In this document: positions 1 through 64,000 of the stretch, piece after piece
How the letters are laid out: each line of letters begins with the position of its first letter
How positions within the stretch are numbered: position 1 is the first letter of the stretch
Source of the DNA: an uncultured Poribacteria bacterium
Lineage (GTDB): Bacteria > Poribacteria > WGA-4E > WGA-3G
DNA: 64,000 bases
Reading direction: 5' to 3'
Assembly: GCA_958296135.2 (NCBI GenBank)
Contig: CATQHZ020000001.1
Span: 2,272,001 to 2,336,000, forward strand
Notes under the pieces: model-generated
Database searches by the model: none
Seen by the model: the letters and a program-made list of their open reading frames with translations, nothing else
What the model was told of the DNA's origin: nothing
Made by a program: the position numbers and the translations under genes

Positions 1-152
1 AAGGCAGTGGGTTCGCCCCCCGGTAGGAGAGACCTCCGCGTCTCGATGCAATACTTTTCGGAAAGCGCGCACGCCGACTGTAAGGACAGATGTCTCTATC
101 CGCCCGTTTCCATTTATCTTCATGCAAGCGCGGTTAAAAACCGCGGGAAAAC

Positions 153-872
153 CTAATTCTCAGAGAGATCGATTACTTCTGCATCTTTTGGCACGACAAA
201 CTTGAACAGTTCTGGCGCGAGCGGCTTATCGCGCTCAATCTGCGTGAGCGCGACGATGATACTCTGCGAGGTGCCATCAGTAAGTTCCGTAACATAGCCA
301 AATTGCACCGGCAGCCATTCGCCAGCCTTCACCCAGATTTCAATCGTTTCTTTCCCCTTATCGCGCACCTCATCGCGCACTAGGTGCGGCTTGGGGGTTA
401 ACCGAATTTGATAGACACCCTTCGGGTTCGCGACTTCATCGGGGATGAGTGCCATGTCGTAGTTTTTTTTCACATCCCCAAGTGATGCGCCGATACCCGG
501 CACAAGCTCCTGGCGTTCTTGGTCCCACTTCATCTTATTGACTTGATTGAGGAGCGGCGTGTAGGTCCAACCGTATTCACCGTCCAAGATAGTCAGTTGG
601 ACTACCTTCGAGGCATCACGCCGGTCAACATATTCCTTCCGGAACAGGTTCGGTTTCCCGAATACGAGCCGGCCGCGCGCGACGTTTCGCTTATCGGCGA
701 ACAACGTCGTCTCCTCAAAGTTGGCACTGAAATTCTCGGATGTATCGTAAGCCGCTTTGAAGTTCTGAAAGATTTCGTCTACGGTGTAGGCGGCGGAGGT
801 GCCATCCCCCTCACCGGCAACACCCCCGGCTGAGAGGAGCATCAGCAGGATGCCCCAATAAATTCGTCTCAT
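153..872 (-). CDS. lolA: Outer-membrane lipoprotein carrier protein, LolA family
   Basis: Signal peptide MRRIYWGILLMLLSAGG; LolA-like FSANFEE..G.L.F.KPNLFR, DGEYGWTYTP.LNQV and C-terminal LFKFVVPKDAEVID. The ORF-track extension to 959 reads through REP DNA, so the start is set at ATG 872. Confidence 0.8.
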   Translation of the reverse strand: MRRIYWGILLMLLSAGGVAGEGDGTSAAYTVDEIFQNFKAAYDTSENFSANFEETTLFADKRNVARGRLVFGKPNLFRKEYVDRRDASKVVQLTILDGEYGWTYTPLLNQVNKMKWDQERQELVPGIGASLGDVKKNYDMALIPDEVANPKGVYQIRLTPKPHLVRDEVRDKGKETIEIWVKAGEWLPVQFGYVTELTDGTSQSIIVALTQIERDKPLAPELFKFVVPKDAEVIDLSEN

Positions 873-987
873 AAGTTCGCAAACTCCTAACCTACCGGAC
901 GCGGTGACAAATCGCGCATCTACGCGGGCGCGCTTGAGAAGCGAGCCTACCGCGCTCATTCGGTGTCTCTTCTATCAATTACTTAAT

Positions 988-1017
988 AGTATATCATATT
1001 CTATTTTCGGATGTCAA
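988..1017 (-). promoter_or_regulatory. Putative sigma70 promoter for lolA
   Basis: TTGACA-18 bp-TATACT with an extended TG on the minus strand. Confidence 0.55.
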
Positions 1018-1032
1018 CCTATTTCTGTTTTT

Positions 1033-1446
1033 TTATAACGATTCAGTTTTCCCATCGCGCGTGAAAACCCGAATCGCTTCCGCAATCTCCGCTTCTGTGG
1101 CATGCAACCGCGTCCAATCCGTGAGGGCCACCTCTATCTCCTCAGCCGCCTCCAAAGCGCATAACACAAGACGTTCCAAAGTCTCCGCGACCGGTGCCTC
1201 CCGAAATACCGCCTGAAACCAGATACCGAACGTCTTAATCGCTTCCGGCGATTCAGAAAATGCCCAGAAAATGACCCGGGAGAAATCGAGCCCTTCGTCA
1301 ACGCGCTGCTGCGAAATCCATACCGCCTCTGGGAAGCCGTGGAAAAGTGGAAGCAAGTCCGCGATTAACACCGGCACCTCCTGATCGAGATAGGAGATCT
1401 CCGGGAGAATATCAAAATGCACGGCGTATTTGTGCGCGTAAAGCAT
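1033..1446 (-). CDS. Hypothetical protein, 137 aa
   Basis: ATG-started ORF 40 bp downstream of, and co-directional with, the R-M gene; no recognised motif. Confidence 0.55.
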   Translation of the reverse strand: MLYAHKYAVHFDILPEISYLDQEVPVLIADLLPLFHGFPEAVWISQQRVDEGLDFSRVIFWAFSESPEAIKTFGIWFQAVFREAPVAETLERLVLCALEAAEEIEVALTDWTRLHATEAEIAEAIRVFTRDGKTESL

Positions 1447-1485
1447 AGCGATACCTAAAACTTTTGCTCGTCCGTGTAAGTCAAC

Positions 1486-4400
1486 CTACAGATTTAGGGA
1501 CGGCAACCCCTCAACAACTTTCACAGTCTCTAAACTGACGGTAATCACGGAACCGATGAGCTCCACAAGATACCGTGGCCGCTCCGCATCGTTCGGATCG
1601 TTCACAATCTGGCTCCGATCAAAGCACTTGACACGATACTGAGCCACCACCCACTCTAACGCCGAACGGTTCCCCAACCGATACTCCCACGCCTTCGCTG
1701 GAATCCCATCCAATGTGAGCGACGCATTGTATTTCAACTGCGTTTTGTCCTTGGACAACCGCATCCGTTCGACGCGTAAATTGAGCGGCACGCCCGGCTC
1801 GCTGATGAACTTGAGCGGATATTGCGGCTGCGCCTCGTAATTCACGTGAATCTCCGCCAACCGCGCCCCGGCATCCGCAAATGCCCAGAATTCCTCGGCG
1901 TAGGGAATGTGCGGCAAATCGCGCTTCAAGTCCGCTGCGTAACGTTCACGATACTCGGGCTGATGCAGGATGCCGTAGGTATAGTTGAAAATGTCCCACT
2001 TGGTGATGCTCTCGTCGCCGTACTGCGCACGGAAGTTTTGCAAAGCCCAATCGGTAATGTTTTCTCGGCGGTTGGTGCCATCCGCATCGTAAACGTAGAA
2101 GGGAAAACATTGTGAACCGCTTTGCGGCAGGATGTCGCAAATTTTGTTCGTCATGAGCGCGAACATAGGCCAGTCCTGCCCCGTTTTGAGCCAGATGACC
2201 TGGTTTTCTCTCTCTGTATCCGATGTAGGAAAGATAGAGGGAAATCTCCCAACCCGCTCGTTAAGCGTTCTGTCAAAATAGAGCACTGATTTTGTAAACG
2301 GACGATAGAGGGTTGTCCGAATGTTTTCGGGCGCGAATTCAATGGGCATCCCCTTTTTCAGTGCCGATTTCAGTTTGTCGCTCCACTTGATTTTCGTGCT
2401 GTCGGTATTCACGAAATTATCAACATCGACATCCTGAACTGTCCGCCGCTTCCATCTCCCCGCTTCTGCATGGTAGAAGTCTATCATCGCCGTTAGTTTT
2501 TCCGTGAGGGGCCGCAGGTTGAAGTTGTAAACCCATGCATCGCGACTCGTTGTAACACCGAGGCTATAGGTTTTAAAGAGCGTCTCAACCGTCCCGCCTT
2601 TGGCCCGCTTAGTCTCTTTATTCCCCATCGGAATGAATCCTGTCCATTCGGCGTGGAGTCCCTCCGTGAGCCAAGTATGTCGCGCGTCCGGCTGAAGCGT
2701 TTGCCACGGGACATTGCCGACATGCTCGGCTTGCGCGAGAAACTCAAATTTCTTGTTTTTGTTCCACGCGTCGTCGGTGCGGAAGTAAAAAATGCGTCCT
2801 GTCAAGCCCGGGAGAGCTCGCCTACCGGCAGGGTTTTTGACGAAGAGGTTGATGCTCACACCGACCTGAATCCCGAAGACGCTTGCATCAGAGACAAGTT
2901 TACCTCGCCGCGCGTTTCCACCGAGGTCTAGCAGATAGAGCGCGTCAAAGTCTTCGGTAAGATGCTTCCGCATGCCATCAAACGCCTTTGCGTCAAGAAA
3001 ACCGTTGTTCGTCACAAAGGCGACAATGCCCTCATCGCCAATCCGATCTGATGCCCATCGGAGTGCCTTGACATACAGATCGTAGAGTTTACTCTTGGAA
3101 GTCGCTTTGGAGTCCAAGGCATACGTTTCCTGCAGTCGCTTGTCCATCGCCGCGTATTGGCGGTTCTTGTTATTATCGTTTGCGTTCATCTGCCCGACGT
3201 TATAGGGCGGGTTGCCAATGACGACGAACATCGGCGATGCCTTCTGCTTCTCCACCCGCGCCGTGTTTTCCGCTGTTAACAACGACAACTGCCGGGCTTC
3301 CGCCAAGTCAAACGTATCCACGAGAGAGATGCCTTCAAACGGGAGATAGGTGCCGGTGGCACTATAAAACTCGTGCTCAATGTTGAGCGAGGCGATATAG
3401 TAGGGCAAGAGCAGCACCTCGTTGCACCAGAGTTCCGAACGGTATTTCGCCTCCAACTTGAAAGGTTCAATCTCACGCATGAGGCGAACGATGAAATTGC
3501 CCGTGCCGACAAACGGGTCGATGATGTGAACGCCCGCGTCGGAAAGGGAACGCTTGAATTCCGTTTTCAGCAGATGGTTGACGCTCTTCACCATGAAATC
3601 GACAATCGGCTGTGGCGTGTAAACGATGCCGTGCGTATCGGCGACTGCTGCAGAATCGCCCTGAAAAAACTGCTCGTAGACGGTATTCAGGAAGTGCTGT
3701 TTTTGCGAGAAATCGACGAGTGTCGCCGCTTCGCGTTCAATGGCACGGTAGAACCGGTCCAAGTTCTGGAGGAACGCATCGCGGCTAAACGCCTTGGAGG
3801 TGAGCGCGTCAATGACGTTCTCAATGTCGCGGGCGATAATATTCCGGCGCGTGAAGTCCGGATTCGCGAACACCGTACGGAAGGTGCGTTCTGTCAGGAG
3901 ATGTTGGATGAGCATCTCCTCCACCGTGGCTTCGGAGAGGTTCGGGTTAATCGCGTTCTGACAAAGGCGATAGAAGTCGGCGAAAGCGGTGCGGAACCGA
4001 GCGTTAGTGTGGAGCTGTTCCTGAATGAGTTCTGTCGCTTTCTGCTTCAATTCGGGGACGACGGTTTTGAAGTCGGCGACAGCGGCGTGCCACTCGGCGG
4101 CGTTTTCCCGTTCGTAAGCGAAGAACGCCTTCAGCACGGTAATGAGCGTCTCGCGTTCGGTAATATCCGCGTCAAGCACTTCGCGGCCGTGCTGATACAG
4201 AATCGCGCGTTCTGGCGTTTGGAAGAGGATGTTCTCTTGTGGATACCCTTCATCGAATTTCGTTTGGATGTCGGCGCGCAGATTGCCTTTAACCCCTTTT
4301 GCTTCCCACGTGCCGCGCGGGAGGCTGTGTGCGTCCAGCAACACACCATCAAGGCGAATGGGATTTCTGCCGGGGACGCGGCGCGTGTATTCACATACCA

Positions 4401-4557
4401 GCGTCCAATTCTGTCGGCGTGCGCATGCTTCAAGGAGTGCTTGAAAGGCAGCGCGCACGGCGGTTTCGTGGGTGACACCGTGTTGTCGATACCTATCCAA
4501 CGCGGCGTAGTATTCCGTTATCGCTTTATGGTTCGGTTTGAGGTTAAGTGTTGGCAT
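1486..4557 (-). CDS. Restriction-modification fusion: N-terminal PD-(D/E)XK-like domain, N6-adenine methyltransferase and Type ISP-like C-terminal specificity domain (no helicase)
   Basis: GIVYTP, motif I IIDPFVGTGNF, motif IV IGNPPY, TRD motifs SLGVTTSRDAWVYNF, YRPF, FNYTYGILH..YRERY..DLK..LPHIP; N-terminal RLDG..GTWEAK. Start at MPTLNLKP. Confidence 0.85.
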   Translation of the reverse strand: MPTLNLKPNHKAITEYYAALDRYRQHGVTHETAVRAAFQALLEACARRQNWTLVCEYTRRVPGRNPIRLDGVLLDAHSLPRGTWEAKGVKGNLRADIQTKFDEGYPQENILFQTPERAILYQHGREVLDADITERETLITVLKAFFAYERENAAEWHAAVADFKTVVPELKQKATELIQEQLHTNARFRTAFADFYRLCQNAINPNLSEATVEEMLIQHLLTERTFRTVFANPDFTRRNIIARDIENVIDALTSKAFSRDAFLQNLDRFYRAIEREAATLVDFSQKQHFLNTVYEQFFQGDSAAVADTHGIVYTPQPIVDFMVKSVNHLLKTEFKRSLSDAGVHIIDPFVGTGNFIVRLMREIEPFKLEAKYRSELWCNEVLLLPYYIASLNIEHEFYSATGTYLPFEGISLVDTFDLAEARQLSLLTAENTARVEKQKASPMFVVIGNPPYNVGQMNANDNNKNRQYAAMDKRLQETYALDSKATSKSKLYDLYVKALRWASDRIGDEGIVAFVTNNGFLDAKAFDGMRKHLTEDFDALYLLDLGGNARRGKLVSDASVFGIQVGVSINLFVKNPAGRRALPGLTGRIFYFRTDDAWNKNKKFEFLAQAEHVGNVPWQTLQPDARHTWLTEGLHAEWTGFIPMGNKETKRAKGGTVETLFKTYSLGVTTSRDAWVYNFNLRPLTEKLTAMIDFYHAEAGRWKRRTVQDVDVDNFVNTDSTKIKWSDKLKSALKKGMPIEFAPENIRTTLYRPFTKSVLYFDRTLNERVGRFPSIFPTSDTERENQVIWLKTGQDWPMFALMTNKICDILPQSGSQCFPFYVYDADGTNRRENITDWALQNFRAQYGDESITKWDIFNYTYGILHQPEYRERYAADLKRDLPHIPYAEEFWAFADAGARLAEIHVNYEAQPQYPLKFISEPGVPLNLRVERMRLSKDKTQLKYNASLTLDGIPAKAWEYRLGNRSALEWVVAQYRVKCFDRSQIVNDPNDAERPRYLVELIGSVITVSLETVKVVEGLPSLNL

Positions 4558-4564
4558 ATTTTTC

Positions 4565-5338
4565 CTATCCATCGTTCGGGAGTTGTAGCGTGGCGCGGAC
4601 CTCGCGGCGCACTTCGCTGCAGAGGCGCAGTGCATCCTCAACTTTCTCCGCCGTTGTGAGATAACCGGGATAGCGCGCATCCACTGCATACGGGGCAAAC
4701 GCCGAAAAGGCGATTTGCCACGTACCCCACTCGGGTTGCGATGGCACAATCAGAGCCAACAATGCGTTCAAATCATGCGTCCGAGGCATGGGGATGTTCG
4801 CCTCCTGCAGCCACGCCTTCAGGTATTTTTCGATACACTGCTGCGCGTCAAAACAAATACGATTGTATAAGTCTGGATCCAATTCCCGCCGCGCCAATTG
4901 CAGCATCTTCCAATCTGCTTCCGCGGTCTGCACCCATTCCAATGTCAATGGGTTCATAACCCCCGTCTCCTCCCACACAGGCATCAAGGTTTTCTCGGCG
5001 AGCTCCAACGAAGGCCAGACTGCCTCCGTATCGTAAAGCACATCGCCTTTCTCGAGCACCTCGCGCAGAAACCAATCGTTGTGCAAAACGCGATACGCTA
5101 TGTCCGCCCATGAGCGAACGTGCAAATCGAGGCGGAAGCGACGCGGGATGCGCTCGCTTATCTCAGCCCGATGCCGAGCCGCCTCCGACTTCAGACATGC
5201 CATCACAACAAGCAAATCTACATCCGACGCTTCTGTCGGCATGCCATACGCGTAGGAGCCGAAGAGGATAACTCGGAGCGGCGAACATTCGCGCACGATG
5301 TCATCACAGATAGCTTGAATCTCTTTCGCGGAAATCAT
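4565..5338 (-). CDS. MNT (minimal nucleotidyltransferase)-HEPN fusion, copy 1
   Basis: ILFGSYAYG..SDVDLLVV (MNT) followed by AQQCIEKYLKA..PRTHDL..RYP (HEPN). Confidence 0.85.
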   Translation of the reverse strand: MISAKEIQAICDDIVRECSPLRVILFGSYAYGMPTEASDVDLLVVMACLKSEAARHRAEISERIPRRFRLDLHVRSWADIAYRVLHNDWFLREVLEKGDVLYDTEAVWPSLELAEKTLMPVWEETGVMNPLTLEWVQTAEADWKMLQLARRELDPDLYNRICFDAQQCIEKYLKAWLQEANIPMPRTHDLNALLALIVPSQPEWGTWQIAFSAFAPYAVDARYPGYLTTAEKVEDALRLCSEVRREVRATLQLPNDG

Positions 5339-5384
5339 TTTTTTCTTCCTATTCGGTTTGAGGGTGAGTGCCGGTATCTTTTTT

Positions 5385-6155
5385 CTATGCCTCGTTCGGG
5401 AGTTGCAACTCGGCGCGAATTGCTTGGCGCACTTCGCTGCAAAGGCGCACTGCATGTTCGGCATCCGCCGCCGTCGCAAAATATCCCTCATAACGCCCAT
5501 CTACGGCATGTTTCTCGAACATCGAAAAGCCCGTTTGCCACGCACCCCACTCAGGGCACGTCGGCACAATCAGAGCCAACAATGCGTTCAAATCATGCGT
5601 CCGAGGCACAGGAAGGTTCGCTTCTTGCAGCCACGCCTTCAGGTATTTTTCGATACACTGCTGCGCGTGGAAACAAATCGGATCACGGAGTGGCCTGGGA
5701 TTTTGTTGCGCCAATGTCAGCATCGTCCAATCATCCTCAGCCTTATGCACTCTCTCTAGCGTCAATGGGTTCATAGAACCTGTCTCCTTCCATATCGGGA
5801 CTAAGGCAGCCCCGGAGCGTTCCAACTTGGGAAACTCCCGCTCCGTATCGTAAAGCACATCGCCTTTTTCGAGCACCTCGCGCAGAAACCAATCGTTGTG
5901 CAAAACGCGATACGCTATGTCCGCCCGCGAGCGAACATGCAAATCGAGGCGGAAGCGACGCGGGATGCGCTCGCTTATCTCAGCCCGATGCCGAGCTGCC
6001 TCCGACTTCATCTCTGCCATCACAACAAGCAGATCGACATCCGACGCTTCTGTCGGCGTGCCATACGCGTAGGAACCGAAGAGGATAACTTGGAGCGGCG
6101 AACATTCGCGCACGATGTCATCACAGATAGCTTGAATCTCTTTCGCGGAAATCAT
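5385..6155 (-). CDS. MNT-HEPN fusion, copy 2
   Basis: Same motifs; tandem paralog. Confidence 0.85.
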   Translation of the reverse strand: MISAKEIQAICDDIVRECSPLQVILFGSYAYGTPTEASDVDLLVVMAEMKSEAARHRAEISERIPRRFRLDLHVRSRADIAYRVLHNDWFLREVLEKGDVLYDTEREFPKLERSGAALVPIWKETGSMNPLTLERVHKAEDDWTMLTLAQQNPRPLRDPICFHAQQCIEKYLKAWLQEANLPVPRTHDLNALLALIVPTCPEWGAWQTGFSMFEKHAVDGRYEGYFATAADAEHAVRLCSEVRQAIRAELQLPNEA

Positions 6156-6200
6156 TTTTTTCTTCCTATTCGGTTTGAGGGTGAGTGCCGGTATCTTTTT

Positions 6201-6974
6201 TTATCCCTCGTTCGGGAGTTGCAACTCGGCGCGAATTGCTTGGCGCACTTCGCCGCAAAGGCGCACTGCATGTTCGGCATCCGACTCCGTCGCGAAATAT
6301 CCCTCATAACGCCCATCTACGGCATATTTCTCGAACATCGAAAAGCCCGTTTGCCACGCGCGCCACTCAGGGCACCTCGGCACAATCAGAGCCAACAATG
6401 CGTTCAAATCATGCGTCCGAGGCACAGGAAGGTTCGCTTCTTGCAGCCACGCCTTCAGGTATTTTTCGATACACTGCTGCGCGTGGAAACAAATCGCATC
6501 GTGTATATCTGGTGCCGAAATCTGCTGCCCTGCCTTCATCATCAAATAATCAACTTCAGCTTTCCGCACTCTCTCCAATGTCAATGGGTTCATAACCCCC
6601 GTCTCCTCCCACACAGGCATCAAGGCTTTCTCGGCGAGTTCCAACGAAGGCCAGACTGCCTCCGTATCGTAAAGCACATCGCCTTTTTCGAGCACCTCGC
6701 GCAGAAACCAATCGTTATGCAAAACGCGATACGCTATGTCCGCCCGCGAGCGAACATGCAAATCGAGGTGGAAGCGACGCGGGATGCGCTCGCTTATCTC
6801 AGCCCGATGCCGAGCCGACTCCGACTTCATATCTGCCATCACAACAAGCAGATCGACATCCGACGCTTCTGTCGGCGTGCCATACGCGTAGGAGCCGAAG
6901 AGGATAACTTGGAGCGGTGAACATTCGCGCACGATGTCATCACAGATAGCTTGAATCTCTTTCGCGGAAATCAT
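6201..6974 (-). CDS. MNT-HEPN fusion, copy 3
   Basis: Same motifs; start MISAKE chosen by homology to copies 1 and 2. Confidence 0.85.
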   Translation of the reverse strand: MISAKEIQAICDDIVRECSPLQVILFGSYAYGTPTEASDVDLLVVMADMKSESARHRAEISERIPRRFHLDLHVRSRADIAYRVLHNDWFLREVLEKGDVLYDTEAVWPSLELAEKALMPVWEETGVMNPLTLERVRKAEVDYLMMKAGQQISAPDIHDAICFHAQQCIEKYLKAWLQEANLPVPRTHDLNALLALIVPRCPEWRAWQTGFSMFEKYAVDGRYEGYFATESDAEHAVRLCGEVRQAIRAELQLPNEG

Positions 6975-7069
6975 GAAGTTATACCTGTTCCCCGAAGTCT
7001 CAACATATCGAGATAAGTCGAGACTTCTAAGTTCCTGCTTCATCACTTACCGCCTCCGAAACGCACCTG

Positions 7070-7447
7070 CCGATTTTGACGTAGGCATGCTTGGTCGGCG
7101 ATCGTGCAGTGCTGTTTGCGAAAGCCAAACAGCACATCTTCGGCGTTCGGTAGTCCCGAACGCCTACACGATCGCCGGCGCGAAAGCCAAGCAGGTTTCC
7201 GAAGATGTCTTATTCTGTAAACAGAATAAGACTGCGTCAAAATCGGAGAAATGCGAATACGACGAGGTCTTACGCGAGCGCCACAGGCGTTTTGCGTCTC
7301 GGTCAAACCAGCCGCGACGTTTTCTTTGTAGTTCTAGATGCTGCAGCGAGACAATCCTTTCTCCGATTTTTGCGCAGTGTCATTTGCGAAAGCCAAATGA
7401 CACATCTTCGGTTGTTTGTTATTACAAACAACCTACGCAAAAATCGG
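7070..7447. ncRNA. Three copies of an unknown three-way-junction structured motif (RNA or ssDNA)
   Basis: Stem-TA-GG..CC-GAAGAT-G..C-TG-stem at 7070-7246 (+), 7096-7177 (-, nested) and 7363-7447 (-); stems differ in sequence but stay paired. Confidence 0.6.
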
Positions 7448-7724
7448 CAGGGAATCGCGGCGGTCTTACAGCCCCTCCACCGTCAGCGGTGCATACGCAC
7501 TGCCAACTATTAATCCGCTTATCACGGGGGGTTAGGTTATTTAAGCATGCCTCTTGACATCGTGCAGTAGGAAACGCTCCTCACGCTCCGTTCGCCATCC
7601 TCTCACCTGAGAGATAAAACTACTTAAATCAGATATGTTACGAATTAACGAGACTTACCGAGAATTCAATCGAAATACTCGGATTTTCGGGCTCTAGCAC
7701 TCTCCTCCTTTGCTGATTTTAAAA

Positions 7725-7754
7725 AGTATAGCATGAAAACGTAATGAATGTCAA
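7725..7754 (-). promoter_or_regulatory. Putative sigma70 promoter toward the structured leader and MNT-HEPN array
   Basis: TTGACA-18 bp-TATACT with extended TG. Confidence 0.55.
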
Positions 7755-7836
7755 ATTTTCCCAAGACTATCTAGTTTCCCAATTCAAATCTGTTTGGCAA
7801 AACAAAAATGTTCCTCTGCGGTTTTGGAAAAACGTG

Positions 7837-7866
7837 TGGACAAAACTATCGCGCGCGTGGTATAGT
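7837..7866 (+). promoter_or_regulatory. Putative promoter for metH
   Basis: TGGACA-18 bp-TATAGT with extended TG. Confidence 0.45.
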
Positions 7867-7984
7867 ATATACATGGATGGGACGAACGCAAATTCCCCAA
7901 ACGCCCGTTCGGTAGGCGCGCTTTGAAAGCGCGCCCACGGGGTTTGTTCGGAGTCAAACCGCAATGGAAAAAAATAGGTGAATT

Positions 7985-10900
7985 ATGGAAACACATTCTC
8001 AACGGATAACATATCTCAAAAACCGACTGAAGGAACGCATCCTTGTGCTTGACGGCGCGATGGGCTCGCTGCTGCAGACGTATCGGCTCGCCGAGGCAGA
8101 TTTTCGCGGAGACCGGTTCGCTGAGCATCCGAGTGAACTCAAAGGCTACAATGATTTACTCTCTCTCACGCAGCCGCACATCGTGCGCGAAATTCACAGC
8201 GGCTACTGCCAAGCCGGCTCGGACATCATCTCTACGAATACCTTCACAAGCACCGCTGTCTCTATGGCAGATTACCAATTGCAGGAGCTCGCGTATCAGG
8301 TTAATTCTGCCGCCGCGCGTATCGCACGTGAAGTCGCGGATAAGTGGACATCGCCGGAAAAACCGCGCTTCGTCGCGGGAAGCATGGGGCCCACCAACCG
8401 CAGCTGCTCCATCTCGCCGAATGTGAACGACCCGGGGTATCGGAACGTCACCTTCGCGCAACTCGTCGATGCCTACACCACACAGGCGGAGGGACTCATC
8501 GATGGCGGCGCAGATTTGTTGCTCATAGAGACTGTGATGGATACGCTCAATTGTAAAGCCGCGCTCTACGCAATTCAGACACTCGCTGAAACGCAAGGGA
8601 TTGACATCCCTATCATCGTCTCTTCGGATAGAAGCGGCGGCGGGGGTAGGAATCTGTCTGGACAAACGGTGGAAGCGTTTTGGAATTCAATCCGACACAC
8701 GCGTCGCGACCGGGAGGGCGCGCCTACCGAGGGCGCTGCAAACCTCCTCGCTGTCGGCCTAAACTGTGGGTTCGGTGCGGCGCAGATTCGGCCGTATCTT
8801 GCCGAAATGGCAAGACTTGCAGACATCCCGGTAATCTGCTATCCGAACGCCGGCCTGCCGAATGAACTCGGGCACTATACGCAAACGCCGGCCGAAATGG
8901 GGGAGGCACTCCACGATTTCGCGCAAAACGGATTCCTCAATATCGTCGGCGGGTGTTGCGGGACGCAGCCGGCGCATATCGCAGCTATCGTCAAAATTGC
9001 CGCCGAGCACCCGCCGCGCCAACCGATGCCGCAGCCTCGCGCCTGCAGGCTGAGCGGCCTAGAGGCGTTTAACATCACCCCCGATTCCCTCTTTGTGAAC
9101 GTCGGCGAACGGACAAACGTGACAGGTTCGCGCCGATTTGCAACACTCATCAAAAAAGGCAATTACGAAAAGGCACTGGAAGTTGCACGGGACCAGGTTG
9201 AAAACGGCGCGCAACTCATCGACATTAACATGGACGCGGGCATGTTAGATGCGAAGGCGGCGATGGTGAAGTTCCTCAACCTCATCGCCGCGGAACCGGA
9301 TATTAGCCGCGTGCCTATCATGCTTGATTCCAGTCGGTGGGAGGTACTCGAGGCGGGGCTCGCGTGCATTCAGGGGAAAGGCGTTGTCAACTCCATCAGT
9401 TTAAAGGAAGGCGAAGCCGATTTCTTGGAGAAAGCACGCCAGATTCGCCGATACGGTGCCGCTGTCATCGTCATGGCATTTGACGAAGAAGGACAAGCCG
9501 AAACTTATGAACGGAAGGTGACACTCTGCCAAAGGGCGTATCAACTTTTGACAGAAACGGTTGGGTTTCCACCGGAGGACATCATCTTCGATGCGAACAT
9601 CTTCGCCGTCGCCACCGGGATTGAAGCACACAACGACTACGCGAAGGCGTTTATTGACGCATGCCGCGAGATTAAAGCCACCTGTCCGCACGCACTCGTC
9701 AGCGGGGGCGTGAGCAATATCTCCTTCGCCTTCCGCGGCAACAACACCGTGCGAGAGGCGATGCACGCCGCTTTTCTGTATCATGCCATCGGCGCAGGGA
9801 TGGACATGGGCATCGTTAACGCCGGGCAACTCGCTGTCTACGATGAACTGCCGAAAGCACTCCTGAAGGCAGTCGAGGACGTCCTGCTCAACCGCCGTTC
9901 AGATGCAACCGACCGGCTCGTCTCCCGCGCCGAGACACTGGCTGCCGTAGGCACTGTTTCCAATCGCGCATCGAAACAAAAAGAATGGCGGCAACTCTCT
10001 GTCGAAGAAAGACTCCGGCACGCACTCGTGGAAGGCATCGTGGAATTCATTGTGGCCGACACAGAAGAAGCCCGGCAGAAATACGAACGTCCAATCCATA
10101 TCATCGAAGGCCCTTTGATGGATGGCATGAATCGGGTGGGTGAATTGTTCGGCGCGGGCAAAATGTTCCTGCCGCAAGTCGTTAAAAGCGCACGGGTCAT
10201 GAAAAAGTCCGTGGCGCACCTCATCCCGTTCATCGAGAAAGCCGCCGAGGGCGCGCAGGCCAAACGCCCCAAAATCGTCATGGCGACTGTCAAAGGCGAC
10301 GTGCATGACATCGGCAAAAATATCGTCGGTGTCGTGCTTGGATGCAATAACTACGATGTGCTCGACCTGGGTGTGATGGTGCCGGCGGAGGAGATTCTGG
10401 AAACGGCGCGGAAAGAGAACGCCGACATGATTGGGCTCAGCGGCCTGATTACGCCATCGTTAGACGAAATGGTGCATGTTGCATCCGAGATGGAGCGGCA
10501 AGGATTCCGCATCCCGCTACTCATCGGCGGCGCGACTACCTCAAAGGTGCATACCGCAGCCCAAATTGAACCTGTTTATCAAGGCGCGACAGTGCATGTC
10601 AAAGATGCTTCGCGGAGTGTGGGAGTGGTAAGCAAACTGCTGAGCCGGGACAAACAAGCTCAGTTCATAGCCGAGACGCACGCCGAATATGAAAAGATTC
10701 GGGAACGCCACGCCAAAAATCGGCAACAGACGAATCTGCTCGCCTTCTCGGTAGCGCAACAACGGAAATTTACACCGGATTGGAAGAATTATCAACCGCC
10801 GGCGCCGGAACTTAAGGGCCCCAAACGCTTTAATGATTATCCGTTGGAGGAATTGGTTGACTATATTGACTGGACCCCCTTCTTCGCAACGTGGGGGCTC

Positions 10901-11752
10901 CGCGGCAAATTCCCCAATCTGATGCGTCACCCAAATATCGGCGAGGAGGCGAACAAACTCTTTAAAGATGCAAACGCACTGCTCGCGCGCATCATTGAAG
11001 AAAAGCGGTTGCGTGCAAACGCTGTCGTCGGAATCTTCCTCGCTAACACCGTCGGGGAAGATACCCACATCTATGTACCGAAGTCTAGTCAACCGCGAAG
11101 GACTGCTCCTTCACTCTTCCTAAAACCCGTAAGGCAGAGAACAGTGACACTTCATCACCTGCGCCAACAGACAGAGCAACCGTTCGGCAGACCGAATCTG
11201 AGTCTCGCCGATTTCATCGCACCCAAGAAAACCGGGGTCGACGATTATATCGGGGCGTTTGCCGTGACGACCGGCATTGGCGTGGCAGAACTCTGCGCCG
11301 AATTCGAGAGACAGCACGACGATTACAACAGCATCATGACAAAAGCGTTGGCTGACCGGCTCGCTGAGGCGTTCGCGGAACGAATGCATCAACGCGTCCG
11401 CACAGAACTCTGGGGATACGCGGCAGACGAAAAGTTTGACGCAGACGCGCTCATCGCCGAAAAATACAGCGGCATCCGGCCCGCGCCGGGCTACCCGGCT
11501 TGTCCTGAGCATACCGCAAAACGGACGATATTCGATATCCTGAACGTCGAAGCAAACACCAGCATCACGTTAACCGAGAATCTCGCAATGGCCCCGGCGG
11601 CATCTGTCTGTGGATGGTATTATTCGCACCCAGAATCACGGTATTTCAGCATCGGCAGAATCGGGGAAGACCAGGTGGCAGACTACGCGGAAAGAAGCGG
11701 CATCGATATGGAGACTGCGCGCCGCAGACTGAAACCGCTGCTGCACCCGTAG
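7985..11752 (+). CDS. metH: Cobalamin-dependent methionine synthase
   Basis: [32 protein letters not shown] (B12-binding) and [12 protein letters not shown] motifs; 1255 aa. Confidence 0.97.
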
Positions 11753-11797
11753 GACAATGGCCTGGCCCTCGCGGGCTCTCAAACTTATGCCGCACCC

Positions 11798-11929
11798 GTA
11801 GCGCGAGGGCCGTCACGGTCACGCCTACAGAAAATGTGCGTGTGTCGCACCGCGTAAACACGCTACCTTACTTACTTTAACTTTGTCATCTCTGCAGCCT
11901 CGCTGCAGAGATGTCCACTGTCCCTCGCG
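11798..11929 (+). mobile_element. REP palindrome interrupted by a 107-bp mini-element (11812-11918)
   Basis: GTAGCGCGAGGGCC | GTCACG...GCAGAGATGTCCAC | TGTCCCTCGCG; uninterrupted REP at 61145-61169. Confidence 0.6.
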
Positions 11930-11958
11930 GTCTCTCAAACTTACAAACAAGGAAAAAC

Positions 11959-12846
11959 ATGCAAACATCTCACAAATATCTCGATCCGGTCGCGTTGACA
12001 CGCATCGGCGGAATGGAGCTCGTCGCGCGCCTCGTCGTGGAAGGATTCGTCACCGGGCTCCACAAAAGTCCCTATCAGGGGTTTAGCGTCGAATTCGCCG
12101 AGCATCGGCAATACATGCCCGGCGACGAAATCCGCTACATCGACTGGAAGGTTTACGGAAAATCCGACCGGTATTACATTAAAAAATTTGAGGAAGAGAC
12201 GAACCTGCGCGCGTATATCCTCCTCGACACGAGCGCGTCAATGGCATACAAATACAATGACGAAACGCTCACCAAGTTTGAATACGGCTGTTATCTCGCC
12301 GCGTCCTTGACGTATCTCATGCTGAAGCAGCGCGATTCTGTCGGCTTAGCACTCTTCAACACCGACATCGCCGAATACATCCCGCCGAGGGGTGCGGCGA
12401 CGCATCTCCGCGCTATCATGTCTGCCTTAGAGAACGCACAACCCGGCAAGGAGACCGGGCTGAGCCGGCTCTTCCACGAACTCGCGAAGCGGATTGTGCG
12501 GCGCGGGCTCGTCATCGTCATTTCGGATTTGCTCGACGAACCTACCCAGGTTATCTCCGCGTTGAAACACCTCCGGCATCAAAAGCACGAGGTCATCGTG
12601 TTTCATCTGTTGGATGCAGCAGAGTTGACTTTTCCTTACGAGGGTTCCGTCGTCTTTCGGGACATGGAGACGGGCCAGACGCTGTCAACGCAGGCGGATA
12701 CGTTGAAGGCGGCCTATCTTGAGAAACTCAACGAATTTATCCAGAGTTATCGCCGGGGGTGCGGCGGCAGCCAAATCGATTATGTGCAGATGGACACGTC
12801 CACGCCGTTTGATTACGCGCTGTCTGCGTATCTCTCGCGGCGGTAG
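11959..12846 (+). CDS. DUF58 domain (vWA-like, MoxR-associated family) protein
   Basis: GLHKSPYQGFSVEFAEHRQYMPGDEIRYIDWKVY, LLDTSASM, VISDL; RBS AAGGA before ATG 11959. Confidence 0.9.
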   Translation: MQTSHKYLDPVALTRIGGMELVARLVVEGFVTGLHKSPYQGFSVEFAEHRQYMPGDEIRYIDWKVYGKSDRYYIKKFEEETNLRAYILLDTSASMAYKYNDETLTKFEYGCYLAASLTYLMLKQRDSVGLALFNTDIAEYIPPRGAATHLRAIMSALENAQPGKETGLSRLFHELAKRIVRRGLVIVISDLLDEPTQVISALKHLRHQKHEVIVFHLLDAAELTFPYEGSVVFRDMETGQTLSTQADTLKAAYLEKLNEFIQSYRRGCGGSQIDYVQMDTSTPFDYALSAYLSRR

Positions 12847-12866
12847 GAGCCACACAGGAGAAACCC

Positions 12867-14021
12867 ATGAAAACCTATCGGATTGCAATTTTAGGATGTA
12901 GGGGCCGCGGGACAGCAGCAGCGCGTGCATATCACGCGCATCCACGCACACAACTTGTCGGCATCTGTGATCTGGTTGAAGAACGCCGCGATACCTTGGG
13001 CGACGAAGTCAACGTCACCGCGCGGTTCGCCGATGTCGATGAGATGATTCAGGAGACTGCCCCGGACATCGTCGCGATTCCGACCGGGACAGAGTTCCAT
13101 TACGATTTGTGCATGCGTGTGCTGGAACACGGTGTCCACATTGAAGTGGAAAAACCGATGTGCATCGATTTAGTGCAAGCGGATGCCGTTATCGCCAAGG
13201 CAGCGGCGAAAGGCGGGCAGGTAGCAGTGCATCATCAAGGCAGAGTCGGCGCGTCGATGCAGGCGATTGCGCGCGCTTTTCATGCCGGCAAAATCGGCGA
13301 CTTGCGCTATATTTACGGCAGCGGCAAAGGCTACTACGGCGGGTATGGCCTGATGAACATCGGCACACATACCCTCAACAACATGTTGCATTTCGGCGAG
13401 CAGTGCCGCAGCGTCATCGCGCACCTCACGACAGACGGCAAGTCTATCACGCCTGAAGACGTTGTGCCATCTCCGAGCGGCATGGGCACCATCGCCGGCG
13501 AATACATCACCGCAACGATGCAGTTTACGGACAATGTGACTGGCACGCTGCTGCAGCATCGGTTCAACAAGATGGACACCGGCGCGTATGCTATGGAACT
13601 TTATGGCACGGAAGGGCGGCTGTTTTGGAAAAGCGGCGGCGCGTGGTGGCTGCCGCATCCCCGCTATATCCCCGATGGAACACATGACCGGTGGGAAGCG
13701 TTGGAGCTTATCTATCCCGAGCACTACGATGCGAAAAATCCCGGTTCCGAAGCCGATTACTGGTTCGTGGAGGAATATGTCAACGCCCTGGATGCAGGAC
13801 GCGAACACGTGTGCAGCGGTAAGGAGGCACGCCACATCATTGAGATAATGATGGGCATCTTTGAATCTGCCGCTTACGGCGAACGCGTGCAGTTGCCGCA
13901 GGCAGACCGGCGGCACCCCCTCCGCCGCTGGCGCGAGGAAGCAGGATTAGAACCGCCAGCAGAGATGCCGCGGGGATATTGGGAGTGGCTGGCATTGGAA
14001 TCCGAACGGCTAGCGCAATAA
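12867..14021 (+). CDS. Gfo/Idh/MocA family oxidoreductase
   Basis: IAILGCRGRG Rossmann motif, EKPM, GLMNIGTH. Confidence 0.88.
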   Translation: MKTYRIAILGCRGRGTAAARAYHAHPRTQLVGICDLVEERRDTLGDEVNVTARFADVDEMIQETAPDIVAIPTGTEFHYDLCMRVLEHGVHIEVEKPMCIDLVQADAVIAKAAAKGGQVAVHHQGRVGASMQAIARAFHAGKIGDLRYIYGSGKGYYGGYGLMNIGTHTLNNMLHFGEQCRSVIAHLTTDGKSITPEDVVPSPSGMGTIAGEYITATMQFTDNVTGTLLQHRFNKMDTGAYAMELYGTEGRLFWKSGGAWWLPHPRYIPDGTHDRWEALELIYPEHYDAKNPGSEADYWFVEEYVNALDAGREHVCSGKEARHIIEIMMGIFESAAYGERVQLPQADRRHPLRRWREEAGLEPPAEMPRGYWEWLALESERLAQ

Positions 14022-14024
14022 ATA

Positions 14025-14049
14025 AGGCGGGGTTATAAGCCCCGCCTAC
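14025..14049. terminator. GC-rich hairpin (REP-like) between convergent genes; possible bidirectional terminator
   Basis: AGGCGGGG-TTATAAG-CCCCGCCT; reads GTAGGCGGGG.. on the minus strand. Confidence 0.45.
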
Positions 14050-15022
14050 GAGAAGGGCCTTCCGCATAAATCTGCTCGATGACAGCGTTCGTCTTTAATC
14101 CCTCTTCGCCTGAGCAACGAATCGCCGCACCCGTCTTGAGATGCACGACAAAATCCTCCACGAGGCCGGTGTGCGTGTAACGCAGCGGCGATTGATGCAT
14201 CTCAAACAGTTTGCCCGACTTCTCAAGCGTCAGATTACCGCTATTCAGCGGTGAACAGCGGAGGCATCCCTCCGTGCCGTAGATCTCAACAGCGTCTTCC
14301 GAGGTACCGACATTCCAGTTGATGTTTGCGACAGCGTGCGCGCCACTTGCAAAACGGAGCGTAAAGACAGCGGAATCATCCACATCAACGTCCAAGTAGA
14401 CAGGTTCGGCATGTCCGCGCGCGGAGACAACATCGCCCATCAGATACTGAAGCAGTGAGATGCGGTGGCTGCCGATATCCATGAGGACTCCGCCGCCGCT
14501 GATTGCCGGGTTCACGCGCCAATTGGCGAAATCGTGCCGATTGGGGTCGAAGAACCCGGTGCAGCTGACGCGAGCGAGGACTGCGTCGCCGATAGTTCCC
14601 TCTTCAATTAACGCTTTCATCTTCATGACGTTCGGATAGAAATTGCGGTAATAGGCAATCATCAAGGTGACACCGGCTTGCCAACAAGCTGTCACCATGT
14701 GCTGACATTCTTCAACGTTCATCGCCATCGGTTTCTCGCAGAGCACATGCTTGCCAGCTTGCGCCGCGCGGAGGGTATGTTCACAGTGCAGATGCGGCGG
14801 CGTAGCGATGTAAACGGCGTTGAGTTCATCGTCAGCGAGGAGTGCGTCTACGTCGGCGTAGGCCCATTTCGCGCCGTGTCTGGCGGCGAACGCCTCGGAT
14901 TTGCCGCGGTCGCGCCGCATCACGGCGATGAGTTCGGAATCATGCACGGTATAGAGCGGCGGGCCACCTTTATGCTCGGCGACATCGCCGCATCCGATTA
15001 TTCCCCATCTGAGGTATGCCAT
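14033..15022 (-). CDS. Gfo/Idh/MocA family oxidoreductase
   Basis: WGIIGCG, AVYIATPP..H, GKHVLCEKPMA, GGGVLMDIGSH. Confidence 0.92.
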   Translation of the reverse strand: MAYLRWGIIGCGDVAEHKGGPPLYTVHDSELIAVMRRDRGKSEAFAARHGAKWAYADVDALLADDELNAVYIATPPHLHCEHTLRAAQAGKHVLCEKPMAMNVEECQHMVTACWQAGVTLMIAYYRNFYPNVMKMKALIEEGTIGDAVLARVSCTGFFDPNRHDFANWRVNPAISGGGVLMDIGSHRISLLQYLMGDVVSARGHAEPVYLDVDVDDSAVFTLRFASGAHAVANINWNVGTSEDAVEIYGTEGCLRCSPLNSGNLTLEKSGKLFEMHQSPLRYTHTGLVEDFVVHLKTGAAIRCSGEEGLKTNAVIEQIYAEGPSRRRGL

Positions 15023-15069
15023 TAAAGGGGTTGCTCCTTTTTTTCGATTTTGGGTTTTATTAAGACAGT

Positions 15070-15234
15070 CTAAACTGAAAGGTAAGTTTTGCCGGTGTTG
15101 CTCTCCCCGACAAACACCGTCAGCGGACGCAAATCGATGTCCGCCTTCGCTACCGGCCCAAAATTCTGGACAGCAATTTGGACATTTGGGGGTTTCGGGC
15201 GAACCGTGCCGCCAGCGTCTTTGGTGTTTCGCAT
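15070..15234 (-). pseudogene. Truncated 5' duplicate of the ABC/AAA ATPase gene at 15852-17081
   Basis: MRNTKD..VRPKPP.VQIAVQNFGPVAKADI.LRPLTVFVGESNTGKTYL followed by a stop; near-identical to about 16930-17095. Confidence 0.8.
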
Positions 15235-15292
15235 GATGATTTTTCCCGTATTCATCTCAATTCCACACTGGGCTGAGACTGGAAAACCTTGA

Positions 15293-15865
15293 TTAGTCGG
15301 AAATTCTATCCAACAAGGTGTCCCTTAGCCGAGAGCGTTCGTCCCGCCAGTCTTGGGAGGGCTGTGCAGCTTTTCCGAACAGAGCATCCGCTAAACTCCG
15401 CTCCTCACTGCATCGCGCTGTTCTAACCTTGAAAAACAGGTTCCGGAAAGCACCACCGCCCCACTGATTGAGCCTTTTGTACTGTTGAGGATGAATGACA
15501 TTGCCACTGAACAACACCGGGCGACAGATGATTTCAAAATCATTTGTCTCTGGCACTAAATAATCCGCGAGTTTTACACCCCCAAGCAACTGTCGAATTC
15601 CTCTTGATGCTCTAATCTTACCGCTCTTGAGTTCAATCGGAACGATGAAGAGGATATTCTCAGGAGTGCTGATGAAAAAAAGGAGCCGGTCGCATCGCCT
15701 TCCCTCCATTTTACGGAATTCAAACTCATGTTCCACGAGGACTATAACGCGCTCATCGGGGATGTCAGTCATATCCACGGCACATCCTTCACCGCTGCAT
15801 GAGTCCGTCAGGCTATCTTCATCCACTCGTGTTCGGATTTCGGCAAGCACCTCACTCAATTTCAC
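15293..15865 (-). CDS. Hypothetical protein, possible PD-(D/E)XK nuclease-fold partner of the ATPase
   Basis: RRCDRLLF...IVPIELKSG pattern; overlaps the ATPase stop. Confidence 0.6.
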   Translation of the reverse strand: MKLSEVLAEIRTRVDEDSLTDSCSGEGCAVDMTDIPDERVIVLVEHEFEFRKMEGRRCDRLLFFISTPENILFIVPIELKSGKIRASRGIRQLLGGVKLADYLVPETNDFEIICRPVLFSGNVIHPQQYKRLNQWGGGAFRNLFFKVRTARCSEERSLADALFGKAAQPSQDWRDERSRLRDTLLDRISD

Positions 15866-17081
15866 GGCGTTCTCCTGTGATTTCAGCCAGCTGCTCCTGC
15901 AAATCTACCGACCGGTTATAGAGCGTCTCGGAAACGTCTCCGAAATCCCGCGGCTCTATACCGTCAATCCGGTCAAACGGAATTTCCTCCACCGGCTTAT
16001 CACGATGGAACCACCAGGTGCCAACTTCCTCTTTTAGGAGCCCGCTTGCCGATGTTGGTGCACTATCTTTGTGTCGATACACTTCCCCTTGGCGAATTAT
16101 ATTTCCGATTTGTTGGAGGAACCAGTAACTATGCGTCGTCACAATCACGCGGACCCCCACGCGAACCAAACGTGCAAGGGTTAGCGCAACTGCGGCTTGC
16201 GCACCGGGATGCAGGTGCGCTTCGGGTTCTTCGATAATGAGCAAATCACCTGGGCGAACGATACCACGCAGAAACAGCACTAACGGCGCGAGCTCGGATA
16301 CCATGGACGACGATTGGCTCATTCGCAGTGCCCGCGCTGTCTCATCGGGACGGTAGAGGAATTCCGGATATCCCTCTGCCACTGCATGCTTAACCTCTAT
16401 CTTTCCACGTAACACTTCTGTCTCCAGCAAGTTCGCAATGCCGTGCAGTTTGTCCGAACGCCCGTTATCCGTATCGTGGTTACCGACGAGTTGCTGCAGG
16501 AAATCGGTCGAAAACCCATTCGCCTTGACTGTCGCGGCACCCGTCTCGTGTGCCTGCAGCAGCCCGCGGCGGCCCGCTGGCAGGAAATAGGCCCGGCTAC
16601 GTTCGTCAAGTGACGCAGCCACTTTCAATTCCCACTGCGGCGGAAGATTGATAGAGCTCTCTACAGCGATACCAAGTTTGGCGGCGCGCAACCGAAAAGC
16701 GTAGCAAGTTTGACCTGCTTCGGAGCCCTCCAGCGTCACCTTCATTTCCTCGCAGCGAGACTTCGCGGTAAAGCGGATTAACTCCGAGACAGAGTCGATG
16801 TTGAAGCACCGTTTGAGTTCGTCTTCAAACGCCTCCGGATTCCCGAAGTTAGACCGCGCGCCGGCCATGTCTCCATTTTTCAGCGGTAAATGAAAGGTGC
16901 GGTGCAGTGCATAAATCAGCGCAGCGAGATAGGTTTTGCCGGTGTTGCTCTCCCCGACAAACACCGTCAGCGGACGCAACTCAATGTCCGCCTTCGCTAC
17001 CGGCCCAAAATTCTGGACAGCAATTTGGACATCTGGAGGTTTTGGGCGAACCGCGTCGCCCATGTCTTTGGTGTTTCGCAT
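15852..17081 (-). CDS. ABC-type/AAA_21 (AbiEii-like) ATPase
   Basis: QNFGPV, Walker A GESNTGKT, signature SQSSSMV, Walker B IIEEPEAHLHP, H-loop VTTHS. Confidence 0.88.
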   Translation of the reverse strand: MRNTKDMGDAVRPKPPDVQIAVQNFGPVAKADIELRPLTVFVGESNTGKTYLAALIYALHRTFHLPLKNGDMAGARSNFGNPEAFEDELKRCFNIDSVSELIRFTAKSRCEEMKVTLEGSEAGQTCYAFRLRAAKLGIAVESSINLPPQWELKVAASLDERSRAYFLPAGRRGLLQAHETGAATVKANGFSTDFLQQLVGNHDTDNGRSDKLHGIANLLETEVLRGKIEVKHAVAEGYPEFLYRPDETARALRMSQSSSMVSELAPLVLFLRGIVRPGDLLIIEEPEAHLHPGAQAAVALTLARLVRVGVRVIVTTHSYWFLQQIGNIIRQGEVYRHKDSAPTSASGLLKEEVGTWWFHRDKPVEEIPFDRIDGIEPRDFGDVSETLYNRSVDLQEQLAEITGERREIE

Positions 17082-17131
17082 GATGATTTTCCCGATTCGT
17101 CAGGAGACTGCTTCCTATGTGATATGAGCAT

Positions 17132-17160
17132 ATTCTACCACATATTGCAATGGATTTCAA
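17132..17160 (-). promoter_or_regulatory. Putative sigma70 promoter for the ATPase pair
   Basis: TTGAAA-17 bp-TAGAAT with extended TG. Confidence 0.5.
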
Positions 17161-17177
17161 GAGAAAACGGTAAAGAA

Positions 17178-20100
17178 CTAACGGGTTGCAGATTTCGCAC
17201 ATCGGAAACCGACGTAGGAATATGCGTATGTCGGCGCATACCCGGAGCGACTGGCGACACGCAGGCCCCAGGCTGAAATGCCCCACGAGCCCCCACGCAA
17301 CACGCGGGAACCTTTCACGCTAATGAAATTGGTGACAATATCTGTCACAGTGCCTCCGGCGAGTGGATTTCGCCGATGCGAACTTTTATAGAATCCGCCC
17401 TGATATGCATCAAGGCACCACTCCCTGACGTTACCCGCCATGTCATGTAAGCCGTAGTTGTTAGCCGGATAACTGCCAACGCGGGAGGTACCACCAAGAT
17501 TCGTCCCGTAGTTTGCCTTGCTGGGCCCAATAGAATTCCCCCAGGGGTATCTCTGTCCAACTGCTCCTCCGCGCGCGGCTTTCTCCCATTCCGCTTCTGT
17601 CGGAAGCCGTTTTCCAGCCCAGTGCGCGTAAGCCATTGCCGCATACCAACTCACATGGGTGACCGGATGCTCGCCTTTTCCAGCGGGATAATGATTCACA
17701 TTCCAATCGTTTAAGTAGTTGCCATTATGATACGCGAGAGGGATGCGCTGCTTTCCCCACTGAGGATTCGCATCAACGAACTTCTTATATTGCGCGTTTG
17801 TCACTTCATATTTGTCGATATAAAATGCATCAACGTAGACGGTATGCACGGGCTTTTCGTCAAATTCACCATTCCTGCTTCCCATCTGAAACCGGCCCGC
17901 AGGAATCAGTGCCATGTTGGCATCAAAGGAATTTGATGGCGGTGGAGTCACGTTAGACTCTTGTTGTCGCACCGTGTTTAACTCCTTCGCCTCTTGCAAA
18001 CGCGTCTGAATGCCAGTCCTTGGTTGCCGCGCTTCGCCAAGTTCCTTCTGCAAAGCCGCATTCTGATTCCTCAACGTCCGGTTTTGGCTGCGAAGCCGTT
18101 CTTCCCCTCGCGCCGATTTCTGCGAGGCAGATTTCAGCCCGCGGATTTCGGCATCCTTCTTAGCCAATTGGTTCTGTAATTTTCGCAGCTGGCCCTGCGT
18201 CTGCTGCTGTTCCTGCTGCAACACCCCAATTTGGAAGTCAGCCCCGTCCCTGGCTTTCAGTTGGAATAGGAACGCGATGAGAAAAGCAAGGAAAATCGCG
18301 CTTAATCCGCCAATAACGGTTATCCAACGTCGGAACGCTCTGTCCAATTGCTGCTGTAACGCGGTCTTTTCCTCCTGCAACGCTCCGTTCTGAATCCGAA
18401 TCTTAGCAGTTTCGGTATGCAACCCTCGGTTTTCGGTGCGAAGTTCCGCAGTCTCAGTTTCCAACCCTCGGTTTTCATTGCGAAGTTCCGCAGTCTTGGT
18501 TTGCAATTCTTCATTTTCATTGCGAAGTCCGCCGGTCGCCTCCAGCAAACGTTGCTGCGCACCGTCCAATTGCTTTCTTAAAGCCGTTTTCTCCGTTTGC
18601 AACGCTCCGTTTTGAGCCTGAAGTTCCGCAGTCTCAGTTTCCAACCCTCGGTTTTCATTGCGAAGTTCCGCAGTCTCGGTTTGCAATTCTTCATTTTCAT
18701 TGCGAAGTTCGCCGGTCGCCTTCAGCAAACGTTGCTGCGCACCGTCCAATTGCTGCTGTAAAGCGATTTTCTCCGTTTGCAACGCTCCGTTTTGGACGTG
18801 AAGTTGCTTAGTTTGAGTTTGCAACTCTTCGTTGTGGCGGCGAAGTTCCACAGTCTCGATTTGCAATTCTTCGTTTTCATTGCGAAGTTCGCCGGTCGCC
18901 TTCAACCAACGTTGCTGCGCACCGTCCAATTGCTTTCCTAAAGCGATTTTCTCCGTTTGCAACGCTCCGTTTCGAGCCTGAAGTTCCGCAGTCTCGGTTT
19001 GCAATTTTTCGTTTTCGCGGTGAAGTCTGCGAATTTTTTCAACGGTTACAAGACAAGCTTGAATAGCGTACAAAAGTCCGAGCGCAGGTTGATAGTCTGA
19101 ATCAATTGCTAGTGCGTTTTCGGCTCCCTCTTTCGCCTCATCCAATTTTCCCATTATCATGTAAGCGAGCCCAAGGCCGTGATAGGCCTCCTTAAAATCG
19201 GGTTTGAGGGAGATTGCCTCTCGAAACTCGCCAGTTGCCTCGCGGTATTGTCCCTTCTGCAGGTAAGTCGTTCCCTGTTCATAACACTTCTCATGCGGTG
19301 GTTTTGGCAAAACATCCTCTAACGGGGCAAGCAGGTCGATGGATGTTTTTGCACAAAAATCCTTCAGCCTTGCAGCGAGTTCCCGCACCTCCGCCGACAA
19401 CTTTTCAAGTTCGCCGAAAATGTCAGAGGTGTTGGGATTTTTAAAGTCATCGGCTGAAAAGAGGAGTCCATCTCCAGTGCTATCCTTAAACTGATTCCAA
19501 AGTTCCGGTTTTTCCGCGAGGCTTAGGAAGGAGAGATAGATAACCAATTCCGAAAAATAGTCCACCTTTTCGCCGGTTTGTCCGCCGCGGGCGATTCTTT
19601 GCGGGTGTTGATATTCCGGGAGGCCGACGATGCCGCTATCGGGATAACCACGGAGCGCGGGAACGAAGACGCTATCGTAGTCTATCAACTTGATTTCAAC
19701 CTGAGCACCGTTTCGGTTGAGCAGAATGTTGCCATCCTGCAGGTCACCGTGCGAGATTTCGCTAGCATGGAGCTCGGCAACCATTTTCTGAAATTCGGTT
19801 GCGACGGTTCTGAAGACATCGGCATCCTGCAGATTCTGCTCAATGAAAGCACGCAGCGAGTGCCCGTTCGCCCATTCCATGCGAGTGATGGGATATTTGG
19901 TGCCCCTCACCCAAATGCCTTCGGGAACGTATTCAAAATCGACAAAGTAAGGTAGGCCAACCTGTTTCAGGTACTCCGATATTTTTTGATACCGAATTTC
20001 AGCATCAACAACATCTTTAATCCAACATCGCAGCGCGAAAGTCTTAAAGCCCACGTTAACAGGATAGACTCTCGAAAAGCCACCGGACATCCCTTTTCCG

Positions 20101-20207
20101 GGCTTCCCGCCTTTAAGTTTTGGATCGAACACGCTGTAGGCAAAAGCATTCTTGACAGCGAATTCATAATCGGCGAAACTTGGCCAACGCATAACGGCTC
20201 CTATCAA
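17178..20207 (-). CDS. Ser/Thr kinase-like + TPR + coiled-coil repeats + TM + FGE-sulfatase/C-type-lectin-fold protein
   Basis: GGFSRVY, HGDLQDGN, LIDYD; TPRs; TM WITVIGGLSAIFLAFLIAFLF; IPAGRFQMGS, KRLPTEAEWEKAARGG, RVLRGGSW..GFRC. Start may be MRWPS, five codons in. Confidence 0.88.
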   Translation of the reverse strand: MIGAVMRWPSFADYEFAVKNAFAYSVFDPKLKGGKPGKGMSGGFSRVYPVNVGFKTFALRCWIKDVVDAEIRYQKISEYLKQVGLPYFVDFEYVPEGIWVRGTKYPITRMEWANGHSLRAFIEQNLQDADVFRTVATEFQKMVAELHASEISHGDLQDGNILLNRNGAQVEIKLIDYDSVFVPALRGYPDSGIVGLPEYQHPQRIARGGQTGEKVDYFSELVIYLSFLSLAEKPELWNQFKDSTGDGLLFSADDFKNPNTSDIFGELEKLSAEVRELAARLKDFCAKTSIDLLAPLEDVLPKPPHEKCYEQGTTYLQKGQYREATGEFREAISLKPDFKEAYHGLGLAYMIMGKLDEAKEGAENALAIDSDYQPALGLLYAIQACLVTVEKIRRLHRENEKLQTETAELQARNGALQTEKIALGKQLDGAQQRWLKATGELRNENEELQIETVELRRHNEELQTQTKQLHVQNGALQTEKIALQQQLDGAQQRLLKATGELRNENEELQTETAELRNENRGLETETAELQAQNGALQTEKTALRKQLDGAQQRLLEATGGLRNENEELQTKTAELRNENRGLETETAELRTENRGLHTETAKIRIQNGALQEEKTALQQQLDRAFRRWITVIGGLSAIFLAFLIAFLFQLKARDGADFQIGVLQQEQQQTQGQLRKLQNQLAKKDAEIRGLKSASQKSARGEERLRSQNRTLRNQNAALQKELGEARQPRTGIQTRLQEAKELNTVRQQESNVTPPPSNSFDANMALIPAGRFQMGSRNGEFDEKPVHTVYVDAFYIDKYEVTNAQYKKFVDANPQWGKQRIPLAYHNGNYLNDWNVNHYPAGKGEHPVTHVSWYAAMAYAHWAGKRLPTEAEWEKAARGGAVGQRYPWGNSIGPSKANYGTNLGGTSRVGSYPANNYGLHDMAGNVREWCLDAYQGGFYKSSHRRNPLAGGTVTDIVTNFISVKGSRVLRGGSWGISAWGLRVASRSGYAPTYAYSYVGFRCAKSATR
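18400..19015 (-). repeat. Intragenic 180-bp (60-aa) coiled-coil tandem repeat, about 3.3 units
   Basis: cgaagttcc recurs at 18481, 18661 and 18841; ELRNENEELQ..GALQTEK..QLDGAQQR repeated. Confidence 0.85.
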
Positions 20208-20322
20208 GGTGTTGTGTTATACCAAATTACGGTAATTCGTCCTCTCTCTGTAGTTCAATAACATTTGGAAACCTAGATGCCAGAACTTCAGACGCTCCCA
20301 GACTACTCATGTTAATTGGGTA

Positions 20323-21219
20323 TTACTCATCACGTTTTGTGATGAATCGGAAAATCCACCACAAAACGGCAAGGACAACCGCCCCGGGCAGCAAATAGAT
20401 GATGAGCCATCCGAGCATCCGCGCGAGGTTTGGTTTTTCAACCTCATCCGGAGGTTGTAATTTACCGGGCTCTTCTGCTACTGAAATGCACAGCAGCGTT
20501 ACGTCGTCGTTCACAAGAGGGATATCCTCAGTTTCACGTGCTGCCTCAACGAATTGTGCGAATTCCGCATCATCCGTTAGCGCAGTGAGTCGGTTGAGGG
20601 CAGCTCCTAATTGTCCCGCTTCTTCGTGGAGGATAATCCATTTCGCCAACGCATCGGTTGCCAAGATAAACAGATCTCCGGGTGCCGCTTTCCCTTCAAC
20701 AATCTGCGGTTTTGCGTAGTTTTCCTTTTCAAAACTAGCAAAAGCCTCGGGGTGATTGTTGAATCCCTCTGACTGCTTGATCGGATAACTCTCCACCAAT
20801 TGAGAGTTCTTAATCTGAAAGAGGCAACTATCGCCGACGATTCCTGCCTTCCATTCTGTCGTGTCTTTGTCAAACTCAAGTCCGATAAAGGTGGCAGCGG
20901 CCGGTTCGGATTTGGAGAGCCGGTCTATTGAGATAAACCTCTTCGTCTCCTGAACGATGGCAGTTACCTGCTTTAACCAGTCCCGTTGGAGAGGTGTTAT
21001 CCACGCTTGCCAATTTCCCTCATCCAAAGACAGCATGTCTTTTTGGCAGAAGTGGTTGACGAGGAGTTTTGCCCATTGTTTCGGAAAAAGGGAACGGGTC
21101 GCGCCATCTGCGACAGCGTAACGAGCGGCACCTTTGTTCATGGCCCAGGCATCTTGGCAATCATCAGGCGTTTCCGCTGCTTTATGCGTACTGAAACCTT
21201 TCGTACTTAGTTTGAGCAT
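20323..21219 (-). CDS. PP2C-family phosphatase (TerY-P/YegK-like) with a C-terminal TM anchor
   Basis: CQDA, AVADGA, VGDS, LATDAL, NDDVT motifs; hydrophobic C-terminus. Confidence 0.85.
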   Translation of the reverse strand: MLKLSTKGFSTHKAAETPDDCQDAWAMNKGAARYAVADGATRSLFPKQWAKLLVNHFCQKDMLSLDEGNWQAWITPLQRDWLKQVTAIVQETKRFISIDRLSKSEPAAATFIGLEFDKDTTEWKAGIVGDSCLFQIKNSQLVESYPIKQSEGFNNHPEAFASFEKENYAKPQIVEGKAAPGDLFILATDALAKWIILHEEAGQLGAALNRLTALTDDAEFAQFVEAARETEDIPLVNDDVTLLCISVAEEPGKLQPPDEVEKPNLARMLGWLIIYLLPGAVVLAVLWWIFRFITKRDE

Positions 21220-21229
21220 CAGATAATTC

Positions 21230-23233
21230 CTATAGGGCTACATTGCGAGGTGCTAAGTGTGAATCAAATAGGGTACTAAACACCATGATCTCCGTGGAGT
21301 TATAGGCAAAACACCGGCTACCACGTTGTAACGGAAAACCGTAGCAAGATTGAAACACAGGAAACAAAGGTGGAGGCAGAATGCTTGAGGAACGGAATAG
21401 GAAATCGGCACTGCTATCTCCGCTGAATTTCATCGTGCCGTGCGGGAAAACCACCTCAGGCCCACCGTTGGCAATGTGATTGTTGAAAACTAAAACATTG
21501 CCATCTGATGTGTGGAGATTCATGAGTTTTCTTACTGCCTCGCGTATCAACTCCGGCGAAGTGAGAACGCCTCCGGTGATGTTCATAACGATCGGTGGGA
21601 AACCATTAGGCCACTGAATACACCACTGCTGGACGATTTCCGCAGCGCGTTCAAATGCCGTATGCATCTGCGCGATGCCGCCCGCCTTGGGATGCAACCA
21701 AATTGGCACGTCCACTTCAATTTCAACGGTGCCACCCGCGCCATCCGGTAGCAACTTCGCGACCTTTTTAGTCGCAATCAGCGAGTTAACCACCTCCGAT
21801 ATCATGCCATCAATCAGGCACTCCACTTGTTCCCCATAGCCGATAACGGCGACATGACACCGATTTCTGATTTCCGTGCCAGTGTCGCACGCCAAACCGA
21901 GTTCGTGAATCATGCGACTCACGATAAGGGCTGCGACTTCTGCCTTCGTGCCGCTTTCCCACGGCTCGTTCATTGACTCCGATTGATCCACGAGAATGAC
22001 AAAACAACCGGGGTTCGGGCTACTTAGAGGCAAATTGCAATACCGTCCAACAGAGGCGGTCCTACGCCACCTATTGCGTTCGGATTCGGCGATGATTTCC
22101 AAAAGTTGGCGTGCAAGGTGATAGTTGGCATCAAAACTTAATGCCTTTTCGGCTGCGGCCTTCGCTTCTCTCAACTTGTCCATCTTGAAGTAAGTCAAAC
22201 CGAGGCCATAATACGCTTCTCTCAGATCTTCGTAAAGAAGGTTTATCGTCTTTCCAAACTTACCGACAGCTTCGTCATATCGGTTCCTATGCAGGCAAGT
22301 GAGGCCTTGGGTGTAATAGTCCTTTGCCTCCGGCGCGGTCTGCTTTTGCGGTAGAATCTCTTCTAGCGGTGACAGTTGTTCAATAGAGGTTTGCCTGCAA
22401 AAATGTTTCAGCGTATCCGCCAAATGTTTCACATCAGGCGACAGGTTCTCAAGTTCGCGGAAAATCGCAGATTGACTCGGGTTCCTAAAGTCTTCTGCCA
22501 AAAACAGCAACCCATCTCCGGTGTTCTCCTGAAACTGATTCCAGAGAGTAGGCTTTTCAGCGAGGCTCAGAAAACTGAGATAAATGACGAGTTCCGAGAA
22601 ATAGTCCACTTTTTCGCTGGCTTGCCCACCACCTACAATTCTTTGCGGATGCTGATATTCCGGAAGCCCGACAATGCTATCCGGCTGGCCTCGGAGTGCT
22701 GGAACGAACAGACTATCGTAGTCTATTAATTTGATTTCGACCTGGGCACCGTTCCTTTTGAGGAGCATGTTACCATCTTGCAAGTCACCGTGCGAAATCC
22801 GGTGAGCATGCAGCGTCTCGACCATTTGCTGAAACTCAGCCGCGACGGTTTTGAACACATCAGCATCCTCTAGATTGTTGACGATAAAGGCGCGGAGCGT
22901 TTTCCCCTCCGCCCATTCCATGCGAGTAGTGGAATACTTCTCCCCATCCACCAGGATGCCTTCGGGAACGTACTCAAAATCGACGAAGTAGGGTAACCGA
23001 ACCCGTTTCAGGTACTCCGATATTTCTTCATACCGACTTTTGGCATCAACGACATTCCGAGTCCAACACCGCAAAGCGAACTTTTTGGCATCCACTTCAA
23101 CGGGATAGACTCTCGAAAAGCCGCCGGACATCCCCTTACCGGGGGTGCCGCCACTAAACTTGGGGTCCAACACGCTGTAGGCAAAAGCCTGCATGACAGC
23201 GAATTCATAATCGGCGAAACTCGGCCACTGCAT
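21230..23233 (-). CDS. Ser/Thr kinase-like + TPR + vWA fusion protein
   Basis: Kinase domain paralogous to that of 17178-20207; TPRs; C-terminal vWA (LVDQSESM..NITGG) paralogous to 23320-24147. Confidence 0.85.
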   Translation of the reverse strand: MQWPSFADYEFAVMQAFAYSVLDPKFSGGTPGKGMSGGFSRVYPVEVDAKKFALRCWTRNVVDAKSRYEEISEYLKRVRLPYFVDFEYVPEGILVDGEKYSTTRMEWAEGKTLRAFIVNNLEDADVFKTVAAEFQQMVETLHAHRISHGDLQDGNMLLKRNGAQVEIKLIDYDSLFVPALRGQPDSIVGLPEYQHPQRIVGGGQASEKVDYFSELVIYLSFLSLAEKPTLWNQFQENTGDGLLFLAEDFRNPSQSAIFRELENLSPDVKHLADTLKHFCRQTSIEQLSPLEEILPQKQTAPEAKDYYTQGLTCLHRNRYDEAVGKFGKTINLLYEDLREAYYGLGLTYFKMDKLREAKAAAEKALSFDANYHLARQLLEIIAESERNRWRRTASVGRYCNLPLSSPNPGCFVILVDQSESMNEPWESGTKAEVAALIVSRMIHELGLACDTGTEIRNRCHVAVIGYGEQVECLIDGMISEVVNSLIATKKVAKLLPDGAGGTVEIEVDVPIWLHPKAGGIAQMHTAFERAAEIVQQWCIQWPNGFPPIVMNITGGVLTSPELIREAVRKLMNLHTSDGNVLVFNNHIANGGPEVVFPHGTMKFSGDSSADFLFRSSSILPPPLFPVFQSCYGFPLQRGSRCFAYNSTEIMVFSTLFDSHLAPRNVAL

Positions 23234-23319
23234 GATTACCTCGAAATTTAATGGCGTTAATCGTTTTCCTCAGTAGCGTTTGCGCAGATAGATATTGCGG
23301 AATGCGGGAAAGGCACCTG

Positions 23320-24147
23320 TTAAGAATTCCCTTCGCCTCCGGAACCTAAGCGATGCAAAGTGCCAAACTTTAGCATCTGGATAAGTTTAACTTCACAGAC
23401 GTTATACCCAAAACACCGTGCATCGGGTTGCGGGTCGAAACCTTGGCTTTTTGCCTCTCGGCGCAAGGGCTCGGGTAGAACACTAGAAATGGCAAAGAGA
23501 AATTCGGCCAAGATATCGTCGGCAAATGGTGCGGGGTTGTGTGGAAAAATCACCTCATTATTACGTCCACCGGCAATGTGAACGTTGAATACTAGCACGT
23601 TACCATCTTCTGTTTGGATGTTCATCGTCTTCTCTGCAGCATCTATCGTTAAACCGGGCTGGTTAGCGGCTCCATCTGTGATGTTAAACACAACAGGTGG
23701 AAAGTTGTTAGGGTGCTCGCTACACCACTTTTCGGCAACTTCCGCGGCATATTCAAATGCCGTATGCATGGGGGTGCCATTATCCGCCATCGGCTGTAGC
23801 CAAATCGGTATGTCCGTTTCAATTTCAACGACACCTCCCGCGCCATCCGGTAGCAACCTCGTGCCCTTTTGGGTTGCGATCGGTGAGAGATACACCTCCG
23901 ATATCATGCCATCAATCAGGCACTCTACCTGGTTACCGTAACCGATAACGGATACGTGACACCGATCTTTGATTTCCGTGCTTGTGTCACACGCCAAACC
24001 GAGTTCGCGAATCATGCGACTCACGATAAGGGCTGCGATTTCTGCCTTCGTCCCAGTTTCCCACTGTCCGTTCATAGAATAAGACTGGTCCACGAGAATA
24101 ACGAAACAACCGGGATGAGGTGTTCCGATAGGAGCGTTGTATGCCAT
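23320..24147 (-). CDS. vWA domain protein (TerY-like)
   Basis: MIDAS LVDQSYSM, NGTPM..AF, PPVVFNITDG; RBS GGAGG before ATG 24147. Confidence 0.85.
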   Translation of the reverse strand: MAYNAPIGTPHPGCFVILVDQSYSMNGQWETGTKAEIAALIVSRMIRELGLACDTSTEIKDRCHVSVIGYGNQVECLIDGMISEVYLSPIATQKGTRLLPDGAGGVVEIETDIPIWLQPMADNGTPMHTAFEYAAEVAEKWCSEHPNNFPPVVFNITDGAANQPGLTIDAAEKTMNIQTEDGNVLVFNVHIAGGRNNEVIFPHNPAPFADDILAEFLFAISSVLPEPLRREAKSQGFDPQPDARCFGYNVCEVKLIQMLKFGTLHRLGSGGEGNS

Positions 24148-24177
24148 GCTAATCCTCCCATTTTTGTTGATACGCCA

Positions 24178-24206
24178 ATAATACCTAAATCTGCAACAAA
24201 TTGCAA
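24178..24206 (-). promoter_or_regulatory. Putative sigma70 promoter of the vWA-kinase-PP2C operon
   Basis: TTGCAA-17 bp-TATTAT. Confidence 0.5.
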
Positions 24207-24231
24207 GAAAAATCAACACCGCTGTCAAAGT

Positions 24232-24975
24232 TCAACCAATCCCCAACGCCTCACGAACCGCCTCGCGCACCTCAGTAGCGATTTTTGCCGCAGCAATCGC
24301 AGATTCCCCAGGATACCGGAAATCCACCGCATGCGTCGTAAATGCCGAAAAATCTGCGGCCCACGCACGCCACGCAGGACGCATCGACACAACTAGATGG
24401 AGCAGTTCCACCAAATCGTGCGTCCTCGGAACAGGGAGATTCGCATCCTGAAGCCACGCCTTCAGATACTTCTCAATACACTGCTGCGCGTTGAAACACA
24501 CCGAATTATGCCTCGGTGTGGGGGCCCGCTGAAGCCAGTCTATATTCTCGTAATTCTCCTCAGCCTTTTCTACATACTCTAATGTCAACGGATTCATCAG
24601 GGTTCCTGCCTCTGTATCGCGCAGTTCGCCAGCGGTTTCCAAGGCATTCTTGGCAAAACCACCCGAATCGTAAAGCACGTCTCCCTTCTCAAGGATTTCT
24701 CGGAGAAACCAGTCGTTGTGCGACACGCGATAGGCTATCTCTGCCGGCGACCGGACGAGCAAATCCATCGGAAAGCGACGCGGCAGACGCTGCCGCATCT
24801 CTACGGCCTTGTCACGCTGCTCCGATGCAGGAATCGCCATAACAACGAGTAGATCGACATCCGAATCCTCCCGCGGTGTGCCATACGCATAGGAACCGAA
24901 GAGAATAATTTGGAGCGGCGCGAACTCGCGAACGATGACATCACAAATCGCTTGAATCTCTTTTTGCGAAACCAT
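24232..24975 (-). CDS. MNT-HEPN fusion, divergent 4th paralog
   Basis: ILFGSYAYG..DSDVDLL; AQQCIEKYLKAWLQ..PRTHDL; RBS AAGGAGG. Confidence 0.85.
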   Translation of the reverse strand: MVSQKEIQAICDVIVREFAPLQIILFGSYAYGTPREDSDVDLLVVMAIPASEQRDKAVEMRQRLPRRFPMDLLVRSPAEIAYRVSHNDWFLREILEKGDVLYDSGGFAKNALETAGELRDTEAGTLMNPLTLEYVEKAEENYENIDWLQRAPTPRHNSVCFNAQQCIEKYLKAWLQDANLPVPRTHDLVELLHLVVSMRPAWRAWAADFSAFTTHAVDFRYPGESAIAAAKIATEVREAVREALGIG

Positions 24976-25001
24976 GGACGCTGCCTCCTTAACGGTGCAC
25001 A

Positions 25002-25709
25002 TCACGATGCAGATCTTTCGTGCGCCTTCCGCTCTTTTTCAAGTAGATCTACTAGGTAGAGAGCCCCCCAGTCCGAAGGATCCCGCATCAGCGCGTCAAC
25101 GAGTGCCTGTTCCGCCGCGTCAAACTGCTTGCGCTTCATGTAGACCATGGCGATAGCGGAGTAGCCGCTCGCGAAGTCCGGCTTATTGCGCGTTAACTGC
25201 TGGAAATGGTGTAACGCCTGATCCAAGTCTTCCAAGTAGAAATAGGCGTTCCCGATGAATAGATTCAGGTCCACCTTCGTCATCCCCAGTTCGCGCGACT
25301 TCAACCACGCTTGGAGCGCGGCTTCGTATTCGCACAGCCCGAAGTGAACGCGACCGAGGAGATAGTAGTAACTTTCGGGTTCCTCGCACCGCGCCATCGA
25401 GGGGATGAGGACCTCTCGCGCCTCCTCGTATTTATCCAATTTGATGTAGACATCGGCGAGGTTAATACGCACCTCTGTTAAACCCGCATCCAAGGCGAGT
25501 GCCTGCCGCAAGTGGAAAACGGCTTTTTCCTTCTTGTCCATTAGGATGTAGGTTGCGCCGAGGTTGTTATGCGCCGCCGCAGAATTCGGTTCAAGCTCAA
25601 GGGCTTTCTGAAAATCCTTGACACCTTTGGCGTATTCCCCGCGCTGGTTATGCAGGTACCCGCGAGTTGTATACACATCCTTGGGCATTTTTCGTTTTCG
25701 ACGTGCCAT
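25002..25709 (-). CDS. Tetratricopeptide repeat protein
   Basis: Multiple TPR consensus units (AHNNLGATY, YYYLLGRVHF, FIGNAYF). Confidence 0.88.
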   Translation of the reverse strand: MARRKRKMPKDVYTTRGYLHNQRGEYAKGVKDFQKALELEPNSAAAHNNLGATYILMDKKEKAVFHLRQALALDAGLTEVRINLADVYIKLDKYEEAREVLIPSMARCEEPESYYYLLGRVHFGLCEYEAALQAWLKSRELGMTKVDLNLFIGNAYFYLEDLDQALHHFQQLTRNKPDFASGYSAIAMVYMKRKQFDAAEQALVDALMRDPSDWGALYLVDLLEKERKAHERSAS

Positions 25710-25738
25710 CTGCTGCCTCCTTTTTTTGGTTCAGTCAC

Positions 25739-25768
25739 AGTATCGCATGAAAACACGAAGAATGTCAA
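25739..25768 (-). promoter_or_regulatory. Putative promoter for TPR/MNT-HEPN
   Basis: TTGACA-18 bp-GATACT; spacer resembles the promoter at 7725-7754. Confidence 0.45.
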
Positions 25769-25853
25769 CATGAATATCGCTCCTGACCTGTTTGCGCTCG
25801 GATGAGGTTTCAAGAAAGAAACGGGTAATTCGGGGGCAGCGGCCCCCTACCCC

Positions 25854-26203
25854 GTAGGAGAGACCTCCCGGTCTCGATGCCCCCTCTCCCTCGCGGTCTC
25901 AATGTATCCGTATCGGGACAAGGATGTCCCTCCTACCGTTGGCTCTCCCACCCGCGTCTCGATGCCTTCTCCCTTGTAGGAGAGCCCGCCCGCGTCTCGA
26001 TGCCCCTCTCCCTCGCGGTCTCGATGTATCCGTATCGGGACAAGGATGTCCCTCCTACCGTTGGCTCGCCCTCCCGCGTCTCGATGCCTTTTCCTTTGTA
26101 GGAGAGCCCTCCTGGTCTCGATGCCCCCTCTCCCTCGCGGTCTCCATGTATCCGTATCGGGACAAGGATGTCCCTCCTACCGTTGGTTCGCCCGCGTCTC
26201 GAT
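25854..26203. repeat. REP/BIME-like cluster, three 122-bp units
   Basis: GTAGGAGAG.. starts at 25854, 25976 and 26098, each with an inverted ATCGGGACAAGGATGTCCCTCCTAC. Confidence 0.85.
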
Positions 26204-26237
26204 GAATACTAAATGTCCCTGGGTTGTAAAAAAAGCG

Positions 26238-26266
26238 TTGACAAACCCAACAATTCCGTGTATAGT
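26238..26266 (+). promoter_or_regulatory. Putative sigma70 promoter
   Basis: TTGACA-17 bp-TATAGT. Confidence 0.65.
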
Positions 26267-26299
26267 TAACCCATCCGAAAAAACAAGGAGTGACGAAAA

Positions 26300-27067
26300 T
26301 TGAGCGACGTTCCGAAAACACACCCGCGCTACCTCTCGTTAACGCTGCGAGATACCATCGTGGAAGGCGTTGACCGCGGTATTACCTCCATCCACGGACT
26401 CATCGCGCACGGGCGCGGCGAGGCGTTTGACTACCTCATCGGCGAGAAGACGCAGCCGTTCGCCCTTGAGGCAATCCGTGCAGCCGCAGCGATGCTTCTC
26501 TCGGCAGAACATCCTATCATCTCTGTCAACGGCAACGTGGCAGCGTTAGTCCCAGACGCGTTGATTAGATTGGGACGACTGCTCAACGCGCCGCTGGAAG
26601 TAAACATCTTTCACACGGACGGTGCGCGGGAAATCGCCATCCAACAGCATCTGCGCAAGCACGGTGCATCGGAGGTGCTTATGCCCACCACCGAAGCGCA
26701 ACTCGCCTATATTGACTCCAACCGGAAGTTTGTGCATCCGAAGGGCATTTTCAAAGCGGATGTCATTTTCGTACCGCTTGAAGATGGCGACAGGTGCGAA
26801 GCCCTGCGGAAAATGGGGAAGGATGTCGTCACCATCGATCTGAATCCGATGTCGCGCACGGCGAAGCAGGCGAGTGTAACGATTGTGGATAACGTCGTGC
26901 GGGCATTGCCGTTGTTGCGTAAAGAGATAGAGAATTCTCTCCCGGTAGGCGCGCGTTGCGAGCGCGCTCTTGTGAACTATAGCAACACAGAAGTGCTACG
27001 AAAAGCACTGCAGCACATCAGCAGGAGAAACCTCCCGCGTCTCGATGAAACTCCCGCGTCCCGATGA
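26300..27067 (+). CDS. 4-phosphopantoate--beta-alanine ligase (archaeal-type phosphopantothenate synthetase)
   Basis: HPRY.SL, GLIAHGRGEAFDYLIGE.T, SVNGN.AAL, LEVN.F, VPLEDGDR.EAL, IDLNP.SRT, DNV.RA; TTG start. Confidence 0.92.
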   Translation: MSDVPKTHPRYLSLTLRDTIVEGVDRGITSIHGLIAHGRGEAFDYLIGEKTQPFALEAIRAAAAMLLSAEHPIISVNGNVAALVPDALIRLGRLLNAPLEVNIFHTDGAREIAIQQHLRKHGASEVLMPTTEAQLAYIDSNRKFVHPKGIFKADVIFVPLEDGDRCEALRKMGKDVVTIDLNPMSRTAKQASVTIVDNVVRALPLLRKEIENSLPVGARCERALVNYSNTEVLRKALQHISRRNLPRLDETPASR

Positions 27068-27225
27068 ACCGTAGGAGGGACCTCTGGTCCCGACAAACCG
27101 TAGGAGAGACTTCCCGCGTCTCGATGAAACTCCCGTGTCTCAATGAACCGTAGGAGGGACCTCTGGTCCCGATGAACCGTAGGAGAAATCTCCCGCGTCT
27201 CGACAAACAGTCCCGATAATACCGT
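27020..27225. repeat. Direct-repeat REP cluster
   Basis: Alternating GTAGGAGGGACCTCTGGTCCCGA and GTAGGAGAGAC..CCCGCGTCTCGA units. Confidence 0.8.
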
Positions 27226-27304
27226 ATAAATCACTGTAGTTCGGGCTCGCAACCCGCCGATGTTAGTCACATCGGGAGCCCGACCGGAGGAAACACACGC
27301 GAAC

Positions 27305-29248
27305 ATGGCTAACAGCAACCGAAACAGCGTCAAACCGCATATTTTACTAATCGGGTTGGCACTCGTCGCCTTCAACAGTTATTGGTGCCTGATGGGGACA
27401 GAGGTGTGGCACTCAACGCAGTTGACAATCGCCTCGCTGTTTTTCAACGCCGTTTTCACGCTGCTCGTCCTCGTGCTTATCAACCTGCTATTGACGCGGT
27501 TTCTGCCGCGCATGTCAATGTCGCAAGCGGATTTGCAAACCATCTACGTGATGGTAGTCATGCTGACGACTCTCAGCGGGCACACGATGATGGGCTACCT
27601 TATACCGGTCCTCGCGCACGCCTTTCAGTTCGCCTCGCCCGAAAACGAATGGATTCCGCTCTTCGGGCACCACATCCCGACATGGATTGCGGTGAAGGAC
27701 GCTCGGATTTTAGAGGGTTTCTACGATGGCGACTCGACGCTTTACACCGCTGCCACACTCAACGCGTGGATACCGCCGGTCATCGCCTGGTCTGGTTTCG
27801 TCATCGCGCTCTGGTTGACGCTGCTCGCCGTGACCGTCTTCCTCCGGAAGCAGTGGACAGAAAACGAACGGCTCAATTACCCTATCGTGCAACTGCCTTT
27901 GGCACTGACGCGCAATCCAAAACGTTTTTTCAGTTCGCCTTGGATGTGGCTCGGCTTCGCGCTCGCGGGCGGCGCGGAATTGCTGAACGGCTTGAATTAC
28001 CTATTTCCAGACATCCCTGCATTGCCGCTCAAAGGCAAAACCATCGGGCAATTCAGTTCAAAGCCGTGGAGCGCGATGGGGCCTATTCGCATCTCCTTTT
28101 ATCCATTCAGCATCGGATTGATGTTCTTTACGCCGCTCGATCTCTCTTTTTCCTGCTGGTTTTTCTGGCTACTCAGCCGCGTCCAACTGATTTTAACCGA
28201 CGCGCTCGGCGCGCGGAATATCTATCATCTCGAACAGCAAACCGGCGCATGGATGGCGTTCGGGTGCATTCCGCTGTGGATAGGACGACGGCATTACGGC
28301 AGAATCTTGCGGAAGGTTTTCAGTTTATCGCCTGCTGGCACCGTAACACGAAGAACTGGGCCTCGCGACCGGTCGCTCTCGGACGAAAACGAACCTATGC
28401 GCTACCGCACCGCCGCACTTCTCTTCACCGGTGGCATGCTATGCCTCTTCTTTTTCTGTTATCAGATGGGGATGACATTTTGGGCGATTGGGCTGTTTTT
28501 CTTGTTCTACTTCCCACTGGTTATCGGCATCACGCGGATACGCGCCGAAATCGGGCCGCCGCTGCATCAACTCATTTTCGTTGACCCGGGGCGAACCATG
28601 GTCCTCGCGCTAGGCACGCGCCGACTCGGCGCGGCGAACCTGACCGGATTGACGTTCCTTTACCCGTTTGTGCGCTGTTTCCGCGCGCATCCCACACCCA
28701 GTGAACTTGAGGCGTTTCGGCTGGCAGAACGGACACGCATCGGATACCGGCAACTCCTCATCGGGATGATATTGGCAATTGTTTTCGGCATCCTCATCAC
28801 GTTCTGGGCGTATCTGCACGTCCTCTACGACATGGGCGCAGGAAGCAAGGCACGCGGTTGGATCGTCTATATGGGATGGGAGACTTTCAACCGCTTGCAG
28901 ACATGGCTTGTCAGCCCGCGCGAAACGAGTGTGCCCGAACTCGGCGTTATCGGGAGCAGCTTCTTCTTTACAATATTCCTGATGGTGATGAAGATGCGGT
29001 TTCTGTGGTGGCCGTTGCATCCGGGCGGCTACGTCCTCGTGAGCGGCACGGGGATGGGCGGCTTATGGTTCCCGATCTTCCTCAGTTGGCTAGCGAAGGC
29101 AGTTGTGCTGAAAATCGGCGGCGTGAGACTCTATCGGCAGGCAGTACCGTTTTTCTTGGGGCTCATCTTGGGCGATTACACGCTTGGATGCGTGTGGAGT
29201 CTCATCGGCTTAGTGCTGCAAATGCCGACTTACATTGTATGGCATTAA
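27305..29248 (+). CDS. Polytopic membrane protein (DUF6785/DUF6784-like putative transporter)
   Basis: Many TM segments; LRKQW.ENERL.YP.VQLP, RFLWWPLHP.GY, FFLGLILGD. Confidence 0.75.
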   Translation: MANSNRNSVKPHILLIGLALVAFNSYWCLMGTEVWHSTQLTIASLFFNAVFTLLVLVLINLLLTRFLPRMSMSQADLQTIYVMVVMLTTLSGHTMMGYLIPVLAHAFQFASPENEWIPLFGHHIPTWIAVKDARILEGFYDGDSTLYTAATLNAWIPPVIAWSGFVIALWLTLLAVTVFLRKQWTENERLNYPIVQLPLALTRNPKRFFSSPWMWLGFALAGGAELLNGLNYLFPDIPALPLKGKTIGQFSSKPWSAMGPIRISFYPFSIGLMFFTPLDLSFSCWFFWLLSRVQLILTDALGARNIYHLEQQTGAWMAFGCIPLWIGRRHYGRILRKVFSLSPAGTVTRRTGPRDRSLSDENEPMRYRTAALLFTGGMLCLFFFCYQMGMTFWAIGLFFLFYFPLVIGITRIRAEIGPPLHQLIFVDPGRTMVLALGTRRLGAANLTGLTFLYPFVRCFRAHPTPSELEAFRLAERTRIGYRQLLIGMILAIVFGILITFWAYLHVLYDMGAGSKARGWIVYMGWETFNRLQTWLVSPRETSVPELGVIGSSFFFTIFLMVMKMRFLWWPLHPGGYVLVSGTGMGGLWFPIFLSWLAKAVVLKIGGVRLYRQAVPFFLGLILGDYTLGCVWSLIGLVLQMPTYIVWH

Positions 29249-29320
29249 TTTTTAATACCAACCACGGCCTTGAAACGTAGAGCAGGGGCCTGTCCGCCGC
29301 GATTCAGACGCAAGGAATCG

Positions 29321-31132
29321 CTACCGGGCACGCAATGCCTCCTGCCCCTTATATTGCAACTGATACAACCGATAATAGATGCCACGCTTTTGCAAGAGAG
29401 CCGCGTGCGTGCCAGCCTCGCGGATTTCGCCGCGGTGCATAACGATAATCTTATCCGCATTTTGGATAGTCGAGAGCCGGTGCGCGATGACGACAGAAGT
29501 CCGATGCGCCATCAAGCGACTCAGCGCATCTTCGATCAGGATTTCTGTCTCGGTGTCAACACTAGAAGTCGCTTCGTCTAAGATGAGGATGCTCGGGTCG
29601 GAAGCTAAGGCGCGCGCAAAGGCGACGAGCTGCTTTTGCCCCACCGATAACCCACCCCCATCCTCCTTCACCACGGTACCGTAGGTGTCAGGCATTCTCT
29701 GAACAAACCGGTCCAAATGCACATCTCGCGCCGCTTGCTTCACCTGCTCCGATGAGACTGAGGATTTGCCGAGACTGATATTCCGTTCAATTGAATCCGA
29801 AAAGAGGAAGATGTTCTGTTGCACAATGCTAACCGCTTCGCGCAATTCTTCCAGATGCATCTCACGGATATCCACGCCATCAATCAGAATTTGTCCCTTG
29901 TTGATTTCATAGAAACGGCTGAGAATGTTGATAATTGAACTCTTTCCGGCACCGGTATGCCCGACAAGCGCGACTTTTTCGCCCGGCGCCACCTTGAAGG
30001 AGACATCTCGCAGGACATAGTCGTCATCGTTGTAGGCGAACCAGACATTGCGGAACTCAATCTCGCCTTTCAACGTTTTGGTACCGCTTTTCGGCGCGGT
30101 GGAAATGATAGTCGGCGGCGTATCCAGCAGTTGGAAAATGCGTTCGGAGGATGCCATCGCGTTTTGGAAGATCGTGTATTTCTCGCTCAACTCACGAATC
30201 GGCCAGAAAAAGCGTTCCGCATAGCGGAGAAACGCCACCAGCACACCAAAGGTCAGCGCGCCCTGCACAATCTGGCCGCCGCCATACCAGATAATCACTG
30301 CTGTCGCGAGGGAAGCCATCACCTCTATCAGCGGATGGAAGATGGAGAAATAGAAGATACTTCGCAGATTCGCGGCGAGATACTTTCGGTTGCGTTCGTT
30401 GAAACGCAGATAGCTGCGCTGTTCCTGCGCGAAGAGTTTCATCGTCGTCATGCCGACGATGTTCTCTTGCAAGAACGCGTTGATGCGTGCTAACTGCTTG
30501 CGCTGCTCCCGAAACGCACGGCGCGAGTAAATCTGGTAAACTAGCGTCGCCCCAAAAATAATCGGGATTACGGTAAACGCCGCCAGTGCCAGTTTCCAAT
30601 TGTAGAGCAGCATCGCCACCATGATGCCGGCGATTTTCAGCAGGTTCGCAAAGACGGTAACCACACCGGAACTGAAAAGTTCGTTCAGCACTTGCACATC
30701 GCCCATCACGCGCGTCATGAGTCTGCCGACCGGGTTTTTGTCGAAGAACTGCACATCCAAACGTTGCAGGTGCGAAAAAAGGATTTGCCGCAGGTCGCGC
30801 ATGACGTGCTGCCCGAGCAACTGCGTGCGGTATTCCTCAAAATAACTAAACACGAATTCGCTCATCCGTACCAACACCATCAATATCGCAATGGTGCTTA
30901 AGCCTTCAAGCACACCGGGGGTGATGTGCCGGTCGATGGCAATCTGCATCAGAAGCGGCCCGGCGAGACTCGCCAGCGTATTTCCGAGGGTGAAAAAACC
31001 GATAAGCACCAATTGGAATTTATACGGCTTAAGATACGCGATGAGCCGTTTCATCAGCACCCGGTCGTAGACTTTTCCGAGTTCCTGTTCTTCATCGCTA
31101 TATTCGTGCAGGTGGCTCCCCATCCCAAACAT
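29321..31132 (-). CDS. ABC exporter subunit (TMD+NBD, MdlB-like)
   Basis: FFDKNPVGRLMTRV, GHTGAGKS, LSVGQKQ, ILDEAT; RBS AAGGAGG. Confidence 0.92.
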   Translation of the reverse strand: MFGMGSHLHEYSDEEQELGKVYDRVLMKRLIAYLKPYKFQLVLIGFFTLGNTLASLAGPLLMQIAIDRHITPGVLEGLSTIAILMVLVRMSEFVFSYFEEYRTQLLGQHVMRDLRQILFSHLQRLDVQFFDKNPVGRLMTRVMGDVQVLNELFSSGVVTVFANLLKIAGIMVAMLLYNWKLALAAFTVIPIIFGATLVYQIYSRRAFREQRKQLARINAFLQENIVGMTTMKLFAQEQRSYLRFNERNRKYLAANLRSIFYFSIFHPLIEVMASLATAVIIWYGGGQIVQGALTFGVLVAFLRYAERFFWPIRELSEKYTIFQNAMASSERIFQLLDTPPTIISTAPKSGTKTLKGEIEFRNVWFAYNDDDYVLRDVSFKVAPGEKVALVGHTGAGKSSIINILSRFYEINKGQILIDGVDIREMHLEELREAVSIVQQNIFLFSDSIERNISLGKSSVSSEQVKQAARDVHLDRFVQRMPDTYGTVVKEDGGGLSVGQKQLVAFARALASDPSILILDEATSSVDTETEILIEDALSRLMAHRTSVVIAHRLSTIQNADKIIVMHRGEIREAGTHAALLQKRGIYYRLYQLQYKGQEALRAR

Positions 31133-31257
31133 GGACAGTTCCTCCTTTTTTGTTGTTCGCAAGGCGTTCGGCGAAGGTGAGGTACAATAACGTCTGTCTG
31201 CGTAATCCGTTCTTGACGTTGTCAAGAACTACGTTTCTGGCAGTTAATGAATTTGGT

Positions 31258-33069
31258 TTACAACTCTTCAAGTTCTTCTTGCAAAAGCTGCCTATCATAA
31301 ATACCAGCATAAATCCCGTTTTGCGCAAGCAGCTGCTCATGCGTGCCGGTTTCAACGATGCTACCCTCGTTGAGGACGATAATCTGGTCTGCATTTTTCA
31401 CCGTCGAAATTCGATGCGAGATGAGGAGCGTCGTCCGGTTTTTCATCATCTCCGCCAATCGGGAGAGAATGCTATCTTCTGTCTGCGTATCCACATTCGC
31501 GAAGGCATCGTCAAGGATAAGTATTTTAGGCTTAATCAGAACGGCACGCGCGAGGGCACTCCGCTGGCGTTGCCCACCCGAAATCGTCGCGCCGCGTTCG
31601 CCTAAAAGTGTATCCAACCCTTCCGGGAATTCTTCAATTTGCGCGAGGAGATCGGCGGTGTGTGCCGCCTCTCGAATCTCCTCATCGTTCGGAGTCTCCA
31701 CCCCGTAGGCGATGTTATTCCGCAAATAGTCTGAAAATAGAAACGGCTCCTGCTCCACAACACCGATGTTAGAACGGAGGACGTTCAGCGGGATATCCTG
31801 AATATCAACGCCATCAATAAACAGCGTGCCGCGTTCTGCCTGGCGGATGCGCGAAATCAGCGTCACCAACGTCGATTTCCCGGAACCCGTGCCGCCGACA
31901 ATCGCAAGCGTTGAGCCGCGTTTCACCTTGAGGTTGATATTTTTCAGCACCGGCGGTCCCGCTGGATACGCAAAATTCAGGTCCCGGAACTCAATTTCTC
32001 CCTTAATGCTTTTGATGTGCCACTTGACGTTTTCGCCATCGTAAATCTCAGGTTTCTCGTTGAGGATAGCGTTCATCCGCCCCATAGATGCCGCGCCGCG
32101 CTCAAAGGTATTCACGATGAAGCCGAGGGTAATCATCGGGCGCACGAGCATGAGGAGATAGGCGTTGAACGCCACAAAATCGCCGAGCGTGATTTTTTCT
32201 TCGATGACGTGGAGTCCACCCATCCAGAGCAGCACCACGCTGCTGATGCCCGGCAGAAACCGAAAAAGCGGAAAGAAGAAAGACATCAGCCGAATCTGCC
32301 TGTGGTTACGTCCGACAAATTCTTCGTTCAGCTCCCGAAAATGCGCAACCTCGCTCTGCTCAAGCGTATACGCCTTGACGACACGCACGCCGGAGAGGTT
32401 CTCCTGCACCTTCGTGTTTAGCACTGAAAACGCCTCTTGAATGCCTTCATAGTGGACGTGCAGCCGCTTTCCGAGCTGGCGAATGAAAACCGCCAAGATG
32501 GGATAGGGCAGCAGCGCGACGAGCGTCAGACTAGCATCAATCCGCAACATGATAACCACCGCGAATCCAAAGAACACCGTTGCATCGGCGGTATACATCA
32601 CGGCACTGCTGAGCACCATGCGGATGGCGTTCAAATCGCTGGTGGCGCGCGTCATCAAATCCCCGGTGCGCACGTTATCGTAATAAGCAGCGGAGAGTTT
32701 TTGCAGGTGGAGAAAGAAATCCGCCCGGAGGTGATATTCCATCTGCCGCGCGACGTTATGAATGGTGCGCCGCTGCAGGAACCGCAGGACACCCGCAAAC
32801 AGCGCAACACCGAAAATGAGCAGCGCAAAAAAGACGAGCTGCCCAGACGAAATCGTCCGGTTTGCATCGCGTAATACCCATTCCAGTTCATCAAAAACCA
32901 TCTGGAGGATTTTCGGGCTGACCAGGAGGAGCGCGTTCGTCAACAGCACCAAAATAAAACTCGCTAAAACGGCATATCTATATCGAATGACGTATTTTTT
33001 TAAACCGAGTAAACTGCGAATTGTGGGGTTCCTTTCCGGCAGATTGCACCGGGCCGCAAATGTTGTCAA
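31258..33069 (-). CDS. ABC exporter subunit (TMD+NBD, MdlA-like)
   Basis: GDLMTRAT, GGTGSGKS, ISGGQRQR, degenerate ILDDA; start uncertain. Confidence 0.9.
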   Translation of the reverse strand: MTTFAARCNLPERNPTIRSLLGLKKYVIRYRYAVLASFILVLLTNALLLVSPKILQMVFDELEWVLRDANRTISSGQLVFFALLIFGVALFAGVLRFLQRRTIHNVARQMEYHLRADFFLHLQKLSAAYYDNVRTGDLMTRATSDLNAIRMVLSSAVMYTADATVFFGFAVVIMLRIDASLTLVALLPYPILAVFIRQLGKRLHVHYEGIQEAFSVLNTKVQENLSGVRVVKAYTLEQSEVAHFRELNEEFVGRNHRQIRLMSFFFPLFRFLPGISSVVLLWMGGLHVIEEKITLGDFVAFNAYLLMLVRPMITLGFIVNTFERGAASMGRMNAILNEKPEIYDGENVKWHIKSIKGEIEFRDLNFAYPAGPPVLKNINLKVKRGSTLAIVGGTGSGKSTLVTLISRIRQAERGTLFIDGVDIQDIPLNVLRSNIGVVEQEPFLFSDYLRNNIAYGVETPNDEEIREAAHTADLLAQIEEFPEGLDTLLGERGATISGGQRQRSALARAVLIKPKILILDDAFANVDTQTEDSILSRLAEMMKNRTTLLISHRISTVKNADQIIVLNEGSIVETGTHEQLLAQNGIYAGIYDRQLLQEELEEL

Positions 33070-33144
33070 AACGAATTGTGTTTTTTGACGTGAATTCGCG
33101 AAAAGGGTTTAATCAAATTGTGGGGGACGCGTCTATTTTTTCTC

Positions 33145-33173
33145 TTGACACTATTTCGGTTTCAATGTATCAT
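33145..33173 (+). promoter_or_regulatory. Putative sigma70 promoter for gnd
   Basis: TTGACA-17 bp-TATCAT. Confidence 0.6.
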
Positions 33174-33314
33174 ATTTTGCAATGGAGATAGAGCAAGTGA
33201 ATTGAGGATGGAAACATGGCAGGGGCCAGGCCCCCACCCTACGATGGCGGAAAGCCCTGCTGAGGGAATACCCGCTACTTGCATCCCAGATAAAATCTAA
33301 GGAGGAACACAAAT

Positions 33315-34823
33315 TTGGCAGCAGATATTGGACTTATTGGATTGGCGGTGATGGGCGAGAACCTTGCGCTGAACATCGAGAGCCGCGGGTTTGAAGTCGC
33401 CGTCTTCAACCGCACCGTGTCGCGCGTGGACGCTTTCATAGCCGGCACTGCGAAGGGGAAAAAAATCATCGGCGCACACGCCATTCCAGAACTCATTGAG
33501 AAATTGGAGACACCCCGGAAAATCATCTTAATGGTAAAAGCGGGGGAGCCGGTCGATGCATTTATCGCGCAATTGGTGCCGTATCTCGCCAAAGGCGATC
33601 TGATTATCGATGGCGGCAACTCTAATTTCATGGATACTATCCGGCGGCACACGGAACTGGCGGAACGCGAGCTGCTCTTCATCGGCACCGGTATCTCCGG
33701 CGGCGAGGAAGGCGCGCTCAAGGGACCGGCGATGATGCCCGGGGGTTCACCGGAGGCTTACGCGCTCGTTGAACCTATCTTCACCCAAATCGCCGCGCAG
33801 GTGGATGGCGTGCCGTGCTGCTCCTACATCGGGCCGAACGGCGCGGGACACTACGTCAAGATGGTGCATAACGGCATCGAATACGGCGACATGCAACTCA
33901 TCTGCGAGGCTTACGCGCTCATGAAAAACACCCTCGGCATGGACGCGGCGCAAATGCACGAAGTGTTCAGCGAATGGAACCGCGGCGAACTGAACTCCTA
34001 CTTAATCGAAATCACAGCCGATATCTTCACGCAGGCCGATGCCAGCGGCACCGCCTTCGTTAATGTCGTCCTCGATCAGGCGGGACAGAAAGGCACCGGC
34101 AAATGGACAAGCATCTCCGCACTTGACCTGGGTATTTCCGCGCCTACCATCGCGGAAGCGGTGTTCGCGCGATGCATCTCCGCTATCAAAAGTGAACGGG
34201 TGGAGGCGGCGCGGCTGCTTAGGGGCCCTGGGGACGCGACGGCCGCGAGGGACAGGGCTTCGCACTACGGGGGTTATTTGGGATACGAAGGCAACCGCGA
34301 GGAATTTCTCAACGCTATCCACGACGCGCTTTACGCCGCAAAAATCTGCTCCTACGCGCAAGGGTTCGCCTTAATGCGGGAAGCGAGCAAGGAATTCGAC
34401 TGGAATCTTGACATGGGGAGCATCAGCTTAGGCTGGCGCGGCGGCTGCATTATCCGCGCAAAATTCCTGCACCGCATCGCCGAGGCGTTTGAGCGAAACC
34501 GGGCCCTGCCGAACCTCTTGCTTGACGACTACTTCCGCGAGGTGATTGAAAGAGCGCAACCGCACTGGCGGCACGTCGTCGCGACAGCGACGCAGCTCGG
34601 CGTGCCGATTCCGGCGTTCAGCTCCGCGCTCGCCTACTTTGATAGCTACCGCAGCGGCAGGCTTTCAGCGAATCTCATCCAAGCGATGCGCGATTACTTC
34701 GGCGCGCACACTTATCATAAACTCGATGCAGATGGAAACGCCGTCCTCGGCGAAGATGGCGAACCAACGGTGTTCCACACCGAATGGATGCTAGACGGCC
34801 GCCCGGAAGTCATCGTTGATTAA
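33315..34823 (+). CDS. gnd: 6-phosphogluconate dehydrogenase, decarboxylating
   Basis: IGLIGLAVMGENLALN, DGGNS, GHYVKMVHNGIEYGDMQ, QKGTGKWT, RDYFGAHTY; TTG start after AAGGAGG. Confidence 0.96.
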   Translation: MAADIGLIGLAVMGENLALNIESRGFEVAVFNRTVSRVDAFIAGTAKGKKIIGAHAIPELIEKLETPRKIILMVKAGEPVDAFIAQLVPYLAKGDLIIDGGNSNFMDTIRRHTELAERELLFIGTGISGGEEGALKGPAMMPGGSPEAYALVEPIFTQIAAQVDGVPCCSYIGPNGAGHYVKMVHNGIEYGDMQLICEAYALMKNTLGMDAAQMHEVFSEWNRGELNSYLIEITADIFTQADASGTAFVNVVLDQAGQKGTGKWTSISALDLGISAPTIAEAVFARCISAIKSERVEAARLLRGPGDATAARDRASHYGGYLGYEGNREEFLNAIHDALYAAKICSYAQGFALMREASKEFDWNLDMGSISLGWRGGCIIRAKFLHRIAEAFERNRALPNLLLDDYFREVIERAQPHWRHVVATATQLGVPIPAFSSALAYFDSYRSGRLSANLIQAMRDYFGAHTYHKLDADGNAVLGEDGEPTVFHTEWMLDGRPEVIVD

Positions 34824-34847
34824 CACTGCTGATTGATAGGAGAACGT

Positions 34848-35744
34848 ATGCCACACGAACCGCAACAAGCACTACACGAGTTTCAACCGCAACACGAGTT
34901 TTTCGTCGGAATTGACTCGGACGGTTGCGTTTTCAATAGCATGGAGGTGAAACACAACGACTGCTTCAGCGTCAACCTCGTCAAACACTTCGGGCTTGCC
35001 GCGATTTCTAGGCAGGTGCATCAGGTGTGGGACTTCGTCAACCTCTACTCCACAACGCGCGGCACGAATCGGTTCAAAGCCATTCTCCTCTCGTGCGATT
35101 TCCTCCGCGAAATGCCGCTCGTGCAAAAGATGCAGGTGAACGTGCCAAAACTCCCCCACTTGCGCAACTGGGTTGCAACCGAAACAAAACTCGGCAATCC
35201 TGCCCTCCAAGAGGCGATTGACAACGCCACCGGCGAAAAACGCGAAGAACTCAGACAGGTAATGGCATGGAGCCTCGGCGTGAACGAAAGCGTCGCCGAG
35301 ATTGTCTACAACCTCCCACCGTTTCCCGGGGTTCGCCAGACGTTGCAGCGGCTCCAGGGAAAGGCGGATGTCATCGTCGTCTCCGCTACGCCAGATGAGG
35401 CACTCAAACGCGAATGGGCCGAACACCAGATCGACCGGCACGTCGCACTCATTGCCGGCCAAGAGATGGGCACCAAAACCGAACATCTTACCATAACGAC
35501 GAAGGACCGGTACCCGGAAAACCACGTCTTGATGCTCGGCGATTCGCCCGGCGATTTGAAAGCCGCCCGCGACGTAGGCGCGCTTTTCTTCCCAGTTAAC
35601 CCCGGAGCCGAAGACGTGTCCTGGGCACGCTTCCTTGACCAAGCGATGGCGCGATTCTTTAACGGACAATACGCGGGAGACTATGAAGCTGAATTGCTAG
35701 ACACCTTTCAGGCATTGCTCCCAGAAAATCCACCATGGCTCTAA
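34848..35744 (+). CDS. HAD-superfamily hydrolase
   Basis: GIDSDGCVF, VVSAT, K, MLGDSPGD motifs. Confidence 0.85.
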   Translation: MPHEPQQALHEFQPQHEFFVGIDSDGCVFNSMEVKHNDCFSVNLVKHFGLAAISRQVHQVWDFVNLYSTTRGTNRFKAILLSCDFLREMPLVQKMQVNVPKLPHLRNWVATETKLGNPALQEAIDNATGEKREELRQVMAWSLGVNESVAEIVYNLPPFPGVRQTLQRLQGKADVIVVSATPDEALKREWAEHQIDRHVALIAGQEMGTKTEHLTITTKDRYPENHVLMLGDSPGDLKAARDVGALFFPVNPGAEDVSWARFLDQAMARFFNGQYAGDYEAELLDTFQALLPENPPWL

Positions 35745-35756
35745 CACGAAAAACCG

Positions 35757-36054
35757 ATAGGAGAGACATCCCGCGGCGCGACAGGCTGTATCGGGACAAG
35801 GATGTCCCTCCTACAGGGAGGAGAAACCTCCCGCGTCGCGATATCCTCCGCAGGTAGGAGAGACATCCCGGTCTCGACATCTTACATCGGGACAAGCACC
35901 GATAGGAGAGACATCCCGCGGCGCGACAGGCTGTATCGGGACAAGGATGTCCCTCCTACAGGTAGGAGAAACCTCCCGCATCGCGACAGGCTGTATCGGG
36001 ACAAGGATGTCCCTCCTACAGGTAGGAGAGACATCCCGCGTCGCGATATCCTAC
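35757..36054. repeat. REP/REPIN-like cluster
   Basis: Repeated (G)TAGGAGAGACATCCCGC..CGCGA paired with inverted ATCGGGACAAGGATGTCCCTCCTAC. Confidence 0.85.
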
Positions 36055-36074
36055 TGAAAACGAAAGGAACTTTC

Positions 36075-37022
36075 ATGAAAATTCTATCACAAAGCCGTTT
36101 AGACGGCGAACTCCTCCAACGCTTGGAGGCGATTATCGGCGACGAACACACCTTCGTCGTGCCGAGCTCACGCGAGGAACTCATTGAAATAGGCAAGGAA
36201 ACCGAGGTATTCTACGGGTTCTGTAGCGAGGAAATTTTCCCGCACCTGCCGAATGTCAAGTGGATCCAAGCCTCTAGTGCCGGGATGGACCGGCACATGT
36301 ACGCGGCACTCCGCGACAGCGATGTCATTTTGACGAACGCCGCCGGGCTCTACGGCCCACACGTCGCAGACCAGGCGTTCGCGCTCCTGCTCGGTTTGAC
36401 GCGCGGCATCCACGACGCTGTCCGCAACCAAGATAAGCACCAGTGGGGCGGCGGCAAGTCACCGATGATAGAGATTGATGGGTTCAAAATCGGCATTGTC
36501 GGGATGGGCGGCATCGGCATGCAGATGGCGAAACGCGCGAAAGGGTTTGACATGCACGTCATCGCTGTCGATGCCTACCGCACCGACAAACCCGATAACG
36601 TCGATGAACTGATGCCGATCGGTCAGCTCTCGAACCTCATGAGCCGCGTCGATGTCGTCATGATTGCGTGCCCGCTGACAGAAGAGACGCGTGGCTTAAT
36701 CAACGCCTCGAATCTAGCCGTGATGCAGCCGACAGCGTTCTTCATCAACGTCGCCCGCGGGCCGATTGTCAACGAACCAGATCTGATTGAGGTGCTGCAG
36801 GCGCGCAACATCGCCGGGGCCGGGTTAGATGTGACAGAAGTCGAGCCGCTGCCTGCGGAGAGTCCGTTATGGGATTTGGACAACGTCATCATCACGCCGC
36901 ATTCGGCGGGGGGTTCGCAGCACCGCCAGCATCGCGCGACTTCGTTCTTCTTGGATAACCTTGAGCGGTATCTGAAAGGTGAACCGTTGGAGAACGTTGT
37001 GAACAAACAGTTGGGGTTCTAA
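36075..37022 (+). CDS. D-2-hydroxyacid dehydrogenase
   Basis: GIVGMGGIG, INVARG, GAGLDV..EPLP..SPLW, ITPH; RBS AAAGGA. Confidence 0.92.
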   Translation: MKILSQSRLDGELLQRLEAIIGDEHTFVVPSSREELIEIGKETEVFYGFCSEEIFPHLPNVKWIQASSAGMDRHMYAALRDSDVILTNAAGLYGPHVADQAFALLLGLTRGIHDAVRNQDKHQWGGGKSPMIEIDGFKIGIVGMGGIGMQMAKRAKGFDMHVIAVDAYRTDKPDNVDELMPIGQLSNLMSRVDVVMIACPLTEETRGLINASNLAVMQPTAFFINVARGPIVNEPDLIEVLQARNIAGAGLDVTEVEPLPAESPLWDLDNVIITPHSAGGSQHRQHRATSFFLDNLERYLKGEPLENVVNKQLGF

Positions 37023-37142
37023 GGGCTCTCATCCCAAATTAACCATGTAGGGCAGGATCTGGCGATCCTGCCCTATTTGTGCTCCTGTTTGCGACGCGGC
37101 GAACGCAAACTACAGCAGCAGATGTCTCTATCCGCCTCAAAA

Positions 37143-40100
37143 TCACTTCAATCCTGTCCCTTTCTTGATTTCACCGAACGTGGTGAACTGCCGATTGGCA
37201 GGGGTAACATACCCCTTCATCCGGCGCGTCGCCAATGCCTGCCGCGTGCCATCAAAGGAGACATCCTCGATCTGATAGAAATAGAGGACACCCGGCACCG
37301 CGGTCTTATCGGTGAAGGTGTAGGTGCTGCGCTCGCCGGTGGTGCCGGCTCCAGCAATCAACGTAGCGTTGATGACTTTGAAACCTTCGGCGCGCGTCTC
37401 GCTGCGGAGAATGCGGAACCCTGCATTATTCAATTCTGATGCGGTTGCCCAGGTGAGCACCACGCCTGCCTGCGTATATGCGGAAACGTGGAAGGTTGTC
37501 AATTCCACCGGCAAGGGGCCACCAGCGCGGAAGCCTGGGGTGCCCAAGTCATCTTCATGCCCGTAAAAGAGGAACAGCGGGGCGTGGCGAAACAGCGTGT
37601 CGTCGGCGAGTATCCACCCATCCGGCTCCCTGCCATCGCGCGCAATGCCAGTGCCCTGAAGGTAGCGTCGGATGAGAGAGGTGCGTTCGCCATCTTCGGT
37701 ATACCCCGAAGGGAGCGGCCAGACAGGTTTATCTTGGGTGCGTCTGTTGCCATCAAGGTTCCCCACGAAATCTATCACGGCGCGCTGGCTGTCCCTGAGG
37801 CGTAACGAGAAGCCGACTTGACTGATAACGGTAGTGCGCGCGGTTGCCATATCCAGAGCTCTTCGAGCGGGGGCATTAGCCCAGAGGTTATAGAGCCGTT
37901 CGGCAGGGAAAAGCTTCCTATCGGAGGTGCTCCCGTTGCGCGAGACGATGAGGAGCGTCTGGTTCGGCAGCAAGAGCTTCTCCGGGAAGATTAAAGTGGC
38001 GTTCAAGGCACCGCCGAGGTCTGGGGCGTGGAAGTTCTCGAGCTCCAACTGCCAGTCTTTCAAGTTCACCGCCTGCGTTTTGGAACTGTTATAGAGTTCT
38101 ATCCACTGCGGCAAACGGCCATCGTCGGAGGCAAACATGATTTCGCTGATAGTCACGTAGACATCGTTTGCAAAATCGGCGCGCTTGCCCTTGATGGCAT
38201 CGTTGGGGTAGCCGGGCGTGCCACCGTTGGCAGCACTGTCATCGGCACCTCTGTCGTAACCCAGCCCCGTGTATGCAGCTTGAACCCAAGCATCATTGTG
38301 GTATCCGACTCTATTCGGATTATCGCGCCGCCAGACAAGCCCACTGCTCCCGGCATCTAAATCCTCCTCTCTGTCGCCCGCCTTGGGCGCGAGAGTGGAG
38401 TGCAGGGGCCAGACTTTCGTGCGGTAGGTGCCGCTGTCCAGGTCATGGAGGTAACTACCGGCAAGATCCACGATAGCCTCGTGCGTGCCGCGTTTATCGT
38501 TCGCGCTGCGCAGCAGCAGCAAATACTGCCCGGTATCCGGCAGTGCCAGCGTATCGCCCGCGATATGAAAGCGGTGTGAATAACCGGCAGCCAGAAATTT
38601 CGAGTCGTTCCTGCTGACACCGATTTTCGCGCCATAGGCGAGGACGGTATCCTCCGGTGACGTGCTGACAACAAGCAAGACACCCTGAGCCGGTATCGTC
38701 CAGGCATTGTCATTCGGCATCACAAACAGACGAGTATCCTCAGGTGTCTTCGTCGCATCCGCACCGGGTATCAGGATGCTGAGCTCCCAGTTTTTGAGGT
38801 TTACGGCACGATTGGTGACGTTGCGCAATTCTATCCAGTCACCCTCACTTCCCTCCGCGTTACCGATTTCATTGATGATGACCGGGGCTCTCGGCACGGG
38901 GGTAGTCTCCCAAACCGGCTGTTCCGATGGCTCTGCCCCCGGCGTGCCGACTCTCGGGTCGGCGATGTTTTTTGACGGCGGTGCCGCCGCACGCCAATTC
39001 GCACCGTTAGTGCCATCCTTGGCGGCTGTGAACTTATCGTCATCGGTTGCCGACGCAGCTAGGCCATAGTCGATCTCGCGATACATGGCGATGATCAATT
39101 TCACATCCTGATTGTTAAGCGAGCCGCGTTCACTGCGGCCGTTCTGTCCCGGCACATTCCCAACGAAACTATTCCATCCAAAACCCGAGTTGCTCACCTG
39201 ATCGATGACATCGTAGGACATGCCATCAAGCGTTCTCTCGCTTTGCACGTCATAATCGCCTCTGATAAAATGTAGTTTCCAGCCACTCAGGGAAACAGAA
39301 TTTCCCGCGCCCGAAAACCCCATGTTGTAAAGTTCTATCCACTGGCTGGCTGTCTCCGGTACGGCGGCGGCATCCAGGCCCCACATGATTTCACTGATAA
39401 CCACGGCGCGTTTTTTCATCCCCGCCGTTTTTGGCGCGAGAAGCTCAAGCGTGCCGCTGTTGCGGAAAAATACCTCCAAGTTCTCCCATTCGCTATCGGT
39501 TCCCCAACTTTTTGTGGCAGGCATTTCCAAGCCGCCCACGGCGAGAGAGAAAGGATGCACAACGAGGAAGTTGTCCTTTTGAATTGCCCCGCCTAAATCG
39601 ATGCTGCCATCAAAGGGGACCGGGGGAACGGTGCCATCGATTTCAGGATAGTAGATACGCTGAGTGTAGGGCGGCAGCAAAACGCCTTGTCCGTGCCGCG
39701 TAAAATCGGTGAGATCCGTCTCAGCCGCACCGCCAAATCGCATCCAGTCCCATTCAAAGGGTGTCTCGTCCATCCAACCGCCATCCAGATCTATGTCTCC
39801 TTCTTGCACGGTGTATTTGTAGAGCAGGGTAGGATAGCCGCCATCAACGGTTTCGGTGTAATCATGCACATCTGTCGAGTCCAGTCCGAGATAACCGCGT
39901 CCCCGGTCTGGCGCATCGTCATTGGGCCCGCCCTGGTCAAACGCTGCACGGATAGCGGCATTCGCCGAATGGAGCGGGATGCTAAACGCTATCTCAATCC
40001 AGATATCTTCGTCAACGCCCACGGTGATATCCTCGTTGATTATCTCGGTGCCGGTCCCATCCGCTCGTTGTCCGTTATCATCAACTTCAACATCGCCGGT

Positions 40101-40826
40101 GTAGATTTTAATATCGGTAATCTCAGTGCCGATTTTGGGGTAGATGACGAGCTTGGTAAAGGGGGCGAGTTGTTGGCCACCGTCGAAGTCAACGAGCACG
40201 TCAATTTCCTCACCGGCATCTTCACCGTCCTCAGTGTAGAGTTTTCCTCCCCGAAAGGGTGTCTCGTCAAACCAGCCACCATCCAAATCCATGTCTTCTA
40301 ACTGAACCGTGTATTTGTAGAAGATGCTAGTATAGGTAGGATTCGGGGCATCTCCTTCTGGTTTAATATCGGGATAAGGCATCGCAGGTTTCAGATAGTC
40401 TCGCCCGCGCGCGGTATCAACGGGACCACCACGGTCCAGTCGCAGTTCCAGTGCAGCCGCCGCTGCGTCAATTTCGGGGGTATCATCCGCATTTTGAGGT
40501 GTTTCGGTAGCGGCCTCGATGCCGGGAGGCTCAAAGACTATCTCAATCCAGATGTCTTTGCCGACACCGATGTAGGTATCCTCGGTTACCTCGTCGACTG
40601 GAGACTCATCCTCGGTAGTATCGTCGACTTGAGTTAACTCATTTGTTTCGCTCAACATCGCGGTAGCCCCGTCTTTCGCGGTATAGATGTGAATGGCACT
40701 GATGGTGGTGCCTTCTTGTATTTCTTGGGCATTGACTGGCATTGGGAGTGTCAACACCGTAGCAAGGCTTGCAATACACAAGAATGCGAGACACTTGCGG
40801 ACACTATTTTCAAAGGTGTGGTTCAT
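37143..40826 (-). CDS. Secreted lamin-tail-domain protein, 1227 aa
   Basis: Signal peptide; LTD motifs ISEIMW..QWIELYN, IINEIGN..DWIEL, ISEIMF..QWIELYN; C-terminal GGPLPVELTTF Ig-like domain and TTFGEIK tail. Confidence 0.8.
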   Translation of the reverse strand: MNHTFENSVRKCLAFLCIASLATVLTLPMPVNAQEIQEGTTISAIHIYTAKDGATAMLSETNELTQVDDTTEDESPVDEVTEDTYIGVGKDIWIEIVFEPPGIEAATETPQNADDTPEIDAAAAALELRLDRGGPVDTARGRDYLKPAMPYPDIKPEGDAPNPTYTSIFYKYTVQLEDMDLDGGWFDETPFRGGKLYTEDGEDAGEEIDVLVDFDGGQQLAPFTKLVIYPKIGTEITDIKIYTGDVEVDDNGQRADGTGTEIINEDITVGVDEDIWIEIAFSIPLHSANAAIRAAFDQGGPNDDAPDRGRGYLGLDSTDVHDYTETVDGGYPTLLYKYTVQEGDIDLDGGWMDETPFEWDWMRFGGAAETDLTDFTRHGQGVLLPPYTQRIYYPEIDGTVPPVPFDGSIDLGGAIQKDNFLVVHPFSLAVGGLEMPATKSWGTDSEWENLEVFFRNSGTLELLAPKTAGMKKRAVVISEIMWGLDAAAVPETASQWIELYNMGFSGAGNSVSLSGWKLHFIRGDYDVQSERTLDGMSYDVIDQVSNSGFGWNSFVGNVPGQNGRSERGSLNNQDVKLIIAMYREIDYGLAASATDDDKFTAAKDGTNGANWRAAAPPSKNIADPRVGTPGAEPSEQPVWETTPVPRAPVIINEIGNAEGSEGDWIELRNVTNRAVNLKNWELSILIPGADATKTPEDTRLFVMPNDNAWTIPAQGVLLVVSTSPEDTVLAYGAKIGVSRNDSKFLAAGYSHRFHIAGDTLALPDTGQYLLLLRSANDKRGTHEAIVDLAGSYLHDLDSGTYRTKVWPLHSTLAPKAGDREEDLDAGSSGLVWRRDNPNRVGYHNDAWVQAAYTGLGYDRGADDSAANGGTPGYPNDAIKGKRADFANDVYVTISEIMFASDDGRLPQWIELYNSSKTQAVNLKDWQLELENFHAPDLGGALNATLIFPEKLLLPNQTLLIVSRNGSTSDRKLFPAERLYNLWANAPARRALDMATARTTVISQVGFSLRLRDSQRAVIDFVGNLDGNRRTQDKPVWPLPSGYTEDGERTSLIRRYLQGTGIARDGREPDGWILADDTLFRHAPLFLFYGHEDDLGTPGFRAGGPLPVELTTFHVSAYTQAGVVLTWATASELNNAGFRILRSETRAEGFKVINATLIAGAGTTGERSTYTFTDKTAVPGVLYFYQIEDVSFDGTRQALATRRMKGYVTPANRQFTTFGEIKKGTGLK

Positions 40827-40900
40827 TCATTTCCTCCTTAAAAAAGGGCCTTCCACTTCAAGCCTTAGGAACGCGGCAGTTTGCCTCTTGTTTTCACATC

Positions 40901-41032
40901 ACGAGGGACAGTGGACATCTCTGCAGCGAGGCTGCAGAGATGACAAAGTTTCGGCGTGACGGCCCTCGCGCTACGGATTAAAGGCGGCCGTCTCTCGCGC
41001 TACAGATCGCGAGGGACAGGCCCTCGCGCTAC
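40901..41032 (-). repeat. REP cluster including a REP interrupted by a 50-bp mini-element (40911-40960)
   Basis: CGCGAGGGACAGGCCCTCGCGCTAC at 41008-41032; interrupted copy at 40901-40974. Confidence 0.75.
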
Positions 41033-41057
41033 GGGTTAAAGACAGATGCCCTCACGC

Positions 41058-44000
41058 TTATTTTCTAACGACTAACTTACCAGTGGCAGTGAAATCGCCC
41101 GCGGTGAAGGTGTAGAAATAGACACCACTCGCCACACGTTCCCCTTGCTCATTGCGGCCATCCCAATAGGCGGCGCGCGCCTTAGTGCGGAACCCGCCCG
41201 CCGGGCGATGCCCTAATGACAACGTCCGCACCACGCGCCCGCGCACATCATAAAATGTCAAGGACACGGAGGCGGCTTCTGCCAAGTCATAGGGTATCCA
41301 CGTCTCCGGGTTGAACGGATTCGGATAGTTCGGCAAAAGTGCTGTCTCCTTGGGGATTGCCAACGCGGCGGCGAGCCGTTCCAATTCCCGAATGCCGCGC
41401 TGGAAAGTTGCATCAGGCAGATTTAACTGCTTCGCCTTGTCAATCCACGGTTGCAGGCGACTGGCAGTGAGCGTCGGATGCACGGGTGCAGCCCCGGCCT
41501 TCGCTTCTAACGCCCCGAGCACGGCTTGCACATCCTGCGGATTGACGACACCGTCGCCGTTGACATCAGGGTTCTGTTTTTTGGCGCGCTGCACCGGCTG
41601 CCCATTGCCGCCGGCGGCGAAAACCAGGTCTTTGATATTTACCTCGCCATCGCCGTTAACATCCGCTGCCTCAAATGAGAGCTGCAGCGTCGCCAATGTC
41701 TGCTCAACTCCATCGAAAGACGCCTCTGTCAGCCGATACCAATACGGCACGCCCGCGTCTACCTTCGCATCGGTGAACGTATAAGTTTGCGGCTGGCTCG
41801 TTGTGCCCGCGCCCGGAATGAGCGTATCGTTACAGCTGCCGAAGACACCGTCTCGCGTTTCACAACGGAGGACGTTGAACCCGGCAGTCGTGGCTGCCTC
41901 GGCGGTAGTCTCCCAGGTAAGCACGACACCTGCACCGGTGGCGGTTATCTCAAAGCGAGAGAGCATGCTGCCGCGATACCCCGGCGTACCCAGATCGGAG
42001 GGAGCACCGTAAAACAGGCCCTCCCCATCGCGTTGGGCGGCGAGATGCGTCTCGTCTGCGGCGAGCCATGCCTTTGATTTTTGCCCATCTAGTGCGGCAC
42101 CATCGATATAGCGGCGCAACAGAGAGACGCGCGCGCCTGCCCTCGTTTGCACGGGCGGCAAGGCCCAAGCGTTCTTCCGCTGTGTGCTATCGAAATTGCC
42201 AACAACGTCCACTACCTGTTCCTCCCGGTCTTTCAACGTCAGCGAGAAGCCGGTGGCACTCAGCACCTTATCGGCGCGGGATGCCATGCCGAGCGGTGCA
42301 GCCGCCTCATCATAGAGCGAGTAAACGGAAGTCTCTGGCAGATGCCCACTCATTGGCCACGGTTCGCTTGAAACGAGGCCGCGGCCGACAGCGCGCGGCT
42401 TTATCGGCCGGGCAGCGGAAGAGACAAGCAGCACCGTCTGCCGCGGCGCGATGATGAGTCCCTTCGTGAAGACTAGCGTCGCATTGCGCCGCGCATCCAC
42501 ATTCTTGGCAGCATCGTTCCGAATCTCCAATCGCCAATTTTCAAGCGACACTGCTTCGGATTCGGAACTGTTGAACACCTCTATCCATTGCGGTAGCGCG
42601 CCAGCGGCAGCATCGCGAGGGACAGCCCCGCGCGCCACGGTGCCAGGGGCGAACATCACCTCGCTGATGGAAACGCTGGTTGGGTTTTCTAAGGCCGCGG
42701 CTGTCGTTTTCAGCGCATCGTTGGCATAGCCCGGCGTGCCGCTGTGCTTCCCACCGGCATCTGTCGGTGCAACAGCTCTGTCGTAACCGATGCCGGTATA
42801 AGGGGCTTGCACGAAGGCGTTCTCACAGAACCCATCAATCTGTGTGTTCGCCCGCGCCCACACTTCCTCACTGTGGAAGTTGAAGTTGGAGTAATCTTGG
42901 ACATCCAAGACCAGGGGCCACATCAACGTCGGTTCTGCTTCAATCATGGCGGCTTTGTAATAATTGCCGGCGATATCGCGGAGGTTCTCCGCCGTGCCCT
43001 CGGCTGTCGCGCTATCGCGGAGAATGAGCAGGAAGTCACCATCCGGCAGCGCAAGGCCTGCATCAACATAACACTGAGAGGACGGCCTGCCTACCGTCAC
43101 AGCGGTTTGCCCGGGCAGCAGTTTGTCGATAGGTATCGCCGGAGCGATGCCGCCCGCCAGCGGATGCCCATCACGCATCGGATCCGTCTGCATCAGCAGC
43201 AGATACCCACGCGCCGGTATCGTGATGTCTGTCTCAAAATGGACAAACTGCCGGTCGTGCGCCGAACCGTCTCCCGATTCCAGCGCGTCTCTCGCGATGT
43301 CGTGCACCACTGCCTTATCAACGATGCTGATGCTCCAGTCCTTCAAGTTGATATCCTCGTAAGAGAGATTGAACAACTCCAGCCAGTCGTAGGTATCGTC
43401 CGAACGGTTCCCGATTTCGTTGATGATTACGGTTTTGTGCGCGATAATCGCCGGCACCGCGGGCGCGCCATCCGGCGGCAATTCCCCATCCTCATCTTCA
43501 TCTTCATCCGTATCCGGCGGTTCATCCGAGACGGGGCTCGAACTCGGCGAGCCGGTGCCGTTCGGCGACCAGGGACTCTTGCCTTCCGCATTCCGCGCAC
43601 GCACTTGCACGTGATACGTCTCCTTCGCTTTCAAGCCGGTCAAATCGGTGCTGGTGCCGGTGCCATCATACTTCGCGTTTGTCCACGAACTCGCACCCGT
43701 GGCACGATACTGCACATCGTAGTCGCTGACCGGCAGGCCGGCACTTTCCGGCGCGCGCCACTTCACGCGGAGTTTCGTGGTGCTGCCTGCAACCGATGAA
43801 ACCTTCGGCTTCGCCGGACGCTCGGGGCCAGACACATCGGTGATGCTCACCGTCAGCATCTGTTTCACCGTTTTCGCGCGTTCCCCTGTACCGCTTGTCG
43901 CCATCACTTCAATAACAGACTCGTTGTTACGCGCGGCGTTCGCCGGTTCACTACTCTCCGCATCGCCAGGGTTCTCGTAGTCCGGTGCCTTCTTGAACCG

Positions 44001-47000
44001 CAACTCGTTGCCGTTCTTGAGCGTAAACACCGCCGCATCTACCCCGCCGCTAATCTGATAGCCCATGATTTTGTCGCCTTCATCATCATCAACAGCGACG
44101 AGCGTCACCACCTGCATGGTGTTTTCGCGAACAGAAGGCTGTGCCTTGCTTATGAAGCGCGGCGGGGCATTCGCGTCTTCGGAAGGATCTGCGATAAGAT
44201 TCGTTGTCCCTTTCCCTAGCGGAGACCAGAAGCCGTAGCCCTCTATGTTTTTCGCGCGAACTTGAGCTTGATACTCGGTGTTCACCTTCAGCCCAGTCAG
44301 TGTCAGTGAGGTGTCAATCCCATTGTGACCGGCATCACGGTAACTCCCCGTATCTCCCTCGCGATACTGCACATCGTAATCGGTTATCGCCGGCCCCAAC
44401 TCCACCGGGGCTGTCCACGTTACTGACAATCGTGTGCCGCTGCCAGCAACCGGCGACACTGTCGGCATCGCGGGCTGTCCGGGAGGCCCGACATCGCTCA
44501 CCTCTACGCTGAGCTCCATACTCTTTGACAGCGCGCGTTCATTGGCACCGCTTGTCGCCATGACTTCAACGATATACTCGTTGTCGCGCCCCTCATCCGC
44601 CGGATTCTCATAATCCGGCGCGGTTTTAAACCGGAGGACGTTGGTGCTCGATTCGATTTCAAATAAGTTTCTATCAGTACCCCCGCTAACAGCGTAGGTC
44701 ACCGTCGTGTCGCTTGGATCCGGATCCGTAGCAACTAACGGAACAACAGCACGTTTATTTTCAGGCACCAATTGCTCTTCCTGTATACTGCTGAAATCGG
44801 GTCCGTTATTGTTGATTGTTGTGCCCTCGCCAGAGGCAGACCAGGGGCTGGTGCCTTCCGCATTCTTCGCGCGCACCTGCACTTGATATGTCGTGCCCGT
44901 TGCCAACCCGGTGAGCGTCGTCGAGGTGCCGGTCCCGGCGTAATTCGCATCGGTAAAGCTGCCGGTGCCGGTGCGATACTGCACATCATAGTCGCTGATC
45001 GCCGGCCCCTTGTTCGCCGGTGCCGTCCACGCCACCTTCAGCGTCGTGAGCGTGCTCTCGCTCACCGTCGGCGCATCCGGCTTTCCGGGTGCCTCCCCAT
45101 CCTCATCCGTGACGGTGATGGTGAATGTCTGCCTGGTTGACAGTGCACGTACGTTTTCCCCACTCGTCACTTTTACGACGACGAGGTATTCGTTGTTGTT
45201 CGCCGCATTCGTCGGTTCGGTGCTCGCTGCATCACCGGGTGCCTCATAGTTCGGCGCGTTCTTAAACAGCAGCTGGTTGCTCGTGTCAAGTTCAAACAGG
45301 GCCTCATCCACGCCGCCCACAATCTCATACCCAATGATGGCATCACTCGGGTCCGTATCCGTAGCGGCCAACGTGACGATAGCCGTATCGTTCTCTACTA
45401 TTGTCTGCCTAGTGCTAGTGGTGAACGCCGGGCCGTTATTGACGGCTGTCATCCCCGTGCCAGAGGCAGACCAGGGGCTGTCCCCCTCGTCGTTTCTCGC
45501 CCTCACCTGCACTTGGTATGTCGTGCCGGTATCCAACCCTGTCAGCGTCGTGGTGGTGCTGGTTCCCGTGTGCGTCTGCGCCTGCCACGCTATCGGAGTC
45601 GTGCCGCTCTTCCCATACTGCACATCGTAATCGTCTATCGCCGGCTTGCCGCTGTTCGATGGTGCCGTCCACGTCACCTTCAGTGTCGTGAGTGTGGCGC
45701 CCGAAACGCTCGGTGCCGTCGGCGCATCGGGCGGCTCGTCAACATCATTGACGCTAATCGTCAGCGTCTGCTTGGCAGTGGATTCGCGTTCACCGCTCCC
45801 ACTGGTAGCCTTGACGACAACGATGTATTCATTGTTTGCCGCCGCGTTGGCGGGCGACGTGCTCTGCACATCTGTCGGACTCTCATGATTCGGCGACGTT
45901 GTGAATCGCAACTTATTGGTACCCGCAATCGTAAACGCGCCGGCATCAACACCACCGCTAACCGCATAACTAATGCTGTCACCGGCATCCGCATCCGTGG
46001 CATTCAGCGTGAGGATGTTGGTAGTTATAGCACTATTTTCATCGACACTGCCGGTGCCGGTGCCGGTGCTCGCGAACACTACGTCGGCATTCGTCGCCGT
46101 GCTACCACTCCCGCTATCCGACCAGGGGCCGGTCCCCTCGGCGTTGCTCGCACGCACCTGCACCTGATACGCCGTCCCTTTCGTGAGACCGCGCAGCGTC
46201 GTGGAAGTCCCGGTCACGGTGCCAGCAGCGAGCGTGAAATTCCCCGTGCTCCCTTGGCGATACTGTAACTTATACCCGCTTATCGCCGGCCCGGTGTTCG
46301 TAGGCGCAGTCCACGTGACGCTTAACTGCGTCGGCGTAGCCGAAACCCCCGACACCGTCGGTGCGTCAGGCTTGCCGGGCTTCTCTGTAACATCTGTCAC
46401 CGTTACCGTGAGCGTTCGTGTGGAACTCCCCCGGCCACTCGCGGTGGCTTTCACCTTCACGATATATTCGTTGTTGCCCGCTGCATTGGCGGGCGTGGTG
46501 CTCTCAACATCCGTCGGATTTTCATAATTCGGCGCGGCGGCGAACGTCAACACACCGCCCGTGGTAATCGAGAACTTGGCTCTATCCACGCCGCCCTCGG
46601 CATCCGTACCCGGAATAGAGAAGGTGACATCGGCATTCGTGGCATCCCTCGCCGTGACTGTCGTTACCGCTGTCGTATTCTCCGCCACCGAATACGTGGT
46701 ATCCGTCTCGCCGAACCGCGGCAGCAACGCCGAAGCGTCGTTTGTCGTACCCGTGCCCGAGCCAGACCAGGTGCTCTCACCCTCGGCATTATTGGCGCGC
46801 ACCTGCACCGTATACTCCGTGCTAGGCGACAACCCTGTCAGCGTCGTGGAAGTGCCGGTACCGGTGTGCGTCCACGACTGCCACACTACAGGATTCGTGC
46901 TGCTCTTCCTATACTGCACATCGTAATCGTCTATCGCCGGCTTGCTCGGGTCTGACGGTGGTGCCGTCCATGTCACCTTCAGCCTATCCACGTAGCCGGT

Positions 47001-50000
47001 TACCGCTGTCACCATCGGCTGACCGGGTGCACTCGGCGGTTCATCCGCATCTGTCACCGTGATGGTGAACAGCCGGGCCGTTTCTGCCACCCGGGCACCC
47101 GCACCGCTCGTCACCGTAATCTGCACCTTGTAGACGTTGGTACCTGCAGCCGAGGCAGTGGCCTCAAAATCGGGGGCAGCCGCGAACACTAATTTCCCTA
47201 TGTTTGTCCCTGTCTCCGTAATAGTAAACTTCGAGCTATCCGCGCCACCGCTTATCCTATACCGCGTGACGCTATCGCCCGCATCGCTATCCGTCGCACT
47301 GACAGTGCTTACCGCCGTGGTGTTTTCCGCAACGGAGAACGTCGTCGTGGAGAAACTCGGGGCCACATTCACCGCCGTCGTGCCATCGCCTTCATCCGAC
47401 CAGGGGCCTGTGCCCTCAGTGCTTGTCGCACTCACTCGCACCTCATACGCCGTCCCTTGCGTCAACCCGGTCAGCGTCGTCGTCCGCGTCGCGCCCGTGA
47501 AACTTGCATCCTGCCATTCGCCAGCCGGCGGCCCCTTTGTCCGATAGTGGACATCATAGTCGGTTATCGCCGGCCCGGTGTTCGTAGGCGCAGTCCACGT
47601 GACACTTAACTCCGTCGGCTTGGCAGACACTGCCGTGACTGTCGGTGCGTCAGGCTTGCCGGGCTTCTCTGTAACATCTGTCACCGTTACCGTGAGCGTT
47701 CGTGTGGAATTCCCCCGGCCACTCGCGGTGGCTTTCACCTTCACGATATATTCGTTGTTGCCCGCAGCATTGGCGGGCGTGGTGCTCTCAACATCGGTCG
47801 GATTTTCATAATCCGGCGCGGCGGCGAACGTCAACACGCCGCCAGAAGCGGTAATCGAGAACTTGGCTCTATCCACGCCGCCCTCGGCATCCGTACCCGG
47901 AATAGAGAAGGTGACATCGGCATTCGTGGCATCCCTCGCCGTGACTGTCGTCACCGCTGTCTCATTCTCCGCCACCGAATACGTGGCATCCGTCTCGCCG
48001 AACCGCGGCAGCAACGCCGAAGCGTCGTTTGTCGTACCCGTGCCCGAGCCAGACCAGGCGCCGTCACCCTCGTCATTATCGGCGCGCACCTGCACCGCAT
48101 ACGCCGTGCTAGGCGACAACCCTGTCAGGCGCGTTGTCAGCGTGGCATCGGCGGCAAGCTCATCCACTGTCCCTGTGAAACTCACCGGGGTTCCATCTAC
48201 GCCATACCGCACATGGTAGTGCGCTATCGCCGGCTTCCCGGTGTTTGAAGGGGCCGTCCATGTCACGTCTAACTTATCGGAATAGCCTGTCACCGCTGTC
48301 ACCGATACCGCCGGCGGCGCGCTCGGCGGCTCGTTGGCATCCGATACCTCCACGATAAGCGTGCGCGCCTGAGCGGATAACGCCCGCGCTGTCCCCGCCG
48401 CACTCGTCGCTGTCACAACCACAACATACTCGTTGTCCGTTGCCGCATTCGTCGGGCTCGTGCTGACAACATCGCCGGGGTTCTCATAGTCCGGGGCCGT
48501 GCGGAACGTTAAAACACCCCCCGGCGACGTAATATCAAATTGCCCGCTATCCACACCGCTGAGCGAATAAGTGATAGCATCGCGCGCCGCATTGCTCGAT
48601 GTCTTATCCGGGTCTGTCGCACTTACCGTCGCAACCGCTGTCGTATTCTCTGGCACCGCGGACAGCGTGATGGGACTCAAAACCGGTCCCTCGTTCACAT
48701 CTGTCACCGTTACCGTGAGCGTTCGTGTGGAACTCCCCCGGTTCCTCGCTGTGGCTTTCACCTTCACGATATATTCATTGTTGCCCGCCGCGTTAGCGGG
48801 CGTGGTGCTCACAACATCGGTAGGATTTTCATAATTCGGCGCGGTGGCGAACGTCAACACGCCGCCCGTGGTAATCGAGAACTTGGCTCTATCCACGCCG
48901 CCCTCGGCATCCGTCGTCGGGATAGAGTAGGTGACATCGGCATTCGTGGCATCCCTCGCCGTGACTGTCGTCACTGCCGTCGTGTTCTCCGCCACCGAAT
49001 ACGTATCTGTCCCATCGAACTGTGGCCGCAACACCGAATCTGCGTTAGTCCTGCCGGTGCTAGAGCCAGACCAGGCACCGTCACCCTCGTCATTATCGGC
49101 GCGCACCTGAACCACATACGCCGTGCTCGCCGACAACCCTGTCAGGCGCGTTGTCAGCGAACTAGCGGCAATCTCATCCACTGTCCCTGTGAAACTCACC
49201 GGGGTTCCATCTACGCCATAGCGCACATGGTAGTGCGCTATCGCCGGCTTCCCGGTGTTTGAAGGGGCCGTCCATGTTACGTCTAACTTATCTGAATAGC
49301 CTGTCACCGCTGTCACCCCTGTCACCGTCGGCGCGCTCGGCGGCTCGTTGACATCTGCGACGGTGACAGCAATTCGCTGCGCTGTGGACAGCCGCCGGAG
49401 GTCTGCCCCTCCGGTCGCGCTGACTTCAACGATATAGACGTTGTTTCGCGCCGCATCCGCCGGGGCAGGCGTAGTATGCGCCGCATCCGCCGGATTTTCA
49501 TAGTCGGGGGCTGCCTTGAAAGATAGGGCACCGGTGTTGGTAACAGAAAACTTCGCGCTATCCGCACCACCGGTGACTTGGTAACCAGTGATGCTGTCAC
49601 CGGCATCCGCATCCGTGGCGACTACTGTGCCGACAGCCGTCGTATTTTCATTAAGCGAGAAACTCGTCGAACTCGTGAAACTCGGGGCATTGTCCGCCGC
49701 CGTGGTACCAGTGACAGCCGGGGTCCACGCGCTTAAACCATCGGCGTTTTTCGCGAGCACCCGAACCTGATAACCCGTATTCTGTGTCAACGAACTCAAC
49801 ATCACCGATGTGCCAACACCGGTGTGCGCTGCAGCTGTCCAACCGCCACTGTTCCCTTGCCGATACTGGACATCATAACCGCTCAGCGCGGGCCGCCCCG
49901 CATTATTCGGCGCGCTCCAGCCAGCCGTGAGAGTCGTGAGTGCCGTGGCAGTTATCTTGAGCCCGGTGGGGACTAAGGGTTTCTCGGTAGCGTTCGTCAC

Positions 50001-53000
50001 GGTGACAGTTAGCACCTGTGCTTTCTGCGCCGCCCGCGCGCCCGTGCCGCTCGTCGCCGTGACTTCTACTTTGTAGGTGTTGTTTCCAGCAGCCGAGGCG
50101 GTGGCCTCATAGTCCGGCGCAGCCCTGAACGCCAATTTCCCTATGTTCGCGCCTGTCTCGGTGATGGAAAACTTCAAGTTATCCGCACCACCGCTTATCC
50201 TATACCGCGTGATGCTATCGCTCGCATCGCTGTCCGTCGCACTGACGGTGCCTACCGCCGTGGCATTTTCCACGATGGAGAACGTCGTCGTGGAGAAACT
50301 CGGGACCGCATTCACCGCCGTGCTACCGCTACCGGTAGCAGACCAGGGGCTATCGCCCTCGGCGTTTCTCGCACGCACCCGCACCTGATACGCCGTCCCT
50401 TTCGTGAGACCGCGCAGCGTCGTGGAAGTCCCGGTCACGGTGCCAGCAGCGAGCGTGAAAGTCCCCGTGCTCCCTTGGCGATACTGCAACTTATACCCGC
50501 TTATTGCCGGCTTGCCGGTGTTCAACGGCGCACTCCAACTCACGCCGAGACTTGTCGGCGTAGCAGAAACACCCGACACCGTCGGCGCAGCCGGCGCTAT
50601 CGGCGGCTCACTCGCATCTGTCACCGTGATGGTGAACAGCCGAGCCGTTTCTGCCACCCGGGCACCCGCACCGCTCGTCACCGTAATCTGCACTTTGTAG
50701 ACGTTGCTACCCGCCGACGAGGCAGTGGCCTCAAAATCGGGGGCAGCCGCGAACACTAACTTCCCTTTGTTCGCCCCTGTCTCCGTAATAGTAAACTTCG
50801 AGCTATCCGCGCCACCGCTTATCCTATACCGCGTGATGCTATCGCCCGTATCGCTATCCGTCGCACTGACGGTGCCTACCGCCGTCTCATTTTCCGCGAG
50901 GGAGAACGTCGTCGTGGAGAAACTCGGGACCGCATTCACCGCCGTGCTACCGCTACCCGCGGCAGACCAGGGGCTATCGCCCTCGGCGTTTCGCGCACGC
51001 ACCTGCACCTGATACGCCGTGGCTTTCGTCAACCCTGTCAGTGTCGTCGAGGTGCCAGTGAAGGTGCCGGTCACCGGCGCGAAATTCCCCGTGTTCCCTT
51101 GGCGATACCGCAACTTATACCCGCTTATCGCCGGCTTGCCGGTGTTCAACGGCGCACTCCAACTCACGCCGAGACTTGTCGGCGTAGCAGAAACACCCGA
51201 CACCGTCGGCGCAGCCGGCGCTATCGGCGGTTCAGTCGCATCTGTCACCGTGATAGTGAAAGTTTGCGCGGTACCTGTCAGGACGCGCGCGCCCGTGCCG
51301 CTTGTCGCCGTGAGAGCCACTTTGTAAGTATTGTTTCCGGCAGCCGAGGCAGTGGCCTCAAAATCGGGGGCAGCCCTGAACGCCAATTTCCCTTTGTTTG
51401 TCCCTGTCTCCGTAATAGTAAACTTCGAGCTATCCGCGCCACCGCTTATCTGATACCGCGTGATGCTATCGCTCGCATCGCTGTCCGTCGCACTGACGGT
51501 GCCTACCGCCGTCTCATTTTCCGCAATGGAGAACGTCGTCGTGGAGAAACTCGGGACCGCATTCACCGCCGTGCTACCGCTACCCGCGGCAGACCAGGGG
51601 CTATCGCCCTCGGCGTTTCTCGCACGCACCCGCACCTGATAGGCCGTCCCTTTCGTCAGACCGCGCAGCGTCGTGGAAGTCCCGGTCACGGTGCCAGCGG
51701 CGAGCGTGAAATTCCCTGTGTTCCCTTGGCGATACTGCAACTTATACCCGCTTATTGCCGGCTTGCCGGTGTTCAACGGCGCACTCCAACTCACGCCGAG
51801 ACTTGTCGGCGTAGCAGAAACACCCGACACCGTCGGCGCAGCCGGCGCTATCGGCGGCTCAGTCGCATCTGTCACCGAGATGGTGAACAGCCGAGCCGTT
51901 TCTGCCACCCGGGCACCCGCACCGCTCGTCACCGTAATCTGCACTTTGTAGACGTTGCTACCTGCAGCCGAGGCAGTGGCCTCAAAATCGGGGGCAGCCG
52001 CAAACACTAACTTCCCTATGTTTGTCCCTGTCTCCGTAATAGTAAACTTTGAGCTATCCGCGCCACCGCTTATCTGATACCGCGTGACGCTATCGCCCGC
52101 ATCGCTATCCGTCGCACTGACAGTGCCCACCGCCGTGGTGTTTTCCGCGAGGGAGAACGTCGTCGTTGAGAAACTCGGGGCCACATTCACCGCCGTCGTG
52201 CCATCGCCTTCATCCGACCAGGGGCCCGTGCCCTCATTGCTCGTCGCCCGCACTCGCACCTCATACGCCGTCCCTTGCGTCAACCCGGTCAGCGTCGTCG
52301 TCCGCGTCGTGCCCGTGACACTTGCATCCTGCCATGTGCCAACCGGTGCCCCTGTCCGGTAGTGGACATCATAGTCGGTTATCGCCGGCCCGGTGTTCGT
52401 AGGCTCTGCCCACGCGACGCTTAACTGCGCCGGCGTAGCACTCGCCGCTGTCACTGTCGGTGCAGTCGGCTTGCCGGGCTTCTCCGTAACATCTGTCACC
52501 GTTACCGTGAGCGTCCGTGTGGAACTCCCCCGGTTCCTCGCTGTGGCTTTCACCGTCACAATATATTCATTGTTGCCCGCCGCATTAGCGGGCGTGGTGC
52601 TCTCAACATCCGTCGGATTCTCATAATCCGGCGCGGCGGCGAACGTCAACACGCCGCCAGAAGCGGTAATCGAGAACTTGGCTCTATCCACGCCGCCCTC
52701 GGCATCTGTATCCGGGATAGAGTAGGTGACAGTGGCCCCCGTGGTATCCGTCGCTTCCACCGTCGTCACCGCCGTCGTATTCTCCGCCACCGAATAATCG
52801 GAAGTTACCGTGCGGAACGGCGGTTTCAACACCGAATCTGCGTTTGTTGTGCCCTTGCCAGAGGTTGACCAGGTGCCTTCACCCTCGGCATTATCGGCGC
52901 GCACCTGCACCGCATACTTCGTGCTCGCCGACAACCCTGTCAGGCGGGTTGTCAGCGTGGCATCGGCGGCAAGCTCATCCGCTGTCCCGGTTTTCTCTGT

Positions 53001-56000
53001 GAAACTCACCGAGGTCCCATCTACGCCATACCGCACATGGTAGTGCGCTATCGCCGGCTTCCCGGTGTTTGAAGGGGCCGTCCATGCCACGTCTAACTTA
53101 TCCGAATAGCCTGTCACCGGTGTCACCGATACCGCCGGCGGCGCGCTCGGCGGCTCGTTGGCATCCGATACCTCCACGATAAGCGTGCGCGCCTGAGCGG
53201 ATAACGCCCGCGCTGTCCCCGCCGCACTCGTCGCTGTCACAACCACAACATACTCGTTGTCCGTTGCCGCATTCGTCGGGCTCGTGCTGACAACATCGCC
53301 GGGGTTCTCATAGTCCGGGGCCGTGCGGAACGTCAATACACCCCCTGGCGACGTAATATCAAACTGCCCGCTATCCACACCGCTGAGCGAATAAGTGATA
53401 GCATCGCGCGCCGCATTGCTTGATGTCTTATCCGGGTCTGTCGCACTTACCGTCACAACCGCTGTCGTATTCTCTGGCACCGCGGACAGCGTGATGGGGG
53501 CCAAAACCGGCCTCTCGTTCACGTCTGTCACCGTCACGGCGATGCGCTGCCACGTGTTATCCTCACGCTCGCCGGTGCCGCTCGTCGCCGAGATGTAAAC
53601 GATATAGACGTTGTTCGCCGCGCCATCTGCCGGTGCCGGCAAGCTATGCGCCACATCTGCCGGATTCTCATAATCGGGCAGCGAGACGAAGGTTAACTTC
53701 CCTGCGTCTGTCCCCGTTTCAACGATGGAGAACTTCGCGCTATCCGCACCACCACTAATCTCGTAACTCGTGACGGTATCGCCAGCATCGGCATCGGTAG
53801 CAACAACGGTGCCGACAGCGGATACCCCCTCGTTTACCGAGAATGCCGTGGTACTAAATGTCGGCGCAGCGTTCGCCGCGGTTGACTGCGTTGTCGCATC
53901 CGACCAGGAGCTTACCCCCTCACTGTTTCTCGCGCGCACCCGCGCCTGATACGACGTGCCGCCTCCCAAATTTGCCAACACCTTAGTTCTGCTAGTACCA
54001 ATGTGCGTAGCACGGGTGTAACTGCCGCTCGTGCCGCTGCGATACTGCACATCGTAGTCCGTTATCGGATACCCGCTCGTTGTTGAGGGAGCCGTCCACG
54101 TGACAGTCAACTGGGTAGGACTGGCAGTAGCCGCCGTAACGCTAGGCGCAGCCGGTTTCTCCGGCGGCGGAACGTTTGTCACACGCACTATAAACCACGG
54201 AGAATATGCCGATTGCAACCGGGCCCCCGTGCCACTCGTCACCTTGAGCCGGAGACTATAGTCGTTGTCCCTCCTAGCAGAGTGATCTGCGGGGTCCGCC
54301 GGGCTCGAATTAAGCACGTCGGTAGGCCGCTCAAAATTAGGGGCCGCTGTGAAGGTTAACGCCCCTGACGGCGCAAGCGAGAACCGCCTTTCATCGCCGC
54401 CATCAAGCTCAAGTGTAGGCGTGCCATCCAGCCTATCCAGATCGGTGCCAGTAAACGTCGCAATTGTCGTTGTCGGCGGACTGTTTTCGACTACCGTGTA
54501 GAGGCTCTCCACAGTTACCGCCGGGGGCACGTTCGTCACACCGCTGCTGTAGGCAGACCAGATGCTCGTGCCTTCGCTACTTGTCGCACGCACTTGCACG
54601 GCATAATTAATATTGGCCGACAACGAAGAGATAGTCGTGCTTCTACTGGTGCCGGTGTGCGGAACATCTATCCACGTCCCATCATTCCCACTATACTCGA
54701 CATCGTAATCCGTAACCGGATACCCGGCGGTTGTTGAAGGAGCAAGCCACGTTACAGCCAAAGAGGTGCCCGAGGCCGGCACGACCGTGGGCGGAGCGGG
54801 CGGAGCGGAGGGCGGCACGTCCGTCACCGTTACAGAAACAACTTGGCTCGCTGTCCTCACCCTATCGCCGGTACCACTTGACGCGGTGACGGTGACAACA
54901 TAGAGGTTTTCACTATCCGTTGAACCCGGCGTTTCATAGTCGGGTGCCGTTTTGAAAGTTAACGCGCCCCCGGTGGTAATCTGGAACTTTGAAGCATCCG
55001 CGCCACTGAGGGTATAGCCGGTGACGTTATCCAACGCATCCGCATCAACAGCCGTCACTGTCCCCACCGCTGTCGTATTCTCGACGATGGAAAAACTCGC
55101 GGTACTGGTAAACCGCGGGACATTGTTCACGGCCGCCAGCGGCCCGGCACCGGAGGCATTCGTCCTGCCAGTACCGGAGTCAGACCAGGGGCCGATGCCT
55201 TCGCCGTTCACGGCGCGCACCTGCACCTCATAACTGCTATTCGCCAGCAAGCCCGTGAGCTGCCGCGTCGTCGTGCCAGCCAGAATGTTGGCATTCAACT
55301 CGGTAAAACTGCCCGTCGTGCCTTTCCGATACCGCAGATTGTAGTATTTTATCGCCGGGCCCAGGTTGTACGGCGCGCGCCAACTCACGTCTAACTTGGA
55401 ATTACTAGCGGCGACAGCACTCACCGTGGGCTGCCTAGGCTTATTAGGCGGCTCGGCGACATCCGTCACCGTCACTGTGACAGTCTGCGACGTGCTCCGA
55501 AGCCGCTCGGTATATATCGCATGGTTGGGTCCGTTGCTGCTGGACACAACCACCGTAAGGGTGTAGGTATTGGTGCCGGCGGTAGATGCCGGGTTTTCAT
55601 AGTTCCAGCCCCTAGTCGTTCGCGTTTCCAGACGGCCCTGCCCATCTATCAGGAATTTCAACCGGTCTGCGCCTTGCAGAGCGTAATCGAAATAGGTGTC
55701 TTGCGAGTCGCTATCGGTAGCCGTGAACGTTCCAACACTGTATTGATTTTCCGCCACCGTGAAACTAGTGGGGGTAAACGCCGGGGGCGCATTCGCCTCA
55801 CCGGTTGTAGAAGCCCAGGGGCCCGTGCCTTCATGGTTCTTGGCGCGCACCTGCGCCTCATACCGGATGCTTTTTGCCAAGTTATTCAGCGTCAGAGTCG
55901 CCCCGGTTCCCGTATGGCCCGCATCTCCCCACGCATCAGTAGTGCCATGCTTCCGATACTGCACATCGTAGCCGGTGATAGGCGGTTTCCCTGTCGTGAT

Positions 56001-59000
56001 AGGTGCATCCCAACTCAGCACCAGGCTCGTACCCAACGTGCTATGAGGGACTAACGCCAAGGAACTAACCGCCCCGGGCGGTTCATCCACGTCTGTCACC
56101 GTGATGGTAATTGTCTGTGCTGTGCTTTTTCTCCGCGCATATCTTTCGGCCCATGTTAGCCCGGACGCAATCCCCCGACTCTCTGCCACAATAACAATGC
56201 TATAGATATTGTCGCCGGCTGTCGCCGTGGGCTGTCCCGTGGTGCTCGCCGCATCTATCGGGTTTTCAAAATCGGGCGGTGGAACATTGAGATCGACGAG
56301 ATGTTGCCAAAACACCTGGCCATTTGAAAACATCTTGAACCGGGTTTTATCCGCGCCACCGTCAATCACGGGCCTTGAGCCGCTCAAAGAGCCAATCGAG
56401 TAGGTTACATAGCCATCCAAGGGGTCATCGTCTACGGCAGTAATTGTCCCAATCTTATAAGTCCTACTACTATTTTCGGGAATGGTGAAACTGGTGCCAC
56501 TCGTAAACCGTGGTGCCGTATTGACACTGATGTTCTCTTCGCCGGAGGCAGACCAGGGGCTCCAGCCTTCCGCATTGTGTGCGCGCACCTGCACCTCATA
56601 ATCGTTGTTATTCAGCACACCCGTGAGCGTCCGAGAGGTGGCAGTCCCGGTGTGTCCCGCATCGCTCCACGCATTCGGGGTGCCACTCGCGACTTTGACG
56701 CGGGACCGGACATCGTAATCGTCTATCGCCGGGCCCGTAGTGGAGGGTGCCGTCCAGGTGACATTCAGGGCCAGGGCACTGTTGACAGAACCTAAGGTTA
56801 CCGTCGGTGCAGCAGGCGTCCCGGGCGGTTCAGTCGCGTCTGTCACCGTCACGGTAATCATTTGCGAGACAGTGGCGAGGCGCGGGGCCTGCCCGCTAGT
56901 CACAGTGACTTTCACAAGATAGACGTTGTTGCTCGCCGCGTTGGCGGGTTGCGTGCTGAGCAGGTCCGCGGCGTTCTCGTAATCGGGTCCCATAGTGAAC
57001 GAGAGCGCGCCGGTGGTGCTATTCAGCGTAAACTGCGCCGCATCTACACCGCCCGTTATCGTATAACGGAACTGCGTATCTGTCGCATCTGCATCGGTGG
57101 CTGTCAGCGTGAGAAACGATGTCGTCGTATGCTCCGCAACGGTAGCGGTAGCCGCACTGCTGAACACCGGCGGGGTGTTGATGGTAACGCTGCCCCAGTT
57201 AGACCAGGGGCTATCGCCTTCGGGACTTTTCGCTTTGACCCGGAATTGATAGTTCGGATTCCCGTTGGGCCGCGTAAACACCAGCGAGGTGCCGGCCCCA
57301 GTGAAAGTCACATCGGTGCCGACACCCGCGAAGGGGAGCACGGCGGTATCTCGGTACTGCACATCGTAGTCGTTTATCGCCGGGCCGGTGTTGGTAGGCG
57401 CGCGCCAACTCACCCCCAGTCTATTTCGCGCGTTCGTATCCACCTGAGCCAGCACTACCACCGCGGGCGCGGCAGGGGTGCCGGGCGTTTCCGCTACGTC
57501 CGTGACAGTGATAGTTAGCTCGGCTTCGGTGTTCGCCTGCCGTACGCCGAAAAGCGGAACGCCGGGGAAGCCGGGGATTGACAGCGGTACGCGGCTCGTG
57601 GCAGTGACTTTGACGAGGTAGGCGTTATCCGCCGCAACGCTGGTTGATGGCACCAGTATGTCAAGCGGATCTTCATAGTTGGGCTGCTGTCGGAAAGACA
57701 GCGCGCCAGAAGTGGTATTAATTTGGAAGCGGGCGGCATCCCCGAACGTCGTGCTCAACGCGTAACCAACGACTTTATCCTCAGGATCCGCATCGGTTGC
57801 AGTCACATTAAGAGACGGCGTGCTGTTCTCCGGGTTCGAGAACGAACTTACGGAAAATACGGGCGACACCCCCGGTCCGTTCGTTACCAATAAAATCCGG
57901 TCCGAAACCGTACCCTCCTCCTTATTCCACGGCGTTAACTCCAGCATAAAGATGCCTCTCCGCGGCAGCACAATCCGTGCCGTTAGTTCCGGTGCGGAAG
58001 AACGATTATACAGCCAGAAATTCCTATCACGTCTACTGACAATGTAACTGTGACTCTGCGCCGGCGAGTCAATCACGCCTGTGTGAGATACCTCCCGTAC
58101 CACCGCTTTATAATACGATGGCGCGTCCTCTTGTGTACTAAGAAGCGGTTGGTTCCACTTGAACGTCACCGTGCGGCCCGATTCACCCGCCCCAGAACCA
58201 ACCGCGGTCTGCCGGAGGTTAATCGGTTTCTGTGGTGCTGAATCGAAATCGTTGGTAACGGTGACACCCATCTCATGCGTTGAGGTATGCAGATTGCCAT
58301 CTCTGTCTGTCACCGTAGCGGTGATTTGCAACAAATAGACATTGTCTGTCGCTGCACTGATAAGCTCGGAACCGGTTCCAACAATGCGTGTGTCAGTTGG
58401 ATTCTCGTAGTCAGGGGCAGTCAGGAATAGGAGTGTGCCGCGGCTGTGGGCACCGCTCGGACTGTTCAAGATAGAAAACTTGGGGCCATCGCCCCAGGTT
58501 CTTGTGATGCCGAGGATTATTGTGCGGCCATTGCCGTGTCCTGCCGGGTTCGCGAGATCGTAGATATCGGCATTGCTGCCGCTCATTCGGAATTCTGTCA
58601 CGCGAGTCTGATTTTCGCGAACCCAGACAGCAATAGGCACAGTGTTCCGGAAAACTGGGGGTTGCCTATCCACATCTTTTATTACATTGACAGGTATTGA
58701 GAGATAGGACGGATGTGTTGCGCCTTGGGCATCGGTAATCGTGGCGCGGATACCCAGCCAATATTGGTTGTCCCGGTCGTGAGACCTAAGTCTCCTGGGC
58801 CCTTGTGGACGCCCAAGCGTGGGCAACCAGGGGTTCGTCAGGGATTCGTACGCTCTGTAAATAAGGCGTCTGTCGGTTGGATTCTCGTAGTCGGGGGGAG
58901 TCTTGAACAGGATTGCGCCGCGCCCGTGTACACTTGTTGAGGTGTTCAAAACCTTAAAGTGGGAGTTATCGCCCCATTGGCCCGTCCTAACGTTAGAATA

Positions 59001-59579
59001 CCAGTCGTGATACGTAGAACTCACTATCTCAAAGGTGATGTTCGATCCATCTCCTGTCGGATTTAGTGGGTCGTAGAGATGGCCCCCAACGCCCGTGGTC
59101 AGCTGCATCACGAATACATTATCTTCGTGGACTGTGGCAGTGGTTGGCGTGGTGTTCCGGAAAACTGGGGCCGGTGAAACACCTGATTGATACCATCCCG
59201 TCGCTCCTTGCGCGAAAGCGTTGTGCGGCAATGCAAGTAGTGTGCAGGCGAGCGCGAACGCGAATAGCCACGCGAGCGGTGCGCAGCGGCGAGAACGGGG
59301 CTTTTTCCGAGGCCAGCGTGTGCCTATTTCAACGGCTCGTCGTGCTTGGGCATCGGAGGTTAACAGCCGTATAGTAAGGGGGGGGTGATTCCCCGATCGG
59401 TGTAATGCATAGTTATCTGAACGCGAGAACACGAGTGGCTCGCACACGTCGTTTTGTGTGTGCAAGCTTTGCTGCGGGTTGAGAGCATTGGTGCAGCGCG
59501 CGTTTTCAGCGGCGTTGCTGAGGTAATCAGAGTTCTTCACGTTTGCCTCCGTATTGATTAATTCCACTTTTGCGTCCAT
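41058..59579 (-). CDS. Giant secreted adhesin-like protein: alternating cadherin-like and fibronectin III repeats, lamin-tail domains, dockerin-like pair and FlgD/T9SS-like C-terminus
   Basis: About 25 PDYEN-type cadherin motifs and about 22 FN3 units counted by eye; DVNGDG twice; ETALLPNYPNPFNPETWIPY..WDGRN..VASGVYFY. True start is probably downstream, near the signal-like LAWLFAFALACTLLALPHNAFA. Confidence 0.9.
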   Translation of the reverse strand: MDAKVELINTEANVKNSDYLSNAAENARCTNALNPQQSLHTQNDVCEPLVFSRSDNYALHRSGNHPPLTIRLLTSDAQARRAVEIGTRWPRKKPRSRRCAPLAWLFAFALACTLLALPHNAFAQGATGWYQSGVSPAPVFRNTTPTTATVHEDNVFVMQLTTGVGGHLYDPLNPTGDGSNITFEIVSSTYHDWYSNVRTGQWGDNSHFKVLNTSTSVHGRGAILFKTPPDYENPTDRRLIYRAYESLTNPWLPTLGRPQGPRRLRSHDRDNQYWLGIRATITDAQGATHPSYLSIPVNVIKDVDRQPPVFRNTVPIAVWVRENQTRVTEFRMSGSNADIYDLANPAGHGNGRTIILGITRTWGDGPKFSILNSPSGAHSRGTLLFLTAPDYENPTDTRIVGTGSELISAATDNVYLLQITATVTDRDGNLHTSTHEMGVTVTNDFDSAPQKPINLRQTAVGSGAGESGRTVTFKWNQPLLSTQEDAPSYYKAVVREVSHTGVIDSPAQSHSYIVSRRDRNFWLYNRSSAPELTARIVLPRRGIFMLELTPWNKEEGTVSDRILLVTNGPGVSPVFSVSSFSNPENSTPSLNVTATDADPEDKVVGYALSTTFGDAARFQINTTSGALSFRQQPNYEDPLDILVPSTSVAADNAYLVKVTATSRVPLSIPGFPGVPLFGVRQANTEAELTITVTDVAETPGTPAAPAVVVLAQVDTNARNRLGVSWRAPTNTGPAINDYDVQYRDTAVLPFAGVGTDVTFTGAGTSLVFTRPNGNPNYQFRVKAKSPEGDSPWSNWGSVTINTPPVFSSAATATVAEHTTTSFLTLTATDADATDTQFRYTITGGVDAAQFTLNSTTGALSFTMGPDYENAADLLSTQPANAASNNVYLVKVTVTSGQAPRLATVSQMITVTVTDATEPPGTPAAPTVTLGSVNSALALNVTWTAPSTTGPAIDDYDVRSRVKVASGTPNAWSDAGHTGTATSRTLTGVLNNNDYEVQVRAHNAEGWSPWSASGEENISVNTAPRFTSGTSFTIPENSSRTYKIGTITAVDDDPLDGYVTYSIGSLSGSRPVIDGGADKTRFKMFSNGQVFWQHLVDLNVPPPDFENPIDAASTTGQPTATAGDNIYSIVIVAESRGIASGLTWAERYARRKSTAQTITITVTDVDEPPGAVSSLALVPHSTLGTSLVLSWDAPITTGKPPITGYDVQYRKHGTTDAWGDAGHTGTGATLTLNNLAKSIRYEAQVRAKNHEGTGPWASTTGEANAPPAFTPTSFTVAENQYSVGTFTATDSDSQDTYFDYALQGADRLKFLIDGQGRLETRTTRGWNYENPASTAGTNTYTLTVVVSSSNGPNHAIYTERLRSTSQTVTVTVTDVAEPPNKPRQPTVSAVAASNSKLDVSWRAPYNLGPAIKYYNLRYRKGTTGSFTELNANILAGTTTRQLTGLLANSSYEVQVRAVNGEGIGPWSDSGTGRTNASGAGPLAAVNNVPRFTSTASFSIVENTTAVGTVTAVDADALDNVTGYTLSGADASKFQITTGGALTFKTAPDYETPGSTDSENLYVVTVTASSGTGDRVRTASQVVSVTVTDVPPSAPPAPPTVVPASGTSLAVTWLAPSTTAGYPVTDYDVEYSGNDGTWIDVPHTGTSRSTTISSLSANINYAVQVRATSSEGTSIWSAYSSGVTNVPPAVTVESLYTVVENSPPTTTIATFTGTDLDRLDGTPTLELDGGDERRFSLAPSGALTFTAAPNFERPTDVLNSSPADPADHSARRDNDYSLRLKVTSGTGARLQSAYSPWFIVRVTNVPPPEKPAAPSVTAATASPTQLTVTWTAPSTTSGYPITDYDVQYRSGTSGSYTRATHIGTSRTKVLANLGGGTSYQARVRARNSEGVSSWSDATTQSTAANAAPTFSTTAFSVNEGVSAVGTVVATDADAGDTVTSYEISGGADSAKFSIVETGTDAGKLTFVSLPDYENPADVAHSLPAPADGAANNVYIVYISATSGTGEREDNTWQRIAVTVTDVNERPVLAPITLSAVPENTTAVVTVSATDPDKTSSNAARDAITYSLSGVDSGQFDITSPGGVLTFRTAPDYENPGDVVSTSPTNAATDNEYVVVVTATSAAGTARALSAQARTLIVEVSDANEPPSAPPAVSVTPVTGYSDKLDVAWTAPSNTGKPAIAHYHVRYGVDGTSVSFTEKTGTADELAADATLTTRLTGLSASTKYAVQVRADNAEGEGTWSTSGKGTTNADSVLKPPFRTVTSDYSVAENTTAVTTVEATDTTGATVTYSIPDTDAEGGVDRAKFSITASGGVLTFAAAPDYENPTDVESTTPANAAGNNEYIVTVKATARNRGSSTRTLTVTVTDVTEKPGKPTAPTVTAASATPAQLSVAWAEPTNTGPAITDYDVHYRTGAPVGTWQDASVTGTTRTTTLTGLTQGTAYEVRVRATSNEGTGPWSDEGDGTTAVNVAPSFSTTTFSLAENTTAVGTVSATDSDAGDSVTRYQISGGADSSKFTITETGTNIGKLVFAAAPDFEATASAAGSNVYKVQITVTSGAGARVAETARLFTISVTDATEPPIAPAAPTVSGVSATPTSLGVSWSAPLNTGKPAISGYKLQYRQGNTGNFTLAAGTVTGTSTTLRGLTKGTAYQVRVRARNAEGDSPWSAAGSGSTAVNAVPSFSTTTFSIAENETAVGTVSATDSDASDSITRYQISGGADSSKFTITETGTNKGKLAFRAAPDFEATASAAGNNTYKVALTATSGTGARVLTGTAQTFTITVTDATEPPIAPAAPTVSGVSATPTSLGVSWSAPLNTGKPAISGYKLRYRQGNTGNFAPVTGTFTGTSTTLTGLTKATAYQVQVRARNAEGDSPWSAAGSGSTAVNAVPSFSTTTFSLAENETAVGTVSATDSDTGDSITRYRISGGADSSKFTITETGANKGKLVFAAAPDFEATASSAGSNVYKVQITVTSGAGARVAETARLFTITVTDASEPPIAPAAPTVSGVSATPTSLGVSWSAPLNTGKPAISGYKLQYRQGSTGTFTLAAGTVTGTSTTLRGLTKGTAYQVRVRARNAEGDSPWSATGSGSTAVNAVPSFSTTTFSIVENATAVGTVSATDSDASDSITRYRISGGADNLKFSITETGANIGKLAFRAAPDYEATASAAGNNTYKVEVTATSGTGARAAQKAQVLTVTVTNATEKPLVPTGLKITATALTTLTAGWSAPNNAGRPALSGYDVQYRQGNSGGWTAAAHTGVGTSVMLSSLTQNTGYQVRVLAKNADGLSAWTPAVTGTTAADNAPSFTSSTSFSLNENTTAVGTVVATDADAGDSITGYQVTGGADSAKFSVTNTGALSFKAAPDYENPADAAHTTPAPADAARNNVYIVEVSATGGADLRRLSTAQRIAVTVADVNEPPSAPTVTGVTAVTGYSDKLDVTWTAPSNTGKPAIAHYHVRYGVDGTPVSFTGTVDEIAASSLTTRLTGLSASTAYVVQVRADNDEGDGAWSGSSTGRTNADSVLRPQFDGTDTYSVAENTTAVTTVTARDATNADVTYSIPTTDAEGGVDRAKFSITTGGVLTFATAPNYENPTDVVSTTPANAAGNNEYIVKVKATARNRGSSTRTLTVTVTDVNEGPVLSPITLSAVPENTTAVATVSATDPDKTSSNAARDAITYSLSGVDSGQFDITSPGGVLTFRTAPDYENPGDVVSTSPTNAATDNEYVVVVTATSAAGTARALSAQARTLIVEVSDANEPPSAPPAVSVTAVTGYSDKLDVTWTAPSNTGKPAIAHYHVRYGVDGTPVSFTGTVDELAADATLTTRLTGLSPSTAYAVQVRADNDEGDGAWSGSGTGTTNDASALLPRFGETDATYSVAENETAVTTVTARDATNADVTFSIPGTDAEGGVDRAKFSITASGGVLTFAAAPDYENPTDVESTTPANAAGNNEYIVKVKATASGRGNSTRTLTVTVTDVTEKPGKPDAPTVTAVSAKPTELSVTWTAPTNTGPAITDYDVHYRTKGPPAGEWQDASFTGATRTTTLTGLTQGTAYEVRVSATSTEGTGPWSDEGDGTTAVNVAPSFSTTTFSVAENTTAVSTVSATDSDAGDSVTRYRISGGADSSKFTITETGTNIGKLVFAAAPDFEATASAAGTNVYKVQITVTSGAGARVAETARLFTITVTDADEPPSAPGQPMVTAVTGYVDRLKVTWTAPPSDPSKPAIDDYDVQYRKSSTNPVVWQSWTHTGTGTSTTLTGLSPSTEYTVQVRANNAEGESTWSGSGTGTTNDASALLPRFGETDTTYSVAENTTAVTTVTARDATNADVTFSIPGTDAEGGVDRAKFSITTGGVLTFAAAPNYENPTDVESTTPANAAGNNEYIVKVKATASGRGSSTRTLTVTVTDVTEKPGKPDAPTVSGVSATPTQLSVTWTAPTNTGPAISGYKLQYRQGSTGNFTLAAGTVTGTSTTLRGLTKGTAYQVQVRASNAEGTGPWSDSGSGSTATNADVVFASTGTGTGSVDENSAITTNILTLNATDADAGDSISYAVSGGVDAGAFTIAGTNKLRFTTSPNHESPTDVQSTSPANAAANNEYIVVVKATSGSGERESTAKQTLTISVNDVDEPPDAPTAPSVSGATLTTLKVTWTAPSNSGKPAIDDYDVQYGKSGTTPIAWQAQTHTGTSTTTTLTGLDTGTTYQVQVRARNDEGDSPWSASGTGMTAVNNGPAFTTSTRQTIVENDTAIVTLAATDTDPSDAIIGYEIVGGVDEALFELDTSNQLLFKNAPNYEAPGDAASTEPTNAANNNEYLVVVKVTSGENVRALSTRQTFTITVTDEDGEAPGKPDAPTVSESTLTTLKVAWTAPANKGPAISDYDVQYRTGTGSFTDANYAGTGTSTTLTGLATGTTYQVQVRAKNAEGTSPWSASGEGTTINNNGPDFSSIQEEQLVPENKRAVVPLVATDPDPSDTTVTYAVSGGTDRNLFEIESSTNVLRFKTAPDYENPADEGRDNEYIVEVMATSGANERALSKSMELSVEVSDVGPPGQPAMPTVSPVAGSGTRLSVTWTAPVELGPAITDYDVQYREGDTGSYRDAGHNGIDTSLTLTGLKVNTEYQAQVRAKNIEGYGFWSPLGKGTTNLIADPSEDANAPPRFISKAQPSVRENTMQVVTLVAVDDDEGDKIMGYQISGGVDAAVFTLKNGNELRFKKAPDYENPGDAESSEPANAARNNESVIEVMATSGTGERAKTVKQMLTVSITDVSGPERPAKPKVSSVAGSTTKLRVKWRAPESAGLPVSDYDVQYRATGASSWTNAKYDGTGTSTDLTGLKAKETYHVQVRARNAEGKSPWSPNGTGSPSSSPVSDEPPDTDEDEDEDGELPPDGAPAVPAIIAHKTVIINEIGNRSDDTYDWLELFNLSYEDINLKDWSISIVDKAVVHDIARDALESGDGSAHDRQFVHFETDITIPARGYLLLMQTDPMRDGHPLAGGIAPAIPIDKLLPGQTAVTVGRPSSQCYVDAGLALPDGDFLLILRDSATAEGTAENLRDIAGNYYKAAMIEAEPTLMWPLVLDVQDYSNFNFHSEEVWARANTQIDGFCENAFVQAPYTGIGYDRAVAPTDAGGKHSGTPGYANDALKTTAAALENPTSVSISEVMFAPGTVARGAVPRDAAAGALPQWIEVFNSSESEAVSLENWRLEIRNDAAKNVDARRNATLVFTKGLIIAPRQTVLLVSSAARPIKPRAVGRGLVSSEPWPMSGHLPETSVYSLYDEAAAPLGMASRADKVLSATGFSLTLKDREEQVVDVVGNFDSTQRKNAWALPPVQTRAGARVSLLRRYIDGAALDGQKSKAWLAADETHLAAQRDGEGLFYGAPSDLGTPGYRGSMLSRFEITATGAGVVLTWETTAEAATTAGFNVLRCETRDGVFGSCNDTLIPGAGTTSQPQTYTFTDAKVDAGVPYWYRLTEASFDGVEQTLATLQLSFEAADVNGDGEVNIKDLVFAAGGNGQPVQRAKKQNPDVNGDGVVNPQDVQAVLGALEAKAGAAPVHPTLTASRLQPWIDKAKQLNLPDATFQRGIRELERLAAALAIPKETALLPNYPNPFNPETWIPYDLAEAASVSLTFYDVRGRVVRTLSLGHRPAGGFRTKARAAYWDGRNEQGERVASGVYFYTFTAGDFTATGKLVVRK

Positions 59580-59771
59580 TTTAACACATTTCGCGCGTTT
59601 TCTTCAAGAAAATCGCGCATTCGGCATTGATTAATTCCACCTTTGCGTCCATTTTAACACATTTCGCGCGTTTTCTTCAAGAAAATCGCGCATTCGGCAT
59701 TGATTAATTCCACCTTTGCGTCCATTTTAGCACATTTCGCGCGTTTTCTTCAAGAAAATCGCGCATTCGGC
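59553..59771 (-). repeat. 3 x 73-bp tandem repeat, each unit carrying a promoter-like TTGAAG-18 bp-TAAAAT
   Basis: Units start at 59553, 59626 and 59699 and differ by 1-2 substitutions. Confidence 0.9.
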
Positions 59772-59795
59772 GCGTTTTTTGCGGCAATTGTTTAT

Positions 59796-59824
59796 ATTGT
59801 GCCATATTTAACGTTTTTTGTCAA
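59796..59824 (-). promoter_or_regulatory. Additional putative promoter toward the giant gene
   Basis: TTGACA-17 bp-CACAAT with extended TG. Confidence 0.45.
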
Positions 59825-60023
59825 GAAAAAGTTTAAAAAAAATGATAAAAAATAAAATCGCTCGCGAATCGGCAGGCTCGACCGCCCAGAAAACGGCACT
59901 ACCGCTACCAAAACTATCGCGGGGGACAGGCCCCCGCACTACGGCGAAGGGAAGCTATCGCGGCGGACAGGCCTCCGCGCTACGGGGAAATACGGGGGTT
60001 GGTCGCCGGCGCGGGCGGCTGTA

Positions 60024-60605
60024 TCACTCCCCGTGAACGGAACTGGGCTGGTTTGGTGCATCTCTTTCCGGGATGATTTGTGCTTTGAGGCGTTCATTCT
60101 CGGCGCGCAACGCCGCATTCTCCTCCCGCTGCGCCGTTAACTCCTCGGAACGCCGCATCCATTCATCAACGATGATGTCGGTGCGTTCTAACAACCGCCC
60201 CATCGTGCGCTGCATTGTATACAACTGATACGAGAGAAACCCAAGCGCACCGGCAGACAACCCTATCCACCAATACAGCGTCCTCCGCGATGTCTTCACT
60301 TCCTCTTTCACCGCGTGCATCTCGGTTGTCATTGTCTTCTCCAAGGCCTCGATTTTGGTAGCCGTTGTTTCCCGCAAGGCCTCGATTTTGGTAGCCGTTG
60401 TTTCCCGCAAGGCCTTGATTTCGGCGGTGGTTGCTCTTTCCGCTGCCTCGAATCTGGCATCAACGTATGCCTTGAGCCGTGCCTCCGTTTTCGCATTGGA
60501 AGTCTCCACAATCTCGCGAATCTGTTCCAAATCCGCACCGGTGAGCGCGCCAAACGCCGGGGCTGTCAACAACACTGCTGCAAACAAACACATTATGATT
60601 CTCAT
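60024..60605 (-). CDS. Exported coiled-coil membrane protein, paralog A
   Basis: Signal peptide (APAFG), 11-aa repeat ETTATKIEALR, TM, shared C-terminus ENAALRAENE.LKAQIIPERDAP.QPSSVHGE. Confidence 0.75.
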   Translation of the reverse strand: MRIIMCLFAAVLLTAPAFGALTGADLEQIREIVETSNAKTEARLKAYVDARFEAAERATTAEIKALRETTATKIEALRETTATKIEALEKTMTTEMHAVKEEVKTSRRTLYWWIGLSAGALGFLSYQLYTMQRTMGRLLERTDIIVDEWMRRSEELTAQREENAALRAENERLKAQIIPERDAPNQPSSVHGE

Positions 60606-60896
60606 GTCTCAATATCTCCTTTCATTCCACGCAAGGTTTTAGCAACCCTTGTCAACCTCACTGAACTGAACCGGTGCCACATCGCTGAATCGCAGACGGG
60701 GATGCACAGCCCTCAGGACTGCGATGGCACCTTCCTCGTCTGGACAGGCGCACCGCTCTCGGTGACGCTGCGCGGTTCAAGGCGTGCGTTTTCTGCTCGT
60801 TGGCGCGGTTTCCAACCGCGCAATGCGCACGGCCTCATATTTCCAAAGCCCCGCAGTCTTACCAAAAACACCGCGAATGTCGCGCGCGGTATTTAT

Positions 60897-60925
60897 ATTT
60901 TGCCATACTTCCAGCGGATTGTCAA
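60897..60925 (-). promoter_or_regulatory. Putative promoter for paralog A
   Basis: TTGACA-17 bp-CAAAAT with extended TG. Confidence 0.5.
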
Positions 60926-60945
60926 GGAAATTATCAGTGAACGGC

Positions 60946-61170
60946 CGCGGGGAACAGTGGACATCTCTGCTTGGAAGGGCGTGACGGCCCCCGCGCCACG
61001 GGACAAGGAGGAAATCGGCGCGCGAACCTTAGGGCGAGGACCTGTCCCTCGCCGGGATAGACATCGCGCCGCGCACCGTAGGGCGAGGGCCTGTCCCTCG
61101 CCATGCATCGACCCGCCCAGAAAACGAAGAAACCGCGTCTCACCGTAGCGCGAGGGCCTGTCCCTCGCGG
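60946..61170. repeat. REP cluster, including a REP interrupted by a 29-bp mini-element (60957-60985)
   Basis: GTAGGGCGAGGGCCTGTCCCTCGCC and GTAGCGCGAGGGCCTGTCCCTCGCG copies. Confidence 0.75.
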
Positions 61171-61197
61171 AGCTTGACCGCACAGAAGGCGGCTGTA

Positions 61198-61833
61198 TCA
61201 CTCCCCGTGAACGGAACTGGGCTGGGCTGGTGCATCTCTTTCCGGGATGATTTGTGCTTTGAGGCTTTCGTTCTCGGCGCGCAAGGCCGCATTTTCCTCT
61301 TGCTGCGCCGCCACCTGTTCCTGCAACGCCGTAACTTTTTCGCGGTTCTTCTGCTGATCGCCCAACCACTTCGCGAACCCCCAACCGAGCAGGGCTAGCA
61401 GTGCTGTCACTAGCAACCCGGCAACCCAGGTCAGCGTATTGGCCTGCCGTGACACTTGCTCGCGCAGATCGGTTATCCGAGCACCCTGGCCGCGAACCTC
61501 GCCCTTCAGTTCACTGACCTCCAGTTTCAAGGCGAAGAGCTCCTTCTTCACGACAGCGAATTCCTCCTTCACAGCGGCGACTTCCTCTTTCACGGCGGCG
61601 ACTTCCACCTTCACGGCGGCGACTTCCACCTTCACGGCGGTGAATTCCACCTTCACAGCAGCGACTTCCTTCTTCACGGAGGCGAGTTCCTCTGTCACTT
61701 TGAGGAGTTCCGCGGTTATCCGCGCTTCGGACGCGGTGACGATTCGCTCGATCGCTTGCAGTTCTTCATCACCGAAAGCCGGCGATGCAACAAGCACCAC
61801 TACAAATACAAACAAACACACAACGGTGTTCAT
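61198..61833 (-). CDS. Exported coiled-coil membrane protein, paralog B
   Basis: Signal peptide (SPAFG), heptad repeat VKVEVAA, TM, same C-terminus as paralog A. Confidence 0.75.
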   Translation of the reverse strand: MNTVVCLFVFVVVLVASPAFGDEELQAIERIVTASEARITAELLKVTEELASVKKEVAAVKVEFTAVKVEVAAVKVEVAAVKEEVAAVKEEFAVVKKELFALKLEVSELKGEVRGQGARITDLREQVSRQANTLTWVAGLLVTALLALLGWGFAKWLGDQQKNREKVTALQEQVAAQQEENAALRAENESLKAQIIPERDAPAQPSSVHGE

Positions 61834-61936
61834 GTTTAATGTCTCCTTTCGTTGGGCGCGGTTTCCAACCGCGGAATGCGCACGGCCTCATATTTCCAAA
61901 GTCTCGAAGTTTTGCTTTTCTTGTGTTAACGATATT

Positions 61937-61965
61937 ATTTTACTATATGTGATGTATTTTGTCAA
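61937..61965 (-). promoter_or_regulatory. Putative promoter for paralog B
   Basis: TTGACA-17 bp-TAAAAT. Confidence 0.55.
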
Positions 61966-62074
61966 GGAGGAAATCGCCCTACGGTGGCCGATGCCAAATG
62001 GAAGAAGGAGGTTTTCTTTGGTGCTCATTGTTCATCCAAAAACTGAATAGCTCTGGCTTGTCCCCACAATTCTC

Positions 62075-62103
62075 TTGATTTTATTCTGGCAAATGGATAT
62101 AAT
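62075..62103 (+). promoter_or_regulatory. Putative sigma70 promoter
   Basis: TTGATT-17 bp-TATAAT; duplicated as TTGACT-17 bp-TACAAT at 63880-63908. Confidence 0.65.
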
Positions 62104-62140
62104 ACTTAAAGGAAAAATACCGCAACAAGGAGCCACCCTG

Positions 62141-63751
62141 ATGAGAACCTTTTGGACGCAAGGCCGCGTCTACCCAGAAAGACACTATGTCGTCTCCCGC
62201 GAGGCGGAACTGGCCGATTTCATTGCCCGCGTGAAACAGGGAAAATACATCGTCCTCTTCGCACCACGGCAGACAGGCAAAACTACCTTCTTTCGATGGG
62301 CTTTTCAGCGGCTGATAGCAGCCGCACCCGTCTATTTGCCCATCCAACTCGATTTCCAAGTGTTCCGCAACGCATCGCCTGCGGAGTTCTACCGCTATCT
62401 CTATCGGGACATTCACGCGGAAATCCGAAAGGTATTCCGCCGACGCGGACAGGCACTGCCCGATACCCTCGCGCACTTTCTGGACAATACCACCCTCACC
62501 GACCACTTTTCAATGCTAGAGTTCTTTGAAGCACTCGGAAGGTTGCTGCCAGAGCAACGGGTTGTCATCGTCATCGACGAATTTGACGGCATCCCTCCTG
62601 CTGTCCTGAGCGATTTTCTGTATACCCTCCGCCGCATCTACCTCACCGATGATGAAGAAACGCCCCGCTGTCCCCACAGCGTCGGCATCACCGGCGTGCG
62701 AAGTGTGTCGCAACTCAACTACGACTGGGCTGTCTCGCCGTTTAACATCCAAGACGATTTCAGCCTGCCCAACTTCACCTTGGCACAAGTGCAGGAACTA
62801 TTCGGACAGTATACCGCCGAAGTGGGGCAAGCGTTCGCACCCGAAGTGCTGGAAAGTCTCCACAAACAGACTGGGGGACAACCGTTCCTTGTCAACCGCC
62901 TCGCGCAGATACTCACCGAGGAACTGGACATTCCAACCGCCGAGACAATCGGCATGGAGCACTTTTTAACGGCGCACAAGGAAATCCGGAGCGAACGGAA
63001 CGTCAACGTGCTACACCTCACGACGAATGTCCGCAGAAATCCACGCTTTCAACGCGTCCTGATGCGAATTACGTCCGAGGATGACGGCATGGAATTCAAC
63101 CTCTATGATGATGTCATCAGCGAGCTCGCCACCTACGGTGTCATCAAAAAAAGCAGGGACGATAGATGCGAAATCGCCAATCCGATTTATCTCTTCTGCA
63201 TCTTGCAAACCTTCAAGCCGACGATTAACGGCCTGGAACAGGAATACTACCCACAGGACACCGGCAACGGCTATCACGACTATCTCACCCCTGCAGGCGG
63301 CATTGACATGGCAGCACTGCTAGATAACTTTCGAGACTTCATCGCACGCGCCGGATTTCGCATCCTGCAAGTACCACAGACACCCACAGAACACGTCGGA
63401 CAATACCTACTGTTTGCCTATCTCGACCAGTTCGTACGGCAAGCACACGGCACCATGCTCCTGGAAGTGCAAACCGGGCGCGGCCGAGCAGACCTGGTCA
63501 TCTTCCACCAAGGACAGAAGCATATCGTGGAAACAAAGATTTGGCAAGGCGAAAAATCGCATCAAGCCGGCAAGCAGCAGCTCGCCGCCTATCGCCAACT
63601 GGAAGGCGCACAGGCAGGATATTACGTCGTGTTCGATCATCGCCAAACACCGGTGCCGCGCATGGAAACCGAACACCTTGACGGCATGACGATTCGGAGC
63701 TATGTCATACCTGTCCTCCAAGAACAGCCATCGACACGGGGAACCGCTTAG
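62141..63751 (+). CDS. AAA-like (AAA_35/STAND-related) ATPase with a C-terminal PD-(D/E)XK-like nuclease domain
   Basis: Reads ATGAGAACCTTTTGG on the plus strand (the track's minus label is wrong). Walker A APRQTGKT, Walker B VIDEFD, SPFNI, TGGQPFLV; C-terminal EVQTGRGRADL..VETKIW..QL..Y. Confidence 0.85.
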   Translation: MRTFWTQGRVYPERHYVVSREAELADFIARVKQGKYIVLFAPRQTGKTTFFRWAFQRLIAAAPVYLPIQLDFQVFRNASPAEFYRYLYRDIHAEIRKVFRRRGQALPDTLAHFLDNTTLTDHFSMLEFFEALGRLLPEQRVVIVIDEFDGIPPAVLSDFLYTLRRIYLTDDEETPRCPHSVGITGVRSVSQLNYDWAVSPFNIQDDFSLPNFTLAQVQELFGQYTAEVGQAFAPEVLESLHKQTGGQPFLVNRLAQILTEELDIPTAETIGMEHFLTAHKEIRSERNVNVLHLTTNVRRNPRFQRVLMRITSEDDGMEFNLYDDVISELATYGVIKKSRDDRCEIANPIYLFCILQTFKPTINGLEQEYYPQDTGNGYHDYLTPAGGIDMAALLDNFRDFIARAGFRILQVPQTPTEHVGQYLLFAYLDQFVRQAHGTMLLEVQTGRGRADLVIFHQGQKHIVETKIWQGEKSHQAGKQQLAAYRQLEGAQAGYYVVFDHRQTPVPRMETEHLDGMTIRSYVIPVLQEQPSTRGTA

Positions 63752-63945
63752 AATCGGATTGCAGACAAACGCGGACGACTCAGGTGGGGATTCGCCCGAA
63801 CCGGACTGCGATGCAGCGAAGCCATCGCAAACTACCGAAAATAAGCACGAAACCGCTCTGGCTTGTCCCCACAATTCTCTTGACTTTATTCCGGCAAATG
63901 GATACAATATTTAAAGAAAAAATACCGCAACAAGGAGCCACCCTG

Positions 63946-64000
63946 ATGAGAACCTTTTGGACGCAAGGCCGCGTCTATCCTGAAAAACACTATGTCGTCT
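63946..64000 (+). CDS. Start of a tandem paralog of the AAA-nuclease gene (cut by the window end)
   Basis: MRTFWTQGRVYPEKHYV with the upstream promoter and RBS duplicated (63855-64000 resembles 62050-62195). Confidence 0.8.
   Translation, partial: MRTFWTQGRVYPEKHYVV

Follow-up and report, generated by a model that had tools for sequence, protein, structure and literature searches.

A self-nesting three-way-junction repeat of a Poribacteria genome is probably REP-like mobile DNA and most likely not a new ribozyme

Three copies of a three-way-junction motif lie within some 400 nt of a 64,000-nt stretch of DNA from an uncultured Poribacteria bacterium (GCA_958296135.2, CATQHZ020000001.1:2272001-2336000; the whole stretch is referred to below as the window). 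The motif is most likely not a new ribozyme. It is probably a non-autonomous mobile DNA of ~88 nt, built as a head-to-head REP-like dimer, for which a Y1 HUH enzyme of the RAYT/IS200 type would provide transposition in trans through a single-stranded DNA form. The original prediction had offered two readings, a new ribozyme or other non-coding RNA on the one hand and an HUH/RAYT-type single-stranded DNA element able to insert into itself on the other, and the second is the better one. Its mobility and self-insertion are borne out by empty sites, and the link between the element and a RAYT-type enzyme is one that we infer.

Results

Three copies in the window and their fold

Every arm predicted for the three copies, designated A, B and C, is present in the window (Table 1), and a repeat finder independently returns these arms as inverted repeats I4, I5, I7, I9, I12, I14, I15 and I17. 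The proposed architecture, P1-TA-P2-GAAGAT-P3-TG-P1', is likewise recovered by folding. Elements B (7096-7177) and C (7363-7447) form the three-way junction on both strands, with energies of -42.5 to -55.4 kcal/mol under RNA parameters (z -8.5 to -10.0) and of -30.4 to -35.8 kcal/mol under DNA parameters (z -9.25 to -9.78, both strands alike); under either set, none of 200 shuffles is as stable. The composite of A and B (7068-7247) folds as a junction nested in a junction (-63 kcal/mol, z -11.67). Element B sits in inverted orientation inside the P2 loop of element A, a nesting foreseen in the original prediction and supported both by the fold and by uninterrupted A-type copies. For copy A the predicted P1 and P3 arms stand, while P2 is imperfect in the window, where its 3' arm ends in ...CAGGTTTCC; a paralogue at genome position 825060 has the perfect arm.

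Table 1. Elements, host and neighboring features, in window coordinates unless marked as genome positions. Stems are given in plus-strand coordinates.
Feature	Position	Strand	Basis or details
Fused MNT-HEPN gene, last of a tandem array	6201..7046	-	ORF from GTG; Pfam NTP_transf_2 + HEPN
Host of A and C, tnpB-less IS605-family (TnpB) derivative	6985..7712	-	Right end 6985, left end ~7712
Element A, 180 nt	7068..7247	+	Nested fold; limits set by a paralogous empty site (genome 2122568/2122567)
A, 5' part			TG; P1 7070-7081; TA; P2 5' arm 7084-7093; then element B
A, after B			Host loop CGAAAGC 7181-7187; imperfect P2 3' arm 7188-7200; core GAAGAT 7201-7206
A, 3' part			P3 7207-7217/7222-7232; TG; P1' 7235-7246; A
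Element B, 87 nt	7094..7180	-	R1 match 83.6 bits; folds; uninterrupted A-type copies are the empty site
B, stems			P1 7096-7106/7167-7177; P3 7109-7118/7126-7135; P2 7142-7150/7156-7164
Element C, 88 nt	7362..7449	-	R1 match 99.8 bits; folds; empty sites at genome 2122454/2122453 and 3032158/3032157
C, stems			P1 7363-7374/7436-7447; P3 7377-7386/7394-7403; P2 7410-7419/7424-7433
Abundant palindromic REP copy, GTAGG-tagged, ~200 copies in genome	7912..7935		
metH, B12-dependent methionine synthase	7985..11752	+	Pfam; orthologue in G002; synteny anchor

Copy number, covariation and alleles

The genome scanned comprises 5.19 Mb in four contigs, including a chromosome of 5.0 Mb. A strict scan for the order P1-2nt-hairpin-GAAGAT-hairpin-2nt-P1' returns 23 matches, all with the same 2-nt junction offsets, and a covariance model of the family (R1) places 40 full-length copies in the genome, so that the further copies sought following the original prediction do exist, and they covary. 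In addition, R1 finds two interrupted A-type copies, one more interrupted host and four half-elements, and a fuzzy half-site search aimed at the termini of a possible coding parent, whose loose thresholds otherwise return noise, adds two more interrupted hosts at genome 3579464 and 2785406. A structure-only scan of the chromosome ignores sequence and requires a pair of perfect hairpins, each 8 bp or longer and separated by 3-10 nt, within an outer stem that is perfect over 7 bp or more. From 2672 hairpins it yields 25 three-way junctions, every one of which is a family member. The three-way-junction pattern is far beyond chance in this genome. No family element is found on contig C2, a sequence of 143,886 nt that differs from the chromosome in G+C content (36.8% against 54.4%) and could be a plasmid or a binning contaminant.

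The stem covariation is real. In an alignment of 19 copies, 97.7% of the stem cells are paired against 72.5% in shuffles, none of 500 shuffles reaching the observed value; both sides change in 26 of the 32 pairs, and slid-partner controls pair at 33-43%. The claim that the stems differ and yet remain paired is thereby upheld. Across 31 distinct copies, the stems hold 926 Watson-Crick pairs, 2 G-T pairs, 26 other mismatches and 4 gaps, a count for which the seed was picked with a Watson-Crick filter and the model search itself would not exclude wobble pairs. The hairpin stems are hypervariable, the same 31 copies carrying 24 P2 and 21 P3 alleles; of the outer stem, P1, they carry 15. One P3 allele is found with five P1/P2 combinations, both P1 types among them, and because identical modules of this kind recur in otherwise differing copies, the copies are mosaics. 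A four-combination test for reassortment finds no allele pair with all four combinations.

The junction preceding P2 reads G-TA-G in 27 of the 31 distinct copies (GA in two, TT and AG in one each). On the opposite strand, the tag before P3 is GCAG in 27 copies, corresponding to the TG junction, and of the G/T-TAG type in the other four. The resemblance of the GTAGG junction to the genome's REP tag, noted in the original prediction, holds: the REP families of this genome carry the same GTAGG. The loop types of P2 and P3 are mutually reverse complementary (CGAAAGC/GCTTTCG, CGAAGGTTTC/GAAACCTTCG and AATA/TATT). Since P2 and P3 thus share their loop types in opposite orientation, each half of the element, read on its own strand, consists of a 12-nt arm, G(T/C)AG and a hairpin. 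The GCGAAAGC loop, which contains a GAAA tetraloop, occurs once per copy in 15 of the 31 copies and lies on the tag-bearing strand. It is on the model strand where it belongs to P2 (seven copies) and on the complementary one where it belongs to P3 (eight copies). It fits the composition GCGNNAGC, which is that given in PMC13037366 for an extraordinarily stable mini-hairpin DNA motif.

Empty sites, boundaries and targets

Comparison of filled and empty paralogous sites establishes the element as an insertion. The host paralogue at genome 2122193-2122650 lacks exactly 7068-7247 (A with B) and 7362-7449 (C), and uninterrupted A-type copies (e.g. genome 3579019) represent the empty site for B. These sites show that the whole dimer moves as a single unit. 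Thirteen such comparisons were attempted and ten resolved, the aligner leaving 2785432, 3579364 and 1432559 unresolved. None of the ten resolved insertions has a target duplication. The insert starts with TG in seven and ends with A in six; the base preceding it is C in seven, the target being C^G in five cases and C^A in two. The four bases before the insert vary (TTGC, CACC, TCCC, TGTC, TCGC, CCGC and CATC), and no strict target consensus is apparent past the preceding C in these ten insertions. The left boundary is a C|T step in seven of ten events, 14 nt upstream of the tagged P2. At the right boundary no CT or CA step is found on the same strand, and a C|T step on the opposite strand is present in only five of ten. 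Three of the ten have deviant termini: element B (CG...C), the copy at genome 945091 (GT...C) and one that is ambiguous by one base.

The same site can be used more than once. Three TnpB insertion sequences (IS) carry elements identical over 90 of 90 positions at the same point (catc^gata), the adjoining 250 nt being 86-94% identical, and these three IS copies are no closer to one another than to empty IS copies. Identical elements at an identical site in diverged IS copies therefore indicate repeated site-specific insertion or homogenization, not one old event.

Self-insertion is likewise recurrent. At genome 2785432 an element lies in a P2 loop at TTGC^GAAAGCC, as read by eye, and those at genome 945091 and 3276189 occupy the same point of the P1 arm in different hosts. 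A simple reason offers itself for the nesting, because the P2 loop of the element contains C^GAAA, the same target into which A and C were inserted. Four TnpB-2 copies are preceded, at genome 1930892-1931177 and in its three paralogues, by a full element and then by the 3' half of a second one; both seem to lie within a decayed outer element, which would imply several rounds of nesting.

Candidate excision joints in short DNA-read unitigs (four runs of one sample) were rejected, as they proved to be other family alleles and paralogous copies. Orientation shows no clear bias relative to GC skew in an informal tally of ~14 copies in unique DNA, on a chromosome whose skew is irregular. The cumulative skew has its maximum at ~1.6 Mb, its minimum at ~4.9 Mb and a bump at 2.75-3.25 Mb, which suggests unequal replichores, rearrangements or an assembly problem.

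Hosts and the surrounding locus

The host of A and C measures ~460 nt without its inserts and is present in seven copies in the genome. Its last ~150 nt (window 6981-7066 and 7248-7312) share homology with the TnpB-2 IS at the right end of the latter, and by eye its left end resembles the IS left end. The stretch of ~740 nt before the MNT-HEPN array, which had been described as non-coding DNA downstream of a promoter, does lie there, and is itself this tnpB-less IS605-family derivative, absent from the orthologous site of G002, a genome of the same genus. In G002 the MNT-HEPN gene and metH are syntenic, 32 nt replace window 6976-7725, and 2 nt replace window 7873-7957, the segment that holds the abundant REP copy. 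What looked like a non-coding region upstream of the MNT-HEPN array is thus a recent pile-up of mobile elements and not a regulatory region. As a separate observation, segment 7874-7956 is an insertion relative to G002, which provides an orthologous empty site for an ordinary REP. The last MNT-HEPN gene has a likely ATG start at 6975, as read by eye, and window 4532-6975 (minus strand) holds three tandem MNT-HEPN paralogues that are 85-91% identical; other such arrays occur elsewhere in the genome, e.g. at 3179399-3181748.

Mobile elements also host the family outside this locus. Pfam and NCBIfam searches reveal 32 TnpB-like loci in the genome; these fall into three or more IS groups, and identity between copies reaches ~95%. 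Of the 40 elements, 11 are located upstream of a tnpB ORF at a distance of no more than 400 nt, and these 11 are spread over three IS groups. Another host is a GTAG-tagged REPIN-like repeat of ~108 nt, which numbers over 100 copies and is also found beside the second RAYT gene. One TnpB-1 locus (L051 1200-2433; chromosome 1928699-1929932) is split into two overlapping frames, with ORFs of 305 and 174 aa, and is probably frameshifted.

Distribution

The family is restricted to one sponge-symbiont lineage, as far as the searched collections show. The assignment of its bearer to Candidatus Poribacteria agrees with the MetH sequence, which shares 78% identity with MetH of a Poribacteria MAG. Among 40 relatives, R1 matches only G001, a genome of the same genus, at one place and with new, fully compensated stems; this search scored ~103 first-look candidates per genome and could miss weak or divergent relatives. 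A pattern of the invariant core, run over 176 genomes of the phylum, gives 34 matches in the element's own genome and one in G001. Eight other genomes have a single match, with no hairpin arms in the seven listed (that of G162 excluded), and the reversed control gives a similar rate, 13 matches in 12 genomes. A lone GTDB-wide match to the commonest P1 type, in a Bacteroidetes MAG, was dismissed as chance, having neither hairpins nor an R1 match, and none of seven pattern matches in JGI metagenome contigs fits R1 at E up to 1. The flanks of the G001 copy have no match in the genome studied here, and a cross-genome empty site for it was accordingly not found. Judged by the collections searched, then, the family is young and limited to a single genus.

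RAYT-like genes

The genome encodes two RAYT-like Y1 HUH proteins. RAYT-1, encoded at chromosome 3734421-3734834 on the minus strand, scores 125 bits on NF047646 (cut-off 80), and its alignment to the Escherichia coli structure 4ER8 places HVH opposite HMH and YCYENPV opposite YIYINPV; HVH is presumably the catalytic HUH motif and YCYENPV the segment of the catalytic tyrosine. RAYT-2 scores 57 bits, below the cut-off, and has no PDB match; on our own reading, its translation contains an HFH motif. The HUH genes that the original prediction suggested looking for are therefore present in the genome, although the element does not flank them: R1 matches are absent from the flanks of both, which hold other GTAG-tagged repeat families. 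The gene of the atypical RAYT-2 (chromosome 4791152-4791556, minus strand; in locus L002, 4789655-4792897) lies between arrays of two different GTAG-tagged repeat families. Genome-wide there are 313 sites with GTAGG plus a hairpin, ~200 of which belong to one palindromic REP family.

A canonical IS200-type TnpA was not found in the genome, where the two RAYT-like genes are the only Y1 genes. With 32 TnpB loci, near-identical copies among them and no IS200-type TnpA, some trans-acting enzyme is therefore either unaccounted for or a RAYT. As for the relatives, G002 has a RAYT-1 orthologue and lacks the element; no RAYT was detected in G001, the bearer of one element, whose assembly is 86% complete.

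Discussion

A model for transposition in trans

As described in PMC8266576, RAYT enzymes bind a GTAG tag together with a hairpin on single-stranded DNA and cleave on each flank of the hairpin, at a CT dinucleotide or, in one of the systems, at CA; the GTAG acts as a guide like that of IS608. In the reading that we regard as probable, the 12-nt arms of the element would pair, and single-stranded DNA of either strand would fold into the three-way junction. A Y1 HUH transposase of the RAYT/IS200 type would then mobilize this folded strand in trans, reading the tag plus hairpin and cutting at the left boundary, within its C|T step, and the outer stem (P1) would bring the two element ends together. 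The enzyme would read no more than the shape of the hairpins and the bases of the junction; the stems could therefore drift freely as long as they stay Watson-Crick, which would produce the covariation.

Several observations sit less well with a RAYT. Neither RAYT gene is flanked by the element, and gene and element do not coincide in G001 and G002. The right boundary lacks a same-strand CT or CA, three of ten termini are deviant, and the target is loose. The informal tally reveals no clear orientation bias, and a terminal inverted repeat of 12 bp is also MITE-like.

Alternative explanations

A more tentative possibility is that the element represents a distinct class of single-stranded DNA transposon substrate, in which the invariant junction itself (the 12-bp stem with TA, GAAGAT and TG) is recognized and the element behaves as a hyperparasite that homes to positions after a C, often in hairpin loops. 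Its targets would be the ends of IS605/TnpB elements, REPIN-like repeats and its own P2 loop with C^GAAA, and the enzyme serving it may be RAYT-2, the atypical one of the two Y1 proteins.

It is unlikely, though worth weighing against the RAYT model, that another class of enzyme moves the element, be it a DEDD transposase of the IS110/IS1111 type, a site-specific recombinase or a vanished IS200-type TnpA serving the tnpB-only elements. The absence of target duplication in ten of ten events, the insertions into REP-like or hairpin elements, the lack of element copies beside the RAYT genes and the 32 TnpB loci without an IS200-type TnpA would all suit such an enzyme, but an invariant GTAG that immediately precedes a hairpin, as in the element, is the signature of RAYTs (PMC8266576).

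Still more doubtful is the suggestion that the copies arrived as mobile DNA and were then kept for the host's benefit, as bidirectional terminators, mRNA stabilizers or protein-binding DNA, with the core as the site of a host factor. Host roles of REPs are discussed in PMC3733652, and junction bases that stay invariant as the stems drift are what this explanation would lead one to expect. Most copies, however, lie inside other selfish elements and not at gene ends; the family numbers only ~40 copies in one lineage, and the element is missing from the sister species at the single orthologous site examined.

The idea of a structured RNA, a self-cleaving ribozyme or other non-coding RNA whose junction is selected at the RNA level, draws on the strong RNA fold, the invariant junction with covarying stems and the GAAA tetraloop within the GCGAAAGC loop of 15 of the 31 copies. 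Just as no hammerhead, twister, pistol, attC or riboswitch core had been recognized by inspection, Rfam 15, with its ribozymes and the motifs reported from Poribacteria, gives no match at gathering thresholds over the whole 64-kb window; at E up to 10, across 6900-7800, the best score is that of mir-242_2 (23.4 bits against a gathering threshold of 56, and in a bacterium), followed only by sub-threshold models of eukaryotic miRNAs, snoRNAs and lncRNAs. G-U-type cells number 2 of 954, against 26 other mismatches. Hairpins of the same type are found in either orientation within a single element, entire copies occur in both orientations and one inside another, and both strands fold equally. The near-absence of wobble pairs, the equal folding of the strands, the range of a single genus and the filled and empty site pairs, which record insertion of DNA, therefore speak for mobile DNA and not for a conserved RNA, and the ribozyme or non-coding RNA first proposed is highly improbable.

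Significance

RAYT-driven transposition has been deduced mainly from genome patterns and in vitro cleavage. The spread of REPs is still described as poorly understood (PMC8266576). With its base-exact boundaries, repeatedly hit sites, self-nesting and an outer stem that juxtaposes its ends, the element offers a compact and testable substrate for a Y1 HUH enzyme. If the hyperparasite interpretation were true, this would be the first natural system with clean filled and empty sites for reconstituting the RAYT-type transposition of a REP dimer. The family also carries a caution: covariation that is perfect around an invariant junction, commonly taken as the mark of a functional RNA, can also come from mobile DNA whose hairpins have to fold as single strands, and it is the near-absence of G-T pairs that separates mobile DNA from functional RNA here.

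Comparison with known systems

Some structured DNA and RNA systems seem improbable at first sight. By eye, the GTTRRRY-type core of integron attC sites is not seen in the copies; folded sites of the Xer/dif type would give a single target and not dispersed copies; and for a retron or another RT-linked RNA no linked gene was seen. The element resembles three-way-junction ribozymes such as hammerhead and twister-sister in having three helices around a small conserved junction. To our knowledge, its junction strands (UA, GAAGAU and UG) match no ribozyme family core in Rfam.

Among mobile DNAs, classical MITEs are similar in small size, terminal inverted repeats, lack of coding capacity, dispersal and nested insertions. 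Unlike these elements, which depend on DDE transposases, the present family makes no target-site duplication in ten of ten events, and in passing we noticed no parent IS that shares its inverted repeats. The IS200/IS605 family and the PATEs share with the element the absence of target duplication and precise presence or absence. They insert directly after a preferred base, and the element follows a C in seven of ten events, the four preceding bases being variable. A further likeness is the subterminal hairpin close to either end, with the cleavage site about a dozen bases farther out, and the element is closely associated with TnpB elements of the IS605 family. Their ends, however, are not inverted repeats, whereas those of the element pair over 12 bp. 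As to a PATE-like parent, three TnpB IS groups were examined, TnpB-1 and TnpB-2 among them, and their termini differ from those of the element.

In the main texts of the literature searched, a three-way junction was not found joined to REPIN, RAYT, IS605 or miniature inverted-repeat elements, and nothing on such elements surfaced in the literature on Poribacteria repeats. We did not find described an invariant junction with hypervariable hairpins, base-exact empty sites, repeated use of a site or self-nesting.

The closest comparison is with REPs and REPINs, from which the element differs in several respects. Its two hairpins are not inverted copies of each other and, in contrast to the units of a REPIN, do not pair together, so that it forms a three-way junction and not one long hairpin; its second tag is GCAG. 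The copy number is low (~40), and no RAYT gene is flanked by the element. It conserves an outer stem of 12 bp and a 6-nt core, GAAGAT, while its hairpin stems are hypervariable, and it displays clean empty sites and nested self-insertion. The likeness lies in the short non-coding palindromic units with a 5' GTAG tag, paired head to head. In the element, too, an unpaired GTAG tag stands at the 5' foot of the hairpin, and the tags face outwards. Confinement to one lineage is a further common trait, and RAYT genes and other GTAGG-tagged REP families reside in the same genome. The C|T found at the left boundary in seven of ten events is the dinucleotide that RAYTs cleave according to PMC8266576. 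Finally, PMC3733652 describes REP dimers and heterodimers as well as dimers that lie within longer palindromes, and reports REP dimers inside an outer palindrome from Anabaena variabilis and Halothiobacillus neapolitanus.

Follow-up and report, generated by a model that had tools for sequence, protein, structure and literature searches.

A TerY-P-type operon with a predicted receptor-type kinase and a lineage-specific kinase-vWA fusion in a Poribacteria-like genome

Introduction

The question raised by this locus is whether four adjacent genes of a Poribacteria-like genome form an undescribed signalling switch or a variant of a system that is already known. The window, i.e., the whole 64,000-nt stretch of DNA that was analyzed, carries four co-directional ORFs on the minus strand at 17178-24206, where a first-pass annotation had placed them. 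That annotation read them as a vWA protein, a kinase-TPR-vWA fusion, a TM-anchored PP2C and a kinase-TPR-coil-TM-coil-FGE protein, and the ORFs and domains were recovered as claimed using Pfam and PADLOC. It also proposed an undescribed switch, which is refuted for the core: since all three PADLOC models of TerY-P match strongly (TerY 4e-53, PP2C 4e-28, STK_OB 3e-64 and 9e-64), the system is one that has already been catalogued. In PMC11090510, the anti-phage role of TerY-P is attributed to Gao et al. 2020. We favor, with a probability of about 60%, the reading that this is the catalogued anti-phage TerY-P triad, expanded to four genes in one lineage and situated in a small defence island. What is new here is the extra kinase fused to a damaged vWA copy; the rest is a known module.

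Organization of the locus

The operon and its flanks comprise the following features:

25002-25709, minus strand: upstream flank, TPR protein (TPR families, Pfam)
24232-25005, minus strand: upstream flank, fused MNT-HEPN protein (NTP_transf_2 3.8e-11 and HEPN 1.8e-14 in one protein)
23320-24147, minus strand: vWA1, free TerY-like vWA protein, 275 aa from ATG (PADLOC TerY 4e-53)
21230-23233, minus strand: kinase-TPR-vWA fusion, 667 aa (Pkinase 2.9e-14, STK_OB 3.2e-64, TerY 8.1e-39)
20323-21219, minus strand: PP2C phosphatase with predicted C-terminal tail anchor, 298 aa (PP2C_2 8.9e-8, Pfam; PP2C 4e-28, PADLOC)
17178-20192, minus strand: receptor-type kinase, 1004 aa (Pkinase 1.2e-10, TPR_2 8.4e-11, STK_OB 8.7e-64, FGE-sulfatase 3.1e-64)
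18440-19004, minus strand: 180-nt tandem repeat, 3.1 copies, 88% matches (Tandem Repeats Finder)
15852-17081, minus strand: downstream flank, AAA_15 ATPase (AAA_15 2.4e-20, Pfam)
15293-15865, minus strand: downstream flank, 190-aa partner of the AAA_15 ATPase (PDC-M47B 2.8e-5)

The vWA1 ORF spans 23320-24228, reaching up to a TTG at 24228, but the ATG at 24147 is the likely start: the PADLOC TerY match sets in at ORF residue 28, and the proteins of relatives open with the same M-x-Y motif. As a candidate for the single promoter proposed on first pass, a -35/-10-like site lies at 24206-24178, but the region holds such sites no more often than expected by chance (10 vs. 7.9 +/- 2.5 in shuffles). 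Within the operon, the two kinases are 68% identical and the two vWA domains 59%. Placement of a TerY-P-type module amid defence genes was borne out by the PADLOC scores and by the flanks, where a fused MNT-HEPN protein on one side and an AAA_15 ATPase on the other were confirmed. The upstream TPR and MNT-HEPN genes overlap by 4 nt and are syntenic in a genome of the same genus, G002. Downstream, PADLOC matches (PD-T4-4_A 4e-33, PDC-M47A 2.5e-29 and PDC-M47B 2.8e-5) make the AAA_15 ATPase and its partner a candidate two-gene defence pair; it occurs twice in tandem in G002. For the 190-aa partner itself, called a nuclease on first pass, there is no Pfam match and only the weak PDC-M47B match. 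Among the other genes of the window is one for a 6173-aa fn3/cadherin protein.

Relationship to TerY-P and other systems

The order vWA-PP2C-kinase was found at 64 of 80 family loci, spread over many phyla, and in 8/8 Poribacteria relatives examined. This co-directional core order is shared by TerY-P and retained in the window operon, in which vWA and PP2C are separated by an inserted second kinase gene, sister of the resident one. G002 carries the same island with a plain triad (TPR, MNT-HEPN, vWA, PP2C, 911-aa kinase-FGE, AAA, p190). Although the three protein families are the same as in TerY-P by strong profile scores, the window differs from the reference system in three respects: its kinase ends in TPR-helix-TM-helix-FGE-like domain in place of an OB fold, its PP2C is apparently tail-anchored, and it has the additional kinase-TPR-vWA gene, which is absent from the reference. 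The STK_OB match of the receptor-type kinase covers model positions 1-292 only, and positions past ~301 of 562 are unmatched by the window kinases. Since the reference OB domain is missing, the sensing logic may differ from that of reference TerY-P. Kinases with S1/OB domains, the architecture of the reference system (P0093, P0096, P0099, P0100 and P0117), show 65-66% identity in the kinase domain; the S1 domain was confirmed in P0121. Across the family, kinase C-termini vary (S1, TPR, WD40, TIR, Ank, zinc ribbon plus 2TM, MshEN), an FGE-sulfatase C-terminus being present in 4 of 76 members.

The first-pass annotation also likened the locus to E. coli yegL/K/I, a likeness that does not extend to sequence. 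In E. coli, a kinase (YegI), a PP2C-type phosphatase (PphC, YegK) and a vWA protein (YegL) are annotated as encoded together, as in the window. However, the window kinase domain has no detectable similarity to YegI (best BLASTP E-value 2.4), none of the PADLOC TerY, PP2C and STK_OB models matches YegI, PphC or YegL, and the yeg locus differs in gene order, with yegJ interposed. To judge by sequence, yegI/pphC/yegL is an architectural analogue only.

Also comparable is a published triad that accompanies McrBC-type nuclease genes, in which vWA, PP2C and a kinase with a variable C-terminal module occur together and TerY-like vWA domains are also duplicated. Its kinase ends in a zinc ribbon, whereas both zinc ribbon and McrBC-type genes are absent from the window operon, and the accessible part of that report describes no kinase-vWA fusion. 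Deinococcus radiodurans DRA0331-0334 (bioRxiv 10.64898/2026.01.23.701218) likewise places vWA, Ser/Thr kinase and PP2C in one operon but, going by its published description, includes FHA-domain components, unlike the window. In a bacterial kinase atlas (bioRxiv 10.1101/2025.01.12.632604), the family 'Proteo1' has C-terminal TM and FGE-sulfatase domains and the kinase-TM-extracytoplasmic layout of the window kinase. The available text of the atlas draws no link between its 'DYD' family and vWA or PP2C partners, words with 0 occurrences in it.

Membrane-associated components

The receptor-type kinase ORF extends over 17178-20207, with the ATG at 20192 as its likely start. Its predicted parts, all on the minus strand, are:

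19293-20192, minus strand: kinase domain (Pfam Pkinase, PADLOC STK_OB)
~19053-19280, minus strand: TPR (Pfam)
~18333-19040, minus strand: cytoplasmic helix (AF2 model, low confidence)
18258-18326, minus strand: TM (hydropathy 2.57)
~17973-18233, minus strand: outer helix (AF2 model, low confidence)
17193-17918, minus strand: FGE-sulfatase-fold domain without the FGE cysteine pair (Pfam, 6muj alignment)

As the first-pass annotation suggested, the kinase is predicted to be joined across the membrane to an FGE-fold (lectin-fold) domain in a single-pass layout. This topology is read from hydropathy and flanking charges: a single strong hydrophobic segment occupies residues 623-645 of 1004 (Kyte-Doolittle 2.57). 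AF2 places helices on either side of it (368-465, 478-644, 654-721 and 723-740) in a full-length model that is poor overall (mean pLDDT 53.7; <50 in the FGE domain). The 180-nt repeat sits inside the cytoplasmic helical stalk, and kinase-FGE orthologues range from 870 to 994 aa. A membrane-spanning kinase is not the unusual trait it was taken for, as 33 of 64 triads have a TM after the kinase domain.

The Cys-x4-Cys stretch that carries the FGE cysteine pair is absent from the ectodomain in an alignment to FGE 6muj. Since this pair is lacking and the best PDB match is SUMF2 (1y4j, 1.8e-32), the ectodomain is predicted not to be an FGE-type enzyme. SUMF2 is pFGE, the non-catalytic paralogue of the formylglycine-generating enzyme, and is not known to carry the cysteine pair; unlike SUMF2, the window domain is predicted to lie at the extracytoplasmic terminus of a membrane-spanning kinase. 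These genomes abound in FGE-sulfatase domains (>100 among the matches listed, in 41 genomes), and the kinase-FGE fusion could therefore reflect local domain supply instead of a specific ligand.

In the phosphatase, the PADLOC match spans residues 10-248 and is followed by a hydrophobic tail at ~268-292 of 298 (Kyte-Doolittle 2.44; ~20344-20418), shared by 8/8 relatives. A membrane anchor, proposed on first pass as unusual, is thus predicted, but the trait recurs in 15 of 64 triads. Hydropathy scans found no hydrophobic segment in vWA1 or in the kinase-TPR-vWA fusion.

vWA domains and the kinase-vWA fusion

The Pfam VWA_2 and VWA scores of vWA1 fall just below the cut-offs. All five of its MIDAS residues (D20, S22, S24, T125 and D158) are kept and match the family columns. 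The fusion comprises kinase (~22334-23233), TPR (~22079-22333) and vWA (~21254-22036) regions, the second vWA domain being joined in frame after the TPR of the second kinase (Pkinase 2.9e-14, TPR_1 1.5e-7, VWA_2 2.6e-4; STK_OB over residues 1-301, TerY over 404-648). Its vWA domain retains DxSxS but has Ala for the MIDAS Thr and Gly for the Asp, so that two of five residues are gone. The lost Asp (ITGG vs. ITDG in vWA1) had been noted before and is confirmed by sequence; the missing Thr is an addition to that observation. Of the 55 aligned vWA rows, all carry the MIDAS D, S and S, and 54 carry T and D, the sole exception in both columns being the fused vWA; free TerY proteins carry Thr and Asp in 54/54 cases.

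Orthologues of the fusion were found in 14 other protein clusters, at 81-84% identity and with invariant kinase motifs. In each of the 15 fusion proteins the MIDAS Asp is replaced by Gly or Ser; the Thr is replaced by Ala in 14 and by Ser in one. Among them, the kinase is the most similar part (mean pairwise identity 0.926), followed by the TPR (0.887) and the vWA (0.813). In the kinase tree, the 15 fusion rows group together with a support of 100, next to a sister group of 33 kinase-FGE rows (support 97; also 97 for the two combined), which indicates that the fusion arose once. Four other contig sizes (208551, 274030, 205212 and 147507) are common to a fusion cluster and a kinase-FGE cluster.

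Duplication and reshuffling of kinase and vWA domains had been called unusual. This fails for adjacent kinase ORFs, which occur at 22 of 80 loci (a few of these being split genes), and stands for the kinase-vWA fusion, which was absent from all 80 family loci and from 175 other Poribacteria species-representative genomes. The fusion is the lineage-specific part of the operon, and joint conservation of the four genes holds within a narrow clade (the 14 other clusters) but not in the phylum at large (0/175).

Kinase motifs and predicted kinase-TerY complex

FALRCW, HGDLQDGN and DYD, the motifs named by the first-pass annotation, all occur in both window kinases. Arg at the position of the catalytic Lys, presented there as unusual, proved to be the family norm: the beta3 Lys column holds 129 R, 20 K and 5 gaps in 154 family kinases, and 88 R, 11 K and 1 gap in a 100-kinase set. 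The atlas defines a 'DYD' family in which the VAIK Lys is missing in 60%. This family resembles the window kinases in its DYD motif and frequent VAIK Lys loss, a likeness of motif and not of sequence comparison, and from the motif name we infer that the two are the same family.

The same annotation suggested modelling of a vWA/kinase/PP2C complex, and a contact was predicted in which TerY docks on the kinase N-lobe with an ipSAE of 0.67 (runs 0.68, 0.67 and 0.62), vs. 0.27 for the best control pair. This score is the model's own confidence, from custom alignments; 58 of 80 solved complexes pass its mark, as do 2 of 110 mismatched pairs. Between runs, at least 67% of the contacts agree, and partner pLDDT is at least 84. 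The predicted interface on the kinase consists of residues 2-20, 34-41, 59 and 94, and P4 of the N-terminal extension does not vary in either of two sets of family rows (29 and 48).

Discussion

An elaborated TerY-P switch might operate as follows. Catalytic domains of kinase and phosphatase would lie at the membrane on the cytoplasmic side, and the FGE-like domain would be periplasmic, serving as a variable sensor where other family members have OB, zinc ribbon, WD40 or TPR modules. Binding of an outside ligand would alter kinase activity via a dimeric helical stalk. TerY, as target or gate of the kinase, would dock where the kinase has its family-specific N-terminal extension and its glycine-rich loop, and PP2C would reset the switch. 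The soluble kinase-pseudo-vWA fusion could be a cis-tethered kinase-TerY pair, working as an amplifier, adaptor or built-in pseudo-partner.

The same proteins could instead sense the envelope or the host, a reading to which we assign a low but appreciable probability. The FGE-like ectodomain would then recognize a glycan or peptide of the sponge or of a cell surface, and the switch would tune symbiont physiology. A C-terminal TM with an extracellular domain is the usual bacterial receptor-kinase layout according to the atlas (bioRxiv 10.1101/2025.01.12.632604); the relatives are recorded as Candidatus Poribacteria, one DNA match that shares a small part is labelled as a sponge metagenome, these genomes show a huge expansion of FGE-sulfatase-fold domains, and the fn3/cadherin protein is encoded in the window. 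However, kinase, PP2C and vWA score strongly against the TerY-P models of a defence database, the operon lies between MNT-HEPN and an AAA_15 pair that matches defence models, the locus is patchy across the phylum (30/176 genomes), and operon GC (0.495-0.506 over 18-24 kb) is below the 0.53-0.56 on both sides. All of this is typical of a mobile defence island and not of a pathway for core signalling.

For the favored TerY-P switch, phosphotransfer is not assured, since the beta3 Lys (Arg here) and the catalytic-loop Lys (HGDLQ) are missing and the atlas counts 'DYD' among its seven pseudokinase families. Conceivably, the kinase domains are pseudokinases, scaffolds or switches that bind nucleotide or TerY but transfer no phosphate, with PP2C acting on other substrates or being itself a regulatory partner. 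The HRD Arg is also replaced by Gly and the catalytic-loop Lys by Gln, and the glycine-rich loop lies within the predicted TerY contact. We nonetheless consider this unlikely: the catalytic Asp (HGD), Asn and metal-binding Asp are near-invariant, with DYD in 151 of 154 sequences, and the alternation of R and K in the beta3 column suggests that a positive charge is conserved there for a single function. Linkage to PP2C at 64/80 loci would also be hard to explain without a phosphorylation cycle. Less probable still is that the kinase-vWA fusion is left over from a tandem duplication, decaying and functionless in itself. In favor of this, the MIDAS site of the fusion is damaged, its vWA is its fastest-evolving part, and it is missing from G002 and all other species representatives of the phylum; yet the frame is intact in 15/15 clusters, the kinase motifs are invariant at the high mean identity given above, and both MIDAS positions are altered in all 15, which is not random degradation. 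Moreover, the fusion clade has diversified, implying long retention.

Operon Organization and Membrane Segments

The minus strand carries four ORFs in head-to-tail arrangement at 17178-24228, and their Pfam and PADLOC matches confirm the observation, made in the first-pass annotation, of four co-directional genes with the domains listed here.

23320-24147, minus strand: vWA1, a free TerY-like vWA gene, 275 aa; PADLOC TerY 4e-53, with Pfam VWA_2 and VWA slightly below their cut-offs
21230-23233, minus strand: kinase-TPR-vWA fusion, 667 aa; Pkinase 2.9e-14, TPR_1 1.5e-7, VWA_2 2.6e-4; vWA part at residues 404-648, PADLOC TerY 8.1e-39
20323-21219, minus strand: PP2C, 298 aa; Pfam PP2C_2 8.9e-8 (above cut-off), PADLOC PP2C 4e-28
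17178-20192, minus strand: receptor kinase, with a formylglycine-generating enzyme (FGE)-like domain, 1004 aa; Pkinase 1.2e-10, TPR_2 8.4e-11, FGE-sulfatase 3.1e-64, and several Pfam coiled-coil families at about residues 386-628

The start of vWA1 was placed at ATG 24147, which is where the TerY match sets in and where relatives show the same opening motif, and that of the receptor kinase was taken as the ATG at 20192. None of the operon proteins exceeded the cut-off of any NCBIfam model. The proposal that a single promoter serves all four genes was not upheld, as promoter-like sites in the region occur at the level of shuffled sequence (10 vs. 7.9 +/- 2.5); terminator-like sites are likewise at shuffle level (15 vs. 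13.1 +/- 3.6). A sequence-run search with the 7-kb stretch listed no RNA run, and its four strong DNA matches belong to one sample, possibly the source sample. Identity between the paralogues amounts to 68% for the kinase-TPR part and 59% for the vWA part.

By hydropathy, the receptor kinase contains exactly one strong hydrophobic segment (residues 623-645, score 2.57) and PP2C contains one at its C-terminal end (about residues 268-292, score 2.44), while no strong segment was found in vWA1 or the fusion. Read from the sequence, the flank preceding the TM segment of the receptor kinase is more positive than the flank beyond it, and these charges would fit a cytoplasmic kinase with an extracytoplasmic FGE-like domain. 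Given its low confidence (mean pLDDT 53.7), the full-length AF2 model of this protein was used for secondary structure only; it predicts a helix over residues 368-644 with one short break, followed by another over 654-740, on either side of the TM segment. The DNA encoding the cytoplasmic helix carries a 180-nt unit in 3.1 copies with 88% matches (18440-19004), which fits the spread in orthologue length from 870 to 994 aa.

The Operon Belongs to the TerY-P Family

According to the CoCoNuT paper (PMC11090510), TerY-P combines a vWA protein of the TerY type with a PP2C-like enzyme and a Ser/Thr kinase, and its form with an OB-fused kinase works against phage on its own, for which Gao et al. (2020) are cited. 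The PADLOC models for TerY-P match every component of the operon strongly, namely TerY (4e-53 and 8.1e-39), PP2C (4e-28) and STK_OB (3.2e-64 and 8.7e-64). The STK_OB matches of both kinases reach only model positions 1 to ~301 of 562, i.e., the kinase part, and an OB/S1 fold is absent from both C-termini, where Pfam finds TPR and vWA or TPR and FGE-sulfatase instead. Kinases that bear S1/OB (P0093, P0096, P0099, P0100, and P0117) are 65-66% identical to the window's kinase domain, and an S1 domain was confirmed for P0121. The metal site (MIDAS) of vWA1 is complete (D20, S22, S24, T125, and D158), as in 54/54 free TerY rows, both kinases agree with the family columns at the HGDLQxGN and DYD motifs, and the genes follow the co-directional order vWA-PP2C-kinase, a single additional gene separating vWA from PP2C. 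These two kinases are the only ones of the family in the window's own genome. We conclude that the operon is very probably a TerY-P-family module. Its core is an already catalogued system, a category that the variant features leave unchanged, so the first-pass description of an undescribed system was not sustained. An affiliation with the E. coli yegL/K/I type was also rejected; YegI shows no sequence relatedness to the window's kinase domain (best BLASTP E-value 2.4), and no TerY, PP2C or STK_OB model matches YegI, PphC or YegL at E <= 0.001.

Most Unusual Features Are Family Traits

The overall interpretation offered at first pass was partly supported, and most of the points it considered unusual proved to be traits of the family. 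A search of a 1.84-billion-protein library with the kinase domain returned 7007 cluster representatives at E <= 0.001, and the window kinase and the best of these representatives were aligned in 154 rows. Both window kinases do carry Arg in place of the canonical Hanks-type beta3 (VAIK) Lys, as had been noticed, but Arg is the norm, occupying this column in 129 of the 154 rows (K 20, gap 5) and in 88 of 100 kinase ORFs from 80 genomic loci (K 11, gap 1); Arg-for-Lys was therefore rejected as a peculiarity of the operon. The canonical catalytic Asp and Asn and the metal-binding Asp are retained in HGDLQDGN and DYD, both present in the two kinases as reported earlier. HGDLQxGN is the rule across family kinases, DYD occurs in 151/154, and residues H148, G149, D150, Q152, N155, D171, and D173 do not vary across 29 kinase rows. 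A kinase atlas preprint describes a 'DYD' family, 60% of which are without the VAIK Lys (bioRxiv 10.1101/2025.01.12.632604); going by its name, we infer that this is the TerY-P kinase family.

The 80 loci span many phyla, among them Cyanobacteria, Bacteroidota, Bacillota, Chloroflexota, Verrucomicrobiota, and Planctomycetota. The order vWA-PP2C-kinase is kept in 64 of them, most of the remainder being cut contigs. Membrane association of kinase and phosphatase, correctly recognized at first pass, is not unusual: 33/64 triads have a hydrophobic segment beyond the kinase domain (27/57 outside Poribacteria) and 15/64 have one in PP2C (8/57 outside Poribacteria). Among the Poribacteria relatives, the same PP2C tail anchor is found in 8/8 and a TM kinase in 7/8. 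Doubling of the kinase is not exceptional either, as adjacent kinase ORF pairs occur at 22/80 loci, mostly in Bacteroidota and with a few representing split genes. Many Bacteroidota-type loci (L048-L051, L054, L056, L058-L060, L064-L066, L076, L077, L081, and L083) have triads of the form vWA-PP2C-kinase (~335-360 aa)-kinase (~470-730 aa) with consecutive family kinases, a widespread way of kinase doubling that is different from the window's. Six further loci from Thiotrichaceae, Cyanobacteria and others (L037-L039, L041, L042, and L044) encode a PP2C of 397-545 aa with a mid-protein TM segment and an extra C-terminal region.

C-terminal modules in 76 scanned kinase representatives include S1, TPR, WD40, TIR, CAP12-TIR, ankyrin, zinc ribbon plus 2TM, and MshEN; FGE-sulfatase occurs in four and vWA in none. 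FGE-sulfatase was also found in 3/69 kinases from the loci, all three in Poribacteria-titled records. The comparative data correct the family picture, with beta3 Arg as the norm, a membrane-spanning kinase in about half of the examined triads, and a kinase C-terminus that serves as a freely exchanged sensor slot with the FGE fold among its options.

The FGE-like Ectodomain

Membership of the ectodomain in the FGE family is established by sequence, with a Pfam FGE-sulfatase match over the full model (3.1e-64) and matches of ~1e-32 to FGE-family structures in the PDB. The best of these is SUMF2 (1y4j), which we take to be pFGE, a non-catalytic FGE paralogue. In the alignment with bacterial FGE (6muj), a stretch with two Cys, presumably the catalytic pair of FGE, is replaced by a shorter Cys-free stretch; judged from these residues, the ectodomain does not qualify as an FGE enzyme. 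Domains of the FGE fold abound in this group of genomes (more than 100 of the matches listed, in 41 genomes), and the kinase probably acquired a locally abundant binding module. A literature search combining Poribacteria and FGE-sulfatase gave no match.

Distribution and Origin of the Kinase-vWA Fusion

Of the duplicated and reshuffled domains pointed out at first pass, what proved specific to this locus is the kinase-vWA fusion. The module occurs in 30 of 176 species-representative genomes of the phylum, and among these 176 a kinase and a vWA match share one frame in the window's genome only; the fusion is likewise absent from all 80 loci. A JGI metagenome scan with the fusion alignment yielded 41 loci with a best identity of 36% and no close relative. 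Three of its rows apparently span kinase and vWA; L115 and L117 were rejected as fusions, since the match covers separate adjacent ORFs, and the L119 row has the match span and scores of L117. In a collection of 5.8 billion proteins we found 14 other fusion clusters, 663-678 aa long and 81-84% identical over the whole length. Four of the 14 come from contigs equal in size to contigs of a kinase-FGE cluster, which indirectly indicates that fusion and kinase-FGE protein are paired in other assemblies as well.

A kinase-domain tree (short search, SH-aLRT support, rooted on two long-branched rows) placed the 15 fusion kinases in one clade (support 100), sister to 33 kinase-FGE proteins (support 97), with a joint clade support of 97. 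This topology points to a single duplication of the resident kinase within the lineage. The island of G002, a genome of the same genus, holds a TPR protein, MNT-HEPN, vWA, PP2C, a 911-aa kinase-FGE protein, and the AAA/p190 pair twice. Since this is a plain triad, the fusion gene is an insertion into a conserved frame, and because kinases of the G002 type nest within the kinase-FGE clade, that line probably lost the fusion. DNA alignment of the vWA1 upstream region with the fusion linker gave no informative similarity outside the coding start. The TerY-P loci of two other Poribacteria genomes have duplicated vWA genes as well: G004 has two tandem 286-aa TerY genes ahead of PP2C (L016 6667-8504), and in G015 a 554-aa TerY, 2 kb past the kinase, is joined to a helical stretch that contains a TM segment (L018 3592-5256). 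Duplication and re-fusion of vWA thus recur in this Poribacteria clade.

The fused vWA had been said to lack the last MIDAS Asp, which is correct, and the Thr is gone too. Across 55 aligned TerY-type vWA sequences DxSxS is invariant and the Thr and Asp are present in 54, the sole exception at both columns being the fused copy (Ala and Gly), which retains only DxSxS of the full set of DxSxS, Thr and Asp. All 15 fusion proteins have NITGG or NITSG at the Asp position, i.e., Gly or Ser, and the Thr is replaced by Ala in 14 of them and by Ser in the other, so the loss is old and fixed. With three of five ligands left, the fused vWA is unlikely to hold metal as TerY does, to judge from general knowledge of vWA domains. 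Mean pairwise identity within the fusion clade is highest for the kinase (0.926), followed by TPR (0.887) and vWA (0.813). As far as we found in literature outside the primary TerY-P papers and their supplements, both the conserved kinase-pseudo-vWA fusion, as a narrowly distributed TerY-P variant, and the all-membrane, FGE-ectodomain form of this clade are new.

A Predicted Kinase-TerY Complex

The kinase-TPR part (385 aa, 48-row alignment) and vWA1 (275 aa, 55-row alignment) were modeled together. The complex scored 0.67 (runs 0.68, 0.67, and 0.62) vs. 0.27 for the best control; the score mark is reached by 58/80 solved complexes and 2/110 mismatched pairs, a calibration that is rough for self-made alignments. 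At least 67% of contacts were common to the runs, with a partner pLDDT of at least 84. The predicted interface involves kinase residues 2-20, 34-41 (the glycine-rich loop), 59, and 94, and vWA1 residues 44-56 and 97-111 together with a few at the vWA1 C-terminus. A hallmark of the family is the N-terminal extension of the kinase, in which P4 is invariant both in 29 and in 48 rows. We are aware of no solved kinase-vWA structure whose memorization by the predictor could account for the score. The model supports, rather than shows, binding of the kinase to vWA1, and it indicates a specific, family-conserved docking surface on the kinase N-lobe that is amenable to mutation. The natural kinase-vWA fusion adds a Rosetta-stone argument for kinase and TerY as a physical pair.

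Proposed Working of the Module

Computation shows which family the module belongs to, how its genes are ordered, which domains they encode and how far these are conserved, as well as the state of each MIDAS and the absence of the FGE cysteines; topology, signaling and output are what we infer. Both the receptor kinase and PP2C would have their catalytic domains at the cytoplasmic face of the membrane, with the FGE-like domain outside, in the sensor slot held elsewhere by OB, zinc ribbon, WD40 or TPR modules. A dimeric helical stalk would couple ligand binding to kinase activity, TerY would bind the kinase N-lobe and serve as substrate, regulator or both, and PP2C would restore the starting state. 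The soluble fusion would represent a covalently tethered kinase-TerY pair whose vWA no longer binds metal, and might serve as a relay, buffer or decoy in signaling. We place the probability of this explanation as a whole, TerY-P membership and mechanism together, at about 0.6.

A defence role is argued for by the flanking genes (a fused MNT-HEPN and an AAA_15 pair matching PD-T4-4_A and PDC-M47), the patchy distribution and the lower GC. It is conceivable that TerY-P in this clade is an outside-in immune receptor, in which the non-catalytic FGE-fold ectodomain would detect an envelope event, for example the adsorption of a phage or a molecule of phage or host origin in the periplasm, the signal would pass through the long dimeric stalk to the DYD-type kinase, TerY docked on the N-terminal extension and glycine-rich loop would gate kinase activity, and the soluble kinase with its MIDAS-dead vWA, as a cis-locked kinase-TerY pair, would relay or buffer the cytoplasmic signal; taken jointly, these steps are an unlikely combination. 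Sensing of the host or the envelope by the same ectodomain, with no part in defence, seems improbable to us, a reading to be set against the flanks, distribution and GC. That the kinases are pseudokinase scaffolds devoid of phosphotransfer would accord with the missing VAIK Lys and is compatible with the other readings; the catalytic Asp and Asn and the metal-binding Asp are all in place, however, and we regard this as quite improbable. A functionless remnant would be one way to view a fusion with a damaged MIDAS and a vWA that is its least conserved part, yet the kinase is the most conserved part of a protein kept whole in 15 clusters, and we give this possibility very little credence.

On TerY-P mechanism, the literature consulted goes no further than a hypothesized metal-sensing phosphorylation switch, proposed by Anantharaman et al. 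(2012) as cited in PMC11090510. If the docking mode of the predicted complex holds, it would be general for TerY-P, and TerY would be a regulatory subunit of the kinase and more than a mere substrate. The variant, narrow in distribution, is nonetheless a useful lead to the mechanism of TerY-P.

Genomic Neighborhood

Next to the operon, 15293-17081 (minus strand) encodes an AAA_15 ATPase matching PD-T4-4_A (4e-33) and PDC-M47A (2.5e-29). The ATPase-nuclease flank described at first pass was accurate for the ATPase but found no support for the nuclease, as the 190-aa partner has no Pfam family and matches PDC-M47B at 2.8e-5. Together the two proteins are a candidate two-gene defence system, and the pair occurs twice in tandem in G002 (L011 12576-16379). 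On the other side, the MNT-HEPN flank was verified at 24232-25709 (minus strand), where the MNT (nucleotidyltransferase) and HEPN domains are fused in one 257-aa protein whose gene overlaps that of an upstream 235-aa TPR protein by 4 nt; both proteins are 83-89% identical in G002. Another defence-type gene lies at 1486-4749 (minus strand); its 1087-aa product combines the C-terminal specificity domain of Type ISP restriction-modification proteins (6.9e-97) with a coupler domain. Giant eukaryote-like repeat proteins are represented by a 6173-aa ORF at 41058-59579 (minus strand) with fibronectin type III and cadherin repeats and a lamin-tail domain near its C-terminus (fn3 matches of 3.4e-137 and 4.6e-129 for its halves), and by a 1227-aa lamin-tail-domain protein next after it (37143-40826). 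Directly upstream of the island, on the opposite strand, a 255-aa ORF (26300-27067, plus strand) looks, from its sequence alone, like what we take to be an archaeal-type phosphopantothenate synthetase.
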